From: Fistulifera solaris | Taxonomy: Eukaryota | NCBI GenBank assembly: GCA_030295235.1 | Contig: AP026126.1 | Coordinates: 744,001 to 808,000, forward strand | DNA length: 64,000 bases | Reading direction: 5' to 3' | In this document: piece after piece, positions 1-64,000 of the stretch | How the letters are laid out: each line of letters opens with the position of its first letter | Numbering within the stretch: the stretch's first letter is position 1 | The notes under the pieces: generated by a model | Told to the model about the DNA's origin: nothing | Seen by the model: the letters and a program-made list of their open reading frames with translations, nothing else | Databases searched by the model: none | Program-made: the position numbers and the translations under genes

Positions 1-165
1 ACAGATTACACGTTTTTTGCAGCGTCAGCCGCGCATTGTTCGACGGATGACGAAGGAGTTTGGACGGATTTTTCGAAAAGTTCTACTTCCGAACCGGAAG
101 GCCCCAAAAATGTAATTTTACCGCCGTATCCGAATGTCAGAGGCCGCATCCTAGAGACGGTCCCC

Positions 166-3100
166 ATGAGACAACTTACGGGAAAACACAAACGAAAAGA
201 AGAAATGATTCAAAAACAACTAGCTCATCGCAAGCGATCCAGCTCCGAACCTCCTCCCCTAGAAAGAACAGAATGTGAGAATGATTGCACGTGCACCGAT
301 GTATCGAACCGGAGGCTTTCCACTCCTTCACCGTTTTTCAGCCGACTGGCCAAAGTAAAGCATATGCAACAAGAGTTACGCGAGCAGCAACGGCTTACGC
401 ACTTAAACGGTCCGGTTCCGGAAAACAAAAACGGTGAAATAAGTAGTAGCCCAACAACGAACGACAATGACCCAAGTGCCGACACGATCAAAAAAGAAAC
501 TGCCCCCACCGAGCACGGAAAAGACGAAAACCGGGATATTCGACTCAACATTGTGAAACGACGAGGCGGGTCGCTTTTGAAATCTTCAAACAATGAAGGG
601 AGACAGATTGCGGACCATGATCCATCCAAGACAAAAGACGCGAATGGTCCTGTTGCGACAAAATCCATACCGCTGGCAAAGTTGCGGGAACACCGCCGCC
701 GGAAATTGGGCATAGTGACGGCTACGCCGAATGAATTCAATCAAGATAATATGCCAACCAACTCACAAAGCTCCGATAGTCTTGGTTCTTTAATAACAGC
801 ATCCACGGCCGTTCTTGAGTCTGCCGGGGTACCGAAGTTAGGAAAAGCTTCTTGGCAAAGTTCAGAAAGTCTTGGTTCTTTGGAGACCGCATCATTGCCA
901 TTATCCGCATCTGAACTTGGCGTGATCACCTACAATTCCGTTGCCCACCAAAACAGAAGAAAGAATGCAATCATTTCTCATTTGGATAGTAACATTACGG
1001 ATCCTGACTCCGATTCTAAGGATTACATCGTGTCAAACACTTCAAGTCAAGCATCCGAGAGTCTTGGTTCGCTAGAGACGGCAAGTACGCCGTCCACGGA
1101 AAGGGGCGAGATCACCTACAGCACCAGTACCGACATCGATGGCGATCGTGGTGGTCTCGATTCGGCAACCGAGACGACTAACTCGTATCCCACTTGGAGT
1201 AGTGAGAGTCAAACGCAGGAAATGCCCGGATTCGAAAAGTGGGCTACGTTCGAGAACAATGGTACCAATTCTGGTTCGTCCAGCAGTGCACATTCCAGCC
1301 ATGGGCCTTACGGAAAAAGCACATCCTCCGAGACGGATATTTTTAATCGCATAGGGGATCAATCATTTGAGGTATCTGAAAAGATGATACCGCTTCGAAA
1401 AGACGAGCAGATAGATTTGGAAGGAGAAACAGGTAATGACAACGCTGAATTGACTGGCCGTATTCTTGATGAGGATACAAAAGCCCCTCTTGCCTTATCT
1501 GCCCAAGGACCAGGAAAGAGTTTTGATTTTCGGGAAATCGAAGACACTGAAAATGTTTTTGTCGATCCATCATGGGATGCGTTCAAAGTGTACTTCAATG
1601 AGTTTGACGATGCGAAGAAAAATAACGGGGATGATATGTTTGGAATCCACAATGATGACTGGATCTCAACATCCCGAGGATTGTTTTCATTGCCTGTACA
1701 AGCGACAGAATGTGATCTCGATAGCGATGCAATGTTTCCTCGTCGACAACAAGTTGAAGAAGAGAAGAAAGACCGAGATTCTGTCTCTGTCGAACAAGCA
1801 TTGGAGATCGGACTGGTAAATTCCGACTCAAAATTTGTCGATCTCAGATGGTCTATTGTGAATGAGTGTACAGGTCATAGCACGGTTAGTGCTGGACCTC
1901 TGTCCAAAGAATCGGAAGCTGACCATGCTAACCTCCTTGATGATTCTTCAAGTGGTTGTGGGTCTTCCCGTGACAGCAGCAATTGTCTTCCGAAAAAAAA
2001 GGAAGAACGAATTCGCGAGTACAATACACTTGAAGTAGACGAAGAATCAAGCGAGGATGATAGTGGGAGCGAACAAACCGAGCAAGACGATTATCTTCCC
2101 AATTACGTCCCACAAGCTAACCCCACAGATGACGACATTTTGTCGTCGAGTGAAGACGAGGATTTGGGTGAAGATTTTAAGACCACGGAAGGATTGCAAA
2201 AAGCAACAAGCGACCAAAGTGACGTCTTCGATTTCGCTAGCGACATTCCTGGAAGTAATTCTCGTTTTCTATCCGACGAAAACCCAAATACGGCACACCC
2301 GTTGTCAGGTGTTGCTCAGCTTGCCCTCAATGTTTCAAATAATATTGATCAACCTCTGACGTCTTTGGAGGAAAGAGAGTCACTTGTCAAGCCATTATCT
2401 ATCCCTCTGGTCTCGATCCCTGTTCCTCCGCCACCACCACCCTCTCCCCGTACATCAACGCCGAAGAAAGCCCGACGCTCGTCAAAAGTGTCCAACATAA
2501 TTCCACGTATCGCTCCACCACCGTTCGAACGGATGAAGAAATGGGAAGAGGAAAAGGCTCGACCCATTGAGCATCTCAAGAAACTACAGTCGAGAAACTT
2601 GCTTCCTCCACCCCCGCCTCCGCCTCCACCGCCAAAATCTCTTTTCATCGGGGACGACCAAAGCGAAGTTCAGACAAGAAGCAAGCTGTCGAATCCAAGG
2701 GAGATTGTGCTTTGTCTTCTACAATCATTAGCAACGTAAGGATGGCTGAAAAAGTGGATACTGCCATCAGTGTTGCATCTTCGAAATTCGAAGAACAAAT
2801 TTCTGGTGAAGGTTTCGCCAACACTTTTTATACTAACGGCCGCCACTTAGAATCACTGTCCCAGCGTTCATTTGGAAATAGTAAGAGTCGACTATCTACT
2901 GCCGCCGACGGCGAAGGGCTTGACCACTTTGACTTTCGTCGGCAGAATGATCATCTAAAGAGTGAACGCAGTCCATTCAATGAAGCAATTATTAAAGTTC
3001 CTGCTTTGCTTTCGAAAGTCTTGGAGTTTCTCGGAGATCCCGTGGCTGTGTGTAGGGTAAAGATGCTAAACCGTGGGTGCAGAGAGTACGTTGAAAGAAG

Positions 3101-4379
3101 CGAGCATTTGCTGATGCGTGAAGCGGTTCGTTTGGGAGGGATGAGTATGCAGGTGCGTCCGGCATTTTGGTTGTGGGTTACGCTAGAAAAGATGGATTCC
3201 GCTGCAAACAATCGTGACGCAGCGTGTGTAGAGGAGCTTGAGAGGCAAGGAAGGGAAGGAAAATGGCACAGTGTTATTGAGAGAGACGTGGCTAGGGCTT
3301 TCGGAAATCTTCCTCCTCATAAAAGTGGAGCTCGACTACGTACTGATTCCATTGTTCGTGCGCTTGTTTCATGGGGACGAGGTCGGATGATTAAAAGAGG
3401 AGTAAAAGGAGACGGCGAAGCTCCTCCCCATCTAACGACTTCAAATTCATATGATTCCGATGTAACACCAACAGACACAGTAAGTGACTGGGGTGCTGTT
3501 GCTCCCGCATCGAGTACTGCGAGCGAATTAGACGAGTCTCTGAGATTCAAACAAAACAATGAAATTCTCTCAAAGCATGACGACGGAAGAGGTGAGCTTG
3601 CTCTAAGTGGAAGTGTTTTACGAGATGACCTTAAAGTTGAGCTGCGAGGAAAGTTACGCTTTGTCCTGCACGCCCTCGCCGCATCGCATCCCGATGTAGG
3701 CTACTGCCAAGGTATGGATTACGTTGTAGCTCACCTACTGCGAATTTTGCAAGAAACCATTCGTTGGAAGGCAGCGGTAGGTACACTACCGGAAATTATC
3801 GAATCGGCACCACAATCTATTGGCATCGATGGCCTCTCGCAAGAAGCATTGGCGAAGCAATATTGTAAGATCGACCAGACTTTCGTTGTCGAAGAGACGC
3901 TGTTTCACGTAATGGAATCGTTCTTCGGCACGTACAATTTGCGCCATTTCTATTACCCCGAGCTACGTTGCTTAAAAACATGCTGTCGTGTTTTTGAACG
4001 ATTGATTCAATTGAAACTGCCCGTGCTGGCCGACCACTTTGAACACCATGAGTTGAATGTTGGACTTTTCGCCCTTGGTTGGTTCCAAACACTGTTTCTC
4101 TACCTACCTTCTATGCCATCAGCCACCGTTTGTCATATGTGGGACATCTGGCTAGTCGAGCGAAGCTTTAAAATATTCTTTCGTGTGGGCACTGCCATTC
4201 TTTTCTTGAGTCAACCGATCTTGCTGAACCACGAGTTAGAGGGTATGATGAGTTACCTGAACACTTTTCCTGATGCAACACTCCTGAGCCCCGATATCTT
4301 AATCGCTTGCGCTCTCCAAATCAAGGTCACAAATAAGCTGCTGATGGAGTTGGAGAGAGAAGTGATTCGCACCATGTAA
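166..4379 (+). CDS. Rab-GAP TBC-domain protein with long disordered N-terminus (ORFs 166..2739 and 2712..4379 joined by a probable frameshift)
   Basis: TBC motifs IERDVARAF, GYCQGMDYV and a C-terminal WFxTLF...WD block. The N-terminal part is Ser/Asp/Pro-rich low complexity. The two ORFs overlap in different frames. Start uncertain (166 or 206). Confidence 0.8.
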
Positions 4380-4611
4380 ACGTCCAAAGCACGCTTTTGA
4401 TGTGTCGCATTGTGTCTTAGTAATGTATTATAAATTAATTTCGTTTTTGATGAGCATTATGTTTTAATTTTATGTCTCACTCTTATTTTTGCAAAGTGAA
4501 GACGCTATGAGGACACACCTATTACGATATCTTATTGCATCACGTTGAACTCTATCTTAGCAAATTCTCTACGTGGATAGGGTAGTGCAGTTCAACAGAC
4601 TTTAGTAGAGT

Positions 4612-5331
4612 TTACTCGTAAAGCCAGCTTTGAGAGTGGCTTTCCCAATCCAATACTTCCGATTCGTCGAACCACAAAGCGATCTCCTTGTTGGCATTCT
4701 CAACGGAGTCACTACCATGGCAAATGTTGCGACCGACTTCGATGCAGAAATCTCCTCGAATAGTTCCAGGAGCCGACTCGAGAGGGTTTGTTGCTCCCAA
4801 CATTTTACGACCCGTCGAAACAGCTTCCTTACCTTCCCAAACCATGCTGACGACCTAAGTGAAACGGAATTGATGTCAGGTGTTGTCAACGATTTCCTTT
4901 TCGATGGTGATTGTGAGATCATCGTCACTACAAAGTACTTACTGGGCCAGAGAGCATGTAGTCTCGGAGCTTAGGGAAGAATGGCTTTGAGGTAAGATCG
5001 GCGTAGTGTTTCTCCAAAAGTTCCTTAGTGGCCATGCGTGTTTTCATGGCGACCAACTTGTAGCCCTTGGTTTCGAAGCGGCTGATGATGTTTCCTACAA
5101 TGCCTCTCTGAACTCCATCAGGTTTGATCTATAGCAAAATAACAATGCCGTGAGAGCGCGTTCCGTAACGAAAGTAATTAGAGCCGACCACGTCACATAC
5201 CATGATGTAAGTTCGTTCCATTGCCATCGAAAGTGAATTCACCGAGCGAGGGCTGCTGACGAAGGGGTTTTCGGCACAAAGGCCGAAACGGAGGAGACAA
5301 TAAGAAAGGCGAGGTAGAAAATTCGGTTCAT
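4612..5331 (-). CDS. NDK: Nucleoside diphosphate kinase, plastid-targeted; introns 5129..5200 and 4855..4942
   Basis: Spliced product [15 protein letters not shown]...[14 protein letters not shown]...PGTIRGDF...[10 protein letters not shown]. The ATG at 5331 gives [19 protein letters not shown] (signal peptide + F), with a frameshift near the aaaacccc run. Confidence 0.92.
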
Positions 5332-5923
5332 GGTAGACAAGAGGCGTCAATGAATGAAGTTCCAACAAATGAATGTCAAATAATGGTTTTGTCGGATGTT
5401 TGATGTCTTGATCCGTCGAAAAGGCGAGGGTGCAACTCGAAAAACACGTCACTGTGGATCTACTTGGTATGGTGTGGTACCCAAGACTATGATCTTTATA
5501 TAAATCATGACCCGATGTCACTGTCACATCATGTGGAAATGGTTATGAGTACGGTACCTGGTACCTACCTGTCGCGGATAAACGGACGAATAACAAGCCA
5601 CTTTCTGCAGCTCATAACCTGTTTTCTGTGATCGGGAAGCGAAAATGAGATCCGACCCAAAAGACGAGCGACGGTCAGTCGATTGCTTTCCTCACCGCGA
5701 GAAAAATTGCCCGTGGTGCAACTCTCGTCCGCCGCGCCGCCAAGACTTTCGAAGCTTATCTTGATGTGCACAACAAGAAAGAGATAAAGAGATCAACCGA
5801 TTCATTTGATAAAACAAGGTGAAGACGAAGGATCAGCGCGAGTCACTAAGCCAAAGTACATTGCAGTGCACACTACAAGCTACTTGAATTGTATTTACTT
5901 GACCCGAAAACGATCGCGAAATC

Positions 5924-6833
5924 ATGGCCGACGCCGCAGCATTTTTGCCAGCAAGAAGAAGAAAAATAAGAAGGCCTTCACGTTCAATGCGAACCTGGTC
6001 GATGCATCTACCGTAAATGCGACTGTGCATGTGTAAGTAATAACGCGGACGATCCCCTTCGTTGCCACCATTTCTTCTCACTTTTGCAAAACAGAGAAGC
6101 GCCAGCTTTATCGAATGAACACGATGTCATTGCAGAATCACTCGAAATGAATGAAAACAATAGCGAATGGGATGAACAAGCAGTAGTAGGAGCAGCAAAC
6201 CAACTTAGAAGCGCATCTGACGCAGTTTTGGATTTCAAAGTAACCAGCAGTAACGGTATAGACACAGACGACATTGCGTCAAAGTTGCGAATGGAGGAAA
6301 CAAAGGCACAGCTTGCTGCCGCAAGGGAGGGTATGGAGAGAGAAGCATTGAAACTGAAAGAAGAGCGCGAAAAGAAAGAGAAAGCAAAAGAAGAAGCGTC
6401 CAAAGCTGTCGGTGGCGGACCTGCAAAATGGGTTGCACCTTCGCTGCGTCGGCAAATGGGGACCGCCGGAGATGCTAGTAGACCGAGAATGGGCGGCAAG
6501 TTAAATGTTGAAGATGAAGAACTATTTCCTGACCTGGCTGCCGCGGGAAAAATCTTGGAACAGAAAGAAAAAGAATCTCAGCCTTTGTTCAAGCCTGCCA
6601 AGAAAACACCTGTGGGAGGTGGAGCATCATGGGCATCGAAATCGACAAAGGCAGATGAGCCAGCTGTGGTAGGGGAGTCTAAGGTAGAGAAGACACCTGA
6701 GGTTGAACCTGAACCTGCTGAAAGCGAACCTGAAGTAATTGAGGTGCTATCACAACCAACTATCCCCGTTGTGAAGAAACCTGTCGTCAAAAAGAAGAAG
6801 AAAGATCTATCTACCTTCAAACCTAGCTCATAA
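5924..6833 (+). CDS. CDV3-like Lys/Glu-rich protein; intron about 6033..6093
   Basis: N-terminus reads MADAAAF(F)ASKKKK after a 1-bp T-run correction; internal KWVAPSLR and EELFPDLAAA motifs are typical of CDV3-like proteins; GT..AG intron. Confidence 0.6.
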
Positions 6834-6920
6834 GTCGGGAGGGGAGCGAGCAATGCACACACTCAATAGAGTCTTTATCGGTATTAAGTTAAGCTTCAAC
6901 ACCTTTTCAGAATAGTCTTT

Positions 6921-7439
6921 CTACTCTTCGTCGTACATCAACGTTGGTGATGATGACTCATTGCTTTCTTTTCGAAGGCGCGGCTCTAGATTTTTTTGGA
7001 TTGCCAGCGGTCCCTTAATCCCTGCCAAACTGAGTATTTTATATTCGACATTTTGTGATCCTCGCTTAGACGTAAAGCTTGTAATATTGGAAGCTTTTAC
7101 AGCTTGTTTCTTTGGTCCAAGTAGAACTTTTTGATTTTCATCGTACAGTGTCCATTGGAGATCTAATGCTACTTTCCCAAACACACCCCAGGTACACATC
7201 TGCAACCACTTATTACCGATGGAACAACGCAGAATGGCAATGCTCAATAGCAGACCAGGATCCTTTTTGTGGGGTAGATCCGAGACGAACACTTGTGTTA
7301 AGCCTTCATTGAGAAACTCGGCGACTCGGTGCGCCAGGTCGACGGAGATGTCTGCTTCAAATATCCTTCCATCCAGAAACACTTCAACCATCCGTATATG
7401 ATCTATCGAATGCTTGGGGAGATATCGTTTTGGCGCCAT
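6921..7439 (-). CDS. Hypothetical protein (~170 aa, alpha/beta; loosely DUF4410-like)
   Basis: Intact ORF from MAPKRY with globular composition; family guess is weak. Confidence 0.45.
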   Translation of the reverse strand: MAPKRYLPKHSIDHIRMVEVFLDGRIFEADISVDLAHRVAEFLNEGLTQVFVSDLPHKKDPGLLLSIAILRCSIGNKWLQMCTWGVFGKVALDLQWTLYDENQKVLLGPKKQAVKASNITSFTSKRGSQNVEYKILSLAGIKGPLAIQKNLEPRLRKESNESSSPTLMYDEE

Positions 7440-7899
7440 GGTAAGGTATAATTCAAATATTCCGAGTTGGCTTTTGGGGGTGTGATTTATTTGGATTGTG
7501 AGATTTTGAGTCGTGCATCTCTGTGCCATTTTCCCATTCCGTGTAAAATTGGCATGTCATTCTAAGCAGTACTTTGTAGTCACTAACTGCTACACGCAAA
7601 CCGTGTTCCGTACCGGTACTGTACCTAGCGTACCGTAGTGGTCTACGTGAAGGAAATCTCATTTTTTAGTCATGAGCTTAGCTCGAAAGTTGGTCCAGTC
7701 TGTCCGTGCATCCTGTACGACATTTCCCAACACACTGCGACAATAATCAATACCTTAAGGTTACCGATCCGACGAGACATGCTTTCCGCACACTACTATT
7801 TTGAAAAATTGTAGCAAACCGTGTTTTTTGGCCCCAAGGGTTTTTGGCCCATTTTGTTGCCACTTCTATTAATGAGTTACTCTTTTCTTTGAGAATGAA

Positions 7900-9188
7900 T
7901 TGTACGTCATGAAAGCACTCGAACTCCCTCCAATTCTTTCCGCTGCTCTTCCTGGTATTCGTTGGCCGCTCGAAATGGAAGCGCCGCCATTACATTTTCG
8001 TTCTCTGGACGAAATGAAGCAGATACGCTCCGGAAAATTACCTGATTTAGAGCTTTTTCGAGATGTGCCCGGTTCCCTGGATTCTTTTTTTTCCTTTGCA
8101 CGAAATGAAAACAGAAACTCGTCATTTCGGAACCATCTCGATAGCGCTGATCCTGCTAGGACACGGTCTCACCGATGAATGCCACGATTTAATTACACCA
8201 CTCTCTTGGCCCAATGATATTCACTTTGCTCATGGTCCCTCTATTTACCATGAAGTATTACCTTCTGCTAGGGCATACGCATCCTATGTACATTCGCTGG
8301 TTCATCGAAAGGAAGCATTTCATCATGGAGAGTTTGGTCTGATGGGTTTTCAGAATGCGAACTACTGGTCGAATGCAGCGAATTCGCCACCCGGAGTCAA
8401 TAATCTGCCTCACACTGATCTGCATCGGGAAATCAGTTCGTTGGCAGGGGGAGTTTGCGGATCACGAACCGGTGAAAATTTGGTGCTCTACAAATTTGGA
8501 TGATACGTCTCCCATCTTTGACGCCCGTATGCTGCATCAACTTTGCGCGAATGTGCAGAAACAAAACCCGCGAGATTCGGTAATGCGAAATTTTGCTGAA
8601 CGGGCTGTGGAGTCGGAGATTCGCGTCCTCTTGACCAAGACGCTTCGGAATGCAGGATTTGTGTTTCAAGACAGTGTTGTCCTGCAGAGACACACAGACA
8701 GCTGTATAGTGGAAGTAAGTACCGAAGCCGACTTGGTGAATATTGCTCTTTCAGCCTCACGCAAAGTATCCAGCGCACACCTTGATCAGTTCCGCTCACA
8801 AGGCTCGGTAATTCTGCGTGGTATTTTAAATTGTCCAGTCAACAAGTCGAGTGCCATAGCGGCCGCAGCAGGACTTGCATGTCGATTACTGGATTCACCT
8901 GGGTGCAAGCTCATGACCGATGCGAATGGCTCTCACAACGAAGATGTCGTTGAAGTTGGTTTTTCCTTTACAGAGCAGACTCTTGATGTTGGAAATGGAG
9001 CGCTTTATCTCAGAGACGGTGATGCGTGGGTTAGCGAGAAGAATATTAATCACCCGTCTCTGACAAAATATTCTTTCGAAGCGGCTTCCAAGGAATCCCC
9101 CGATCTGGCCTTCCTTAATCCCTTACATGGAGCACGAGGAGAAACGCCGACGACTGTAGCTCAGTGGAGCAAAGGAACAATATTTTAA
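7900..9188 (+). CDS. Conserved hypothetical protein (three overlapping ORFs, two frameshifts)
   Basis: ORFs 7900..8178, 8063..8503 and 8355..9188 tile in successive frames with homopolymers at the junctions; motif D-ECH...YVHSLVHRKE...GFQNANYW. Confidence 0.6.
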
Positions 9189-9265
9189 AGTGCTAAATTA
9201 TTGGGTAACGATTAAGTGTGCAATATATTTATCTTTAGACAACTGCACAAAGTTTTCATCCATTC

Positions 9266-12200
9266 TTAAAGAATCATGCTACCGCATTGGATTTCTAGCA
9301 AGTTGTCGAAAATCAAATCGACTGTCGATCCTATCGATGCTGCAAGATCTTCTTGTTCAGCCACAGGTAGATCAACAAATCGAATAACCAAATCCCCATC
9401 AATAACACTCTTCTTCCGGTAATTGCTTCTGCATCCACCTCTGCGAGGTGTTCGCCGGTAGAGTCTCCAACCTCGAGGGTTCAATGCACAATCAGCGTCC
9501 AGGGCGTTCGCCATGACTGACTGCAAAGCTGTCAAGCGCCAAAAAGGGCTCACTAATCGGCACAATGGCAGCCATTGTGCCGTCCGTGGTACCATAGTGA
9601 ACTGCGAGGCGCTGGTCATCGTCCGAACGACCGAAAAACGTATCTTGTTGCTTCAGTGCAGCCCTCGAGCTGATCGGTGTGGCGCTGTGAATGATAAGGC
9701 TCGACCGGCATTGATGAGACTTGAAACAAGTTGTCTGATGGCCGACATGACAGTCTGCTCTGCAAACAAGCTTGTTACCACCACGAGCAGCTGCCTCTCC
9801 TGGTGCGTATTGGACAAACGTTAGATTCTGCCTATCATCGTGACACACTATTGTCTTCGAGAAAGAACAGAAAGTTAGAAGATGACGGAAAACGAAAGCA
9901 CATACACTGGTGCTTACCATATTAGGTCCTCGAGACATTAGACCGGCAGCGTATACTGGAATTGGATCGTAGTCCTTCGCTAGAAGCGTCAGACTTTTGT
10001 CAGATTCCCTCCATACAAGAAAATAAAGAGAATCGTAAGCGTCACTCAACAGAAAGAAATTTTTGAAAAGTTGAATATTTGACACCTCCATTGTTGCCCG
10101 AAAGAAGCCCACCTGCGTCAAGCGATCATTGCCCCATTGCTCAATGTTAATATCAGCTCCGGCACCAACAACTAATCGATTTTTCCCATCGATAGAAAGG
10201 CACTCCAAAGTGGTGACAGGACCGTGAAATACTTCTTTTTTCATAGCGAAGCTTCAACTCCGCTACATCGTCAAGCTTCTTGGTCACCGTAAAGAGAAGC
10301 GCTCGGCCCTTTGAGCTGACGTCCTCACCGTTGTGATTTACGATACCAGTTCCAACAGCGATGAACATTGCGCTCTCGAAATCAGTTTCTTCTTCTAGCT
10401 CAGCACTAGCGCTACCCGGCTCCACCTTCATGTCAGATAACGACATAACTTTCAATGTCATTCCATGTTCGTATTCGCCTAATTGAAAGGAATCAATGAC
10501 TGTCCAACCTTTTGCAGCGTCTACAAGCCACAAAGAATATGCGGAATTTCGAACCGGTGGTGCTCCTCCGAGATCGAGATCGATATCAAAACAATTTTCT
10601 CGATCAATTTCCTCAACCCATTCGCTGTGTATATCGAAGCCACCGAGATCCGCTTCAACCTGTTTTTGTATCATCGCTTGTTCCTTTTCCTCTTCCAATG
10701 CTATCCTTTCTTCAGCTGCCAAAGTGTCGGTATTCCATTCACTTTGATCGGCTTCAAATTCTTTCGAAACTAATACTGCGTAGAGAGGATGTGACCCCCT
10801 TGAGATGGACGGGTCGTCGATGAATTCAATGTGGCGAATAGTTACTCCCATTGGAACCTTCTCAATAAAAGTTCCACAACCAGATATAATGCTTGGATTT
10901 TCAAATCCACTTGAAAGGCCTCGAAACAAAGTGATTCTCTGACTGCCTACTTTTCCAACACGTTCATGCAAGGTCACGAACCCTGCATCGTGAGAGGATT
11001 CTGAAAAAAATCCCGCGCAGTAAGCCCGAAGCGGTTTATCAGTGCCACCCGCGGGAGCTGCATGTCTCGTGCGGTGCAATACGTAGGATGGCGCCCCCCT
11101 TTCAGCAATAATCCACATGGGTCGGTAACCCGCAATAAAACAGCCATCTTGGCCAGATAGCTTTGTCACACGATGAAGGGCGTTTGTTGAAAAAGTCGGA
11201 ATATCACTCTCTCCTTGGCTAGAACAAACTTTCTTCCTAGAAAGTTTCGCATTATGACGATCTTGTTCTTTACTTCGACGCCCCGCGACACCCAGATCAA
11301 CCTTATGAAAAGATGTGGGATGACCAGAAAGTTCATTTTTTGATTGTTGGTAAACGATTACATCGCCAGCTGTTGTTTCGACAGCAAGACACATAGTGCG
11401 GCTCAAGGAATTTTCATCGATGTTTGACGCACCCATAAGGAAAAATCTCAGTTCTTTAACACAAACCAATGTCATTGAAGGAAGTCGGTGTTCCCCTGGT
11501 AAATCAAACTTGAGACAGTCAGTTCCCAGCCCGCAGCCGAAACTTTGCCAGCAGAGTCGAAGCTTTCCTCGGTCAGCTGCATAAACCTCCAACGCACTTG
11601 ACTGTCTACAAATCGCAACGAATAAATTCTCCTCAGTACTCACAGACTCGCCGCATGACACGTCCCGTGCGTTTCTAAGAGATTCCGCCGCTCTCGATTT
11701 GGCCGAATAAAGAAGCTCATCTTCTTCATCTATTATGGACCATTGGTTTTCAAAATCATGCAAAGAGCTTCTCTTTATTTCAGTTTGTCCCATGCCTTTT
11801 CCTGTGAGTTCAAAGCTGGAGGGAAACGTCGAAGACGGAGCTACGAAGACATCCAGCCCAACAATTGTAGTACTGGCATAGAATTCTTTTCGACGAGTCT
11901 CCTCTGGATCATCGTCGTCCATGTCCATTGGCACTGCAGTTGATGAATCACTTGTAGTTTTACCAACGTCTAATATTGATGTAATGCCATTTTTGTTGCA
12001 CACAACAACAGTTGCCTCACCGGATGTCCACAGGCAGCCAAAGGTGAGAGTTTGTTCATCGCCGTGACTCTGCTGTACAAACGGTGTCAAGCTAGATATT
12101 GAGCATTCAACCTGCATGTCGATGAAGCTTTCGTTGCGAAAGCGAAAGGACTTGTCGAAAATTAGCAAACGTAGTCTAGCTTCGTCGCTCTGTTTGACGC

Positions 12201-14224
12201 ATACGGCAAAATGTCCATCGGTGAACTCGCCAGTCCCAAGTACTGTTGACTCAAACACTATCCCGCCATCTAATAATCCATTGGGATCGACCTCACAAAA
12301 ATCAAACAGGTCCTCGTCACTTTCGTGGGAGGAAACCTTTAGCACTGTCGTCCCGCCTCCGCCGCGAGGTGAAACTCCAAGGAACAGATAACCCGCAGTG
12401 GGTGCACTGAACATCGACACAACATCAACACAATCGTGCTCAGAAATAATCATTCTATCATCGCGACCAAAAACTGTGGCTACAGCTAAGCCTCCACTTG
12501 ATCCGTAACCACATGGAAAAATATGGGCAGTTGCACCGAAAATGCTGTCGGGACTTTGTGTGGTGGTATCAAGACTCTCTAGTAAAAAATCTGGTGCTTT
12601 TGATTGTGGTCCAATGCATGATGGGCCCAAAGGACCGAGGTTGACAATCATGTCGAGCGGCGTCAAAGCTCTGACAAGCGTGATGCTTATCAATCTGGGT
12701 TTTTTCCTAGGATTAGCCGAAATATCATTTTCCTCATCTTCATTGTCACTGGGTTGAATCAGATGAGGCTCCGAATCACCCTTAGAAACAGGAGCGTATA
12801 ACGCTTCTTCTTCAAGCCTCAAAAGACGCTCGTATTCCGGATCCGTCGCATCGTTCTCTAGGTTGCTGTCATTGTTTTCTTCCGATTTGATAGACAAACT
12901 GGCGTGCAGTTCCTGCTTGATGCTCTTCATGGTGAGACTTTTCGTTTCCAACGCGTAACCAAGAAGAAACGAGTCACCTAAGCGGCTTCCAGCAAACACG
13001 ATCCCTAAAGAAAACTCCGATGACTCGGCAGATGGTTGCATCTTGCGTAGTAATTCTTTGGCCGCGCCTTCCATCGGCAAAGAGGTCAACAAAGTGACCT
13101 CACCAACAGTGCCGAGCGACTGACCCAACGGTAACAACGTCCATGCATCCACCGCATATTGCAGAATATACAAATGGCCCGCTCGCAACGATAGAATCGC
13201 CGTCGTACTCGAAATTGCGGTTAAGCAGGAACCGTCTAATTGCAATGACAGCTTGAGTAGAGGATTGGGAGCGATAGCTGACATGAGACTTGCTGGACAC
13301 GTCGATCTTGCCCACCCATTGACTGCCATTACTTGGTTTACACTACCAATGCAATCTAAAAACACCAGAGTATTCGCGCCGACTACCACCAAAGCATCGC
13401 CGATGAATTCTACGTAGAGCGCATCGTTTGGGACGGGACGACACCATAAAACAGCTGCACGATTGTGTACTACGCTGACCGATAATGCGGTCAAGTAAAG
13501 AGGTGTTGCACCTCCTTGTCCCTTTTCACGTCCCAAACGGCCACTCCAAATTTTCCCAGCAGGATCGGAGTGCAACAGTACGAGCGTCGCTTCTAAAAAA
13601 GCCCGATAAGAATTTTACCCCCAGTATATCACCAAAGCCAGTTGTAGCCGTACTCGCGGGTGTATCTACCATATATGGTAGTGAGGAGCGCGACAGCGTC
13701 GCTAGTGGTAGCACATAAGGATCAGTCACATACCAAGATCCTGCTTGACTATGAATTTCCATAAGCGCAACGGCAATGCCTCCTCCCATGTTACAGGCTA
13801 CCGTCATAGGTTTCTGATTTTGAACAGACACCATCATATCCTCTTCAACACAAGCTCCGTGACTGTATTGTGTCAAGAGAGTCGTTAAATCCACTAAACT
13901 TTCCGCTCGGAGCCGACCATCCTGAATGGTGAGCACCGTCAATCGCGGAGGACCAGCAAAGCCCACCAACAAGGCGTCCTTTTTCACACCACTTAACGTG
14001 GTCAGAAATATAATTTCACCCGCTAGATTTCCAAAGAAATATTCAAAGCGCAAGGTACCGTCGGGAGTGACGCTGTAAACGTGCAGGGTGCTCGCGGATG
14101 CCGTGACAAGATTGGGGACATCGTGGCTGGTAATGTGAGCCCATGTAGCGAATTCGGCGCCCCGTGATCCTTTTGTCAGTGAGAGAATACACGGATGTAC
14201 GGGACGAGATGCTGGAGCTGACAT
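9266..14224 (-). CDS. CPSF1: Cleavage and polyadenylation specificity factor 160 kDa subunit (frameshifts; intron about 9855..9917)
   Basis: Motifs FAGSRLGDSFLL, NLGP, IAVGTG...GEDVSSKGR, LLAKDY, GGNKLVCRADCHVG, LNPRGWR, IDGDLV; ~1600 aa beta-propeller architecture. Confidence 0.92.
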
Positions 14225-14540
14225 TTTTATTATATCATAAATATTGATTAAAGAAGAGATACTACCTGGAACAGCTTTGTGTTGATTGGTGATCCACCGC
14301 CAAAGCTTTTCGGTCTCTGCAAGTACCGTACGTAGAACGTTGTACAGTACCTGTACAAGTACAAAGCATCTCTACCAAGTATCCGCGGCCCGATTATCCG
14401 CAAGCCGCGAGGTGCAAAGCTTTGTAAATTTACTCTCTATCAAAGTGTAGGCGAAATATTACAGTACGACCTCAACCGTTACCCAATAACGGGACTGAAT
14501 GTATGCTGAGTCGGAAGAATATTCTCCATAGCAAGAAAGC

Positions 14541-14548
14541 TGACGTCA
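14541..14548. promoter_or_regulatory. TGACGTCA (CRE/bZIP-type palindrome) upstream of SDR paralog 1
   Basis: Perfect palindrome ~150 bp upstream of the ATG; TGACGT is a known bZIP/aureochrome core in diatoms. A single 8-mer can occur by chance. Confidence 0.25.
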
Positions 14549-14691
14549 TAATTTTATAGCCTACGAGAAGATGGAAACCGACGAAAAGCCGTGCGGTGAT
14601 GATTCACTATTATTTTTCGTCGTCAACCCATCAATACATCAGATCAAACCTCTGTCCTGAACAGGCTACAATGTATTCAAGCCAAATTAAC

Positions 14692-15885
14692 ATGAAATTA
14701 CTATTCTGTATTCTTTTCGCCGCCTTTTCGTTTCAAGCGCAGGCTTTTTCAGTAACCCGTCGGCAGGCATTGGCCACGGCAGCGGCGACTGCCGTCGGAA
14801 CTGTTTTGTGGCAACCACAAAATGCACAAGCCGTCAACGGATTGTACACACCAGCACCACAAAGCCTGATAGGACAGACGATTGTGATCACTGGAGGAAC
14901 CACCGGTTTGGGATTGGAATCGGCCAAGCGTCTCGCAATAGGCGGAGCGAACATCATCTTGACGGCTCGAACAACTACCAAAGGAGAAAAGGCCGTATCG
15001 GAAGTACAGCAATATCTACGAGATAATGGCATTGACAACCCGATGGTTTCCTACAAAGTCTTAAATCTCGATGACCTATCAGCGGTGAAAAAGGTACCCG
15101 AATCATGGAATGATGTCAAGAAAATTGATGTGTTAATGAACAACGCAGGCGTCATGGCGATTCCCGACCGGCAACTCACGGTCGATGGGTATGAGCGACA
15201 AATTCAAACCAATCATCTGGGGCACTTTGTATTGACAGCTCTTCTGCAACCGAAACTCGCCTCCGATGCGCGAATCGTGAATGTTTCGAGCCAGGCCTAT
15301 CAATTTGCTTCCAAAATGCGGTCCGACGAGTCTCTCTGGGAACCACAGCCCAACGACTACTCGCCTTGGGTACAGTATGGTCAAACAAAGCTGGCCAATA
15401 TTTTGTTCACCGAAGAGTTACAACGACGAAGCGAAGTGGCCGGGAAACAGTGGACGGTGGTGAGTCTTCACCCCGGTGCTGTTGCAACAGGTAGGTTTCA
15501 TGTGCATTTTGATCGCTGCTACAATCACTTCATCTTTTCGATGGGTAGTTAATGCCTTGGTTAACACTTATCGAACTCCGCAGACTTGGGTAGATTCATT
15601 GCTGGCGAAGAGAAATGGCAGCAACTGAAAGAAGGAAAGGGGACATTTTGGGAAACATTTTTCTCGAAGGCTATCTCCAAATTCATCTTAACAGTACCCG
15701 AAGGAGCCACAACACAGGTTTTCCTCGCTGCTCGCGCTGACAAGGAATCGAATCTGAATGTGAAAGGTCAGTTCCTTGACAAATGTGCAGTACAAAAGCT
15801 TCCTCAATTCGCCACAGATCCAGTTGCCGCCGAAAAGCTATGGAAAGAAAGTGAGGAAAAGGCAGGTATTACCTTCGCATTATAA
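14692..15885 (+). CDS. Short-chain dehydrogenase/reductase (retinol-DH/POR-like classical SDR), plastid-targeted, paralog 1; intron 15491..15583
   Basis: TGGTTGLG, NNAGVM, NHLGHF, YGQTKLAN, LHPGAVAT|DLGR; presequence MKLLF...AQAF-SVTRRQAL...NAQA. Confidence 0.9.
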
Positions 15886-16791
15886 AGTTGAGTAAATTGT
15901 AGAGTTATAGGGTATAAAGTCGAGCGCTTTTTGCTTGCAGCTAGCACAACGCCAGAATCATCAAAGCGTTATTTGCTGAGGTAGATGAAAATGTTGACTA
16001 CCCTTTGCCGTCATGGTGGTTCGCCACTCGAACAGAAAAGCATTTGCAGTTTGAGGGGGTCTCCACGAGCAATTTGTATTCACAATGATATTCATCAACC
16101 CTCCGGCCTTCTTGTATTCTTGAAGCATTTTCGTCACTATATCAAAAGTGCTCGCGCAAAAGACATGACGCCCACGTCACGTAGAAAGCCCATAATCAGC
16201 ATACGTTGTTTTCACCTAATGTTACACGTCGGTGTCGGTGGTCAATTTTTCGAGGCGAAGTCCATTGTGCGCACCCTTGTGAACCTTGCCAGTACCAGTA
16301 CCTGGTAAAACAGAGAAGCGCCGCGCGTTGTCGCCGCACGTAAACGTAAACCGTGTACTCAGAGTACTAACCTCTCCGTGAAGGTGTTCCAGTCCCGTAA
16401 GGCACAGAATCCTTTTTAGTCACGAGCTCGAAGGTGGATCCATCTGTCCTTGCATCCTCTACGACGTTTTACTACGTACTACTTTGTAGACTGCGACGTG
16501 GACCAATACATGGTACCCGAGTACCGATCCGAAGCAAAGTTCTTTTTGGAGGTAGTGTCCGCCTACCTGGTGCAGTACCGGTACGGTACCTTTTAGCCCA
16601 AAAATGCAGGGGTGTGTTGTTTTTCCCGATCCAGAGGCCGCAAACGCAAAGATCACGAAATGGATGCAACAACAATAATTCACAGATGCGAGGAAAGTGA
16701 TTGCTACGAAGTGAGCGTCGGATTTTTATCCATTCTTACCAATGACTATATAACTACTTTCCCTGCTCTTTCTTCGCGAACGAATCCAAAA

Positions 16792-17883
16792 TTAGGCCTG
16801 AGCGATATCCTGCTTACTTTCAGCATTGTGGACAAAGCGGAAGTTGCAGTCATGGACGTTCGCGAAGTTGGCCGATCCACTGTTCTTCAACTTTTGGCAA
16901 AGCGCCTTCTCGAAGGCACCGTGCATGAACGCCAACTTTTCGTCCGAAACAGTAGCCTTGAGCGCATCATCGTCGTTGGGGCAGAGACGGCAATCGGGCT
17001 GCATAATGGGAGTGACACGAGCGACCAACAACTTGGTTTCACTGATGGCCATGACATCGTCATCGTTGGGGCACAAGCGGCAATCGGGCTGTGCCAAATG
17101 GTTGGGCATGTCGATGTCAGCCACGCTGTTGAAGTTTCCAAGCCCATATCCGACCGACGAGAAAGCCTCGTTGTACGCCAAGACGACACTCTGATCGACC
17201 AAGTTCATGTCGCTCTCGGAAAGCTCGTGAAGGGTTCCGCGAAAGATGACCTGCGCTTCGGTGTTCTTGCTTAGCTTGTCCTGCATCGGCAAACTGACAT
17301 GGGGCTGACCGGGCATATCCAAGAATGAGAAAGAGCAAGCATGGGCATGCGCAAAGTTGGCAGAACCCGACTGGCGCAAGAGAGCGCAGAACTCGTCTTC
17401 GAAGCTGACATGGAACGCTTTGAGCTCCTGGGTGCTCTTGAAAGCAGCCACAACATCGTCATCGTTGGGGCACAAACGACAATCCGGTTGCGTCCAACCG
17501 ACCTGGACGTAACCGAGAATCATCTGTCCGTTGAGCTTGGTTCCCTTGAGGACCATCGTATCGTCGTCGTTGGGGCACAGGCGGCAGTCCGGCTGATTCA
17601 AACCGACAAAGTCCGGCACGGCAGCAGCGGACTCGGCTTTGAAGATGTCCATGGTGTACCCGGCGGTGTCGTAGACTTTGTTGTAGGCGGTTTTGATTGC
17701 CTTGCCGATGAGGACCATGTCATCGGACGTAGCTTCATGCTTCATACCATGAACGACAACACGGACGTCGGCATTATTGGTCTTCTTGACACCGAGGAGC
17801 TGGTTGGCAGCAGCGCGGAGGTTGAAATCGACCGTGGCGCTGCCGAAGAGAAAGGAGGTCAATGCGAGGGAAGTGAACTTCAT
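16792..17883 (-). CDS. Secreted two-domain protein with four QPDCRLCPNDDD repeats, function unknown
   Basis: 363-aa ORF from MKFTSLALTSFLFGSA (signal peptide), internal duplication of ~165 aa and strong C-ending codon bias. Confidence 0.85.
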   Translation of the reverse strand: MKFTSLALTSFLFGSATVDFNLRAAANQLLGVKKTNNADVRVVVHGMKHEATSDDMVLIGKAIKTAYNKVYDTAGYTMDIFKAESAAAVPDFVGLNQPDCRLCPNDDDTMVLKGTKLNGQMILGYVQVGWTQPDCRLCPNDDDVVAAFKSTQELKAFHVSFEDEFCALLRQSGSANFAHAHACSFSFLDMPGQPHVSLPMQDKLSKNTEAQVIFRGTLHELSESDMNLVDQSVVLAYNEAFSSVGYGLGNFNSVADIDMPNHLAQPDCRLCPNDDDVMAISETKLLVARVTPIMQPDCRLCPNDDDALKATVSDEKLAFMHGAFEKALCQKLKNSGSANFANVHDCNFRFVHNAESKQDIAQA

Positions 17884-18569
17884 CGTTGAATGAGAGAAAG
17901 AGCTTGAGAGACTGCGTTCACAGTTTTGGGAAGCGATTGCAAATTGTGAGCTCAAACCGAGGAGAATGAAACGAGTTTGTTTTCATTATGCCCGTGGAAA
18001 AGTCTTGGGTCATTATTCAGAGAGGTCCCGTATGATGATTTGCCTATAAGTATGTACAATCTGTGATCAACAAAAATATAGAGAGGGAAGTCGGAATAGA
18101 TCGATCCACGTAAATCGATCTGATTGGACATAAAATTTGGATTTGCTAGTGACAACGACTAACGTCATCCGCAATAACGACCAACAGGTTTGCGGGTTTA
18201 TCCACTTTCCTTGAGAATGCGTAATGAGGCTATTCACTCAAGCCTTCGTTTATCAGTTATTCTTTTATTCAATCTTCTTTCTTTGTTCCCGAGATTCTAT
18301 CAACGATTATGATTGAATAAGATTTTCGCAAATTCAAAAGGATGATTGGTCTACTATTTCCTTTATACATTATTATGTTCACGTTTCCCACTATCGAGAT
18401 GGCTCGACAACGGGTACCGGTTCTCGCCAGCACGAAAAACGCTGACCACCTGATCTCTCATCATTTCCACCCCAACACCATCACCATGGGTGCTTTGTTG
18501 CCATCAATGCCCTTTACAATGATGAATCGTTGCTGAATGGAGCCTTTATTTGTGCATTTAGTCGATAAA

Positions 18570-19818
18570 ATGCCCGTAAGTACAAAAGGAGGAAAATTGA
18601 GACGTTGCTTTTTTCTATCTTTGCTCTATGCCGATGCCTTCGCATTCTTGGGCCTTGCCAGTAGTAATCGAGCGTCTTCGCGCCTATGTGCACAACAACA
18701 AGCTACCACGTGTCCATTGATCGGTGAGAAAAAGCCATTCACTCCAGCTCCAGGAAGCTTAGAGGGTCAAACGATTGTGATTACTGGCGGAACTGGAGGG
18801 TTGGGGCTCGAGTCGGCTAAGCGTCTCGCCGTCGGTGGTGCATCCATTATTTTGACAGCACGATCCGTCGAGAAAGCCGAACGAGCCATTTCGGAAGTCA
18901 AGAAGTACACTAGGGAGAAAAATGCCATAAACGAGAAAGTATCATTCAAAATTCTGAATCTAGATGACTTACGAGATGTACGAAATGTTCCGGAGACATG
19001 AAAGGACGTTGATAAAATTGACGCTTTGTTGAATAATGCGGGTATCATGGCGCTCCCGAAATTAGAACTGACAGTTGATGGCTTTGAAAGACAAATGCAA
19101 TCGAATCATCTGGGTCATTTTGCTTTAACGGCATTACTGTCCTCGAAATTTGCACCGGACGCTCGTGTCATCAATGTTTCCAGTAGCGCGCACCAGTTCG
19201 CGCCCAAAGGAATGCTTTCGGGAGATGCACTGTGGAAACCTGACGCTTTCGATTACTCTGGATGGCCTGTCTATGGTCAATCCAAACTTGCGAATATCTT
19301 GTTTACGAAGGAGCTGCAAAGACGATTCGAGTCGGCAGGCAAGGATTGGTACGTATTTTGCACATATCTACCGTGTCCGTTGTCGGACGACTCATGCTTG
19401 GTTGTTTTAGGACTGTCGCGTGTTTGCATCCTGGTGTAGTTGCCACTGGTAAGTATACGTGCTTAACATAGATCGTCCACACGCACACTAATCTTCCATT
19501 CTTGTGACTATGGCAGATCTCGGAAGATACATCATTGGACACGAACGATACGACGAAATGAAGAAAGGAAGTAGAAACGTTGTTGCTACTTTGATGAGCA
19601 ACGCTTTAAGCGCTTTCCTTAAAACACCGGAAGATGGAGCGACGACTCAAATATGGTTAGCCGCACGTCAAGACCAGAAAGCGAACATCAATGTCCGCGG
19701 CGAGTACCTGAGTGATTGCAAAATCCAAGCCTTGGCTGATTATGTGACCGATGCTTCTGCTGCGAAGCAGCTCTGGAAGGAAAGCGAAGAACGGTCTCAA
19801 GTATCTTTTGTCCTGTAG
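18570..19818 (+). CDS. SDR paralog 2; in-frame TGA at 18999..19001; introns 19349..19410 and 19449..19516
   Basis: [40 protein letters not shown]; colinear with paralog 1 and shares its intron position. The TGA aligns to a Trp in paralog 1. Confidence 0.85.
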
Positions 19819-19866
19819 AACCACATAACTTTGTTGTTGTATACATTGAATAGCTTAGCAATTTTT

Positions 19867-20879
19867 TTATGAAGCTTCTGGTATCCGTGGTAGTCCATCC
19901 TGCGGAATCGTGTACCATTTCTGTTGATAGCGACAGCATATGTGCATTACTCTATGAAACGAATCATTTATCTGCCTTCTATCGCCCGGTAGACTTTCGT
20001 CGTCAAATCCACCGACGGCTGGCCATGTCAACTCGGGTTGTTCGTCGTAAACAATGGTCATAGCTCCTCCGCAATTTGGACAAAAATGTCTCTGACCGTG
20101 TGTTGTTGTGCGCGTCAGATCTGGAGGACCGTACCGTCTTGCACCCGCAAATCCACCGTCTTGAATACGAGTCGTCCATTTCATGTCCGTGTTCGAGGCG
20201 GGCATCCACGTCATGAAAGGGCCACCGGAAAACTTTCGACATAAACGACAGTAGCAATGTTGCATTTCAGATGGGATTTCTGCGTCGAGATCGTATTGGA
20301 CAGTCCCACAGGAGCATCGAGCCGATACTTGAAGTCTTTTTCGAAACCTACTGTATAGTCTGCATTGGGAAAGGCAGTTGCCCAACTGACTTTGTCTTGA
20401 TCTTGCCATTGGTGTCGATGGAACCTCCATATGGCCGCCAAGTTATCTGGGATACTCTCGTCCAGCATCGGGCCCATATTGACCAAAATCTGACCCGTCT
20501 GAACGATGCGCGAAGCTAGCTTCGACGAACATTTCCGACATCGAATGCGATCCACCTCACCAACCTCATTACACGTGTCACGGAAAGTGTCTATTTCTCC
20601 CACGATGGAAACCCGGTCGGTGGGGATTGCTAGATAACTAACAAAGGCGGACGTATGATACTTGCGACATTTTGGACAATGGCAATCGGATGCCTTTGTT
20701 TCATGTGTTACAGCCGCGACAGGGAACTCCAAATGTAACTGACCACAGGCACAATCTGACACGATGCGAGGCGAAAAGCCGGTAGTTATCATTGCCGATG
20801 TGTAAAACTTGGGTCTTAGTATCGGCGCTAGAAGAAAAAGAACCAATGAAGCCCTGGCTTTTCTCGGTGAGTCGAGCAT
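19867..20879 (-). CDS. Tandem GFA/CENP-V (Mss4-like zinc) domain protein, one frameshift
   Basis: Two copies of CxCG...CxCxxCRK...CxxC (CACG/CHCPKCRK/CRKC and CSCG/CYCRLCRK/FCPNCG). Confidence 0.85.
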
Positions 20880-21510
20880 CTATTTATCTTTGAAGGACTA
20901 ACATCAATTATAAAAGTATCAATGAAAGTGAATGGTGGATGTTTTTTGGTTCGAATTCTTGATGGCTGCCACCACGAGCGGCGTACTGGCGATCGCGGCT
21001 CTAAGTAGCCGTCTCGAAGTTTGGCCTTCTGATACATTTGAGTAGTAAGTAAAATTAAGTCAGCTTGGATACTTAGGTCGAGAAAGGCCTTCGCAACCTA
21101 AGATCAGTACAGTCGAAGGCGTCAGCCTGTCAGCCTTTCATTGTTTGAAAAGATGATGACTGATGAGAATGATGAGTGATGAATGATGAAAAGAGAAAAG
21201 AACATCATTAGAAACAAGAAATGATTGTTGATTACAATCCAGGTTATACTTTAGTTCACCTTTCTTTCGTCCGAAAAGCAGACTCACAACATATTTGTAA
21301 GATGTTGGCAGTTTGCGGGATATATAAGAACGTGTTAACAGCCTAAATTTCACGCGCCTCTTTCTATAAAGGAATGCAAACCATCTACTACGAGAGAGTA
21401 GAGATGAAACTATGCGGGTAGCTCTATAGGGGGGCAACGTTGAGTATCCAAGTTAAAGATCTAGTAAAGTCGCCATTGCGCCCCTATAGTTATCTATTCT
21501 GGTATTGAAT

Positions 21511-22079
21511 TCAATCAATTCCTTCCATTTTCATCCTTTCGATAGCTGCCACGACATTACCGTCACATTGTTCTAAGGCTCGCAACATGGCCACAAAGCC
21601 CATGTTTGGGGACACCTTTGGTCGAACACTACGAAGAATCTCCATGGCTTCTTCGAGTGTGTTGACCTTTCTTCGAGACAGCAACCAAGCAGCAACCACC
21701 GAAGCCGATCGCGAAATACCAAAGGCGCAGTGAACCAGGCAAGCTCGAGGATAATCTTTTTGGAAAAGGTCAGGATTACTGAGTCAATGATGTTTAATAT
21801 ATCATCCAATCGATTTGAAAGGAATTCTGCTTGAGAGCGATCAGGCAGCTCCCACACTACGCGCTTTTCTATCCGGACTGAGTCGCTTTCAATTTCATTT
21901 AAGCAACGCTGGGCAAAGTCTCTTGATTGGGCCGATTGAAGCACCGAAATCACGGTCCAACTGCGAGCAATAGTTCCGATTTCTTTCAGGGCTTTGAGGC
22001 CCCCCAGCCACAGGCCAGGCAATACTTCCGCCAACTCTGTTGTGTTGTAATCTTCGTTTGTTGAGCGGTTAGTAGACAT
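21511..22079 (-). CDS. Dual-specificity protein phosphatase (frameshift near 21760)
   Basis: EVLPGLWLG; after the frameshift LVHCAFGISRSAS (HCxxGxSRS) and RPKVSPNMGF. Confidence 0.88.
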
Positions 22080-22586
22080 AGTCGATTGATTGCATGCGTA
22101 GAAAAATAAACGAGTAAATTATCGTCGATAGTCGCGTCAGTATCTTCGATCATCGTCGACGCTTTTCTTTACCTGTTACAAGTACTTGCCGGTACAGAAT
22201 TGTCTCGGACGTGCAGAAGTACTGTAAAGTGTTGATTGCGATACAAGCTCCCAGCTCCCAGTACAAGATGCTTCTACGTAGCGTCCACGACGAGGCAGAA
22301 TTTTAACGCCGTTTCCAGTAGATGGAAGATGGACAACTGTGGAGACACGGGAACGCACCTCTGCTTGGTACATTTCTCTACGGGGGCCTACGTGCGTGTA
22401 CACTTTTTCCCGCACCTTGCTAGCTTCGTGACCGACTCATGACTGAGACGAAAATACTGGGTCGTTGCTCGTTGCAAATCTTCGGATCGACACGGACTAT
22501 TGCATGCATTATTATCATTTTTAGGGCCGTATCCTGTTAATATTTCTCACAAATAGCCGAAAAATCGTCTTAACGCTTCCGTTATC

Positions 22587-23498
22587 ATGAAAGCTTTCTG
22601 CACAGCCGTCCTTCTAGCAATTTCGTTATGTGATTATTCTACTGGAGCGTTTGTGCTTCAAGTGAAAAACCGCCGAAGCCTGACGAATCATCAACGACCA
22701 TCATTCGCTCTTTTCACAGCACGTCGCCCTGTGATAGCTGGAAACTGGAAATTGAACCCTAAAACTATTGCGGAGGCATCTCAATTACTTAAGCTTTTGC
22801 ATGCAAACTTCGTTAATCATCGTAATCCAGCTCAACTAGACGTCGAAGTTGTTGTATTCCCTCCTTTTCCGTTCCTTCTGGAGGCTCTCTTGGTGCTGCA
22901 AGGTTCTGGAATTAAGGTCGGGGCGCAGAATGTCGCTCTTCAGACATCAGGAGCATATACTGGCGAAGTTTCCGCTTCTATGGTGAGATCCATCGGTGTT
23001 GACTATGTCATGCTCGGACATTCGGAACGTCGGGCCATCTTTGGTGAGTCGGATGTCGACATCAACAAGAAATTACACCTTTGTCTAGCGGAACCAGGTC
23101 TTGGTGTCATTCTCTGTGTCGGGGAGACAGAAGATGAATACGAGAGCAAGCTACTGGCTAGTGTTTGTGACGTTCAAATCCGAAAAGGTTTGAAAGGAGT
23201 TAGCATCAATGACATCAGTCGCATTATCATCGCCTACGAGCCTGTGTGGGCCATCGGAACAGGGAAAGTTGCAACACCAGAGCAAGCGCAGGTAGCGCAT
23301 ACTGTTATTCGGAAAACTTTAGCTGATATGTATGGATATCAAGCAGCCGATAGTGTTCGAATCCAATACGGGGGCAGTGTGAATCCTGAGAATGTCGATT
23401 CATTGATGAGTATGCCAGATGTTGATGGAGCACTCGTTGGTGGAGCATCACTTACGGCCGACTCGTTCACCAGAATTGTGGATGGAGCTGTACATTAA
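22587..23498 (+). CDS. TPI: Triosephosphate isomerase, plastid-targeted
   Basis: IAGNWK, GHSERR, AYEPVWAIGTG, YGGSV, DGALVGGASL; signal peptide ending STGA-F. Confidence 0.97.
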   Translation: MKAFCTAVLLAISLCDYSTGAFVLQVKNRRSLTNHQRPSFALFTARRPVIAGNWKLNPKTIAEASQLLKLLHANFVNHRNPAQLDVEVVVFPPFPFLLEALLVLQGSGIKVGAQNVALQTSGAYTGEVSASMVRSIGVDYVMLGHSERRAIFGESDVDINKKLHLCLAEPGLGVILCVGETEDEYESKLLASVCDVQIRKGLKGVSINDISRIIIAYEPVWAIGTGKVATPEQAQVAHTVIRKTLADMYGYQAADSVRIQYGGSVNPENVDSLMSMPDVDGALVGGASLTADSFTRIVDGAVH

Positions 23499-23632
23499 CA
23501 CCCGTCTGCTTGCATGCTAATTCAATGAAGTTGAACGACTACCAAGTTGTTCTACGAAGCGAAAATCCGACTTAACTTACAGGTGGCTTTTTTTAGTTTC
23601 TTGTACCTAGGAGCTCACTTACCTTGACATCC

Positions 23633-25434
23633 CTAATTAGCTCTCGCGTCTACCGCTTCTTCAACACCAGTGGTTATCAATCTCTCTCCTTCATTTTCCT
23701 CCTCATCGCTATCCTGAGCATCGTCGCCTTCCGGAATTTGGTATTCCATTGCTATGTCCCAACGAGAGCTAGGAGCTCGTCTACTGACGTATTTGACAAA
23801 ACGCATTGTCCCCGTGTCTCGCAAGACAAGTGACAAAGTGTTATTGTGAGCTGAAACACTCAATAGTTCACTACCATCTTCGTCAGCTGGATTGTATTCC
23901 TCGTCAACTCCCTCTTCTTCGTCTGCTTCGATGTAGCACTCGAAACCCCCAACATTGCCCGACTCCCATGATTCATCTTCTTCGTTCTCAATTGGACTTT
24001 CGACATGATTGTTGTTTCCTTCCACGGCTGTTGGTGTCGTGTTATGCACCGGACTATTCACCACAAAACACATTGTGGCATCCAGCACAGGAGGTTCATC
24101 TTGTCCCAACAACAAGCCATGGTGTGCTACTGTATAATCAAGTCCAGGACGGAATCGTCGCGCTTTACCTCGGTACGCGGTGGGCGGTGGCAAATTGGTC
24201 ACAGCAGCCAGCCAGCGTCCAAATTGTGGCGACTGCAGCACTTCCGATCGTAATTGGGATAACTTGGACCCTACCGTATCTTTAGAATCGGGTCCAGCAA
24301 TGCATTCAAGATAGCGTTGCTTGTGAGGAGGCCCCACCAATTTCCACTCCTCTGTTACGCCCCTGGAGTATGAAGAAGATTTCAAAGCCGCATCTTCGGC
24401 TTTGAGTTCTTCTGCGAAGGAATCACATCCGACCGGAAAAAGTTCTGAAGTTGGACTGCGGACTCGTCTTGAAAAGCATCATTAATCTGTTTGATCTCGG
24501 AAGGTTGAATGTAAGTCGCATCAAGGAACTTTGCTAGGTAGTCGAGATCAACTTTCGTTAAAGAGGCATCAGCTGACGTTTCAACGTCAGTACTTTCGGC
24601 CAAAGACTCGTACGGCCCGTCTCCTGTACTGTCATCATCGTCCTCTCCTTTGACCTGTTTCAACATTTGCAGAGTAGGCATGTGATGATGGTCCATTTGC
24701 GAAGGATCTTTGTAATGATACCAACCCTGCAAACTCAATCTGGGTCTCGATCCAAATACTTCTTGTACGGCATGAAAGGAAACTCCTGGTTCTACTTTGA
24801 ACATTGCTAGATGGTTCCTCAACGGTCTATGAACCTTGGAGGGTATCGCATCGGGTATTTTCTTGGATTCTCCTTCTTTCGACGGATAAAGCTCCAAAGC
24901 CCCGCCTTCATTTTCCGTCCAATCTTCTTCGGTTAAATACAAGATATAGGAAAGACATCGTGTGGTGATGACATCGTCATGACACAACAAGTGACATCCG
25001 GTCGTATGGCAATTGCAAGCACAATCCACCCTATCAGCCAACGTATCGCGCGGCAAATCGGCCACATCTTCCATGAATTGACGCCATTCAGCACTGTAGA
25101 GTAGATCGCGCAACTGCAGAACCGGTCCACTCGACTTTAGGTTGGCCAAATCAATGGATTGATAGAACTTGAACAAATCGCTTTCTTTGAATGTCATGGA
25201 AGAATTCTGCTTGATTTCCTCAACAACTGAATCCAAAAAGACCGTATCGAACAGATGGGGCAAGATGACGTGAGGGTACGGCGTGTTAGACGTATATTCC
25301 GTAGCGAATGTGTTGCGTTGTGATAGGATGGTAGCCGAAATCGGGGCGAGAGGATCTTCTGTTTTCGCTTTCTTCGGTGCTGGCTTGGCTGGGGCTTCGA
25401 CCGCTGGTTCCGATGATGATTCTTGGTTCGTCAT
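23633..25434 (-). CDS. OGFOD1: Prolyl 3,4-dihydroxylase TPA1/OGFOD1 (frameshift near 24400)
   Basis: LLCHDD, SYILYL, GGALEL, SFHAVQEV, RLSLQGW; C-terminal GPPHKQRY, RRFRPGLDYT, NTLSLVLRD. Confidence 0.92.
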
Positions 25435-25867
25435 TTTTGAAGTAGCAAATACCTTAACTTGTTCAGAAAGAGTTTACAGTAATTTCAATCGTAATGCGGA
25501 GGTAACAACGAAAAGATTTTTTCTTTGTTGTTGGTTCGGATCGGCCGCGAAAAAATTGGATGGCTCGTGACAAACGGGACCATGGAGTCATGGGATGGAC
25601 GTCAGTAGATTTCCGTCTGGAAAAAGATGACGCGGTCGTATTAGGGACAATCTGTCCTAATAGAAAACGTCATCTCATAATTTGTGTAATTTTAACGCCT
25701 TCGCTTGTCCTTGCGGTGTTCCTTTCGCTCTGTCGAAGATGCTGCGACGCGAACCTTCTCTCTGCCTTCGAGCAGCGGATCTTCCCTTTTTGCATTCTTT
25801 CCTCGGCATTTCATTTTGGCTTTCGCGGTGACCTTTATCAAAGTTCTCAACAATACAGTTCATCAAT

Positions 25868-27836
25868 ATGCTTTCTTCGGCTTCCAAACGTTTTGCCTTA
25901 CATCAAGTCGTATCCAAACAGGCCAACCGGTGTCTTTCGACGATGAAAGGCGATTACACGGTCGTCGATCACACTTACGATGCGGTAGTCGTAGGGGCGG
26001 GTGGGTCTGGTTTGCGTGCCGCAATGGGTTTGAGTGAAGCCGGTTTTAAGACAGCCTGTGTTACCAAATTGTTCCCCACGCGCAGTCATACGGTCGCCGC
26101 ACAAGGAGGTATCAATGCGGCACTCGGAAACATGACGGAAGACGATTGGCGCTGGCATATGTACGATACGGTTAAGGGAAGTGACTGGTTAGGAGATCAA
26201 GATGCGATTCATTACATGTGTAGAGAAGCACCCAAGGCAGTGTTAGAACTGGAAGAATTCGGTATGCCTTTCTCACGTACGGAAGAAGGAAAAATCTATC
26301 AACGTGCTTTTGGGGGCAGTCCTTGAAATTTGGAAAGGGGGACAAGCGTACCGCTGTGCTGCAGCGGCCGATCGAACGGGCCACGCCATGTTGCACACAC
26401 TTTATGGAAGATCCCTGGCTTTTGATACCACCTACTTTATTGAATACTTTGCGCTAGACCTTTTGATGGATGACAACGGAGCTTGCGTCGGGGTGATTGT
26501 TCTTAACATGGAAGACGGCTCGATTCATCGTATTCACGCTAAGAACACAGTTCTGGCTACGGGTGGATACGGTCGTGCCTATTTCTCCTGCACTTCTGCA
26601 CACACATGCACTGGAGACGGTAACGCGATGGCGTTACGAAAGGGTCTGTCGAATCAAGACAACGAGTTTGTACAGTTTCATCCGACTGGAATTTACGGAG
26701 CTGGTTGTCTCATGACCGAAGGTTGTCGTGGAGAAGGAGGTATCTTGCGTAACTCGGAGGGCGAAAGATTTATGGAGCGATATGCTCCGTCGGCCAAAGA
26801 TTTGGCCAGTCGTGATGTTGTGAGTCGAGCCATGACGATGGAAATTCGTGAGGGACGCGGTGTTGGACCGAAGAAAGATCACGTAAGTTCAAACACAGAT
26901 GGTGGTTATCGATCTTATTGTTCGGTTTACAACTCTCAACGTCTCTTGATGTGTTGCTAAAAGATTTACTTGCACTTGGACCATCTCCCTGCGGATTTAC
27001 TTGCACAACGTTTACCCGGAATCAGTGAAACTGCTGCCATTTTTGCCGGCGTCGATGTTACCAAGGAACCTATCCCTGTTCTTCCGACCGTTCACTACAA
27101 CATGGGCGGCATTCCCACAAATCACCACGGAGAAGTCATCAAAACCGTATTTGACAGCAAGGGTAACTTTGTAGAGGATGGAATCGTTCCGGGCTTGTTT
27201 GCCGCTGGAGAAGTTGCCAGTGCCTCCGTACACGGTGCTAACCGTCTTGGCGCCAACTCGCTCCTAGATATTGTAGTATTCGGTCGCGCTTGTGCTCTTC
27301 GTATAGCTGAAACAAGCAAACCAGGTGACAAGATCCCTGACTTGAAGGCGGATGCTGGGTTCGATAGTATTGAATACCTCGACAATTTACGATACAAGGA
27401 AGGTACTTGCACACCATCGCAGGTTCGTTCGGAGATGCAGTCCACTATGCAAGAGCATGCTGCTGTTTATCGTACGACGGAGTTGCTCGAGGGAGGCGCA
27501 AAGAAGATTGACGAGGTTGTTAAGAAGTTCGATGACGTTTATGTGACAGACAAATCTCTTATCTGGAATACGGATTTGGTTGAGACACTCGAATTGCGTA
27601 ACTTATTGGCCTGCGCTTCTACAACCATGCATGGTGCAAACAACCGTAAGGAAAGTCGTGGTGCTCATGCTCATGAAGACCACCCAAATCGCGATGACGA
27701 GAACTGGATGAAACACACTCTGGCATACTTTGACCCTGAAACGGGAAAGACTACGTTGAATTACCGCCCTGTGCATGATTTCACACTTGATGAAGAAGAA
27801 TGCCAAGTTGTTCCTCCAATGGCTCGTGTCTACTAA
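25868..27836 (+). CDS. SDH1: Succinate dehydrogenase flavoprotein subunit; intron 26883..26963; homopolymer frameshifts near 26315-26341
   Basis: [58 protein letters not shown]; mitochondrial-type presequence. Confidence 0.97.
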
Positions 27837-28197
27837 CTTAGAATGAGGTCAAGACTGACTTTCGATAATGAATAAGCTTTGGTTTGTGGCTACATGTTAT
27901 CTTCGGTCTACTAAACGCCCAGAGTCTAAGCTCTTTAGACCCTTGCATCACTTCCCGACATTATGTGACCACTTCTTGACGGTCATTATTTTCGGTCACA
28001 AAGACCACTCCGTCTACTTATTCGCTTATAGTTCGGACAAGCTTTGACTGCACCATTGCCTTCACACTTTTTAACCTTTCCGTCTCAGGATAGGATAGGT
28101 CTTGGGATGATATGCCTTTCCAGTCCGAAAGCGAAAAGAACAACAAGAAGCATTGCAAAGCCTGAGAAGTAGTTGGACAAATAAAGACCTTAGCAAG

Positions 28198-28793
28198 ATG
28201 GGATTTAGCGAGGACGAAATCAAGGAGTATCAGGAGCTGTATGAGGCCTTTTCACAGGACAAGGACGGAAATGATAGAGGTACGGCTACGAAGCAAAATA
28301 AATCCACCTACTTGTCGCTGTGTTCTCACATTGTAACTTCTTAGGATACATTGAGGCAAAAGACTTTCGGGAATATGTGCGAATGATTGGAGGGAATCCA
28401 TCGGAGAAGAAGTTAGACGAGTGGGTCAAAAAGGTACGTGTGCGATTGGTTATAATTAATCTTAATACTGGCATGAAGACACCATCTAATCTCGAGCTCT
28501 TCATACTTTGTATTCAGGTTGGAAAGAAGATTGACTTTCAAACTCTTTTAAAATTTATTCCGACAGTTCTAGCGGAAGATAAAGATAGCGTTGAAGACTT
28601 GATTGAATGCTTCAGAGTATTCGACAAGGACGGTTCTGGCTTCATTAGCATTCAGGAGCTTCGGCACATTTATTGTGGAATGGGTGAGAAATTTTCGAAC
28701 GAAGAGTTTGCAGAAATGGCGAAAGACATCGACGATGGTAGCGGAATGGTTGCTTACGAGGATTTTGCAAAAGCCATTTTGTCTGGTGCTTAA
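28198..28793 (+). CDS. Calmodulin-family EF-hand protein, myosin light chain-like; introns 28280..28344 and 28434..28517
   Basis: Spliced ~148-aa product; canonical EF3 FDKDGSGFISIQEL, degenerate EF1/2/4, GGNPS and C-terminal FAKAILSG as in myosin light chains. Confidence 0.85.
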
Positions 28794-29621
28794 GAATATC
28801 GAGGATTCACTCTGCTCCAATGAATGAATTCAACTCAATTAACCCTGAGAATGAAGCCATAGCGCAACGTAACCTTTATTTAGTCATCTTTCGACTCTAG
28901 GCTCTCTTTTATTTTAGATGCGGAAGAATGTTGGTTAAAAGTAACATTTCCAAGACTTACTAAGTTCCCAGCTAGAGATAATAATAAGAATAATTTACAA
29001 GATTGATTACTATGATAGCACTGGAATATGAAACGTTGTTATCAAAGACCAAAGGATATACGAAGAAGTCGTTAAAAACCGACGTCTCGCATGAATATCC
29101 GAAACAAGCATATGTGACCTTTCGTCGGGAAAGATTGAGTTTGGATGGAATTTCACAAATAGGTGACATTTAGTTTTACGTGATATATCCATCTGCAATA
29201 GACTAGAGTCTTTGTGAATGCTTACATCGACAATAATCTCAGATTTTGAAGTTAAGATGACTGGTTTTAAAAGTCTAGAGTGGCTCTTTTCGTGACTGAA
29301 TAGCAGTGATGAATCTTGGATTTTGAACGATCGTTCGTAAGAAGCCGCAATTATCAATAAACAGTTGGATTTTGCGGAGATCCTGCAATTAAGCTCTTGC
29401 TTGCAATATGATACACTCGAGGAATAAGGAAGGGAGACCGATTAGTAACTATCATATTCCAAAGAGTCAGTGTGACTTTACGGCAAACAAGACACGGTAG
29501 TTCGTGACTCACCACCTCAATTTTTGACGACCGCAAAAGCATTGTGGAGATAACTGCTCATCATTGCTTTCGAAAGCCTTTGTTGAAATCGATACAAAAA
29601 CAGTTCAAACAGTCCATTCAA

Positions 29622-31469
29622 ATGCTGATTCACATTGAAATCTATTCGACAGAGTGGACACGAGGAGAACCGCCTCAGCAACAATTTCATGCATCTTTGG
29701 CGACTAGTAAGAGCAATGATCGTCTCCTCACAATCGGACGAAAGGATGGAGATGTTTTACTCACCGACAAAAGCGTATCGCGCGAGCATGTCATTTTAAA
29801 AGTGGCGAGTACTATTAATAGAGAAAAGACTTATCTGGCATCCACTCCGGAAGAGAAAGCAGCTTGCGAAGAAGACGATGACGGGCTGTGTTTAGTGCTT
29901 CACAATGTGGGAAAGCTAGGAACTTATTTATGCATGGAAGAAGACCGAGAGCACAATTCTCTAAATAACGGAGAAGATTCTTCTGGAACAGACGAGACGG
30001 ACGACGAAGAAGCGATCAAGGCGTCGCAAAAAGATCAAAACCCCGTAATGGTTTCAGCTGCAACAAAACAATTCTTTCACGGCAAACCGGTCCGTCTTAA
30101 AGAAATTTCATCACCTCTCGTCTTAAAAGCTTTATCAAAAAACGATGGGCGAGTTGTACTTCAATGTGGGAAGCTGGGAACGACTATTGTCTTGACGCGA
30201 AAAGTGATAGAAGTTTTGGTTTCCGGGACGGGTCCTCACGGTTACTCGGACTGGAAAAAAGCAAACTTTTATAAGCTAGGCTTACGACAGTCCAGCCGAT
30301 TCGTCCTTGGGCGTACCAGCATGGTTCTCAGTCAGAAGAGAAAACTAAGCCTACATCAGATTTCTGCGTGGTCTCGGAATCTTCCAATTGTGACCTTCGA
30401 TTATCTATACGCCTACGTCAACGCAAGAAAGTCGCTATCGGACCCGCTCTTTCCATTGAATCCAAAAGATTATGAACCAGCAGCAGATACTCACCAGTTT
30501 TGGGGTAACTTGGCAGATCCCAAGCTCTTGTCTTCTTGTACATTGCTGAGTACAGCAGAAAGTGACATGAAAACGCTGGCCGAAGCCGCTGGAGCCACAG
30601 TCGAAAAGCTTTACGACGAGGGTTCGAAAACCAGCACTGCAGAAATGGTAAAGCGTGCGCAGCTGATATTGGATTCGACTCCTCACTGTTTTGGTCTTTT
30701 CGAAAAACGACCAAAGAAGGTTGATACCGAATTGCAAGGGAAAGCGGAGTTGCGTCTCGTGAAGTCAGAAGACTTCGTCTTTGCCATCATGGAACAAGTG
30801 CTTCCGAGAGACACACAAGGAGAACTGATTGGTCGCATGAAAGCCAAATGTATTTCGTCGGACGTTAATATGGTGGAGGACGAAGATCTGTCTCCTGTGA
30901 AGGAAGTTGAAACTGATGCAACAGAAGTCGCGGATGGTAACGACCCTGTTGCACCACCTTTAGAAACCGACGACGCAGTTATGATGCAAGACGACTCGGA
31001 TCATCATTCCCTACCGAAAGGGCCACCGGACGGCATCGTAGTACAAAGTAAAGCTACGGAATCAAGGCCGGCAAGCCGTGCACCTAAACTTAGAAAGATT
31101 GCAACAGCCAGCGGTAAAGGTTGGTTCCGTGCAGCTCCGATGGATCGCAGAGCCTACATCAGATCAAAAGACACCAATCTTGCTGATCCTGACTCCCCGG
31201 TAGCGGTGGCTTTGACCGATATTTGTACGGATTTGATATTACCGAACCAGACCAAGCGACCATCACGCAATGCAAAAATTATCAGCGGACCAGACTTTCG
31301 TGCTTTTCGCAAAAACCGCATCTTATCCGTTCCTACCCATTCACAAATTGAGCTTCGGTCGGTTCTTCCGCGAGAAGTGGATCAATTAATAGAAGACTAT
31401 GAGGAGCAAGAGGTTTCCTTAGCAAAGCAAAGGATGCGCACGGACGATTTATTCAGAGATGCAAGCTAA
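29622..31469 (+). CDS. NBS1: Nibrin/NBS1-like protein (FHA + degenerate BRCT + Mre11-binding tail)
   Basis: FHA signature IGRK...DKSVSREH; C-terminal DFRAFRKN (cf. NFKxFxK) and TDDLFR (cf. ADDLFR). Confidence 0.75.
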   Translation: MLIHIEIYSTEWTRGEPPQQQFHASLATSKSNDRLLTIGRKDGDVLLTDKSVSREHVILKVASTINREKTYLASTPEEKAACEEDDDGLCLVLHNVGKLGTYLCMEEDREHNSLNNGEDSSGTDETDDEEAIKASQKDQNPVMVSAATKQFFHGKPVRLKEISSPLVLKALSKNDGRVVLQCGKLGTTIVLTRKVIEVLVSGTGPHGYSDWKKANFYKLGLRQSSRFVLGRTSMVLSQKRKLSLHQISAWSRNLPIVTFDYLYAYVNARKSLSDPLFPLNPKDYEPAADTHQFWGNLADPKLLSSCTLLSTAESDMKTLAEAAGATVEKLYDEGSKTSTAEMVKRAQLILDSTPHCFGLFEKRPKKVDTELQGKAELRLVKSEDFVFAIMEQVLPRDTQGELIGRMKAKCISSDVNMVEDEDLSPVKEVETDATEVADGNDPVAPPLETDDAVMMQDDSDHHSLPKGPPDGIVVQSKATESRPASRAPKLRKIATASGKGWFRAAPMDRRAYIRSKDTNLADPDSPVAVALTDICTDLILPNQTKRPSRNAKIISGPDFRAFRKNRILSVPTHSQIELRSVLPREVDQLIEDYEEQEVSLAKQRMRTDDLFRDAS

Positions 31470-32104
31470 GACTAGTTTTGACGAAATAATTGTGAAGCCT
31501 GAATGAATAGAGAATGGAGGGATGCACTCTTTAGCTTACATTCGCTTTGGTGATAGACGCTCTAGCTAGAAGTTATCAGCAGATGTCAAACGCGACAACC
31601 ACTAACTAACTTCAGATGTCACGTTTCATGTCACGGATGACCATTCAAAAAATCGTCCTCGCGTGTCGTAGGGGTTAACGTTTATTTCCTCAAATGCCAG
31701 TTGCCGGATAATGCCGTTAACTTAATGTTCGTTGTACTTTAGCATTCAGTGTCGAGGATTTCTTCCAAGTGGATTCTTTTGTCTACGATTTTGTTCCAAC
31801 GAAATGGCAGGCGACTCTACACCAAAGACCATACAAGGAGTATCAATCTATTTGCAAACTGTGACCATCCGGTAATGGATCCAGTCGGAGTTAAATCCCG
31901 CTTCCCCGCCTCCGCCATTTTCACCCACTCAGACTCAGATGCAAAGAGCAAAGAGACCGCCCACTCAGCACAGCACGCGTGATAAAATCCGAAGCTTTGT
32001 TACACAATAAAAACTCTTGAGACACGATACCCCCTTTGACGATAATTGGTAAACAATTTTATTACTATTGCCAATTCCTTTATAATTTATCTCATTCATC
32101 GACC

Positions 32105-33556
32105 ATGACGACGAAGGCCTCGGATATTAGTCAAGATGTTCCCATCTTTTTGCGAAGTAAGTTTTTCAATGCGGCGGTCACACCCGTACAGCATCTACTG
32201 TTTCCCACGTGAAGCGGATCGGACATTTCATTTCTTTCGATATTTATAGCTTCCTTCTTCTTTATCTTGCAATGGTTAGACCCTTTTAAACTAACTCTTT
32301 CCTCTTCCTCTTGCCTCGCTTTGTTATTCCTTTTAATCGTATTCAGAAACGTTTCATATGATCGATACCTGCGACGCCAGCATTGCAGGATGGTCCGACG
32401 ATGGTGAAACGTTTGTTGTGAAGGACCCCGTCAAATTTGAACGCACTATAATCCCTCAATTCTTCAAGCATTCGAAATTCAGCAGCTTTGTGAGGGTAAG
32501 TACGATCAAACGTCTGAGTTTGGTGGCTACAAGGCATTTATCTAACACACGTTGTTCCCGATCGTTCAGCAATTAAATTTCTACTCATTCCGTAAGATCA
32601 AGTATGTCGACAGCATTCGCATTGATCCCAAGTTGGAAGCGGAGACTGCAAACTTTTGGCGATTTCGGCACGAAAACTTTCGAAAGGGTCGACCGGATCT
32701 GTTAACGGAAATCAAGCGGATGAATGGCCAGAAAAGCAGCACCTCTCCTTCGGATAAAGCTCCCACAAAAGAAGTACAGACAATAGAATTCGAAAGTAGC
32801 ACCGAAGTAGAAGTTCAAACGCTCAAGAAGCGCATTGAAGAGATGACGAAGAATATCGATAGCCTCACGGCGATGGTGGAGAAAGTTAGTCTCAAGCAGG
32901 AGGAACAAGGGAGCAAACCGACCGTGAATGATAATGTTCCTGTAGGATCGAAGCGAGTCAAAATGGATGTTTCGGAAGATGAAGATAAACCGGACGCGAT
33001 GCTTAGTAACATGGATCTTGATGATATGGTTCTGCCGGTTCTGTCCATCCCTGAGCCCGAAGCCATCGTACATCGAGAAACCACCGACTGTACGCAGGTC
33101 AGCGATAATCAGTTTGTTGACGAGCTTTTTAACGCCTTCACCGAGGACGACGAAGATTTGCTCATCGGATCATTGCATGGAAGTTCACAATCGAAGAATG
33201 AGAGTTGGGAAGAATCCAACCGACCAGACCCTGAGATGATGAATCGTCTCAGCAATGCCTTGGCGTTGTTGCCGAAGGACCTTCAATGTATGATCGTTGA
33301 TCGTCTTATTGCGGCCATCATGAGCTCTGATGCTCTTGAAAACAATTCTTTCATTGCGGCCGCCATTCAAGATGCGGAATTAAAGAAGGTACTTCCAGCG
33401 GATGTAACGCCTGCTACTCCAGAAGAAAAGACGAAGCCTTTCAATGTGGCAGCTGCTACACTTGCCGCCATGTTGCATCACTACAATTCTCAAGTCAAGG
33501 AGAAGCACCCCAAATCGGAACATAAATCAATTCCGGTCATCCCTGTTCATGCTTAA
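32105..33556 (+). CDS. HSF: Heat shock transcription factor; introns 32157..32346 and 32496..32569
   Basis: Spliced DNA-binding domain VPIFLRKTFHMI...WSDDGETF...FFKHSKFSSFVRQLNFYSFRK...FRHENF, followed by a coiled coil. Confidence 0.95.
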
Positions 33557-33791
33557 AGCAGAGCACCTGTATATATGATTTGCCCCAGGAACTCGTGAAT
33601 TGAAGAGATCTTTGAAGACACTTGATCTGCTTATTTTACATCATCTTTACGCATCCAAAACTGCAGGACTAAGGAATGCTAGCGCAAAAGGCGCTTGTTT
33701 AGGTCGCCCATCGGTCAGTTTTCTACATATTTTTATCTACGTAGCTTTCAACCTTTAGAAAAAGAATTTTTACCAATGACATTCGTTATAG

Positions 33792-36397
33792 CTATCTCTT
33801 CTTCTGTCCTTTTGCTTTCTTAGCAGCTTTTCGTTCTCGAGATGAACTAAATGATGACGATTTTCCTTCGCTTTTCACAGGCGAAAGTTCGCTCGGGCGC
33901 CCTTTTACCCGAGATAGGATATCTGCAAGACGACGACGAGAGTCGGGGACGCTCTTGTATCTGCAATGTCTTTATTCTCTTCCCATATGCTATCATAGTC
34001 CCAGACACCGATCTCGTGTCGCTTGAGCACCAATGGTCGGGCAGTATCTATACCATTAGCTGAAGCGTTACTGGAATCACCGACAAAAGATGGCACGACA
34101 ACGATTTCATCAGGAGACGAAACGATATCCGACGAGCTCACGACTGTAGCCTGCATTCCATCCAAATCGCCTTCTTGAATTATCACAATCCTTTCTCCAT
34201 CAACAGGATTGTAATCGTTTGGTAAAATCTTGATGCCACGTTCCTTCAATCGCTCCTTCTCACTCTTCACCTGTTTTCTTACGACTCTCACTTGTGAAAT
34301 CGTTTCACCAACAATCTCAAGAGGGCATCCATTTTGTGGCTGGCTTAGCTCACGGTAGCATGCGTTCAATCTGTTTTCAAGTCTTTCAAAATGCTCATCA
34401 TATGAAGAAGCCAGTGAAAGCATCGTTCTACGGATTCGCTCCATATCTTCGCGGTAAAGTTCGGCTTGCGCTCGTGCTTCTTCGGCAAGCTGGATCTGTT
34501 TCTGTAGTGATTTGTTTAAAGCGTGATAGGCCGAAGCATCCAGGGCACTGTCGCCATTTTGAACAAGGAGACTTTCTGCTCTCTGAAGTACGTCCACAGG
34601 AAGTGGAGGAGAACAGCGAGAAGCTGCCCCGAGCGCATACGACTCCCCAATTATCCCATACTGGAGTTGAAACGCAGGCAGGCTAAATTTCGACCCCTGC
34701 TCAGCGTTTGGTTTGAGAAGTACTGCAGCACATTCATATTTCTCGCTTTCAAAAGACAGACTTTTCAGACGTTTTGAGTGAGTCGTTGCAATGACACGAC
34801 AGGAAGCAATAGCGGCTAGTTTGTTAAGGATTGCTTCCGCAATAGCCCCGCCAGCGTTGGCTTCTGTACCAGCACCGAGCTCGTCCATGATGATAAGATG
34901 CGATGGAGGTTGAGAGAACGCCCCTTCCGACAAAACCCGGTTTAGGATACCAGAATATGCCGATAATTGCGCTGTGAAGTGGACTGTCCATTTTCTAAGT
35001 CTTGTCCGTCACCGATGGAAACATGTAGGACATCGAAGAAGTCGACTCTTGGCCGATCATGCACATGAGGACTCATTGGTATTGGAAGACCGGTTTTAGA
35101 GAATACGGAAACGATGCCAAAGGCTTTTGCAGCTAGTGTTTTTCCTCCACCGTTCGGTCCACCAATTATCAGTACTCGTTTGTTGTCATTCATTTGGAGG
35201 TCTATTGGAACAACCATGTGGTCGCGTATGATTCGCTGGAGTAGGAGCGGGTGCCTGAATTGTTTCACTTGAATACATCCATTAAAAATCCATTGACGGT
35301 ATTTGACCACCAGACAGTACGCTGTAAGCAGCTTTCGCGAAGCAAGAGTCGATTTGCGCCACCGTATCTAATCCCTCATCGATAGCTTGAAGTTCGCTGC
35401 AAATGATCCGTACAAGACCATTCTTGATCTCTTCTTCTCGAGTCTCAATTTCGGTTGTCAAGTCAACTATTTTGGCTTCAGAAACACCACTCGACCTGTA
35501 TTCACTAAGCTTGTCTTCCAGAATACCCATAACCGGGAATTTATCGCGATTGATCTGAAAGGTGTACGAATTACGACCCGTTGGATCGGTAATGGACCTT
35601 ACGCGTACAACCTTTACAGAATCACGAATCTCTTCCCAAACCGGTTGAAGTGCTAAGGCATTGATCTGAAGACCGATGGCGGCGACACGAGGCATCCATG
35701 TTTGTCTTTGTTCTGCCCATCTATGAACATTCAATAAAGTCTCAATCACCTTTTCAGCCTGAAGAATATGCTCCAAAGTCCACTCTTCGATGGATGAGAT
35801 AAGCAGCCAGTCGTCGTAATCTGTCAAGGGTACCGATTTGGTATCGAAGGGTCCTGAGTCATCGCCATAAATTGGGGGATGAGTCAAGTTCAGACCACTG
35901 TCACAATTGAAAGCAAGAATAGCCTCTTCTGTCAAATCATACAACTCTCTTGCTTCTTGCACCGATTGAGCTATTGACACGCGCGACTGGGCCGTACTTC
36001 TTTGTCCTAGTCTTGTGTGATCGGATCGCGAGACACGACGGCGCTTGGCATGAACTGGTGAATTGTTAAAAAGAAGTGTGGGCACTGTAGTATCTTTTCC
36101 ACCGACATAACGCATGATTGTATTGTATCCGCGCCTTGTACCCGTATGAGCTGCAATAGCGCTGAATATGGGGTACAGGTCGAGCGAGCGGACTAATTCT
36201 GAAGAAAATCCCTCCACCTCATCGCTCTTGTCATCTTTTGAACCAAACAGAGCCACACCATCGGGTTCTCGAGACCATGTCTTCCATATTTTACTATTAA
36301 TGGAGTATTGTATAGTGGTGCGTAGAGAAATTGCCGACCAACTGAATGTAACAGTAGAGAGGGAAAGCAAATGCAGAATTACGTAGAATGACAGCAT
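33792..36397 (-). CDS. MUTS2: MutS2-like ATPase with N-terminal targeting signal (frameshifts near 35290, 34940 and 33940)
   Basis: RHPLL, VVPIDL, Walker A GPNGGGKT, IGDGQ..ST, Walker B MDELGAGTE, ATTH, GESYAL, coiled coil and KOW-like GERIVI; no Smr domain seen. Confidence 0.85.
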
Positions 36398-36750
36398 TTT
36401 GCAGACACAATAGACCGCCGAAATTCAAGCTTTGTCTGCACTACAGGTACAACATTACCACGCAATCATTAAGCCCTCGCAAACAAAGCTGACATAGAAA
36501 TCAAGACGAAATCAATGATATGGACCTGTTCTTCCGATGTAGACCTACAACTACATGGGCCGATGCCGAGTTTTGGCGTTCGTCTTCATTCCTCGTCAAT
36601 CGCCTCGTTCCAACGTTTAAAAGTGCGCGATGGTGGAGTCACACTACGTAGTAATTGACGAATTATTACTAACGGAGTACCGGTGGGTCGGAAAAGAAAA
36701 CAGTTACCAGGTACATCATAAAAAATCAAAAGTAGTCACATTGTCTACCT

Positions 36751-37728
36751 CTAATAGAGCTGAACAGTGCTCTTTACAGGAACGCCGTCCGACCATTGAC
36801 CCATATCAAACGCGAGGTCCGTAACAGCCGCTCCACCAATAGCTTGGTCGAGAGCAGACCATGTAAATCTCCAATCCAAGCTATCCTGTCTAGCCTCCCT
36901 CCTTTTGGCCAATGGCTGTAGATGATCGGCACTCAACGAAGGATGGCCGTGTTTGTCGCTTTGCGCTTGATACCAGGCCTTGCTGGAGCTGCCAAGCACC
37001 TCGTATGATGGGAAAATATCTTGTTCGGGGGCAATTGTGTCGTCATTACCATGGATAACCGCAATGGGAAATGTTGTACTAGGTGCCGCTTCTGGCACAT
37101 CCATGTCCTCTCCAAATCGAAAGAAAAAGAGAGTGGTAATAATGCCAGGAATGGCACTGAAACCAGCTGGTTGGGGGCTCGCAACAACGGCAGCCTCGAT
37201 CGGGTGGACGGTATTTAAAGATCCCCACATCATTGCAAATGCGCCTCCCATCGAATGGCCATATAAGAAAACTTTTCCCACAGACGCAAGTGAATCGAGT
37301 GCGTCAGTGACAACCTCCCCAGCGCGTTTGACCCATCTCGCCGGCGATGATCTTTGTGAGAGCTGCACTACCCATCCAAGTAACTTTCCACGAAATATTT
37401 CACAAGATCCTTCCTGCATTTGCGGGTAAATTACATAGTTCCCTTGTTTCACAAGATGCTCAATATGTCCTTCATAGAAGTCTGGGCTCGTAATTCCGAA
37501 CCCGTGTAGATATACAACGACATCATTTGGATCGGATTTGGGTATTTGGGGTGAATATATCCAAACACGTGTGCCATGTAAGCAGCTTCCTTGTTGTCGG
37601 ACCGAGAAATTCGGTGAAATGTATGTGAAATCGGGTTTGGTGGGTGGCTTCGCTTTTCTTCCAAAATCTGCTGTGACGAGATGGATCGGAGCCAGTACGA
37701 GCACAGTAATTATTCTCCAGACGAGCAT
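36751..37728 (-). CDS. Secreted alpha/beta hydrolase (chlorophyllase/esterase-like)
   Basis: VYLHGF, GHSMGG nucleophile elbow, HGNDD, ADH; hydrophobic N-terminus MLVWRIITVLVLAPIHLVTA; intronless. Confidence 0.85.
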   Translation of the reverse strand: MLVWRIITVLVLAPIHLVTADFGRKAKPPTKPDFTYISPNFSVRQQGSCLHGTRVWIYSPQIPKSDPNDVVVYLHGFGITSPDFYEGHIEHLVKQGNYVIYPQMQEGSCEIFRGKLLGWVVQLSQRSSPARWVKRAGEVVTDALDSLASVGKVFLYGHSMGGAFAMMWGSLNTVHPIEAAVVASPQPAGFSAIPGIITTLFFFRFGEDMDVPEAAPSTTFPIAVIHGNDDTIAPEQDIFPSYEVLGSSSKAWYQAQSDKHGHPSLSADHLQPLAKRREARQDSLDWRFTWSALDQAIGGAAVTDLAFDMGQWSDGVPVKSTVQLY

Positions 37729-38019
37729 CCCTTCATTTGGTTGTGCGCGTTCGAATACAAATCCCAAGTTTTTGTGTTTGTTTGTATCTACGAAACGAAG
37801 CGGTGGAAAATGTGCAACGTTTTCCAACAAACTTTGGCGAAAAGGATCTCACATCGGAGAGTACAGTGTGGCATGCTTGCTCTCTTGTCTAAATTAAAAA
37901 GTAGTCTGGACATGATCTTCTTGTATCTTTACGTACCGATGCGAGAAATGTACTTACGACTAAAAGTGGCACGCACGACTGAAGATTGACGGTATGAGAA
38001 ACGAGAACAACGGACAAGA

Positions 38020-38049
38020 AACGAGGACAGCGGACAGCGGACAGCGGAC
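38020..38049 (+). repeat. Short tandem repeat (GGACAGC)n in divergent promoter
   Basis: ggacagc ggacagc ggacagc ggac seen directly. Confidence 0.7.
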
Positions 38050-38310
38050 GCAACCCAGTGCAGCACAAGCGCAGCGCAGAGCGCACAAGGCACAAGTCAC
38101 ATCATTCTAGGACGGAATTTGGAATCTTGAAGAGTATCATTTCAATGCACCTTTCACCTTGCGTTTTCTTGAAGCTGCGAAGATCGCAGGACGCCTACGT
38201 TCGACATGTGGTAGAGATCCTACGTGAAACTGGCGAACGCCGTAGGTCATCCTATCTTTCTCAACATCTTCAATCATCACTTTCTCTCTGTCGAAGTAAA
38301 CGATAGCACC

Positions 38311-38952
38311 ATGATGTCACGAATCCTTGCTCTTTTTGCCCTTATCGCATCGGCCTCTGCCTTTGTCCCCGCCAGCACTTCGGCAGGTATGTTTGAACGA
38401 GACTGCCAGCGCAAAGCGTCGAGCTTGAAGCGGCGATGCAGCAACCTCCGGCACTATGCGGACTGTGCGGACTGTGCGTTGAGATTCTTATTTGCTTTCA
38501 AAGAAATCATGAGACGCATCTCTGCAGCAACACTGTGTTCATTGAACGTCGCAGAGAATGAACTATGAAATCTGAGATCGAAACAATCATCAAAATTCTT
38601 GCATTCCGAATCCTTTACGTCATACCTTTTTCTCACTTTACTCTTTGTTTTTTGAAATCTCACAGCTTTCGGCGTTGCCAAGAGCTCCAGCGCTTTGAGC
38701 ATGGCCATGCAAGTCCCTGATGTCAAGAAGGGTATTGCCGCTGCCGTCGCTGGTGCCATGCCCGCCATGCTTTCCTCCACTGCCGCTGTCGCGACCGAGG
38801 GAACAAATGAATGGTTCGGTGTTGACGATCTTCGTCTTTTGGGTGTTCTATTCATCGGTCATTGGTTCATCCTTACCCTGTGGTTCCAGGAATACGGCAA
38901 GTACGACGAGGAGGAGGACTTCTTTGGCGAAATTGACTACACACGCAAGTAA
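38311..38952 (+). CDS. psbW: Photosystem II PsbW-like protein; intron 38387..38665
   Basis: [18 protein letters not shown] (ASAF motif), second hydrophobic signal ending AVA, mature [12 protein letters not shown] (cf. PsbW STEGTG), one TM helix and acidic tail. Confidence 0.82.
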
Positions 38953-39286
38953 ATTAGTCAGATAATGTTCTTGGGGACGTTGCAGTCACTTGGCTTCAGC
39001 GTGCTTTTGGCTTTCACTTGAAGCGTTTAACTCATAGACGAATAAAACGTAAGAGTGGTCCTTTTAATAGCTAATTGAGTCACTTGTTGATGCGTTTGTT
39101 TGAAGCATAACTATGATGTCATCACATTGATCGAAAGGATACAAAATAATAATGGACGAAGCGAGGTAGGCACACAGACAAAAATGAATTTGATTAGAAA
39201 TTAGTGTTATTAGTTCGGTGAAAAGATAGAGGAACTATCTTTTGAGAAATCCATTTCACTCGCAGCCGACGGCGAAGGCGATTCCA

Positions 39287-39622
39287 TCATGGAATCAAAG
39301 TTTGGGGGCTTTTCACTGGAGTCAATTGCTGCTGTTGTTCTAGTTTACCGTGCAGTTGACTAGCGTATTTTTGCCAGAACCGAGGCATGGGAGGTAGCGT
39401 CTTGAGATCCACAGCGTTCTGTTTTTGCAGAATCGCTCGTTGTCGCGCCAATGCGGATTGACTATCATTGACAGCGAAACCGAGCGGTTCAGGAGATGTC
39501 GGTAGAACTTCGCGACGGAGTCGTTCTAACCGTTCTATTTCCTGCTGTTCCAACCTTTCTAGTCTGAATGGTCGTAAAGTATGAGAATGCCAGCATCGTA
39601 GGTAAATGCAATGTATTTCCAT
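39287..39622 (-). CDS. Hypothetical protein (111 aa)
   Basis: ATG-initiated ORF with a helical segment (LERLEQQEIERLERL) and TACCWGGTA motifs upstream; no family recognised. Confidence 0.35.
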   Translation of the reverse strand: MEIHCIYLRCWHSHTLRPFRLERLEQQEIERLERLRREVLPTSPEPLGFAVNDSQSALARQRAILQKQNAVDLKTLPPMPRFWQKYASQLHGKLEQQQQLTPVKSPQTLIP

Positions 39623-40024
39623 CGTCGCAAAGAATGAATTCTTACCCTGATTCTGTTTCTTCTTTTGGACGGGGAAACCATTGTGGCTCTAGATGACTGT
39701 GCAGTAAGTTTTCAGGAAGTCGAAAGGATGACATGATGGGATCTTAAATGTTCTAGAGAGAATACCTGGTACTAATAAGCATGTGTTGAATGCAAAAGAA
39801 GAAAAAAGAACGCTGGTTTGCCTTTTATTACCAGGTAGTATCCCCTTGCAAAATTTTAGGGATTACGGATGTTCAAATACTAGTAGGTACCTGGTACATT
39901 ACTGCGGTACCGGTAGGAAGAAAACCGTAACGGTTCGCTGCAAAAACTTAGTTGATTAAGGTTATCCAACTTTTTAGGGTTCCTTTATGGTTTCCTGCCT
40001 ACACTTTGGACTGTCATAAAGAAC

Positions 40025-43000
40025 TTTTTTTTTTTCCACATATATATTTTATTCCTAATTTTTTAATCGTCAGAATCTAATCTTGACATTCGACTGAATT
40101 TTCCACTTTTCATTCACATATATTTCAGTCTGACACTTCAATGAGTAAGCTTTGGTTCTAACTCCCTAGCCTTAGTGCGCTAGTAGAGGGCCAGTCCCGA
40201 GCCCGTTTCCCAATGAGGGGGATTCCGTTTTGGCATTCCTTCTCTTGGATTTCGCGAGAAGCATACTAACTGACCTGACCAGGGAAAGACTCATGCGCGC
40301 CCGGATGAAGCCACAGATCTCGGAGTATGGCTTGTTCCACTTCCGCTGAAGTTTTCTTGCAAGCTGTCTCGATGCTGAAATAGCCTGTTGTCCCATCATT
40401 CCGTCAATGGAAAAGACCAGGGGAGTGAAGTCTCGCCGTGGCAAGGGGGTCCGTACATGCTACGCTTTTCACGCTCTTGAGAAGCCAGAACCTTAATCGG
40501 GTCACGGTTTCTGTATGACGGTGCGTCGGTATCAGTAACTCGGACATCGAAAATGGTCGTTCGTCTCTCATTCCAAAAGCCATAGGCCGAAACATCTCCC
40601 TCGAAGCTCTTGAACCTGTGTACTGTTGTTGCTGTTGCCAAATGTGTGAATGGTAGGCTCATCGCCGAACAGATTTGGGTCCAAAGGCTTGCGTGCAAAG
40701 AGACATGAATTCCGCTTTCAGATCGTCGTGTCTCTGGATAACAAGTCCACCATTTTTGCATTGTTGTGCATGTTCGACTGTAAACGGTTTATTGCATCCA
40801 TCACACTTCTTGGGGAGATCAAGAATTGGGAGTCCTGAGCGAATTCGTAGACTGTCACGGAATTCGTCTTTTGAGAGTTCGGTGTCCGTGAATGTCTGTG
40901 GACGCACCGAGAGCCAAATTCCTGTCGATTTTGCTCGAAGAAGTCTTCGCCTTTCATCTGGTCTTCCAATACAGATTTCGTCAAGCGTTTGAATTTCGTT
41001 TTGAAATCGGATTTTTGCGGCACTGTTTTTCTCTACTGTGGCATGTGAAAGATGCTCTCCAACGTTTAATTCTGTGTTGCTGTATAAACTGTTTGAGATG
41101 AGTTTCGTGATGTCTTGTGAGGTAGAGAAGTTGTGTTCGCATGTCTTTACCGGGTTCCAAATGCCAATCCCCGCTGCCTTTGTGCTGAGAGAGAGAATTT
41201 CCGCAAGTCACCCGTGATCGGCTGATCTTCGCCAAGTAGTGCCGGGAGGAATTTCTTCCGGATGCATTTCTCAAGGGGTGCAAAGAGATGAGATATTCCA
41301 GGAATGACTCGTTGGACGTATTGCCATTCCATTTGGAGTGACCGACAAAAATCCTGAATAGGGCGGCTTGGGGGTATCTTTTGGCGACTTCGGAAAGTGT
41401 CGTCAGAGTGCTTACCCATTCGTTGATTTTTGCCGTAACCCACTTGTTGCGTTCGACTGATGAGCCAATAAATCCTCCCAAGTATCGATGTCCGGCGTGT
41501 GTACTGAAACCCATATTTCTCGAGAATGAGCTTGCAGCTTTGTTCGTCGGATTTACGGCATACAACAATACTCTTTTCGGGTTCTGGGAAGTAACCGCGA
41601 TCTGGACCAAGTTGCATAAGAATTTGCATTGCCTTGTCAATACTGGACGCTTTACCTGCAAATGCTGCATCGTCGGGCGATGAAAGGTGATACAATGTCA
41701 TCGACTTCGGTGCGAATGGTTTGGGTAATTGGAGCAAGAGCTAGTCCATAAAGGATCATACTCAAGGGGTCTCCTTGAGCAACTCCTTCTCTGCTTTGGA
41801 TCGTCATGGCAAATTCATTTTGTTTCCGAATGAAGAGAGTTGAAGCATGGCGATAGCAATTGAATGCAAATCGAGATCCTTGTGGCCAAAGATGGCGGAC
41901 AGTCCAGAGAAGTGAAAGTCGGCTGATTTCATTAAATGCATTTCGTGCATCAACCAAAAGCATTAATTCGGGGGTCGGATACAAATTCTTCAATTAGATC
42001 GTCATCAAGGAAATCATCATAATCATAAATCTCTTCTGTATCTTCAACTTCCATTTGAACTTCTAGTGCTGTAGGGTATATATCGTGGCCTTCCAAGTGA
42101 GTGATTTGTTTTTCTGCTGTTGCTTGGCGCGCCTTGATGTATTTCTGGTGCATTGCATGAACCAGCGCCTTCCATTCCGGACGGTAACCCCACGCAAAGA
42201 TTAAGATTTCCACAAACAACGGTCGCGGTGTATCCTGTGACTTTAAGAACTGTTTTACCCATAAGTCTTCGGAAGATTTCGCCAACCGCAACAGGCCGAA
42301 TTCCTGGCTTTTTGTCTAGAGCAATCAATCTAGCATTCATCAGAGCCCCGAATAGCTGCATATGGTGGATTACCATTAGAAATCCATTCCGTCCATTCTG
42401 CCATTTCTTTTCTGAGAGCGTAGGATGCTTTGCCATGAGCAAGAAGCCAATTCTTGAATGTGACAGAATCAATCCCGCTTGGTCCTCCACTTCCGTGTAG
42501 CTTGGTAGCCGTTGTTTCAATGGCATCTGATGAGATTCGGGCGGTATCACTGGTGGGAGGTTGTCATGGTGTTCAAAAGCACTGTGCCCCCCGGGTCGAT
42601 CAAGGTCAGGGACTCGCATCTCAGGGTGTTTTTCTTCTAACACGTCTATGACTTTGCCGTCCTGTTTTTTCATCGATTTCATCAGGGTCAAGTACACCGC
42701 TTTTTTGATGGGTAGTTTTGAGCTGTTGCATTGCTTCTTTTGTTCTTCCTGACTTTAATGTGAGGTCGAATTGTCGTGCCAGCTCTTCCATAGATTCTTT
42801 GCACTTCCGGGAAGCGCGATGCTTCTTTGTGTACAAAGTGTCCGTAAACAGTGCTTCGAAATGTTCGTTTGCCCACATGTCCATTCGGTCATTGAGCCTG
42901 TTCGTGATGTTCTTATGTCCCTTGACTGTTGGGCATCGTTCCAGGATGACAATGCAGAAGACAATTACTCGTTCAAAGTTGGCTGTTTATGCACTCGGAC

Positions 43001-44100
43001 ATTCTTCATTTCTTCAACTAGGAGGTTTAGGAATCTTTTTGATGTCGCACATTTAGACAGCATGTAGCTACGGGATGGGTAAGATACCAATTTGTAGTAC
43101 CATTCTTGCCATTTTGCATCAATGTCCGCTGGTATTCCTCCCGTGAGATGGGTGCCGTCGTTGTTATGGGGATGGTCTCCGTAGACTTCTTTGATTTTTC
43201 TGTGTGCCTCTTCTTCAACGAAATCCGGAAGGTCCGCATCGGGTTCAGGGGTAAGGAAAGGTTCATAATTGTTGTGCGGTGTAAAGCTTTCTCCCCTTTC
43301 TGCCTCAGAGTCATCATCCGTGTCTTCGTTTAGTAGTCTACCATCATCAATCTCAATACGGGCATAGTTGTTTCAGCGTGGTTCGGTTTCTTGGTTTAGT
43401 GCTGGTTCCCCATTATTGAATGGAAGTGCAATAGTGTCCTGGGCCTGATTGATGTTTTGAGTATTGTCCCTTTGTCTGTTTTCGTCCGTGAGTCTAGTGC
43501 GATGGTGCCAAGGCACTTGAGCAGTTGTTGGTTGAACGACCTCGGCGACAATTTCTCGTCCGTTGATGTTGTGAACGGAGGTGTCGTTGGTTTCCGTTGG
43601 TGCCGTTGGGGCAACGAAGTCTACAACAAGATCTCGTCCGTTAACGTTGTGAGTTGTGGTTGTGGTATCCGTAGCAGTTTCTTTGTTATGACAGTCAGCG
43701 CAGATACAGTTGGTACAATGGACTCCATTACGTTTACATGCGCATTTTTTCCGTTGTAGACAGTGAGAGCGCCGACTGCAGTCACAGCATCGTGGTGCAG
43801 TACCGTTTGTCCCTAAGTGATTAGCGTTCTTAGTACTTTGAGATTCACTGTGACCAGTACGAATAGCCGGTACTGTCTCTTCTTCTGTACTCGGTTCGAG
43901 ACGTTCGACGTAGTGAATTTGATCTTCGCCAAACCTCACCGATCGCCGATTCCGAGGCTCTTCGGCGTTTGGACCATGATTATCCATGCTGAAAAGCAAA
44001 TGATCGGTTGATCTGATGAACTTTTGGAGTCGAAAATTGAATTCTGCGTAGTCGAATTGATCCAAACAGCTTTTGTGAAGTTAACAAAGGACTCAGGAAT
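40025..44100 (-). mobile_element. Non-LTR retrotransposon, CRE-like clade (RT + CCHC zinc knuckle + restriction-like endonuclease), multiply frameshifted
   Basis: RT motifs ARLIALDKKPGIRPVAVGE, VDARNAFNE, GVAQGDPLSM, GYFPEPEKS, RYLGGFIG; CDGC...EHAQQC...RHD; RLE GDVSAYGFW...FDVRVTD...EREK, FTPLVFSIDG; poly(A) (T11 at 40025..40035). 5' boundary uncertain; no TSD found. Confidence 0.9.
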
Positions 44101-44346
44101 AGTTACTTTAACCCTAACCGGAACAATCTTTAATTGATTTTTGGTTTTTGAAAAATAAATGCAATCCGTGTCCTATCGTTAAGTAAAATCCGTAAAATTC
44201 TGTATGGGCAATGGGGACCGATCGTCAAGGCAAAATTTCATAAGCGGACGAGGCCCTTGGACGAGGCGAGAAAAAAAGCCCCGGAATACAAAAAAGCAAA
44301 TTATTGCTTTGCTCATTCGGACGATCCATCAAACATTGAGTCTCAA

Positions 44347-46570
44347 ATGTCGACATTCTCTATCTTACGCTCTTCTTTGCGCTCGCAGCTCCACCGTAGT
44401 GGGATTAGAGCTGCAGCGGGGGTAAGCATACAGCAGCAGATCCTTTCGTCGCAGCGATTGATGGTGACCCATCATCGTTCCTTTTCATCACCACCGGCCG
44501 AGTCACATGAGTTTCAAACGGAAACTCGTCAATTGCTGGATATTGTGACTCATTCCTTGTATACGGATAAGGAAGTCTTTCTGAGAGAATTGGTATCAAA
44601 TGCGAGTGATTCGTTGGAAAAGTTGCGTCATATGCAAGCGACCGGCATGGCGATTGTCGATCCTGACGTGCCACTCGAAATTCGAATCGAGTTGGATGAA
44701 GTGACGAGTACTATCACCATTACAGAAACGGGCATTGGTCTCACTCGGGAGGAGATGATTTCTAACTTAGGAACCATTGCCCGATCGGGGTCGAAAAACT
44801 TTGTGCAGCAATTGCAGCAAGCAGCAACGACGGGAGTCGATCCATCAAAAGGAATCATTGGACGATTCGGTGTAGGATTTTACAGTGCATTTATGGTAGG
44901 ATCCAAAGTCGACGTTCGATCCAAGTCGGCGCTAGCGGAAAATGAAAGCTTGTCACCGAAAGTGTGGACATCAGAAGGGACTGGCACCTACGAAATTACG
45001 GATCTGGATGACGGAGTACGACAAAATCGAGGCTCTTCCATTGTCATTCATTTGAAAGAAGATTACTGGGACTTTATCAACGAAAGTCGCATCGAGAAGA
45101 TCCTTAAGCGATATTCAAACTTCGTGGGCTTTCCAATCTATTTAAATGGAAATCGTGTCAACACTTTGGACGCTATTTGGACCAAGGATCCGAAAGAAGT
45201 CGAGCATGATGCGTACGTTGATTTTTATAAGTACATTGCCAACGCGGTGGACGATCCGTTGGATGTATATGTAAGTCGCATTGCGTTGCTTTCGACAAAT
45301 CATTGTGCTTTTCGATGCTGACCGCACTTTGTAGCATTTCCGAGCCGATGCCCCAATTGATGTGAAAGCCCTTTTCTTCATTCCATCGTTCCATTCAGAG
45401 AAATATGGCATGGGTCGAATGGAACCGGGTGTTTCTCTTTACAGTCGAAAAATCTTGATCGAGTCGAAAAGTCCAGATATATTGCCCGAATGGTTGCGAT
45501 TTGTCAAGGGAGTTGTCGACTCGGAGGATTTACCTTTGGCTATTTCTAGAGAAAAAGCTCAGGACTCAAACCTTATTGCCAAACTGAAACGAGTCTTGAC
45601 TCGAAAGTTCATAGCCCATCTCTCTAAAATGGTCAAAGATGACAAGGATAAGTTCATTGACGAATTCTACCGCGAGTATTCCTTCTTTCTCAAAGAAGGC
45701 ATCTGTCAAGATTACGAGTTTCAACAACCATTGGCAAAGTTGATGTATTTTGAAACGTCTAGAAATACAGGCAAGGATCTCATCTCACTTGATGAATACA
45801 TAAGTCGCATGCAACCCGAACAAAAGGACATATATTACATCGTTTCTCCTACGCGCGAAGCTGCATTGAACAGTCCCTATCTCGAAGCCTTTGACAAGGC
45901 CGGTGTTGAAGTGCTGTTTTTGTTTACTGCCATCGATGACTTTGTGATGGCTAACCTGGATCAGTACGAAAGTCGAAAACTCGTTTCCGTCGAAAAAGGA
46001 GACATTGATCTGAGTGCCTTGAAGAAAGGGGACGACAACGAAGATGATGACGAATCGTCCAGTATCTATAAATCAGACCGCGAGCTGTCCCCCACAGAAC
46101 TGATTGAGTTTTGCCATTGGTTCAAGATGGAAGTCGGTGAAAGCAAAGTAGCATCATGCACCGCTACCAATCGACTATCAACGTCTCCAGCAATCGTCAC
46201 AGACAACGAGTCGGGTGCAATGCGACGCATGATGAGACTTGTGGACACGAGCGAAGGGAATAGGGATGGCATCCCGCTGCCCAAACAAAATGTCGAGATC
46301 AATCCAAAACACCCAGTTATCGTTGGCATTTATGACTTGAAAGATAAAGAACCCACATTGGCTCGAGTACTTGCCGAACAAGTATACGACAACTGCTTGG
46401 TGGCTGCCGGTCTTTTAGACGACAGTCGGTCGATGCTACCCCGCATCAATGATTTGTTAGTGTGTGTCGTCAATGGCGCCAAATCACAAGGCGGACACAA
46501 AGCTGATTCTTCTAGCAGTGAGAGCGATAGCGACAACGAAAGCAAATCCGCCGAAGGAAAGAAAGAGTGA
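44347..46570 (+). CDS. TRAP1: Mitochondrial HSP90 (TRAP1/HSP75); intron 45271..45334
   Basis: EFQTET, SLYTDKEVFLRELVSNASD, NLGTIARSGS, IGRFGVGFYSAFMV, GVVDSEDLPL, EINPKHP; Arg/Ser-rich presequence; no MEEVD. Confidence 0.95.
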
Positions 46571-47623
46571 TTCTAGAGAAAAGTAGAGTTTTAAGAGTAA
46601 TGTAATTAGGTCCTCATTTAGCTAGTGTTTACATACGCGTAAGATCGTTTCTAATCGCTTCCTGTCGAATCAGAGGCTTGTCTATCCACTGCAAACTCGT
46701 CTATAAGAACGATTCTTCTTCAAGCCCTCGGGTGCATTCATGAAAAGGAAAATGACGACGATGTAGCGCTTGTGCTAGACGAGAGGACCGATCTCGGAGA
46801 TTTAAAAAATGATCCAGATGATCCGGTCGAGTTTCGTGGGGCCGAAGGGACTGCAGGTAGCACCCACTCGTCGAATTCTAAATTCGAGCATAAAGCAGGT
46901 GGTTTTTGAGAATGATCCTTGCGATTCGTTGCAACAGTTAGAAATATTGAGGATTTTCTTCGAGCATCATCCGTGTGGTTATGTGCTGCTTCGTCCTTCG
47001 TCTTCATGTTTGTGTGTTTGAAAGAATCACATTGGGTGCATTAAGGCCTGTGTGAAGCAACGAGGTCGTTTCTATTGCATGAAGAAAGGTGTGCTAACGA
47101 GATGCAGATTATCAGGTACGGGCGTCTTTGCTCGCAAACAAAACTCAACGCATCATGGTCGCGCCGCGTCGTGGCATCACGGAAACAGGCGACATTTCCC
47201 TTCAAGACAGGATTTCAGTCACGAGACGAAACTGCCTTTTACTCACATTTGATTTTCCTCTCATCTGCAAGCGTAAAACTTGTCTTCTGAAGAAGTATTA
47301 TTTTGGTATTGACTTGTATTGTGTGATACTCTCTTGCATTTGCAAGCCGTTGCTCGGTCATCATTGTCGAGAAATGACATTATTCCTTAAACGGTATCGC
47401 CAATCGCCAATCGCCACGCTAAGGACGGCGTTAACCAGAGTTAGTCCTTAACCTTACAGGTGGTCTCAATTTTTGCATCTGCCCGGAATTCCCAAGAACA
47501 CACCGCATCGTCAGAATTTCGGTTCACTTCCTCTCCATTCCGTTTTCGTTCAATTTTATTATGAACAAGAAGTAGTCGGTCGTAAACCCAAATTCTTGTG
47601 CAAAAGGAGCATCATTATTGAAA

Positions 47624-48913
47624 ATGACGTTTTGGATGTCTACTGCAGCCATTGCAGCTAAGCTAGACAGGCTTCGAGCTGCTGAGACTCGACTGCTGGA
47701 GCTGGCCCATCGTTTCGGACGTAACCGAGCCAAGATCGAAGTTGTCGATACGTTCATTCCGAGAAATCTCATTCCGCTTGTCTCTCATGACCATGATATG
47801 GTGAAACTAGGAAATGATGATGATTCTTTCGTGATACACAGTGTAAAAGTTACGTCAGATCAGGACAAGACAGAAGAAGTCAATGCACCGCTGGTTTTGC
47901 TGCACGGCTATATGAATGGCGCCGCCTATTTTTATCGCAACTTGGTTGGTCTCAGTAGCGCCTTTGATACCGTACACTCAATCGATTTGTTGGGATGGGG
48001 ATTGTCTTCTCGTCCCAGATTTGAGCTGAAACGTATAGAGGGTGAAGCGAGTCACAAGTCGGATTCTTTCATGGTGCGACAAGCGGAACACTTCTTTGTG
48101 GAATCTCTGGAGGCGTGGCGACATTCCCAGGGGATACCCAAAATGGTGTTAGCCGGTCATTCCATGGGAGGTTACATCAGTGTTGCGTATGCCGAACGCT
48201 ACCCGGAGCGCGTGGAGAAGCTTGTTTTAATATCTCCAGCGGGAGTACCAGCCGAAGAGTCGCCCGAACGACAAAAGAGACTCGACGAAGCACGTAAGAG
48301 GTCTCTTTTCTTTCGTTTCGTTTTCGGTACATGGTCGACACTTTATTCATGGAACAGTACGATCGGGAGCTTGCTGCGGATGCTACCGGAAGAGAGGGCG
48401 TATGGGTCGGCCCTTGGATATGTGCAACGCAGGCTTCCTGCCATCTCCGATGAAGAGGAGCAGAAAGCTGTCACAGATTATTTGGTTTTGAACAGTCTTC
48501 TTCCAGGATCGGGGGAGTACTGCGTAGGTGCATTTTTGACCCAGTTTCTTCAGGGTCGCGAGCCTACGGAATTACGAATTCCTAGACTGAAAGTTCCATC
48601 CGTATCGTTTTTGTACGGAGCACAAGATTGGATGGACATTCATGGAGCTCTTCGAGTTGAGGCGCATTGCGGGGGCGAGAAAGACGTTGCTGTATACAGA
48701 GTCAGGAATGCGGGACACTTACTAATGCTTGAGAATTGGCAAGAATTCAATAATGGATTGATACACGCAACGGGAAAGAAAATCAACGGAATTGGTTCTC
48801 TGCCGGAACGTGTAACCCCTAACGATGTTCATTTCCGTGATGCTGCTCGAATTTTGTCTGCTTGGAAGGACGGTGTCTCAGAAATAAGCTCAGAGAGTCT
48901 TGAAGCGTCCTAG
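47624..48913 (+). CDS. ABHD4/ABHD5 (CGI-58)-like alpha/beta hydrolase
   Basis: LVLLHGY, DLLGWGLSSRP, FVESLEAWR, GHSMGGY, ISPAGV, SGE, YGAQDWM, AGHLLMLEN. Confidence 0.88.
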   Translation: MTFWMSTAAIAAKLDRLRAAETRLLELAHRFGRNRAKIEVVDTFIPRNLIPLVSHDHDMVKLGNDDDSFVIHSVKVTSDQDKTEEVNAPLVLLHGYMNGAAYFYRNLVGLSSAFDTVHSIDLLGWGLSSRPRFELKRIEGEASHKSDSFMVRQAEHFFVESLEAWRHSQGIPKMVLAGHSMGGYISVAYAERYPERVEKLVLISPAGVPAEESPERQKRLDEARKRSLFFRFVFGTWSTLYSWNSTIGSLLRMLPEERAYGSALGYVQRRLPAISDEEEQKAVTDYLVLNSLLPGSGEYCVGAFLTQFLQGREPTELRIPRLKVPSVSFLYGAQDWMDIHGALRVEAHCGGEKDVAVYRVRNAGHLLMLENWQEFNNGLIHATGKKINGIGSLPERVTPNDVHFRDAARILSAWKDGVSEISSESLEAS

Positions 48914-48970
48914 GGGAGTGCAGCTACTATATTAAATGCGGAAATTTTAAATTTTCTTTTCAATTCGAAA

Positions 48971-50867
48971 CTAAAGCAGCCCTTGTCTGGCAAGATCCTC
49001 GTAGGCAGTCCTCGACAATATGTTTCCGTGGGAATCCTCGAACTGCTCTTCTTGTGCTCCGTCGAATTGGCTCTGATTTAATTTAGCACCAAGATTTTCC
49101 CAAAGTCTCTTTGCATCATCTATGTTGGTGACACCGTGAAAATGCTTAGTATTTGGTATTCCCAGGCTTTTTCATTCCCGCAGCGTGTCGCTGCTCAGCA
49201 AAATGGAGCTCAAAGTTGCGTCGTCCTCGATAACTTTCTCCGCCGCAAATCTCACATGGATAGTAATGATTCAATCCATGTAATTTGAAGAGCCAGTAGG
49301 CGATCGGTTTGCCATCCCAGTCGAGAGGGACGTTCTTGGGATTGTAGATTGGAGCATCATCATCAGAGTCACCATCATCGTTAGCACTCGTTCCTGATTT
49401 TTTCGTCGCGTCGGTTGGAACCCCGTAGAGATCTTCCTGGATTTCTCGTTCACGCTCTGCCAACGTTTGCGTCATTTGTCGCTCACATCGTCGAATGGAT
49501 GCATCCAAAATGGGTCGCAACTGGTCAAGAAGAGCTTGAACGATGACTTCTTGCCGAGCAATGTCAATACGATGCATGGAAGAAGACGATGCATTTGACT
49601 TTTTCGCGAATAGCGAGGGTGGAAGCTCTTCTAGCTTCTTTTCTCGTAGCATGAATAATCGCTTGGCCCGGTCGAGTGTAGTACCGCCACACTTCAGACC
49701 TAGTCGTGACAGCTCCAGCTTTAACTTGTCACCGTCAACGGCTTCTGCTAGTTCCTCCGGAGTCGAAAACTGGGAGAGGTCCAAGCTAGATGACGTCGTT
49801 CCGCTGGTACTGTCTTCCGCTAATGCAGCTTCGATCGGTTTGCACGACCAGACCGCTGGTACACCTCCTTTCTCCCTCCAAATGTTGTGTAACTTTTTCA
49901 GCGCTTCCAACTCAATGTCTTTGGCGTCGATCAGAGGAGCCGTTCGGTTCAGAAAGGATTGAAGATAAGTCTGCAAAGACGTCAAAAAGCGAACATACTT
50001 TTTTCGATTGGATAACTTCGCATGTTCGTCCAGTGGAAAGGCCTGACTGCCAGTATTGTCCAACCCATTGGCAAGAATTTGCAAAAATCGATATATTGTC
50101 CTAATTTTGCCCCCGCTCCAGAAAAAAAGACCATCTTGTTGAGTCTGAATGTAAACCGCATGGAGATCCAAGTACTTTCCCAGTACTTCGTCGGGCGAAA
50201 ACAAGGATTCTTCATTTTGGAGGGCCACTAAACGCTGCTGAATTGTAGCGGAAAGATCGTATCCATCCGCGGCCGGATTTCCCCATCGCCGGCGTTTGTG
50301 AGGTCGTGAGTCGTCTTCCATAACGTTCGAAGGCTGATGCCGGGCATGATAGACTCGCAAAGCCTGCAAGCGTTCATCCAATAATTTGAGCCATAAGTTT
50401 GGATCTTTGGGTTGTGAATTCAAAATAGACCAGGCTTTCTGTAGCGCAGCACCTTCCAAAAGTCGATTTTCCGTCATATGCTGAGCCTGTTCCGCCATTT
50501 GTTGAACAGTCAGAGCTTGAACGGTTCGATGAACGGTGGTGGCCCATTGTCCTCCTCCTGTTGGGTCGCTTTGAGGAGGTAGAGAAGCAATCCCTTCTTC
50601 GGTTATATCCACAATAGTCGAGAGCGCGTCTTGTACACCTCCTGTGGTGATAAGTTCACTTCCCGGATCGAGGGCTTTGATCAGACCCAGCGGTACTTTG
50701 AGAAGAGATGAACCTAGGACCGTCCAAGCTTCCATTTCGGATTCGTTACATCTCGCTTTCTCTAAAATACGCGTTGCTTGGGCCATTGCCTGTCGCTGAA
50801 TTTCTTCCGGGTTGTCGATGACATTGGTGCTGTCTTCTGCGGCATTATCATCGATTGTCGTCGCCAT
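48971..50867 (-). CDS. SF3A3: Splicing factor 3A subunit 3 (Prp9), frameshift near 49170
   Basis: GKYLDLH, GLKCGGT..RAKRLF, IYNPKNVPLDWDGKPIAYWLFKLHGL, CEICG...FAEQRH; the shifted frame ends YEDLARQGLL*. Confidence 0.95.
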
Positions 50868-51429
50868 GTGGGCTCAGTACTTAAGTTGTTGATCAAGTAG
50901 TCTGTTAAAGGTTTGATTTGAAACGAAATAGTCCATGTCATCATGGTCGGGAAAGCATCGACCTATGAATCTCCCGTTCTGAAAACGTACCACGGAAGGA
51001 CGAGCTCTATCTCTAATAGCTTAGAATCAATTACGGATTAGGATCAGTCCGCTTGCGTCATGCGTCAGTGCATGTGTAAAAAGTAAAAACCGCCAATGTC
51101 TGTGCATCGCACCAACTTGAAGTCCTCTTCACCGTGCGTGCAGTATCCAACGACCCCCCGCGACATCCGTCATCAACGACCGCGCTCAAACATTTTGCAA
51201 CATTTGCATTCTCTTTTGTCGAATGAAAACAGATCGTTTGGGAACCAACCCTTTCCATTAGTTTCTACCACGTTTTCTCTTTTTGCAAAGGAGGACTGTA
51301 TTGCATTACCTTCGTCTATCAGTCGGCAATAGCTACTTTTTCGAGTGTTTTCCTTCTCCTCCGAAAGACGTGTCGAAGTTACTTTTACTAATGTTATCAT
51401 CATTAATCACCAAACGAATTAGAATCATC

Positions 51430-53889
51430 ATGAAGTTCAACGTGGCGGTCATTCTACTCTCGCTGCAGGCGACTTCCGCTTTCATGTCCGGGGAACGAGT
51501 GAATCGCGTTTCGGTGATGCAACGAAGTATGGCGGTCGACAAAGAAGTTGACTTGTCGATCCCGTACGATGCGGCTGCGCGGTTGGCTTACGACGAATGG
51601 CGCCAGCAATTCAACAAAGGAGCTTTCGACGAGAAGCGATTTGTGTCTTTTAAAGCGAACTACGAGGCTGTGACAGTAGCCAATGTTGTGGCCAAGAAGG
51701 AGGCTCGTGAAAGTGGCTCGGACGAACCGCTCGCTCTGATGACGCTCAACGAGTACGGTGATTTTACTGAGGAAGAATTCTCTCAATTGTCGTCGGGATC
51801 TGCTTCGACGACAGGAAAAGTGCTGGAGAAAGCTTTGGAAGTGGCTCAATCGCAGTCAGAAGCTAGTTCAGCTTTGGAAGAAGCAGCCAATGCTCTGGCG
51901 GCTGAAGAAGAGGTAGGTAGTAAATGCGTGTTCGGATGTGACGCAACGAATGGAATGTTCTGATGTTTTCAAATTATGTGTTACCCCTACCAATACAGGA
52001 ACTTGCTGCCAAACTCGGATTGAACAGTGTCGACGAGCTGGAAGCTGCTCTTGACTCGCTCGAAGGCATCGCCGAAGATGGAGGAGCAATTGATGACAAC
52101 CTGGCTCGTGAAGCGCGCGTGCGATCGGCTTATATGAAATGGTGTAAAGAGTTCGGAAAAGAGCAAAGTGAGGAGCGCTTTCAAAAGTTCTCGGAGAACT
52201 ACTTGATGATGGAAGACTATGCAAAGCAGTCCGGAAAGGAGATGAACTTGAATGAGTATGCCGATTGCACAAAGGAAGAATACGAGGCCATCGTTTTGGA
52301 GGAGGCCAAAAACGAGTCGCCGAGAAGGAGAAACAAGCCGCGGAAGCGAAAGCAGCGCGCGACAAAGCCGAGGCCGAGGCAGGTGCAGCACGAAAACAGG
52401 CTGCCGCCGCTTCCGATGCGAACGTTTCCATTCCCAACGTTGTTATGGGTAAGGATGACGATGATACAGAACTTGTCAGAGCTCAGAGACAGGCAAGATT
52501 TGAGGAGAATCAAAAGAAAGCTCAAGCTGAAATTAAGGCCCGAGAAAAAGCTGAGGCTGAGCGACGCGCTCAAATCGAGAAAGAACGCGCTGATCGACAG
52601 AAGGCTCAGGAAGCGCAAAAGCAAAAGGCTGCAGCTGAAGCTGCGTCTGTAGCAATCGCCGCAGCAAAAGCTGCTCAGGACGCCGAGGCGGTCCGCCAAG
52701 CGGAACGTCGTCGAATTGAAAAGGAAGCTGCGGATCTTGTTCGAGCGAAGGCAAGAGAAGCTGAAGCGAAACTAGCTAAGGCAGCCTCGAAAAAAACCTC
52801 GGTAACCGAAACACCGAAGAAGGTCAAAGCCCCCGCTTTTTTCTTTCTTTGCAAAGAAGGAGGAGGTCAAGACAACCCGTGCTCCTCCTGCCTTTAAACT
52901 CCCCCTTGTATCGGCCCCTGCTCCGGCACCAGCACCGGCAAAGAAAGAAAACGCCATGTTTTCATTCTTGTCCACTCCGGCAGAAAAGCCAAAGTCTTCG
53001 CCCACTCCTACGCCCGTAAAGAAAGCTAATGTACCTCCGAAGAAGGAAGAAAAATCTATTCTTTCTATTTTCTCCGCTCCTGCAAAAGAAGCCGCACCCA
53101 CTCCGTCCCCTGCCCCCGTAGCAAAGAAGGAAGAAGCCAAGCCACTTCTTTCTTTCCTTTCGTCTCCTTCACCTGCTAAGGCTCCAGTACCCGCGCCAAA
53201 GAAAGATGTACCCGTACCTAACAAACCAGGTACACTCAGCTTGTTTTCGGCAAAGAAACCCGAGGTTTCCAAGCCTCTGGCTCCGAAAAAGGATATCAAA
53301 GTTCCCAACAAAAGCGGAACTATCAATCTTTTGGCGGTGTACCCTCAAAGCCGAAACCAGCGCCGGCGCCCGTGGCAAAAAAGTCTCCCACTATCAGTCT
53401 CTTTGGCAGTCCGTCAAAAGCAAAACCTCAGTCTGAACCGGTAAGCGATCAAAACCTAAATCCAATACAGCTCCGACGTTTAGTCTTTTTTGGAAGTGCT
53501 GCCAAGTCTCAACCGAAGCCTGCACCTCCCGCTCCGGTTAAAAAAGGCAGCGCCTACAATCAGTTTGTTTGGCGGAAAGAAAAAGTTGAATCAACCCCTG
53601 TACAAGCACCACCTGTCCCTGTTAAAGGCAGTCCCTCCTTTTCTCTTTTCGGTGGAAATAGTAAGCCAGCAGCCAAAACAACCCCCGAATTAAAGGTTGC
53701 TAAGGCTCCCCCTGGGGTCCCAACTCTTTCACGCTGGACGGTCAACCGAGATGGATCTGTCACCGGAAATATTAGCAACTCAAAGAACTTCCGCAACGGT
53801 GAAAAGATCACTACATCTCCTATCAAGGGAAAGCGCAACCAGGATCTGTGGTTTCAACAGGATCTGGTAGCAAATACTTTCTGTCTTAA
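51430..53889 (+). CDS. Plastid-targeted multidomain protein: 2x I29-like, coiled coil, Pro/Lys repeat linker, C-terminal Shell/PyShell-like beta domain; intron 51913..51998; several frameshifts
   Basis: MKFNVAVILLSLQATSAF; LNEYGDFTEEEF and LNEYADCTKEEY; repeated TISLFG/SFSLFG; terminal GVPTLSRWTVNRDGSVTGNISNS...ITTSPI...VVSTGSGSKYFLS*. Confidence 0.75.
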
Positions 53890-53925
53890 TTATACTAACA
53901 TTCTTATCCATGATTCGTAAGTATT

Positions 53926-56900
53926 TTATGTCATCCGTGATAAATGGCGAAGTAAGCACAGCGAATGTTGCATCTGTGATCGAATCACAAGTGAGGCCTC
54001 TTGCTGTGACTTTTTCAATTGGCCGATTAATTGTAGTAGAACATCATACTGCTTAACAATGACTTCCTCTTTCATGTGAGAATTGTCGTTCACGTCATCT
54101 CTGTTGTACGTATCTAGCTGAGCGATTACCTCAGTATGCACATGTAGGAAGCGGTGGATGTATGCATTCACGGCCTCACAGCGTTCTCTGGACTGGGATG
54201 CTTCTAGTAGCCATTGTGCAGCGAGAGTCAGTAATTGCAGTCCTTCGTCTAGATCGTGCATCCCATTGCAAAGGGACGATAAGGCCAGGTCAATAGCGGA
54301 TGGTCCACATGTCGCAATGTAGTCTGACACATGTTGAAAGCTGCCTTTTATGCTACATTCCTGGAGGAGTGACGCCAACTGGGATCTGTAATGAGTCACC
54401 TTCTTGCGTTTATTAGAATCTGGCGCTTTAGAGCTTTCTTTGTCTGTAGGTGCACCAATCTCTTGTCCTTCGCCATCGTCGGTCCATGCCGAGGCCCAAG
54501 TATCTTCCGCCTCTTTTCCAGTATCTCCTTGAATTTGTTCACTTGCAGGTGGTGCTATGTCGATTGCTTCCCCACCACGCCACTGAAGAAAGAAAGGTGC
54601 TGAAGGAGGCTTTTGGGAGGCTCTTTGGGTTTATTTCTCTCTTTTACCAACTCGAGATGAAACAAGTTTTTCCAGTGAGCAGGTGGAAGACCGGAAAGTG
54701 TTATGAGACCCTTTTCCTTCGCCGATACTGGCCCAGCTTCTTGATCTTCGATGGTCTCTGCTTCGTCGGCTGGTAGTGAGATATTTGAATCATCTGCAGC
54801 TACGATAATTCCAGTCTCCTCTGAAATCGGAGTCGGTTCGTCCATGAGAAAAGGTTTATCCAAGGCCAGTCCACTCGTATTGACGCGCTGATAGTAGCTA
54901 CGGTCGCTCCACACGCTGATGCCTACTTTTCCGTCGTGAGTTGTTGCTATATACTCGCCTGTTGGGCTTACAGTCAGAGAAGTCGGAGCAGCCTTGAAAC
55001 CCAACCAATCAATGCACATGGCTGTAGGGACATCGTAAACACGAACCGTGCCGTCCAATGAAGATGTATACATGATGCGGCCATCAGGGCTAAAGTCGAG
55101 GTCACTGACAGGACCACTGTGCTTTGCAAACCGTCTCACTACAGAGAGGGCAGTACAATCGAACAGCACTACGCTCATATCTTCCATTGCAATTGCAGCT
55201 AGATCCGAATCGCGGACATGCGCCAGTTTTGTGGCAGGACTGGGTAAAATGAAAGGGCTTTTGGTGTGCGGAGCGTGTGTGGCGAAATTCCATAGAGTAA
55301 GTTTCGAGTCGGACCCAACGGAAATGACTGTTTTGTTAACCGAGTCGACTGCTAAGCCAGTCACAGCAAAACCAATGTGCGCAGCCTGTTTAGTCTTCTC
55401 TTGAATGTATTTCTCGCGCTTTAACTCATTCTCCAGATCTTTTCGGCGCTTGTCGAGATTCGCCGAGCCTCGATGATTCCCTTTCATTTCTTTTTGCATT
55501 ACTCTCATCGTACGATTGATATCTCCGGATATGAATTTCTTTCGCGTCGGACCCACAGCTTCCTTTTCGGCAGGATAGCTCCCACGCGGTAAACCACTTT
55601 GGATGTTGTACTTGTAAATTGTTCCACCCCGGGTACCGACTAGAACCATGTTGCCACAAGAAGATATCGCGACAGCAGTGGCATGACATTCTGGAGGAGG
55701 AGCCTTTTTCCGTGCACTAATGTTCCACTCGGGCTGTCGCAACAATGGGCCTGACTGCGCTCCTCGTCGAGTACTCCACACATACGCGAAAGCATGATTC
55801 TTGTGAATGGTGACAAGATCACCCCAATCTCTTCGTCGTGCTTCGCCAAGAGCCATTGCTGTGATCGGGGGCAACAATAAGTCAACTTCGCTGTCCAAGC
55901 CAAGTGTACGAGCTTTCTTTTCAAGCCCAGCGCCTTGACTGTATTCTTTATCCAACACGCTCCTTGCTGTTGAAAAGACGCGCAAGGTACGGTCTGGCCC
56001 TCCAGAAGACAGAAGCTGACAAGATCGGGCGTCCGTTCCGTCGACAGAATTTGCAGTAATTCCATTACCGTACAAATAGTTAATGCGACAAGGAGGTCCG
56101 GTATGCCCACGTCGTTTACGCAAAAGTCTTCCCGAATGGCCCGGGTTATCAAATATATGCATAAGAACAGCATTCGATTGGGTGCCCGATGAAATGAGGA
56201 GGGGCTCCTGAGGCATGTACTGCAACTTCGCCACTCCTCCAGGCGAATGTACACGATCCAAAGTGCACAAAATTGTTCTACCAGCATTTGGTTCTTCTGG
56301 TGGCGTTAAGTCCCAAATAGTGATGCTTCCGTCGGATCGACCTACCGCCATGGGGGCGATGCCATAGTTGACTGCGGATGCGTCGTCGCGAAAGGATACT
56401 GAAGTGATGGTGACTGTTTTCGAATCATGCCCAAAATGGCTCAGCGAAAAAGGACTTTATCATGACGTAAATTAACCAAATGAACCAGTCCTTGATCGGT
56501 ACCGACAGCGATAGTATCGATGGCGGGCGACTGTTGAAGGGTCGTGATGGAGCGACATTTCGTATTTCGGATACAAACAAATTCGTGAATGACCTTTTTC
56601 GAACGTATATTGAGCAAAAGCATCGCACTACGTCCATTCTGTGAACCACCGACCAGAATTTTGTTGACGTAAGTTGACGGGTGCGTAGCAACGACCGGAA
56701 TAAATGCTTCCGGGAGCTGAACCCGACGATCAACGCGGAGAGTGGTTCGCGTTGCAATCAAGACCACAACCTGTCCCGCTAAAGTCCGACCGTCCTCACC
56801 GACAATAGAATCATCATCACTGCTACTACTGCTGTTTGTATCACGCACGTTATCTTGACGTTTGCAGTTCGACAAGATTGCGACAATAATGGCAGCATTC

Positions 56901-57392
56901 TCGTCTTTTCCTGTTTCCGCGCGGGCCACTGGTATTCTTCCTAAATGCAATAAATCCTCAATTTTACCTCCCAACGATACAGTCGCGGTGGCCTTGGTTC
57001 TCTGGAAACAACGTGATGGACCCCTTTCCGTGTGCTACAACAGTAATACTCATACTGGCGTCCGCCACATTGTGGGTAATGGGAGGAGTCGCCACCGCTT
57101 GACCCATGAGAACGGGCTGAAGTTTATCTGTCTGCATCAACTGAAATCGATCTTCAATCGGCACACATATCATAGACGTCTGACTGTTCTGATGCGGAAT
57201 GAAGGAGAAGCCAGCGCCACTGGAGACCAGACCAACCAGACGGTAGGGTGTGAAAAGACGCGAAGATCCGGGCGACGACATTTTTGTCGCGTTAGCCAGA
57301 GTTTTGTCGGCTTCATCGAAAGACGAATCGTCGTCGTCGCTGCTATCCGAGCTAACGGGTTGAGCAACCGATTTTCTTTTCTCAATGGACAT
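53926..57392 (-). CDS. UTP21: U3 snoRNA-associated WD40 protein UTP21/WDR36 (several frameshifts)
   Basis: SRLFTPYRLVGLVS, HPSTYVNKILVG, QSPAIDTIAVG, RRGHTGPP, FSPDGR, LITLSGLPPAHWKNLFHLELVKERNKPKEPPK. Confidence 0.93.
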
Positions 57393-57889
57393 GTGCAAAG
57401 AAATGACGAGAATAAACAATAGACGTTGCTACCAGATAATTAATACTGTATTGAATACGTAGTGACAGAGACAAGGAGTTCTGGGAAAGTTGCCACCGCC
57501 ATCCGCGAAAAGATGGGTGGTTTTGAGCTGAGTCTTGGATTAGTTTAACTCACGCGTTTCGCAATCGAAACAAACTGAAACCGACGAACTACGGACGGAA
57601 ATGTATACCGGTAAGATTTCGTTTCAGCTGATTGGAAATTGTCGCCTCAAACGCCGCGATAATTAAATGACTGCGCCATGCCGAAACCAAAGACCGCGTT
57701 GCCACTTGCCACGATATTTTGTGATGCGTTGTTTTTTGATTACTACTTGTACCTGGAAATGTTGTACCTGGTAGCTTGTGAGGAAACCAAAACTCCTTTT
57801 ACACTCTCTTGTCTTTACTGTGGCTACTTATCCTTCCTTAACCAGCTCAACAAAAAGAAGTAACATTAATACATAAAAAGCAAGCTCTC

Positions 57890-59026
57890 ATGAGTAGCAA
57901 CCGGACCCATGAGTTCATGGCGCTGGCGCAAAGCCTCCCGGCCGGTTCACCGCCGCCGACGAGCGCGAACGGTAAAAAAGGAGACAGTGATGCCTATCAA
58001 GAGTTGAGGAATTTCCATACCACAGCGGCGGGAATCAGTCGTGATATTGCGGGGACATCCGCGTTACTGTCGGAGCTGTCGAATTTGGTGCGACAGGGAT
58101 TTGCGCAGCCGCAAGATCAAGCGCGAATGAATCAATTAGTGATGCATATTAAATCACAAATTGAAGGACTTAATGGGAGACTTGATCAAGCGTCAAATAC
58201 AATGCAGAAGCAGCGACGGAAAGTGGGGCAACAAGCGGGAGAAGAGGCGGCGAATATGATGGATGGCTTGAAGTCTACGTTTGCCGAAGCGGCGTCAGAT
58301 TTTAAGAAAGTACTACAAGAAAGAACAGACAATATGAAGGAAGAAACAGATTTTCAAAAACAAGTTTATGATTATAACAATGCGGACGATGACGATCCCA
58401 TACCCAACATGAGCTCCTTATATGCTCCGCCAGTGTTTGGTGGTGCAAACAGCAATGGGTTCCCTGCGCTGGATCTAACGAGTAGTCTCATGTCACCAGG
58501 AGACAATACTAGCTCTTTACCGCGGCCGCATGGTATTTCTTCGTCCTACTCCGGTAGTGACATACGACAAAGACGGCCTCTGGAGTATAATAACTCGTAC
58601 GGGAGCCAGAACTCGTTAGGGGGCAGTTTGTACTCAACAGCGCAACCTCCTTTGACTCCACTTGATATACAAAGAATGGAAGAAGAGAGAGGTCTACAAC
58701 AGCAACTGATCCCAGATCAAGACTACTTACAGCAGCGAGCGGATGCCATGTCACAGGTAGAATCGAATATTGTGGAATTGGGAACGATCTTCAACAAACT
58801 GGCGGTGATGGTACAGGAGCACCGCGAAATGGTGCAACGAGTGGATGACAATGTTCAGGACGCAAATACAAATATCAACATGTCGATGGAAGTGCTAACC
58901 GACACACTAATGAGTCTACGCACGAATCGTATGCTAGCGTTCCGGGTGTTCTCGGTACTGGTGCTTTTCATTATTGCATTCATCATCTTTTTGCCTAAGA
59001 AACTGGACGAAAGTTACTTATCGTAA
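57890..59026 (+). CDS. STX5: Syntaxin-5 (Sed5/SYP3) Qa-SNARE
   Basis: N-peptide NRTHEF, SNARE motif RADAMSQVESNIVELGTIFNKLAVMVQEHREMVQRVDDNV and C-terminal TM helix. Confidence 0.93.
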   Translation: MSSNRTHEFMALAQSLPAGSPPPTSANGKKGDSDAYQELRNFHTTAAGISRDIAGTSALLSELSNLVRQGFAQPQDQARMNQLVMHIKSQIEGLNGRLDQASNTMQKQRRKVGQQAGEEAANMMDGLKSTFAEAASDFKKVLQERTDNMKEETDFQKQVYDYNNADDDDPIPNMSSLYAPPVFGGANSNGFPALDLTSSLMSPGDNTSSLPRPHGISSSYSGSDIRQRRPLEYNNSYGSQNSLGGSLYSTAQPPLTPLDIQRMEEERGLQQQLIPDQDYLQQRADAMSQVESNIVELGTIFNKLAVMVQEHREMVQRVDDNVQDANTNINMSMEVLTDTLMSLRTNRMLAFRVFSVLVLFIIAFIIFLPKKLDESYLS

Positions 59027-59158
59027 CCACAAATGCTAATTATCTTATAATATTGCAACTTACGTCCATGCCCTATTCATCGTGGGCTTGACGCCAAATA
59101 TTACTCTGCCAGATCTGCAGTAGAGTTTCCCCGGTGCCATACACTCTCAAACGACTAC

Positions 59159-60494
59159 CTATTCCTCCTTCGATACAGCATTTGGGTGCGGAGGGGTCGA
59201 GGCATCACTCTGTGATCGATCGGTGACTGGGAGCAATCGCGTTGCCCTATTCACGGCGCGTCCTCGATTGGAAACAAAGAAGGAACGTCGTCCCCGTCCC
59301 GACTGAATGCTAATCGGAGAATAGGGCGGCATGTAACTACTAGAGCGACCGGAAATGCCTTCGGGATGATAATTTACAAATACGGGCCGTCCCTCCATAT
59401 GATCCCAAGGATTAGTAGAAAAATCATTCAAACCAGGGGGGAGTTTTGACGCGGTCTTGTTCAATTTCTGGCGTAGTCGGGGACCCTCCAGCAGCGTGAT
59501 TGGAATCGCCGGTCTCCCCTTTGTCAGTGCCACCAACAGAAAGAGACGGAACACGCAAAATCGATCGAGGGGAGCTGTTCAGAACCTTGGGCATAATCTG
59601 TCGAACTGGTGTGTCTTCGTTAGATGGAAGAACCATTTCGCGGCAGAGTTCCGGCGTGTCGCGGCAAAATTTCTAGAGGAAAAAAATCAATGAGAACATG
59701 GCAAAAGTGTCAACAGAGCGATCGCCATCGCAACGTACCTCGTGTGTGTAGGCACCCACATCCGCGCCTTCCGTTACCTCACGAAATCCCCAGGCCGAAA
59801 TGTGAGCCAGGAAAGCATCCATGGACTGGAGTTGAGGAAAGAATTGAGGCAGAATCGACCGACGAAGTGCTTCCCAACGGACAATTCGCCACGCTTTGCC
59901 GTGTTCCGACCACTCCAAGACACCATCTTTAGATACTGTCAAGAGCATATGTAGGACGGAGGGAAAATGTGGAACTAAAGCCGAAGCAGCGGGTACAATA
60001 GTGCCGTGATCTTCGTCCTCTTCACGAGAGTATTGTGTGACTTGTGTGCGGTCGTCCGCATGTGACGAAACCGGACTTACATGGCACGGCATAGGAGTCG
60101 CCAAAGTCTTTCGCTTCTTGAGAGGACGACTTCGATCGTCGGGAGATTCAGAAGAACCTTTCGCCAGCATGATAACCGAGGCGGCGACCTGATGTCTGCG
60201 TTTCGCCAAAGAGGACGCCGAGCTGGCGCTATCATGCGAGAGCACGGTAGACATTGCGGGAACATGCCGATAGTGGTGATCTTCCACGGACGAAGACGAT
60301 CGTATCTGATGAATCATAAGAGACGGATGGTGGAAGTGAGTGGATGTAGGCGCAGCCCTCATCCACGGAAGCGAATGATGGCGATTCGCATGCATCATGC
60401 CATCGGTCGAACAATAATCCACACGGTAGCCCGATGAGGGGAAAGATGCATTGGGAAGCTGCTGATGTTCGTGCGGTTGTCGTGAGTGCGGCAT
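59159..60494 (-). CDS. Divergent HSF-type DNA-binding protein; intron 59673..59738; probable frameshift near 59440
   Basis: FPSVLHMLL...LEWSEHGKAWRI...ILPQFF...ISAWGF...YTHE|KFCRDTPELCREM matches the HSF fold pattern. Confidence 0.75.
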
Positions 60495-60965
60495 TCTCAG
60501 GATCTGAATGCAAATAAGCGTCTCAGAGCGCTCTGGCTATCAACACCGCGAGGTACCTTGACTGTGGGAGATTAATATTACTTGTCCTTTTCTTGCGATT
60601 TATCGTCACTAGTCACAGAACGCTCAGGGGGGAAGTAAACGCCATTTGCCAAACACAAAGCGTCCGTTGGACTAGGGTGCGCGCCAATTCTCTCTAATTG
60701 ATAGAGTCAACGGAAGCGACAAAAGCGTTGGTGGGTCAAGTTTCAAAAAGGTGAGACGGGACACTTTTCTCCGCCGTCTATTTTGGACTTCTAAGTGCTG
60801 CACCTTTTCCTGGGCAACGGACGGTTGAGTTTTCTTATATAATACCAAAATTGATTCAACTGATAAATAAGGAAAATGCTATGACGGTAAATACTCATTG
60901 GATGGATTCTTGGTACCGGTTGATAATCACTTAATGAAACCAACACAGGCTTAAGGCTAAGGTTA

Positions 60966-61073
60966 CGAAAAGTCATGGAGCGCAGTAGACAGTGGATGAT
61001 GTTCTTCAACATTCAACGAAAAGTCACGGTCACGGAGCGCAGTAGACAGTGGATGATGTTCTTCAACATTCAA
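60966..61073 (+). repeat. Tandem duplication, two units (51 and 57 bp)
   Basis: cgaaaagtca...ggagcgcagtagacagtggatgatgttcttcaacattcaa occurs twice back to back; the second copy has a 6-bp insertion. Confidence 0.9.
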
Positions 61074-61685
61074 CAATGTCTTAACCTGACTGTCTCATGC
61101 AAAGTCAGATATAGGATATAGGATACCAGGTACCGGTACTGGGTACTGGTACTGGTAACGAAAAATTAATCCTCATTCGCCTTGGCTCTTGGCTTTGCAT
61201 CGTGCATCCTACACCCTGTATGTTTCATTCAAAACTCAAAACACAACACACAACACACAAGCACAAGACACAAAATCTGAAAACGGATTTAAGTTAATAC
61301 TTTGTGCGTTGTCCTCTCTACTTAATTCTTAGTTCTTAGGCATTCAATGTCCCATCGATCACTGAGGATTTACGTAGTAAGTAAAGACGATGAACGAGTT
61401 CGATGTTCCACGGGTCATAAGATATAAGATACTGGTAATAGGTAAAAGCTCTACAGTACGTAGTATGTACAACCAAATCTCTGATTACGGTCATCGGTCA
61501 TCGGTCATCGGCAAAAACCACTTAAAAGAAAAGAGAAACATTCGCGGCTCGCGAAGGAAAAAAACAAGATTCAGCAATCAGCAGTTAGCTACGCCGACCT
61601 TGCCCTCCTTCCGAATTTTCTTCCGAGCGCGCTTTTGTAAACTTACCAAACGTTTCGCTTCAAACGCCCCGCATAATTCTTTGTC

Positions 61686-62359
61686 ATGAGTGAGGAGGAA
61701 ACGAGTCTTATCAAGCGAGCATCCGAGCTCAACAATCAAGGTACACGTCTGATTGTGCAGGGTGAACTTGGCAGGGCGACGGCTGTATTTCAAAGCGCGC
61801 TTGCCGTCATGAAAAACGCCAGCGCTCCAGTTGATAATCAAGGGTTAGGCGAGGTCGTGGATCATGCTCAACCCTTTGTGCTTTTCGTGCCTTGGTGGAC
61901 GATCGTGAAAGAATGCCGAGCAACGGTTGCAGCGTCCACGGTATTCCATTTGTTCTCGAAAGCAGTCTCATTCCGAATCACGATATCGCCCTTCCGCTCT
62001 ACAGCGCTGTCATCCTTTTCAACCTAGGACTAAGTCTTCACGGAGAAACGTTGATGGGAAGTGAATCCTCCTTGAGAAGGGTCACCCATATCTACCGCAT
62101 GAGTTTACAGATCCTTGAGAACGTCTCTCCAATGTGTCCGTCCGCTATCGTTGTCGCAATTGCTGCTTTAAACAACAAGGCCGCGATACACTTCGAGCTC
62201 TGTCAGTATAATGAGTCAAAAAGGTGCTGGGCTGAGCTCTCGCAACTCTTTGAATCTGCTCAAACAGTGATGCATGCTACTTTGGACGCCAAGGCAATGG
62301 AACGTATATTCATGAACTTTCACATGGCCAATTTCCCATCAGCCGCGGGGGCAGCATGA
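61686..62359 (+). CDS. Hypothetical TPR-like helical protein (one frameshift)
   Basis: LNNQG...A...FQSAL; SAVILFNLGLSLH; ALNNKAAIHFEL; ends SAAGAA*. This pattern is common in an expanded diatom family (recalled). Confidence 0.7.
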
Positions 62360-62567
62360 TTTAGGACTCGCAATTTTGATTTATTTCGCGATTTTGTTAT
62401 ATCTAAGATTACTTTAAATTGTATATAGACGGCAAGGTGCACATTAGCGTTAGGGTGTTGTCAAAAGTAGTTATAGAATAGTTTTTCGTAGGCGATGCTC
62501 ATCAAATACCGAAGCATATATCAAGCGGCGACTTGGACGAGCACTTAGCCACACTAAGTATCTCTAT

Positions 62568-63781
62568 TTACATAGACATCGCGATAGCGTTTCGCTCGTA
62601 TCGAACTTGATTCGCAATAATTGCAATGACGACGTGTAATGCTAGGTCCGAGTTTTTGGCAAGATGCATTTTCATTTGCTGCGTATGAAAGCTGTGTTCC
62701 CATTTCCAGTAGGCGACTAGTGGTTCTTCCTTGTTACTCGACACCTCATCGATCAAAGTTCCTTTCCTTTCATCAACGATTGCGGCTGCCTTCGAGTCGT
62801 CATCCATTACAGTGCTTTGAGCATTTACACCTCCCGGCTGCATCAGGCGTCCTTGGGCCATAATTAACGGAGAGACACTAGCTTCGTCTTCTATGGTTTT
62901 CTTAGAATTGCTTTTTAAGTGTTCAGCGATATCTTGTTGATCCAAGGACAAAACCTGCTCTTTTGAAACTCGGCTGGTTTGGTGATTTCCAATGAGTCTG
63001 GTGTAAATTTCTTCACAAAGTATCAAATGATTGTCTAGGTCTAAAACTCCTTCCATAGGTTGTCGTGAAGTAACCGTACTGTGCAAGACTTTTCTTGACT
63101 TTTCGCGGAAGCTTTGAGAGTGTTTCTGTAGCCAATGTTGAACGTTACTGGTTGCATCTAAAACACTTTTCGAAGACGCGCTTATCGAAAATTTCGATGA
63201 AAGTTTGTCGACAGTATTCTCACGCTGAGATGAGCACTTTGTAGCATTGCTGTCGTGACTTAATACATTATTTAAGGTAGCGGTCTCCGTTGCAGAGCCT
63301 TGATCATTGCGATGTCGGTCACGTTCCTGATCAATTTCATCAACGTGGAAGGTACTAGTCACTCTATCCGTCCCGTTCAAAGACTCTCCAGGATGATCTA
63401 ACGCCTTACCTTCGTGGTCACTTACTTGCATGGACTTTTCTTTCATCATTTCCTTCGGAGGTGGACCAAAAAGGCCGCAACGGCAAGATGACGCGACCAG
63501 CTTACTGTGACACACAATCGCTTGTAAAGTTGAATGGGACGATCCATATACAAATCAGTATTGGCTAACTGCTGCTCTGCCTTCTCGGACTCTTCTGTAT
63601 CCGGTTCCTGGTTTGCAAAGCTTTGAGAACCGAATCTGTAAACAATCCAGTATCTTCTCGCGAGGTCCGAATGCACACGCAGCTTGTAACTGCCCATTTC
63701 TTTTCCCAAAACATCAAAGCTGCAAACCGTCCCGGGGACTTGCCGAGTTGTGTAAAGTAGATTATTGTTTGAATCGGTCAC
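62568..63781 (-). CDS. Hypothetical protein, possibly Tubby/LURP/scramblase-like with a disordered insert; may extend further upstream
   Basis: Overlapping ORFs 63446..63781 and 62568..63515; beta-rich N-terminal part and a terminal hydrophobic helix DLALHVVIAIIAN. Confidence 0.5.
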
Positions 63782-64000
63782 ATCGAAATCACGTTGATTG
63801 GAAACCCTTTTTTATAATGAAGAAGAGGCCAAAGTGGTCGGTGGGCGGGGCGCCGTCGATTGTATTTAGTGAGCTTTCTATTTTCCCATCTGCCTTTTCC
63901 CAATCAGTTTCCTCCAGCAAAGACGAAGCACCTCCCATTTTCGCAATCACCGGGCCTCCGATTCATTCGACATTGCTGACACTTCGACTTTATTCATTCG

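Follow-up and report, generated by a model that had tools for sequence, protein, structure and literature searches.

A diatom nuclear gene split by assembly indels encodes a candidate plastid scaffold or adaptor with a recurrent C-terminal beta domain

Results

Gene structure and correction of the assembly

The window, by which we mean the whole 64,000-nt stretch of the Fistulifera solaris assembly GCA_030295235.1 that was analysed (contig AP026126.1, positions 744,001 to 808,000), holds on its forward strand a gene with one intron that runs from an ATG at 51430 to a stop codon at 53887-53889 (Table 1). In the uncorrected sequence, the reading frame of this gene is spread over five or six overlapping open reading frame pieces, broken by one GT..AG intron and by eight single-base frameshifts. 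We compared the region with contigs from four public runs belonging to two studies (X1-X4; the kinds of X1-X3 are our guesses) and found a one-base insertion or deletion in these contigs at each of the eight frame breaks, with the insertions at 53328, 53450, and 53824 present in all four runs. Because one-base indels occur at every break in contigs of independent runs, we regard the breaks as assembly errors. Contigs of X2 and X3 lack the intron and join position 51910 to 51997 (86 nt skipped; the GT..AG reading places the cut two positions further right), whereas one contig of X1 retains it unspliced.

Scripted application of the eight edits and removal of the intron yielded 2376 nt that form one open reading frame of 791 aa plus stop, in line with the expectation of the initial annotation that the frameshifts needed correction and that the locus is one gene; every element which that annotation had listed is also present in the sequence where it had been placed. 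Ortholog P0026 (813 aa) aligns with the corrected frame over aa 5-791 at 40.6% identity, and P0025, from Mayamaea, aligns with it over aa 40-791. Eight frame breaks within 2.4 kb of window sequence could also be taken as genuine frameshifts in a decaying locus. However, the one-base indels in contigs of other runs repair all of them, the corrected frame is single and follows that of intact orthologs collinearly, and some contigs are spliced; the pseudogene reading, contradicted by the frame-restoring indels, is thus hardly credible and was rejected. The locus is an intact gene once the eight assembly indels are corrected, and assembly GCA_030295235.1 accordingly has homopolymer indels that disrupt genuine genes.

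Table 1 Features of the gene, in window coordinates
Feature	Position	Strand	Evidence
Signal peptide, aa 1-18, ATSA then Phe at +1 (ASAFAP-type junction)	51430..51483	+	Sequence, ortholog N-termini
Transit-peptide-like stretch, aa 19-36, basic, Ser/Arg/Val-rich	51484..51537	+	pI, ortholog model, alignment
I29-type domain 1 (cathepsin propeptide inhibitor fold), ending in LNEYGDFTEEEF	51592..51780	+	PF08246, ortholog model
Intron, 86 nt, GT..AG	51913..51998	+	Skipped in contigs of runs X2 and X3
I29-type domain 2, ending in LNEYADCTKEEY	52137..52283	+	PF08246, ortholog model
Ala/Glu/Lys/Arg-rich region, mostly one long helix in the ortholog model	52302..52825	+	Composition, model
Disordered region, basic and Pro/Ala/Lys-rich, holding ten [FILM][STN][FILM][FL] motifs	52826..53707	+	Composition, shuffles, ortholog model
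Five-stranded beta domain at the C-terminus (about 56-60 aa), interrupted in the window by the 53824 indel	53708..53886	+	Translations, AF2 model
Stop codon TAA	53887..53889	+	Sequence reading
Eight one-base assembly indels	52307 (+A; or 52309, +G, in the other contig set), 52837 (-1), 53328 (+T), 53450 (+A), 53486 (-1), 53540 (-1), 53579 (+A; or 53584, +G), 53824 (+A)	+	Run contigs

Presequence and N-terminal domains

From N- to C-terminus, the protein comprises a bipartite presequence, two I29-type domains, a long helix, a disordered region with ten motifs, and a five-stranded beta domain, and this architecture is kept in both centric and pennate diatoms; one ortholog is HJC23_005635 of Cyclotella cryptica. 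Searches that scored only about 8000 candidates each returned no ortholog from Thalassiosira pseudonana or Phaeodactylum tricornutum, which does not indicate absence.

As read from the sequence, the presequence is MKFNVAVILLSLQATSA followed by F, which agrees with the earlier description of a plastid presequence of the ATSA-F kind: a signal peptide with Phe at +1 whose junction recurs in orthologs. It has a pI of 11.7, and residues 1-49 of the ortholog model have pLDDT below 50; the stretch at aa 19-36 lacks a consensus in the family alignment and is not conserved among orthologs. A small-x-small junction before F and a variable basic stretch behind it are common to the window protein and its full-length orthologs, and the same junction was seen in other carriers of the C-terminal beta domain. 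The PyShell preprint describes the ASAFAP rule for plastid-type bipartite signals, and, judged by such sequence rules alone, the 791-aa protein would be imported into the plastid.

Behind the presequence, the two helical repeats that had been proposed to be I29-like indeed correspond to the propeptide fold. Domain 1 matched PF08246 at 19.4 bits (E-value 1.3e-3), covering positions 2-59 of the 59-position profile, and domain 2 matched it at 23.9 bits (E-value 5.4e-5), so that the two window pieces, scored separately, fall just under the gathering score of 24.4 bits. The same profile matched all eight orthologs examined, with a best E-value of 2e-11, and P0012 reached 32 bits, above the gathering score. 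In the ortholog model, domain 1 forms three helices (pLDDT 85-94) and domain 2 is modelled with a pLDDT of 90-95. Foldseek comparison of this model returned papain-type proenzymes or propeptides in rows 1-3 and 5-8, with probabilities of 0.77-1.00 at E-values of only 0.12-1.3; among these top rows are the proenzyme of Triticain-alpha (34% identity over 68 columns at probability 1.00), the propeptide of TgCPL (TMt 0.67), and the proforms of cathepsins K and L, and the free-standing inhibitor Crammer/CTLA-2 appeared in row 14. Family alignments place most invariant columns in the I29 region, which is their best conserved part. Both N-terminal domains therefore match I29 proteins (PF08246), Crammer/CTLA-2 included, in sequence profile and fold. 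They differ from these proteins in lacking an attached C1 peptidase domain (neither the window pieces nor the eight orthologs gave a Pfam match to a peptidase family), and in forming a tandem pair that follows a plastid presequence and continues into a helix, then a disordered tail and a beta domain.

The region that follows the I29 pair is dominated by Ala, Lys, Glu, and Arg (A27 K14 E12 R9 %). In the ortholog model, it forms a helix at residues 314-420 (pLDDT 79-90) that could be either a coiled coil or a single alpha-helix; a count over 150 aa gave 19 strong hydrophobic residues and 18 i/i+4 pairs of opposite charge.

A disordered region with regularly spaced hydrophobic motifs

The disordered region is rich in Pro, Lys, Ala, and Ser (P20 K16 A13 S12 %) and has a pI of 10.3. 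By the present boundaries it covers about 295 aa, compared with ~330 aa in the initial annotation, which had also recognised the disorder. Residues 421-750 of the ortholog model have pLDDT below 50 and lack secondary structure. About nine short hydrophobic motifs had been noted here, and the motifs are certainly present, the count being ten with the addition of AFSFFA. They lie at aa 442, 482, 516, 545, 574, 603, 627, 656, 682, and 709 (median spacing 29 aa), and half of them (5/10) end in LFG. In 500 shuffles of the protein, only 0.4±0.7 such motifs were obtained (maximum 3), and among the other members of the I29-type family that were counted, 11 of 12 carry 6-11 motifs, the remaining one (P0037) having two. 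This enrichment and the preservation of the layout in orthologs bear out the earlier suggestion of a sticker-and-spacer arrangement. The segment with the motifs is unstructured in the full-length ortholog model and is not packed on the beta domain, an observation that we count against the scaffold reading discussed below.

Nucleoporin FG-repeat regions similarly alternate short motifs containing Phe with disordered, hydrophilic spacers rich in Ser, Thr, Asn, and Gln. The likeness lies in the Phe-containing motifs within disordered spacers, SLFG-type motifs included. What sets the present protein apart from nucleoporins is its plastid presequence, its Pro/Ala/Lys-rich spacer, and the lack of Gly in half of its motifs; nothing was found to link this protein to a pore. 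A motif search of the protein for KWSP, WSP, and GTGYNP found none of them.

The C-terminal beta domain defines a large family

In the window, the C-terminus reads W..NRDGSVTG...ITTSPI and then, one frame over, ...TGSGSKYFLS. An AF2 model of an orthologous domain has five beta strands (pLDDT 88.4), and the protein ends 1-2 residues past the last of them. Across 28 sequences of the domain, 22-30% of residues are hydrophobic (AVILMFWC), the value for the window being 23%. None of these 28 sequences matched a Pfam entry (E≤1). A profile search retrieved 1010 representative clusters at E≤1e-3, 667 of them at E≤1e-10. All named family members are from diatoms, and all are annotated as ‘hypothetical protein’ except for one UniRef name, ‘Cathepsin propeptide inhibitor d...’.

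Among the best 150 of the 1010 clusters, a set biased to multi-copy proteins because matches were ranked by summed score, 142 have 2-6 copies of the domain, 105 have a tandem pair, and in 125 the last copy ends within 5 aa of the C-terminus. The hydrophobic motif recurs outside the domains in these 150 clusters (254 observed vs 40±6 in shuffles). It is found upstream of 169 of their 348 domains, at a median distance of 29 aa, which we count in favour of a shared module; that only these 169 have it, and that the set is biased, we count against the scaffold reading. N-terminal partners of the domain vary: I29 domains occur in 4 of 61 long members, and other partners include a SnoaL-like domain (PF14534); there are also C-terminally hydrophobic proteins with 6-7 copies, and some relatives have a multi-copy [helix-motif-domain]n build. 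The beta domain thus defines a large family without a Pfam entry that recurs C-terminally behind differing N-terminal parts, frequently as 2-7 copies per protein and frequently some 29 aa downstream of the hydrophobic motif. A literature search covering diatom pyrenoids, PyShell, and diatom I29 and chloroplast proteins found no paper on this family, candidate lists in pyrenoid papers being outside its scope.

Sequence comparisons of the domain with known structures returned little. A PDB search with a 50-aa window piece gave only chance rows among 24 matches (best E 0.055), and the only PDB profile matches (17), to the designed propellers ‘Cake’ and ‘Scone’, were rejected as a repeat artefact because their scores sum repeats of ~3 bits on a 16-residue stretch. 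In the ESM Atlas, the best score was 0.84, under the lead level of 0.9, and the nearest clusters were small phage proteins. Complex prediction of the domain with the upstream motif segment scored 0.00 in a run without controls, and we count this neither way.

Weak structural match of the domain to the SANTA beta-subdomain, and comparison with PyShell

Structural comparison pointed instead to SANTA. The first two Foldseek ranks were the SANTA domain of M18BP1/KNL2 in PDB 9R6H (probability 0.96-0.99, TMq 0.58-0.60, 19-21% identity), the first of them reaching E 0.07 at a TMq of 0.60 and a probability of 0.99, a weak match to the SANTA beta-subdomain that recurs when the full-length ortholog model is used. 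A wide search with VIA gave Z 3.3 over 53 residues for SANTA and 3.6 for DNMT1 RFTS, with 20/20 rows below Z 5; these values are at the level of a common arrangement, and therefore we claim no homology. At E≤1, the SANTA profile (PF09133) was matched by no domain sequence among the 28, and 9r6h was absent from the PDB profile matches at E≤10. In SANTA, the beta part is followed by three helices, and the proposed target is a motif in an extended flexible segment, according to the SANTA paper. Any likeness would be confined to the beta-subdomain fold: unlike SANTA, the present domain lacks the three following alpha-helices, as the protein stops after the last strand, and SANTA is nuclear and centromeric, whereas this protein appears plastid-type by its presequence.

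By strand number and hydrophobicity, the C-terminal domain is not Shell-like, contrary to the original proposal that it resembled the beta domains of PyShell/Shell proteins. According to the PyShell preprint, CR1 and CR2 together build two sheets with 16 strands, and over 50% of their residues are hydrophobic; here, there is a single domain with 5 strands over about 56 aa and a hydrophobic fraction of 22-30%, and the best structural match is SANTA. What the protein shares with PyShell and Shell1-6 is that it is a beta-rich diatom protein with plastid-type targeting and that many of its domain relatives carry a tandem pair. No PyShell row appeared among the 24 + 17 PDB sequence matches, the 50 Foldseek rows, or the 20 VIA rows, from libraries in which the presence of the solved TpPyShell1 is unconfirmed.

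Discussion

Diatoms fix roughly a fifth of global CO2, and to our knowledge the proteins that organise the interior of their plastids are mostly unknown. The gene described here exemplifies a conserved family whose named members are all diatom proteins and which has no characterised member. Its product joins a sticker-and-spacer tail to a small beta domain, which lacks a Pfam entry and occurs in over a thousand clusters. We propose that it is an intact, expressed diatom nuclear gene whose 791-aa, plastid-imported modular product acts as a multivalent scaffold or adaptor, and we give this reading as a whole roughly even credence.

On this proposal, the protein would work as a multivalent scaffold or adaptor inside the plastid. 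Its C-terminal beta domain may be a docking module that, by analogy with SANTA, binds an extended motif, and it might direct all carriers of the domain to one common partner or structure; the peptide-binding analogy may nonetheless be empty, because the structural match is weak and there is no Pfam match. The ten motifs could act as weak cohesive or ligand stickers, spaced by a charged segment, and the long helix as a rigid spacer or oligomeriser, while the I29 pair would give this particular family its specific cargo or adaptor end.

Other readings assign the activity to one end of the protein. If the I29 pair inhibited or chaperoned a papain-like cysteine protease, the tail and beta domain would only position the pair, and the protein would be a tethered protease regulator. 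The sequence and fold matches to I29, with Crammer/CTLA-2 among them, speak for this, as does the fact that the I29 region is the most conserved part of the family. Yet a peptidase domain is absent from the protein and its eight orthologs, the conserved motifs and the shared beta domain would be left unexplained, and the Pfam I29 model represents only the helical part, without the segment that occupies the active-site cleft; we consider a protease regulator unlikely. If the N-terminus were instead only an ER signal peptide, the tail would act outside the plastid in a secretory or cell-wall (biosilica-associated) protein. A signal peptide together with a low-complexity region rich in lysine and proline would suit such a role, a composition of this kind occurring in diatom silica-associated proteins. 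However, in the window protein and its orthologs alike, the Phe at +1 is followed by a variable basic stretch and then by a conserved mature start, as in a plastid-type bipartite signal, and other beta-domain carriers have the same Phe junction, which makes export very improbable.

A location in the pyrenoid, proposed in the initial annotation, where the protein would link or tether the Rubisco matrix, the shell, or a pyrenoid-penetrating thylakoid with its beta domain or motifs as Rubisco- or shell-binding stickers, strikes us as rather unlikely, though several features are compatible with it. Like EPYC1 and PYCO1, the protein has a basic, disordered, sticker-and-spacer region with repeated short motifs, and its region's pI of 10.3 is close to the 10.03 given for PYCO1 in PMC10288592, which also cites the concept of linkers that use folded domains as stickers; multi-copy [helix-motif-domain]n relatives resemble such linkers. 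Conservation in both centric and pennate diatoms fits as well, as does the absence of a reported Rubisco linker from centric diatoms, T. pseudonana included. Against this stand the dissimilarity of the C-terminal domain to PyShell, the lack of KWSP or GTGYNP, and a motif spacing of 29 aa rather than about 60-80 aa; according to Nam et al., repeats with a frequency of about 60 aa occur in no pyrenoid protein of theirs. The missing T. pseudonana and P. tricornutum orthologs also count against it, weakly in view of the number of candidates scored. Relative to EPYC1 and PYCO1, our protein shows no sequence relation and a shorter spacing, and it has extra folded domains and a long helix. Our sequence and structure comparisons found no tie to the pyrenoid shell or to a pyrenoid location. 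Even without a pyrenoid link, the domain family points to an uncharted network of diatom plastid proteins, and it supplies testable constructs in the form of the beta domain, peptides of the motifs, and relatives with several copies.

The multivalent scaffold or adaptor can be placed in a wider frame, which we offer as a long shot. Motif and beta domain might together constitute a diatom-wide address-and-sticker system for one plastid condensate, a functional counterpart of the Rubisco-binding motif that Chlamydomonas pyrenoid proteins share, with multi-copy proteins as matrix linkers and hydrophobic-tailed ones as membrane tethers. If this were true, the multi-copy [helix-motif-domain]n proteins would be the missing matrix linkers in diatoms without PYCO1, the proteins that carry 6-7 copies and a hydrophobic tail at the C-terminus would anchor the matrix to a membrane, and the product of the gene described here would deliver its pair of I29 modules into the condensate network.

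Gene structure and assembly errors

In the window assembly, the gene under study appears as a chain of overlapping stop-to-stop ORF pieces spread over three frames of the + strand (51262-53920), with eight sites at which the sensible reading frame jumps by one base. Part of this stretch is contained in six public sequencing runs from three studies, and we compared contigs of four of them (X1-X3 from one study, X4 from a wetland metagenome) over 51300-54000. These contigs carry a one-base insertion or deletion at every one of the eight breaks (see table), and scripted application of the eight edits together with removal of one intron yielded 2376 nt—791 codons plus stop, with no internal stop. 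The initial annotation had taken the broken frame for frameshifts correctable with reads, and contigs of the four runs do give a single 791-codon ORF; the strings that it quoted are all present in the window sequence. One X1 contig keeps the intron, and X2 and X3 have contigs that lack exactly this segment. The type of these runs is a guess, but spliced contigs are what cDNA would produce. We rejected a pseudogene because one-base edits at all eight breaks restore one intact ORF and because contigs skip the intron exactly. The window assembly carries indel errors, mostly at homopolymer runs.

Over 52300-53780, run X1 yields two sets of contigs, with alternative insertions at 52307/52309 and 53579/53584; over 53506-53776, its records 6 and 7 show 23 and 0 differing letters, respectively. 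The doubling suggests either a diploid with two alleles or a close paralog.

Features of the gene under study, its flanks and other interrupted frames in the window
Feature	Position	Strand	Evidence or remark
Start ATG	51430	+	DNA read directly
Intron, GT..AG, 86 nt	51913-51998	+	contigs of X2 and X3 skip it exactly
Assembly indel	52307 +A; 52309 +G in second contig set	+	contigs of other runs
Assembly indel	52837 -1	+	X1 14/14, X4 12.9/12.9
Assembly indel	53328 +T	+	4/4 runs
Assembly indel	53450 +A	+	4/4 runs
Assembly indel	53486 -1	+	X1 14/14, X3 4/8.7
Assembly indel	53540 -1	+	X1 14.5/26
Assembly indel	53579 +A, or 53584 +G	+	contigs of other runs
Assembly indel	53824 +A	+	4/4 runs; splits C-terminal domain
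Stop TAA	53887-89	+	DNA/translation
Further indels past stop	53892, 53896		contigs of other runs
Alpha/beta hydrolase	47576-48913	+	flanking gene
SF3a60/Prp9	49146-50873	-	flanking gene
Utp21/WDR36	53926-56456	-	flanking gene, convergent with gene under study
ORF pair, different frames	1..2739/2571..4379		same strand, overlapping or abutting
ORF chain, different frames	9492..10253/10153..13614/13526..14371		same strand, overlapping or abutting
ORF pair, different frames	23633..24478/24382..25473		same strand, overlapping or abutting
ORF pair, different frames	44152..45321/45335..46570		same strand, overlapping or abutting

A diatom family with a conserved layout

Searching with the final 169-aa frame returned 19 proteins, among them intact 850-930-aa proteins of the same layout in Entomoneis and Stephanocyclus; a profile of eight orthologs (alignment A1) returned 48, and a third search 28. 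All named members, of both this family and the wider domain family, are diatoms—Entomoneis, two MMETSP strains, Mayamaea pseudoterrestris, Amphora coffeaeformis, Stephanocyclus meneghinianus, Cyclotella cryptica, Fistulifera solaris, Striatella unipunctata, Skeletonema marinoi, S. dohrnii and Leptocylindrus danicus—and are annotated as 'hypothetical protein', with one UniRef name beginning 'Cathepsin propeptide inhibitor d'. Residues 5-791 of the corrected protein align with the ortholog P0026 (813 aa) at 40.6% identity, and residues 40-791 with the Mayamaea protein. As to the possibility of two separate genes, both ends lie on a single MMETSP transcript in each of the orthologs P0012 and P0022.

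The protein opens with a presequence, MKFNVAVILLSLQATSA|F, and continues with a basic stretch (pI 11.7); orthologs share the small-x-small|F junction, after which the sequence is not conserved. By its residues, the presequence is of the ER-signal plus ASAFAP type, a stramenopile plastid signal (10.1101/2023.10.25.564039). The I29-like N-terminal domains proposed in the initial annotation held up: PF08246 scores just under its cut-off of 24.4 bits on two window pieces (19.4 and 23.9 bits) and matches 8/8 orthologs (best E 2e-11; 32 bits in P0012). In an AlphaFold2 model of P0026, built from a 23-sequence alignment (A4), this part forms two three-helix units (pLDDT 85-95), for which the top Foldseek rows are papain-like proenzymes or propeptides (Triticain-alpha, TgCPL, Amb a 11 and cathepsins K, L and H), with Crammer also listed; probabilities reach 1.00, with E-values of only 0.12-1.3.

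The same model predicts one 107-residue helix (314-420, pLDDT 79-90) for the Ala/Glu/Lys/Arg-rich region; with only 19 strong hydrophobic residues and 18 opposite-charge i/i+4 pairs in 150 aa, this may be a coiled coil or a single stable helix. The Pro/Ala/Lys-rich region of ~295 aa (P 20%, K 16%, A 13%, S 12%; pI 10.3) has no predicted structure and contains ten [FILM][STN][FILM][FL] motifs, a median of 29 aa apart, five of them ending in LFG. Shuffling yields 0.4±0.7 motifs (n=500, maximum 3), and among 12 further I29-type family members that were counted, 11 contain 6-11 motifs and P0037 contains 2, in agreement with the sticker-spacer layout that had been suggested.

The C-terminal beta domain compared with PyShell

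Because the indel at 53824 interrupts the window copy of the C-terminal domain, metagenome loci served as the source of its sequence. Relatives are encoded by 92 of 201 matched stretches; 80 loci were kept and 39 of these show the domain pattern, of which 27 (12 near-duplicates dropped), plus the window's 50-aa piece, form alignment A2. Pfam gave no match on the domain in any of these 28 sequences. The AlphaFold2 model has five strands (pLDDT 88.4), and 22-30% of the domain's residues are hydrophobic, whereas in the PyShell monomer CR1 and CR2 together supply 16 strands, arranged as two sheets, and >50% of the residues are hydrophobic (10.1101/2023.10.25.564039). None of the PDB sequence hits, the 50 Foldseek rows or the 20 VIA rows obtained with this domain is a PyShell protein. 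The Shell-like assignment made in the initial annotation is not upheld.

The M18BP1 SANTA domain (9r6h) ranks first and second in Foldseek against the PDB (probability 0.99/0.96, TMq 0.60/0.58, E 0.07/0.11, 19-21% identity), with no row at E≤0.001, and is matched again with the full-length ortholog model; in a VIA wide search, DNMT1 RFTS reached Z 3.6 and 9r6h Z 3.3, with none above Z 5. In the published description of SANTA, three helices come after a small beta part, and the suggested target is a motif within a flexible, extended stretch (PMC12953894); those helices have no counterpart here, and the analogy is a weak one. In the ESM Atlas, the clusters nearest to the query L069:3008-3196 are 64-75-aa hypothetical proteins, mostly of tailed phages, at sub-threshold scores of 0.79-0.84. 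These look-alikes parallel the related phage beta domains noted for SANTA (PMC12953894).

Spread of the beta domain across architectures

With the domain profile, an E-value cut-off of 1e-3 yields 1010 representative clusters; 667 of them pass at 1e-10 and 135 at 1e-30. The best 150 of the 1010 favour multi-copy proteins, since their ranking is by summed score. They comprise 8 single-copy proteins, 105 with two copies and 37 with three to six, and the last copy ends ≤5 aa from the C-terminus in 125. In the same 150, the hydrophobic motif occurs 254 times outside the domains, versus 40±6 when shuffled, and lies upstream of 169 of 348 domains (median distance 29 aa). Pfam scanning of 61 of the 63 members ≥515 aa (two above the size limit were omitted) gave nothing at E≤1e-4 in 55, I29 in 4 and sub-threshold chance matches in 2. 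The family has no Pfam entry, and literature searches found no published paper on it.

Other carriers differ in their remaining parts. A second diatom family (P0009, P0010, P0011, P0013, P0016) combines a plastid-type presequence, a helix, an xTISLFG motif and the same C-terminal domain, with a SnoaL-like (PF14534) N-terminal region in all but P0013; in nuclear transport, FG motifs are ligands of NTF2-like folds. The proteins P0066, P0069, P0070 and P0065 (1612 aa, 6 copies) repeat a unit of Ala/Glu/Lys helix, hydrophobic motif and beta domain, so that motif and domain travel together as a cassette. P0087 (808 aa) and P0096 (746 aa) carry 6-7 divergent copies behind a plastid-type presequence and end in a hydrophobic tail of ~17 residues, features with which they could be membrane-anchored multivalent tethers.

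Proposed role

What is established is the gene with its architecture and conservation, and the modular occurrence of its C-terminal domain in other proteins; beyond that, we infer that the protein is a multivalent plastid scaffold or adaptor, of a modular sticker-and-spacer kind with a new beta domain. The beta domain would be a docking module common to many carriers, and the hydrophobic motifs would serve as weak stickers along a charged spacer; the long helix would act as a spacer or oligomeriser, and the I29 pair as the family-specific end. Counting against a scaffold, the resemblance to SANTA is weak, and the motifs are unstructured in the full-length model and lie apart from the beta domain.

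That such a scaffold would act in the pyrenoid seems unlikely. The basic charge, disorder and multivalency recall EPYC1 and PYCO1 (PMC10288592, PMC13655443), and centric diatoms are described as having no known linker (10.1101/2023.10.26.564148). However, neither the KWSP nor the GTGYNP motif is found in the window protein, and its motifs are spaced at 29 aa rather than at 60-80 aa as in linkers of the EPYC1/PYCO1 type; Nam et al. report no ~60-aa repeat protein among their pyrenoid proteins (10.1101/2023.10.26.564148), and no orthologs in T. pseudonana or P. tricornutum surfaced among the ~8000 candidates scored per search.

Genomic surroundings

The neighbours on both sides are ordinary nuclear genes and offer no clue to function. 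Utp21/WDR36 is itself split: its ORFs 54555..56456 and 53926..54630 overlap and lie in different frames, and the Pfam Utp21 profile continues from the first (positions 5-46) into the second (36-208); either a short intron or one more assembly indel accounts for the frame change near 54600. Because at least 10 one-base indels separate the window from contigs of other runs within 2.7 kb, reading frames elsewhere in the window (1-64000) are suggested to be unreliable as well. Only ~37 bp separate the stop of the gene under study from the convergent Utp21 ORF end (53887-53926), so the 3' untranslated regions of the two genes must overlap.
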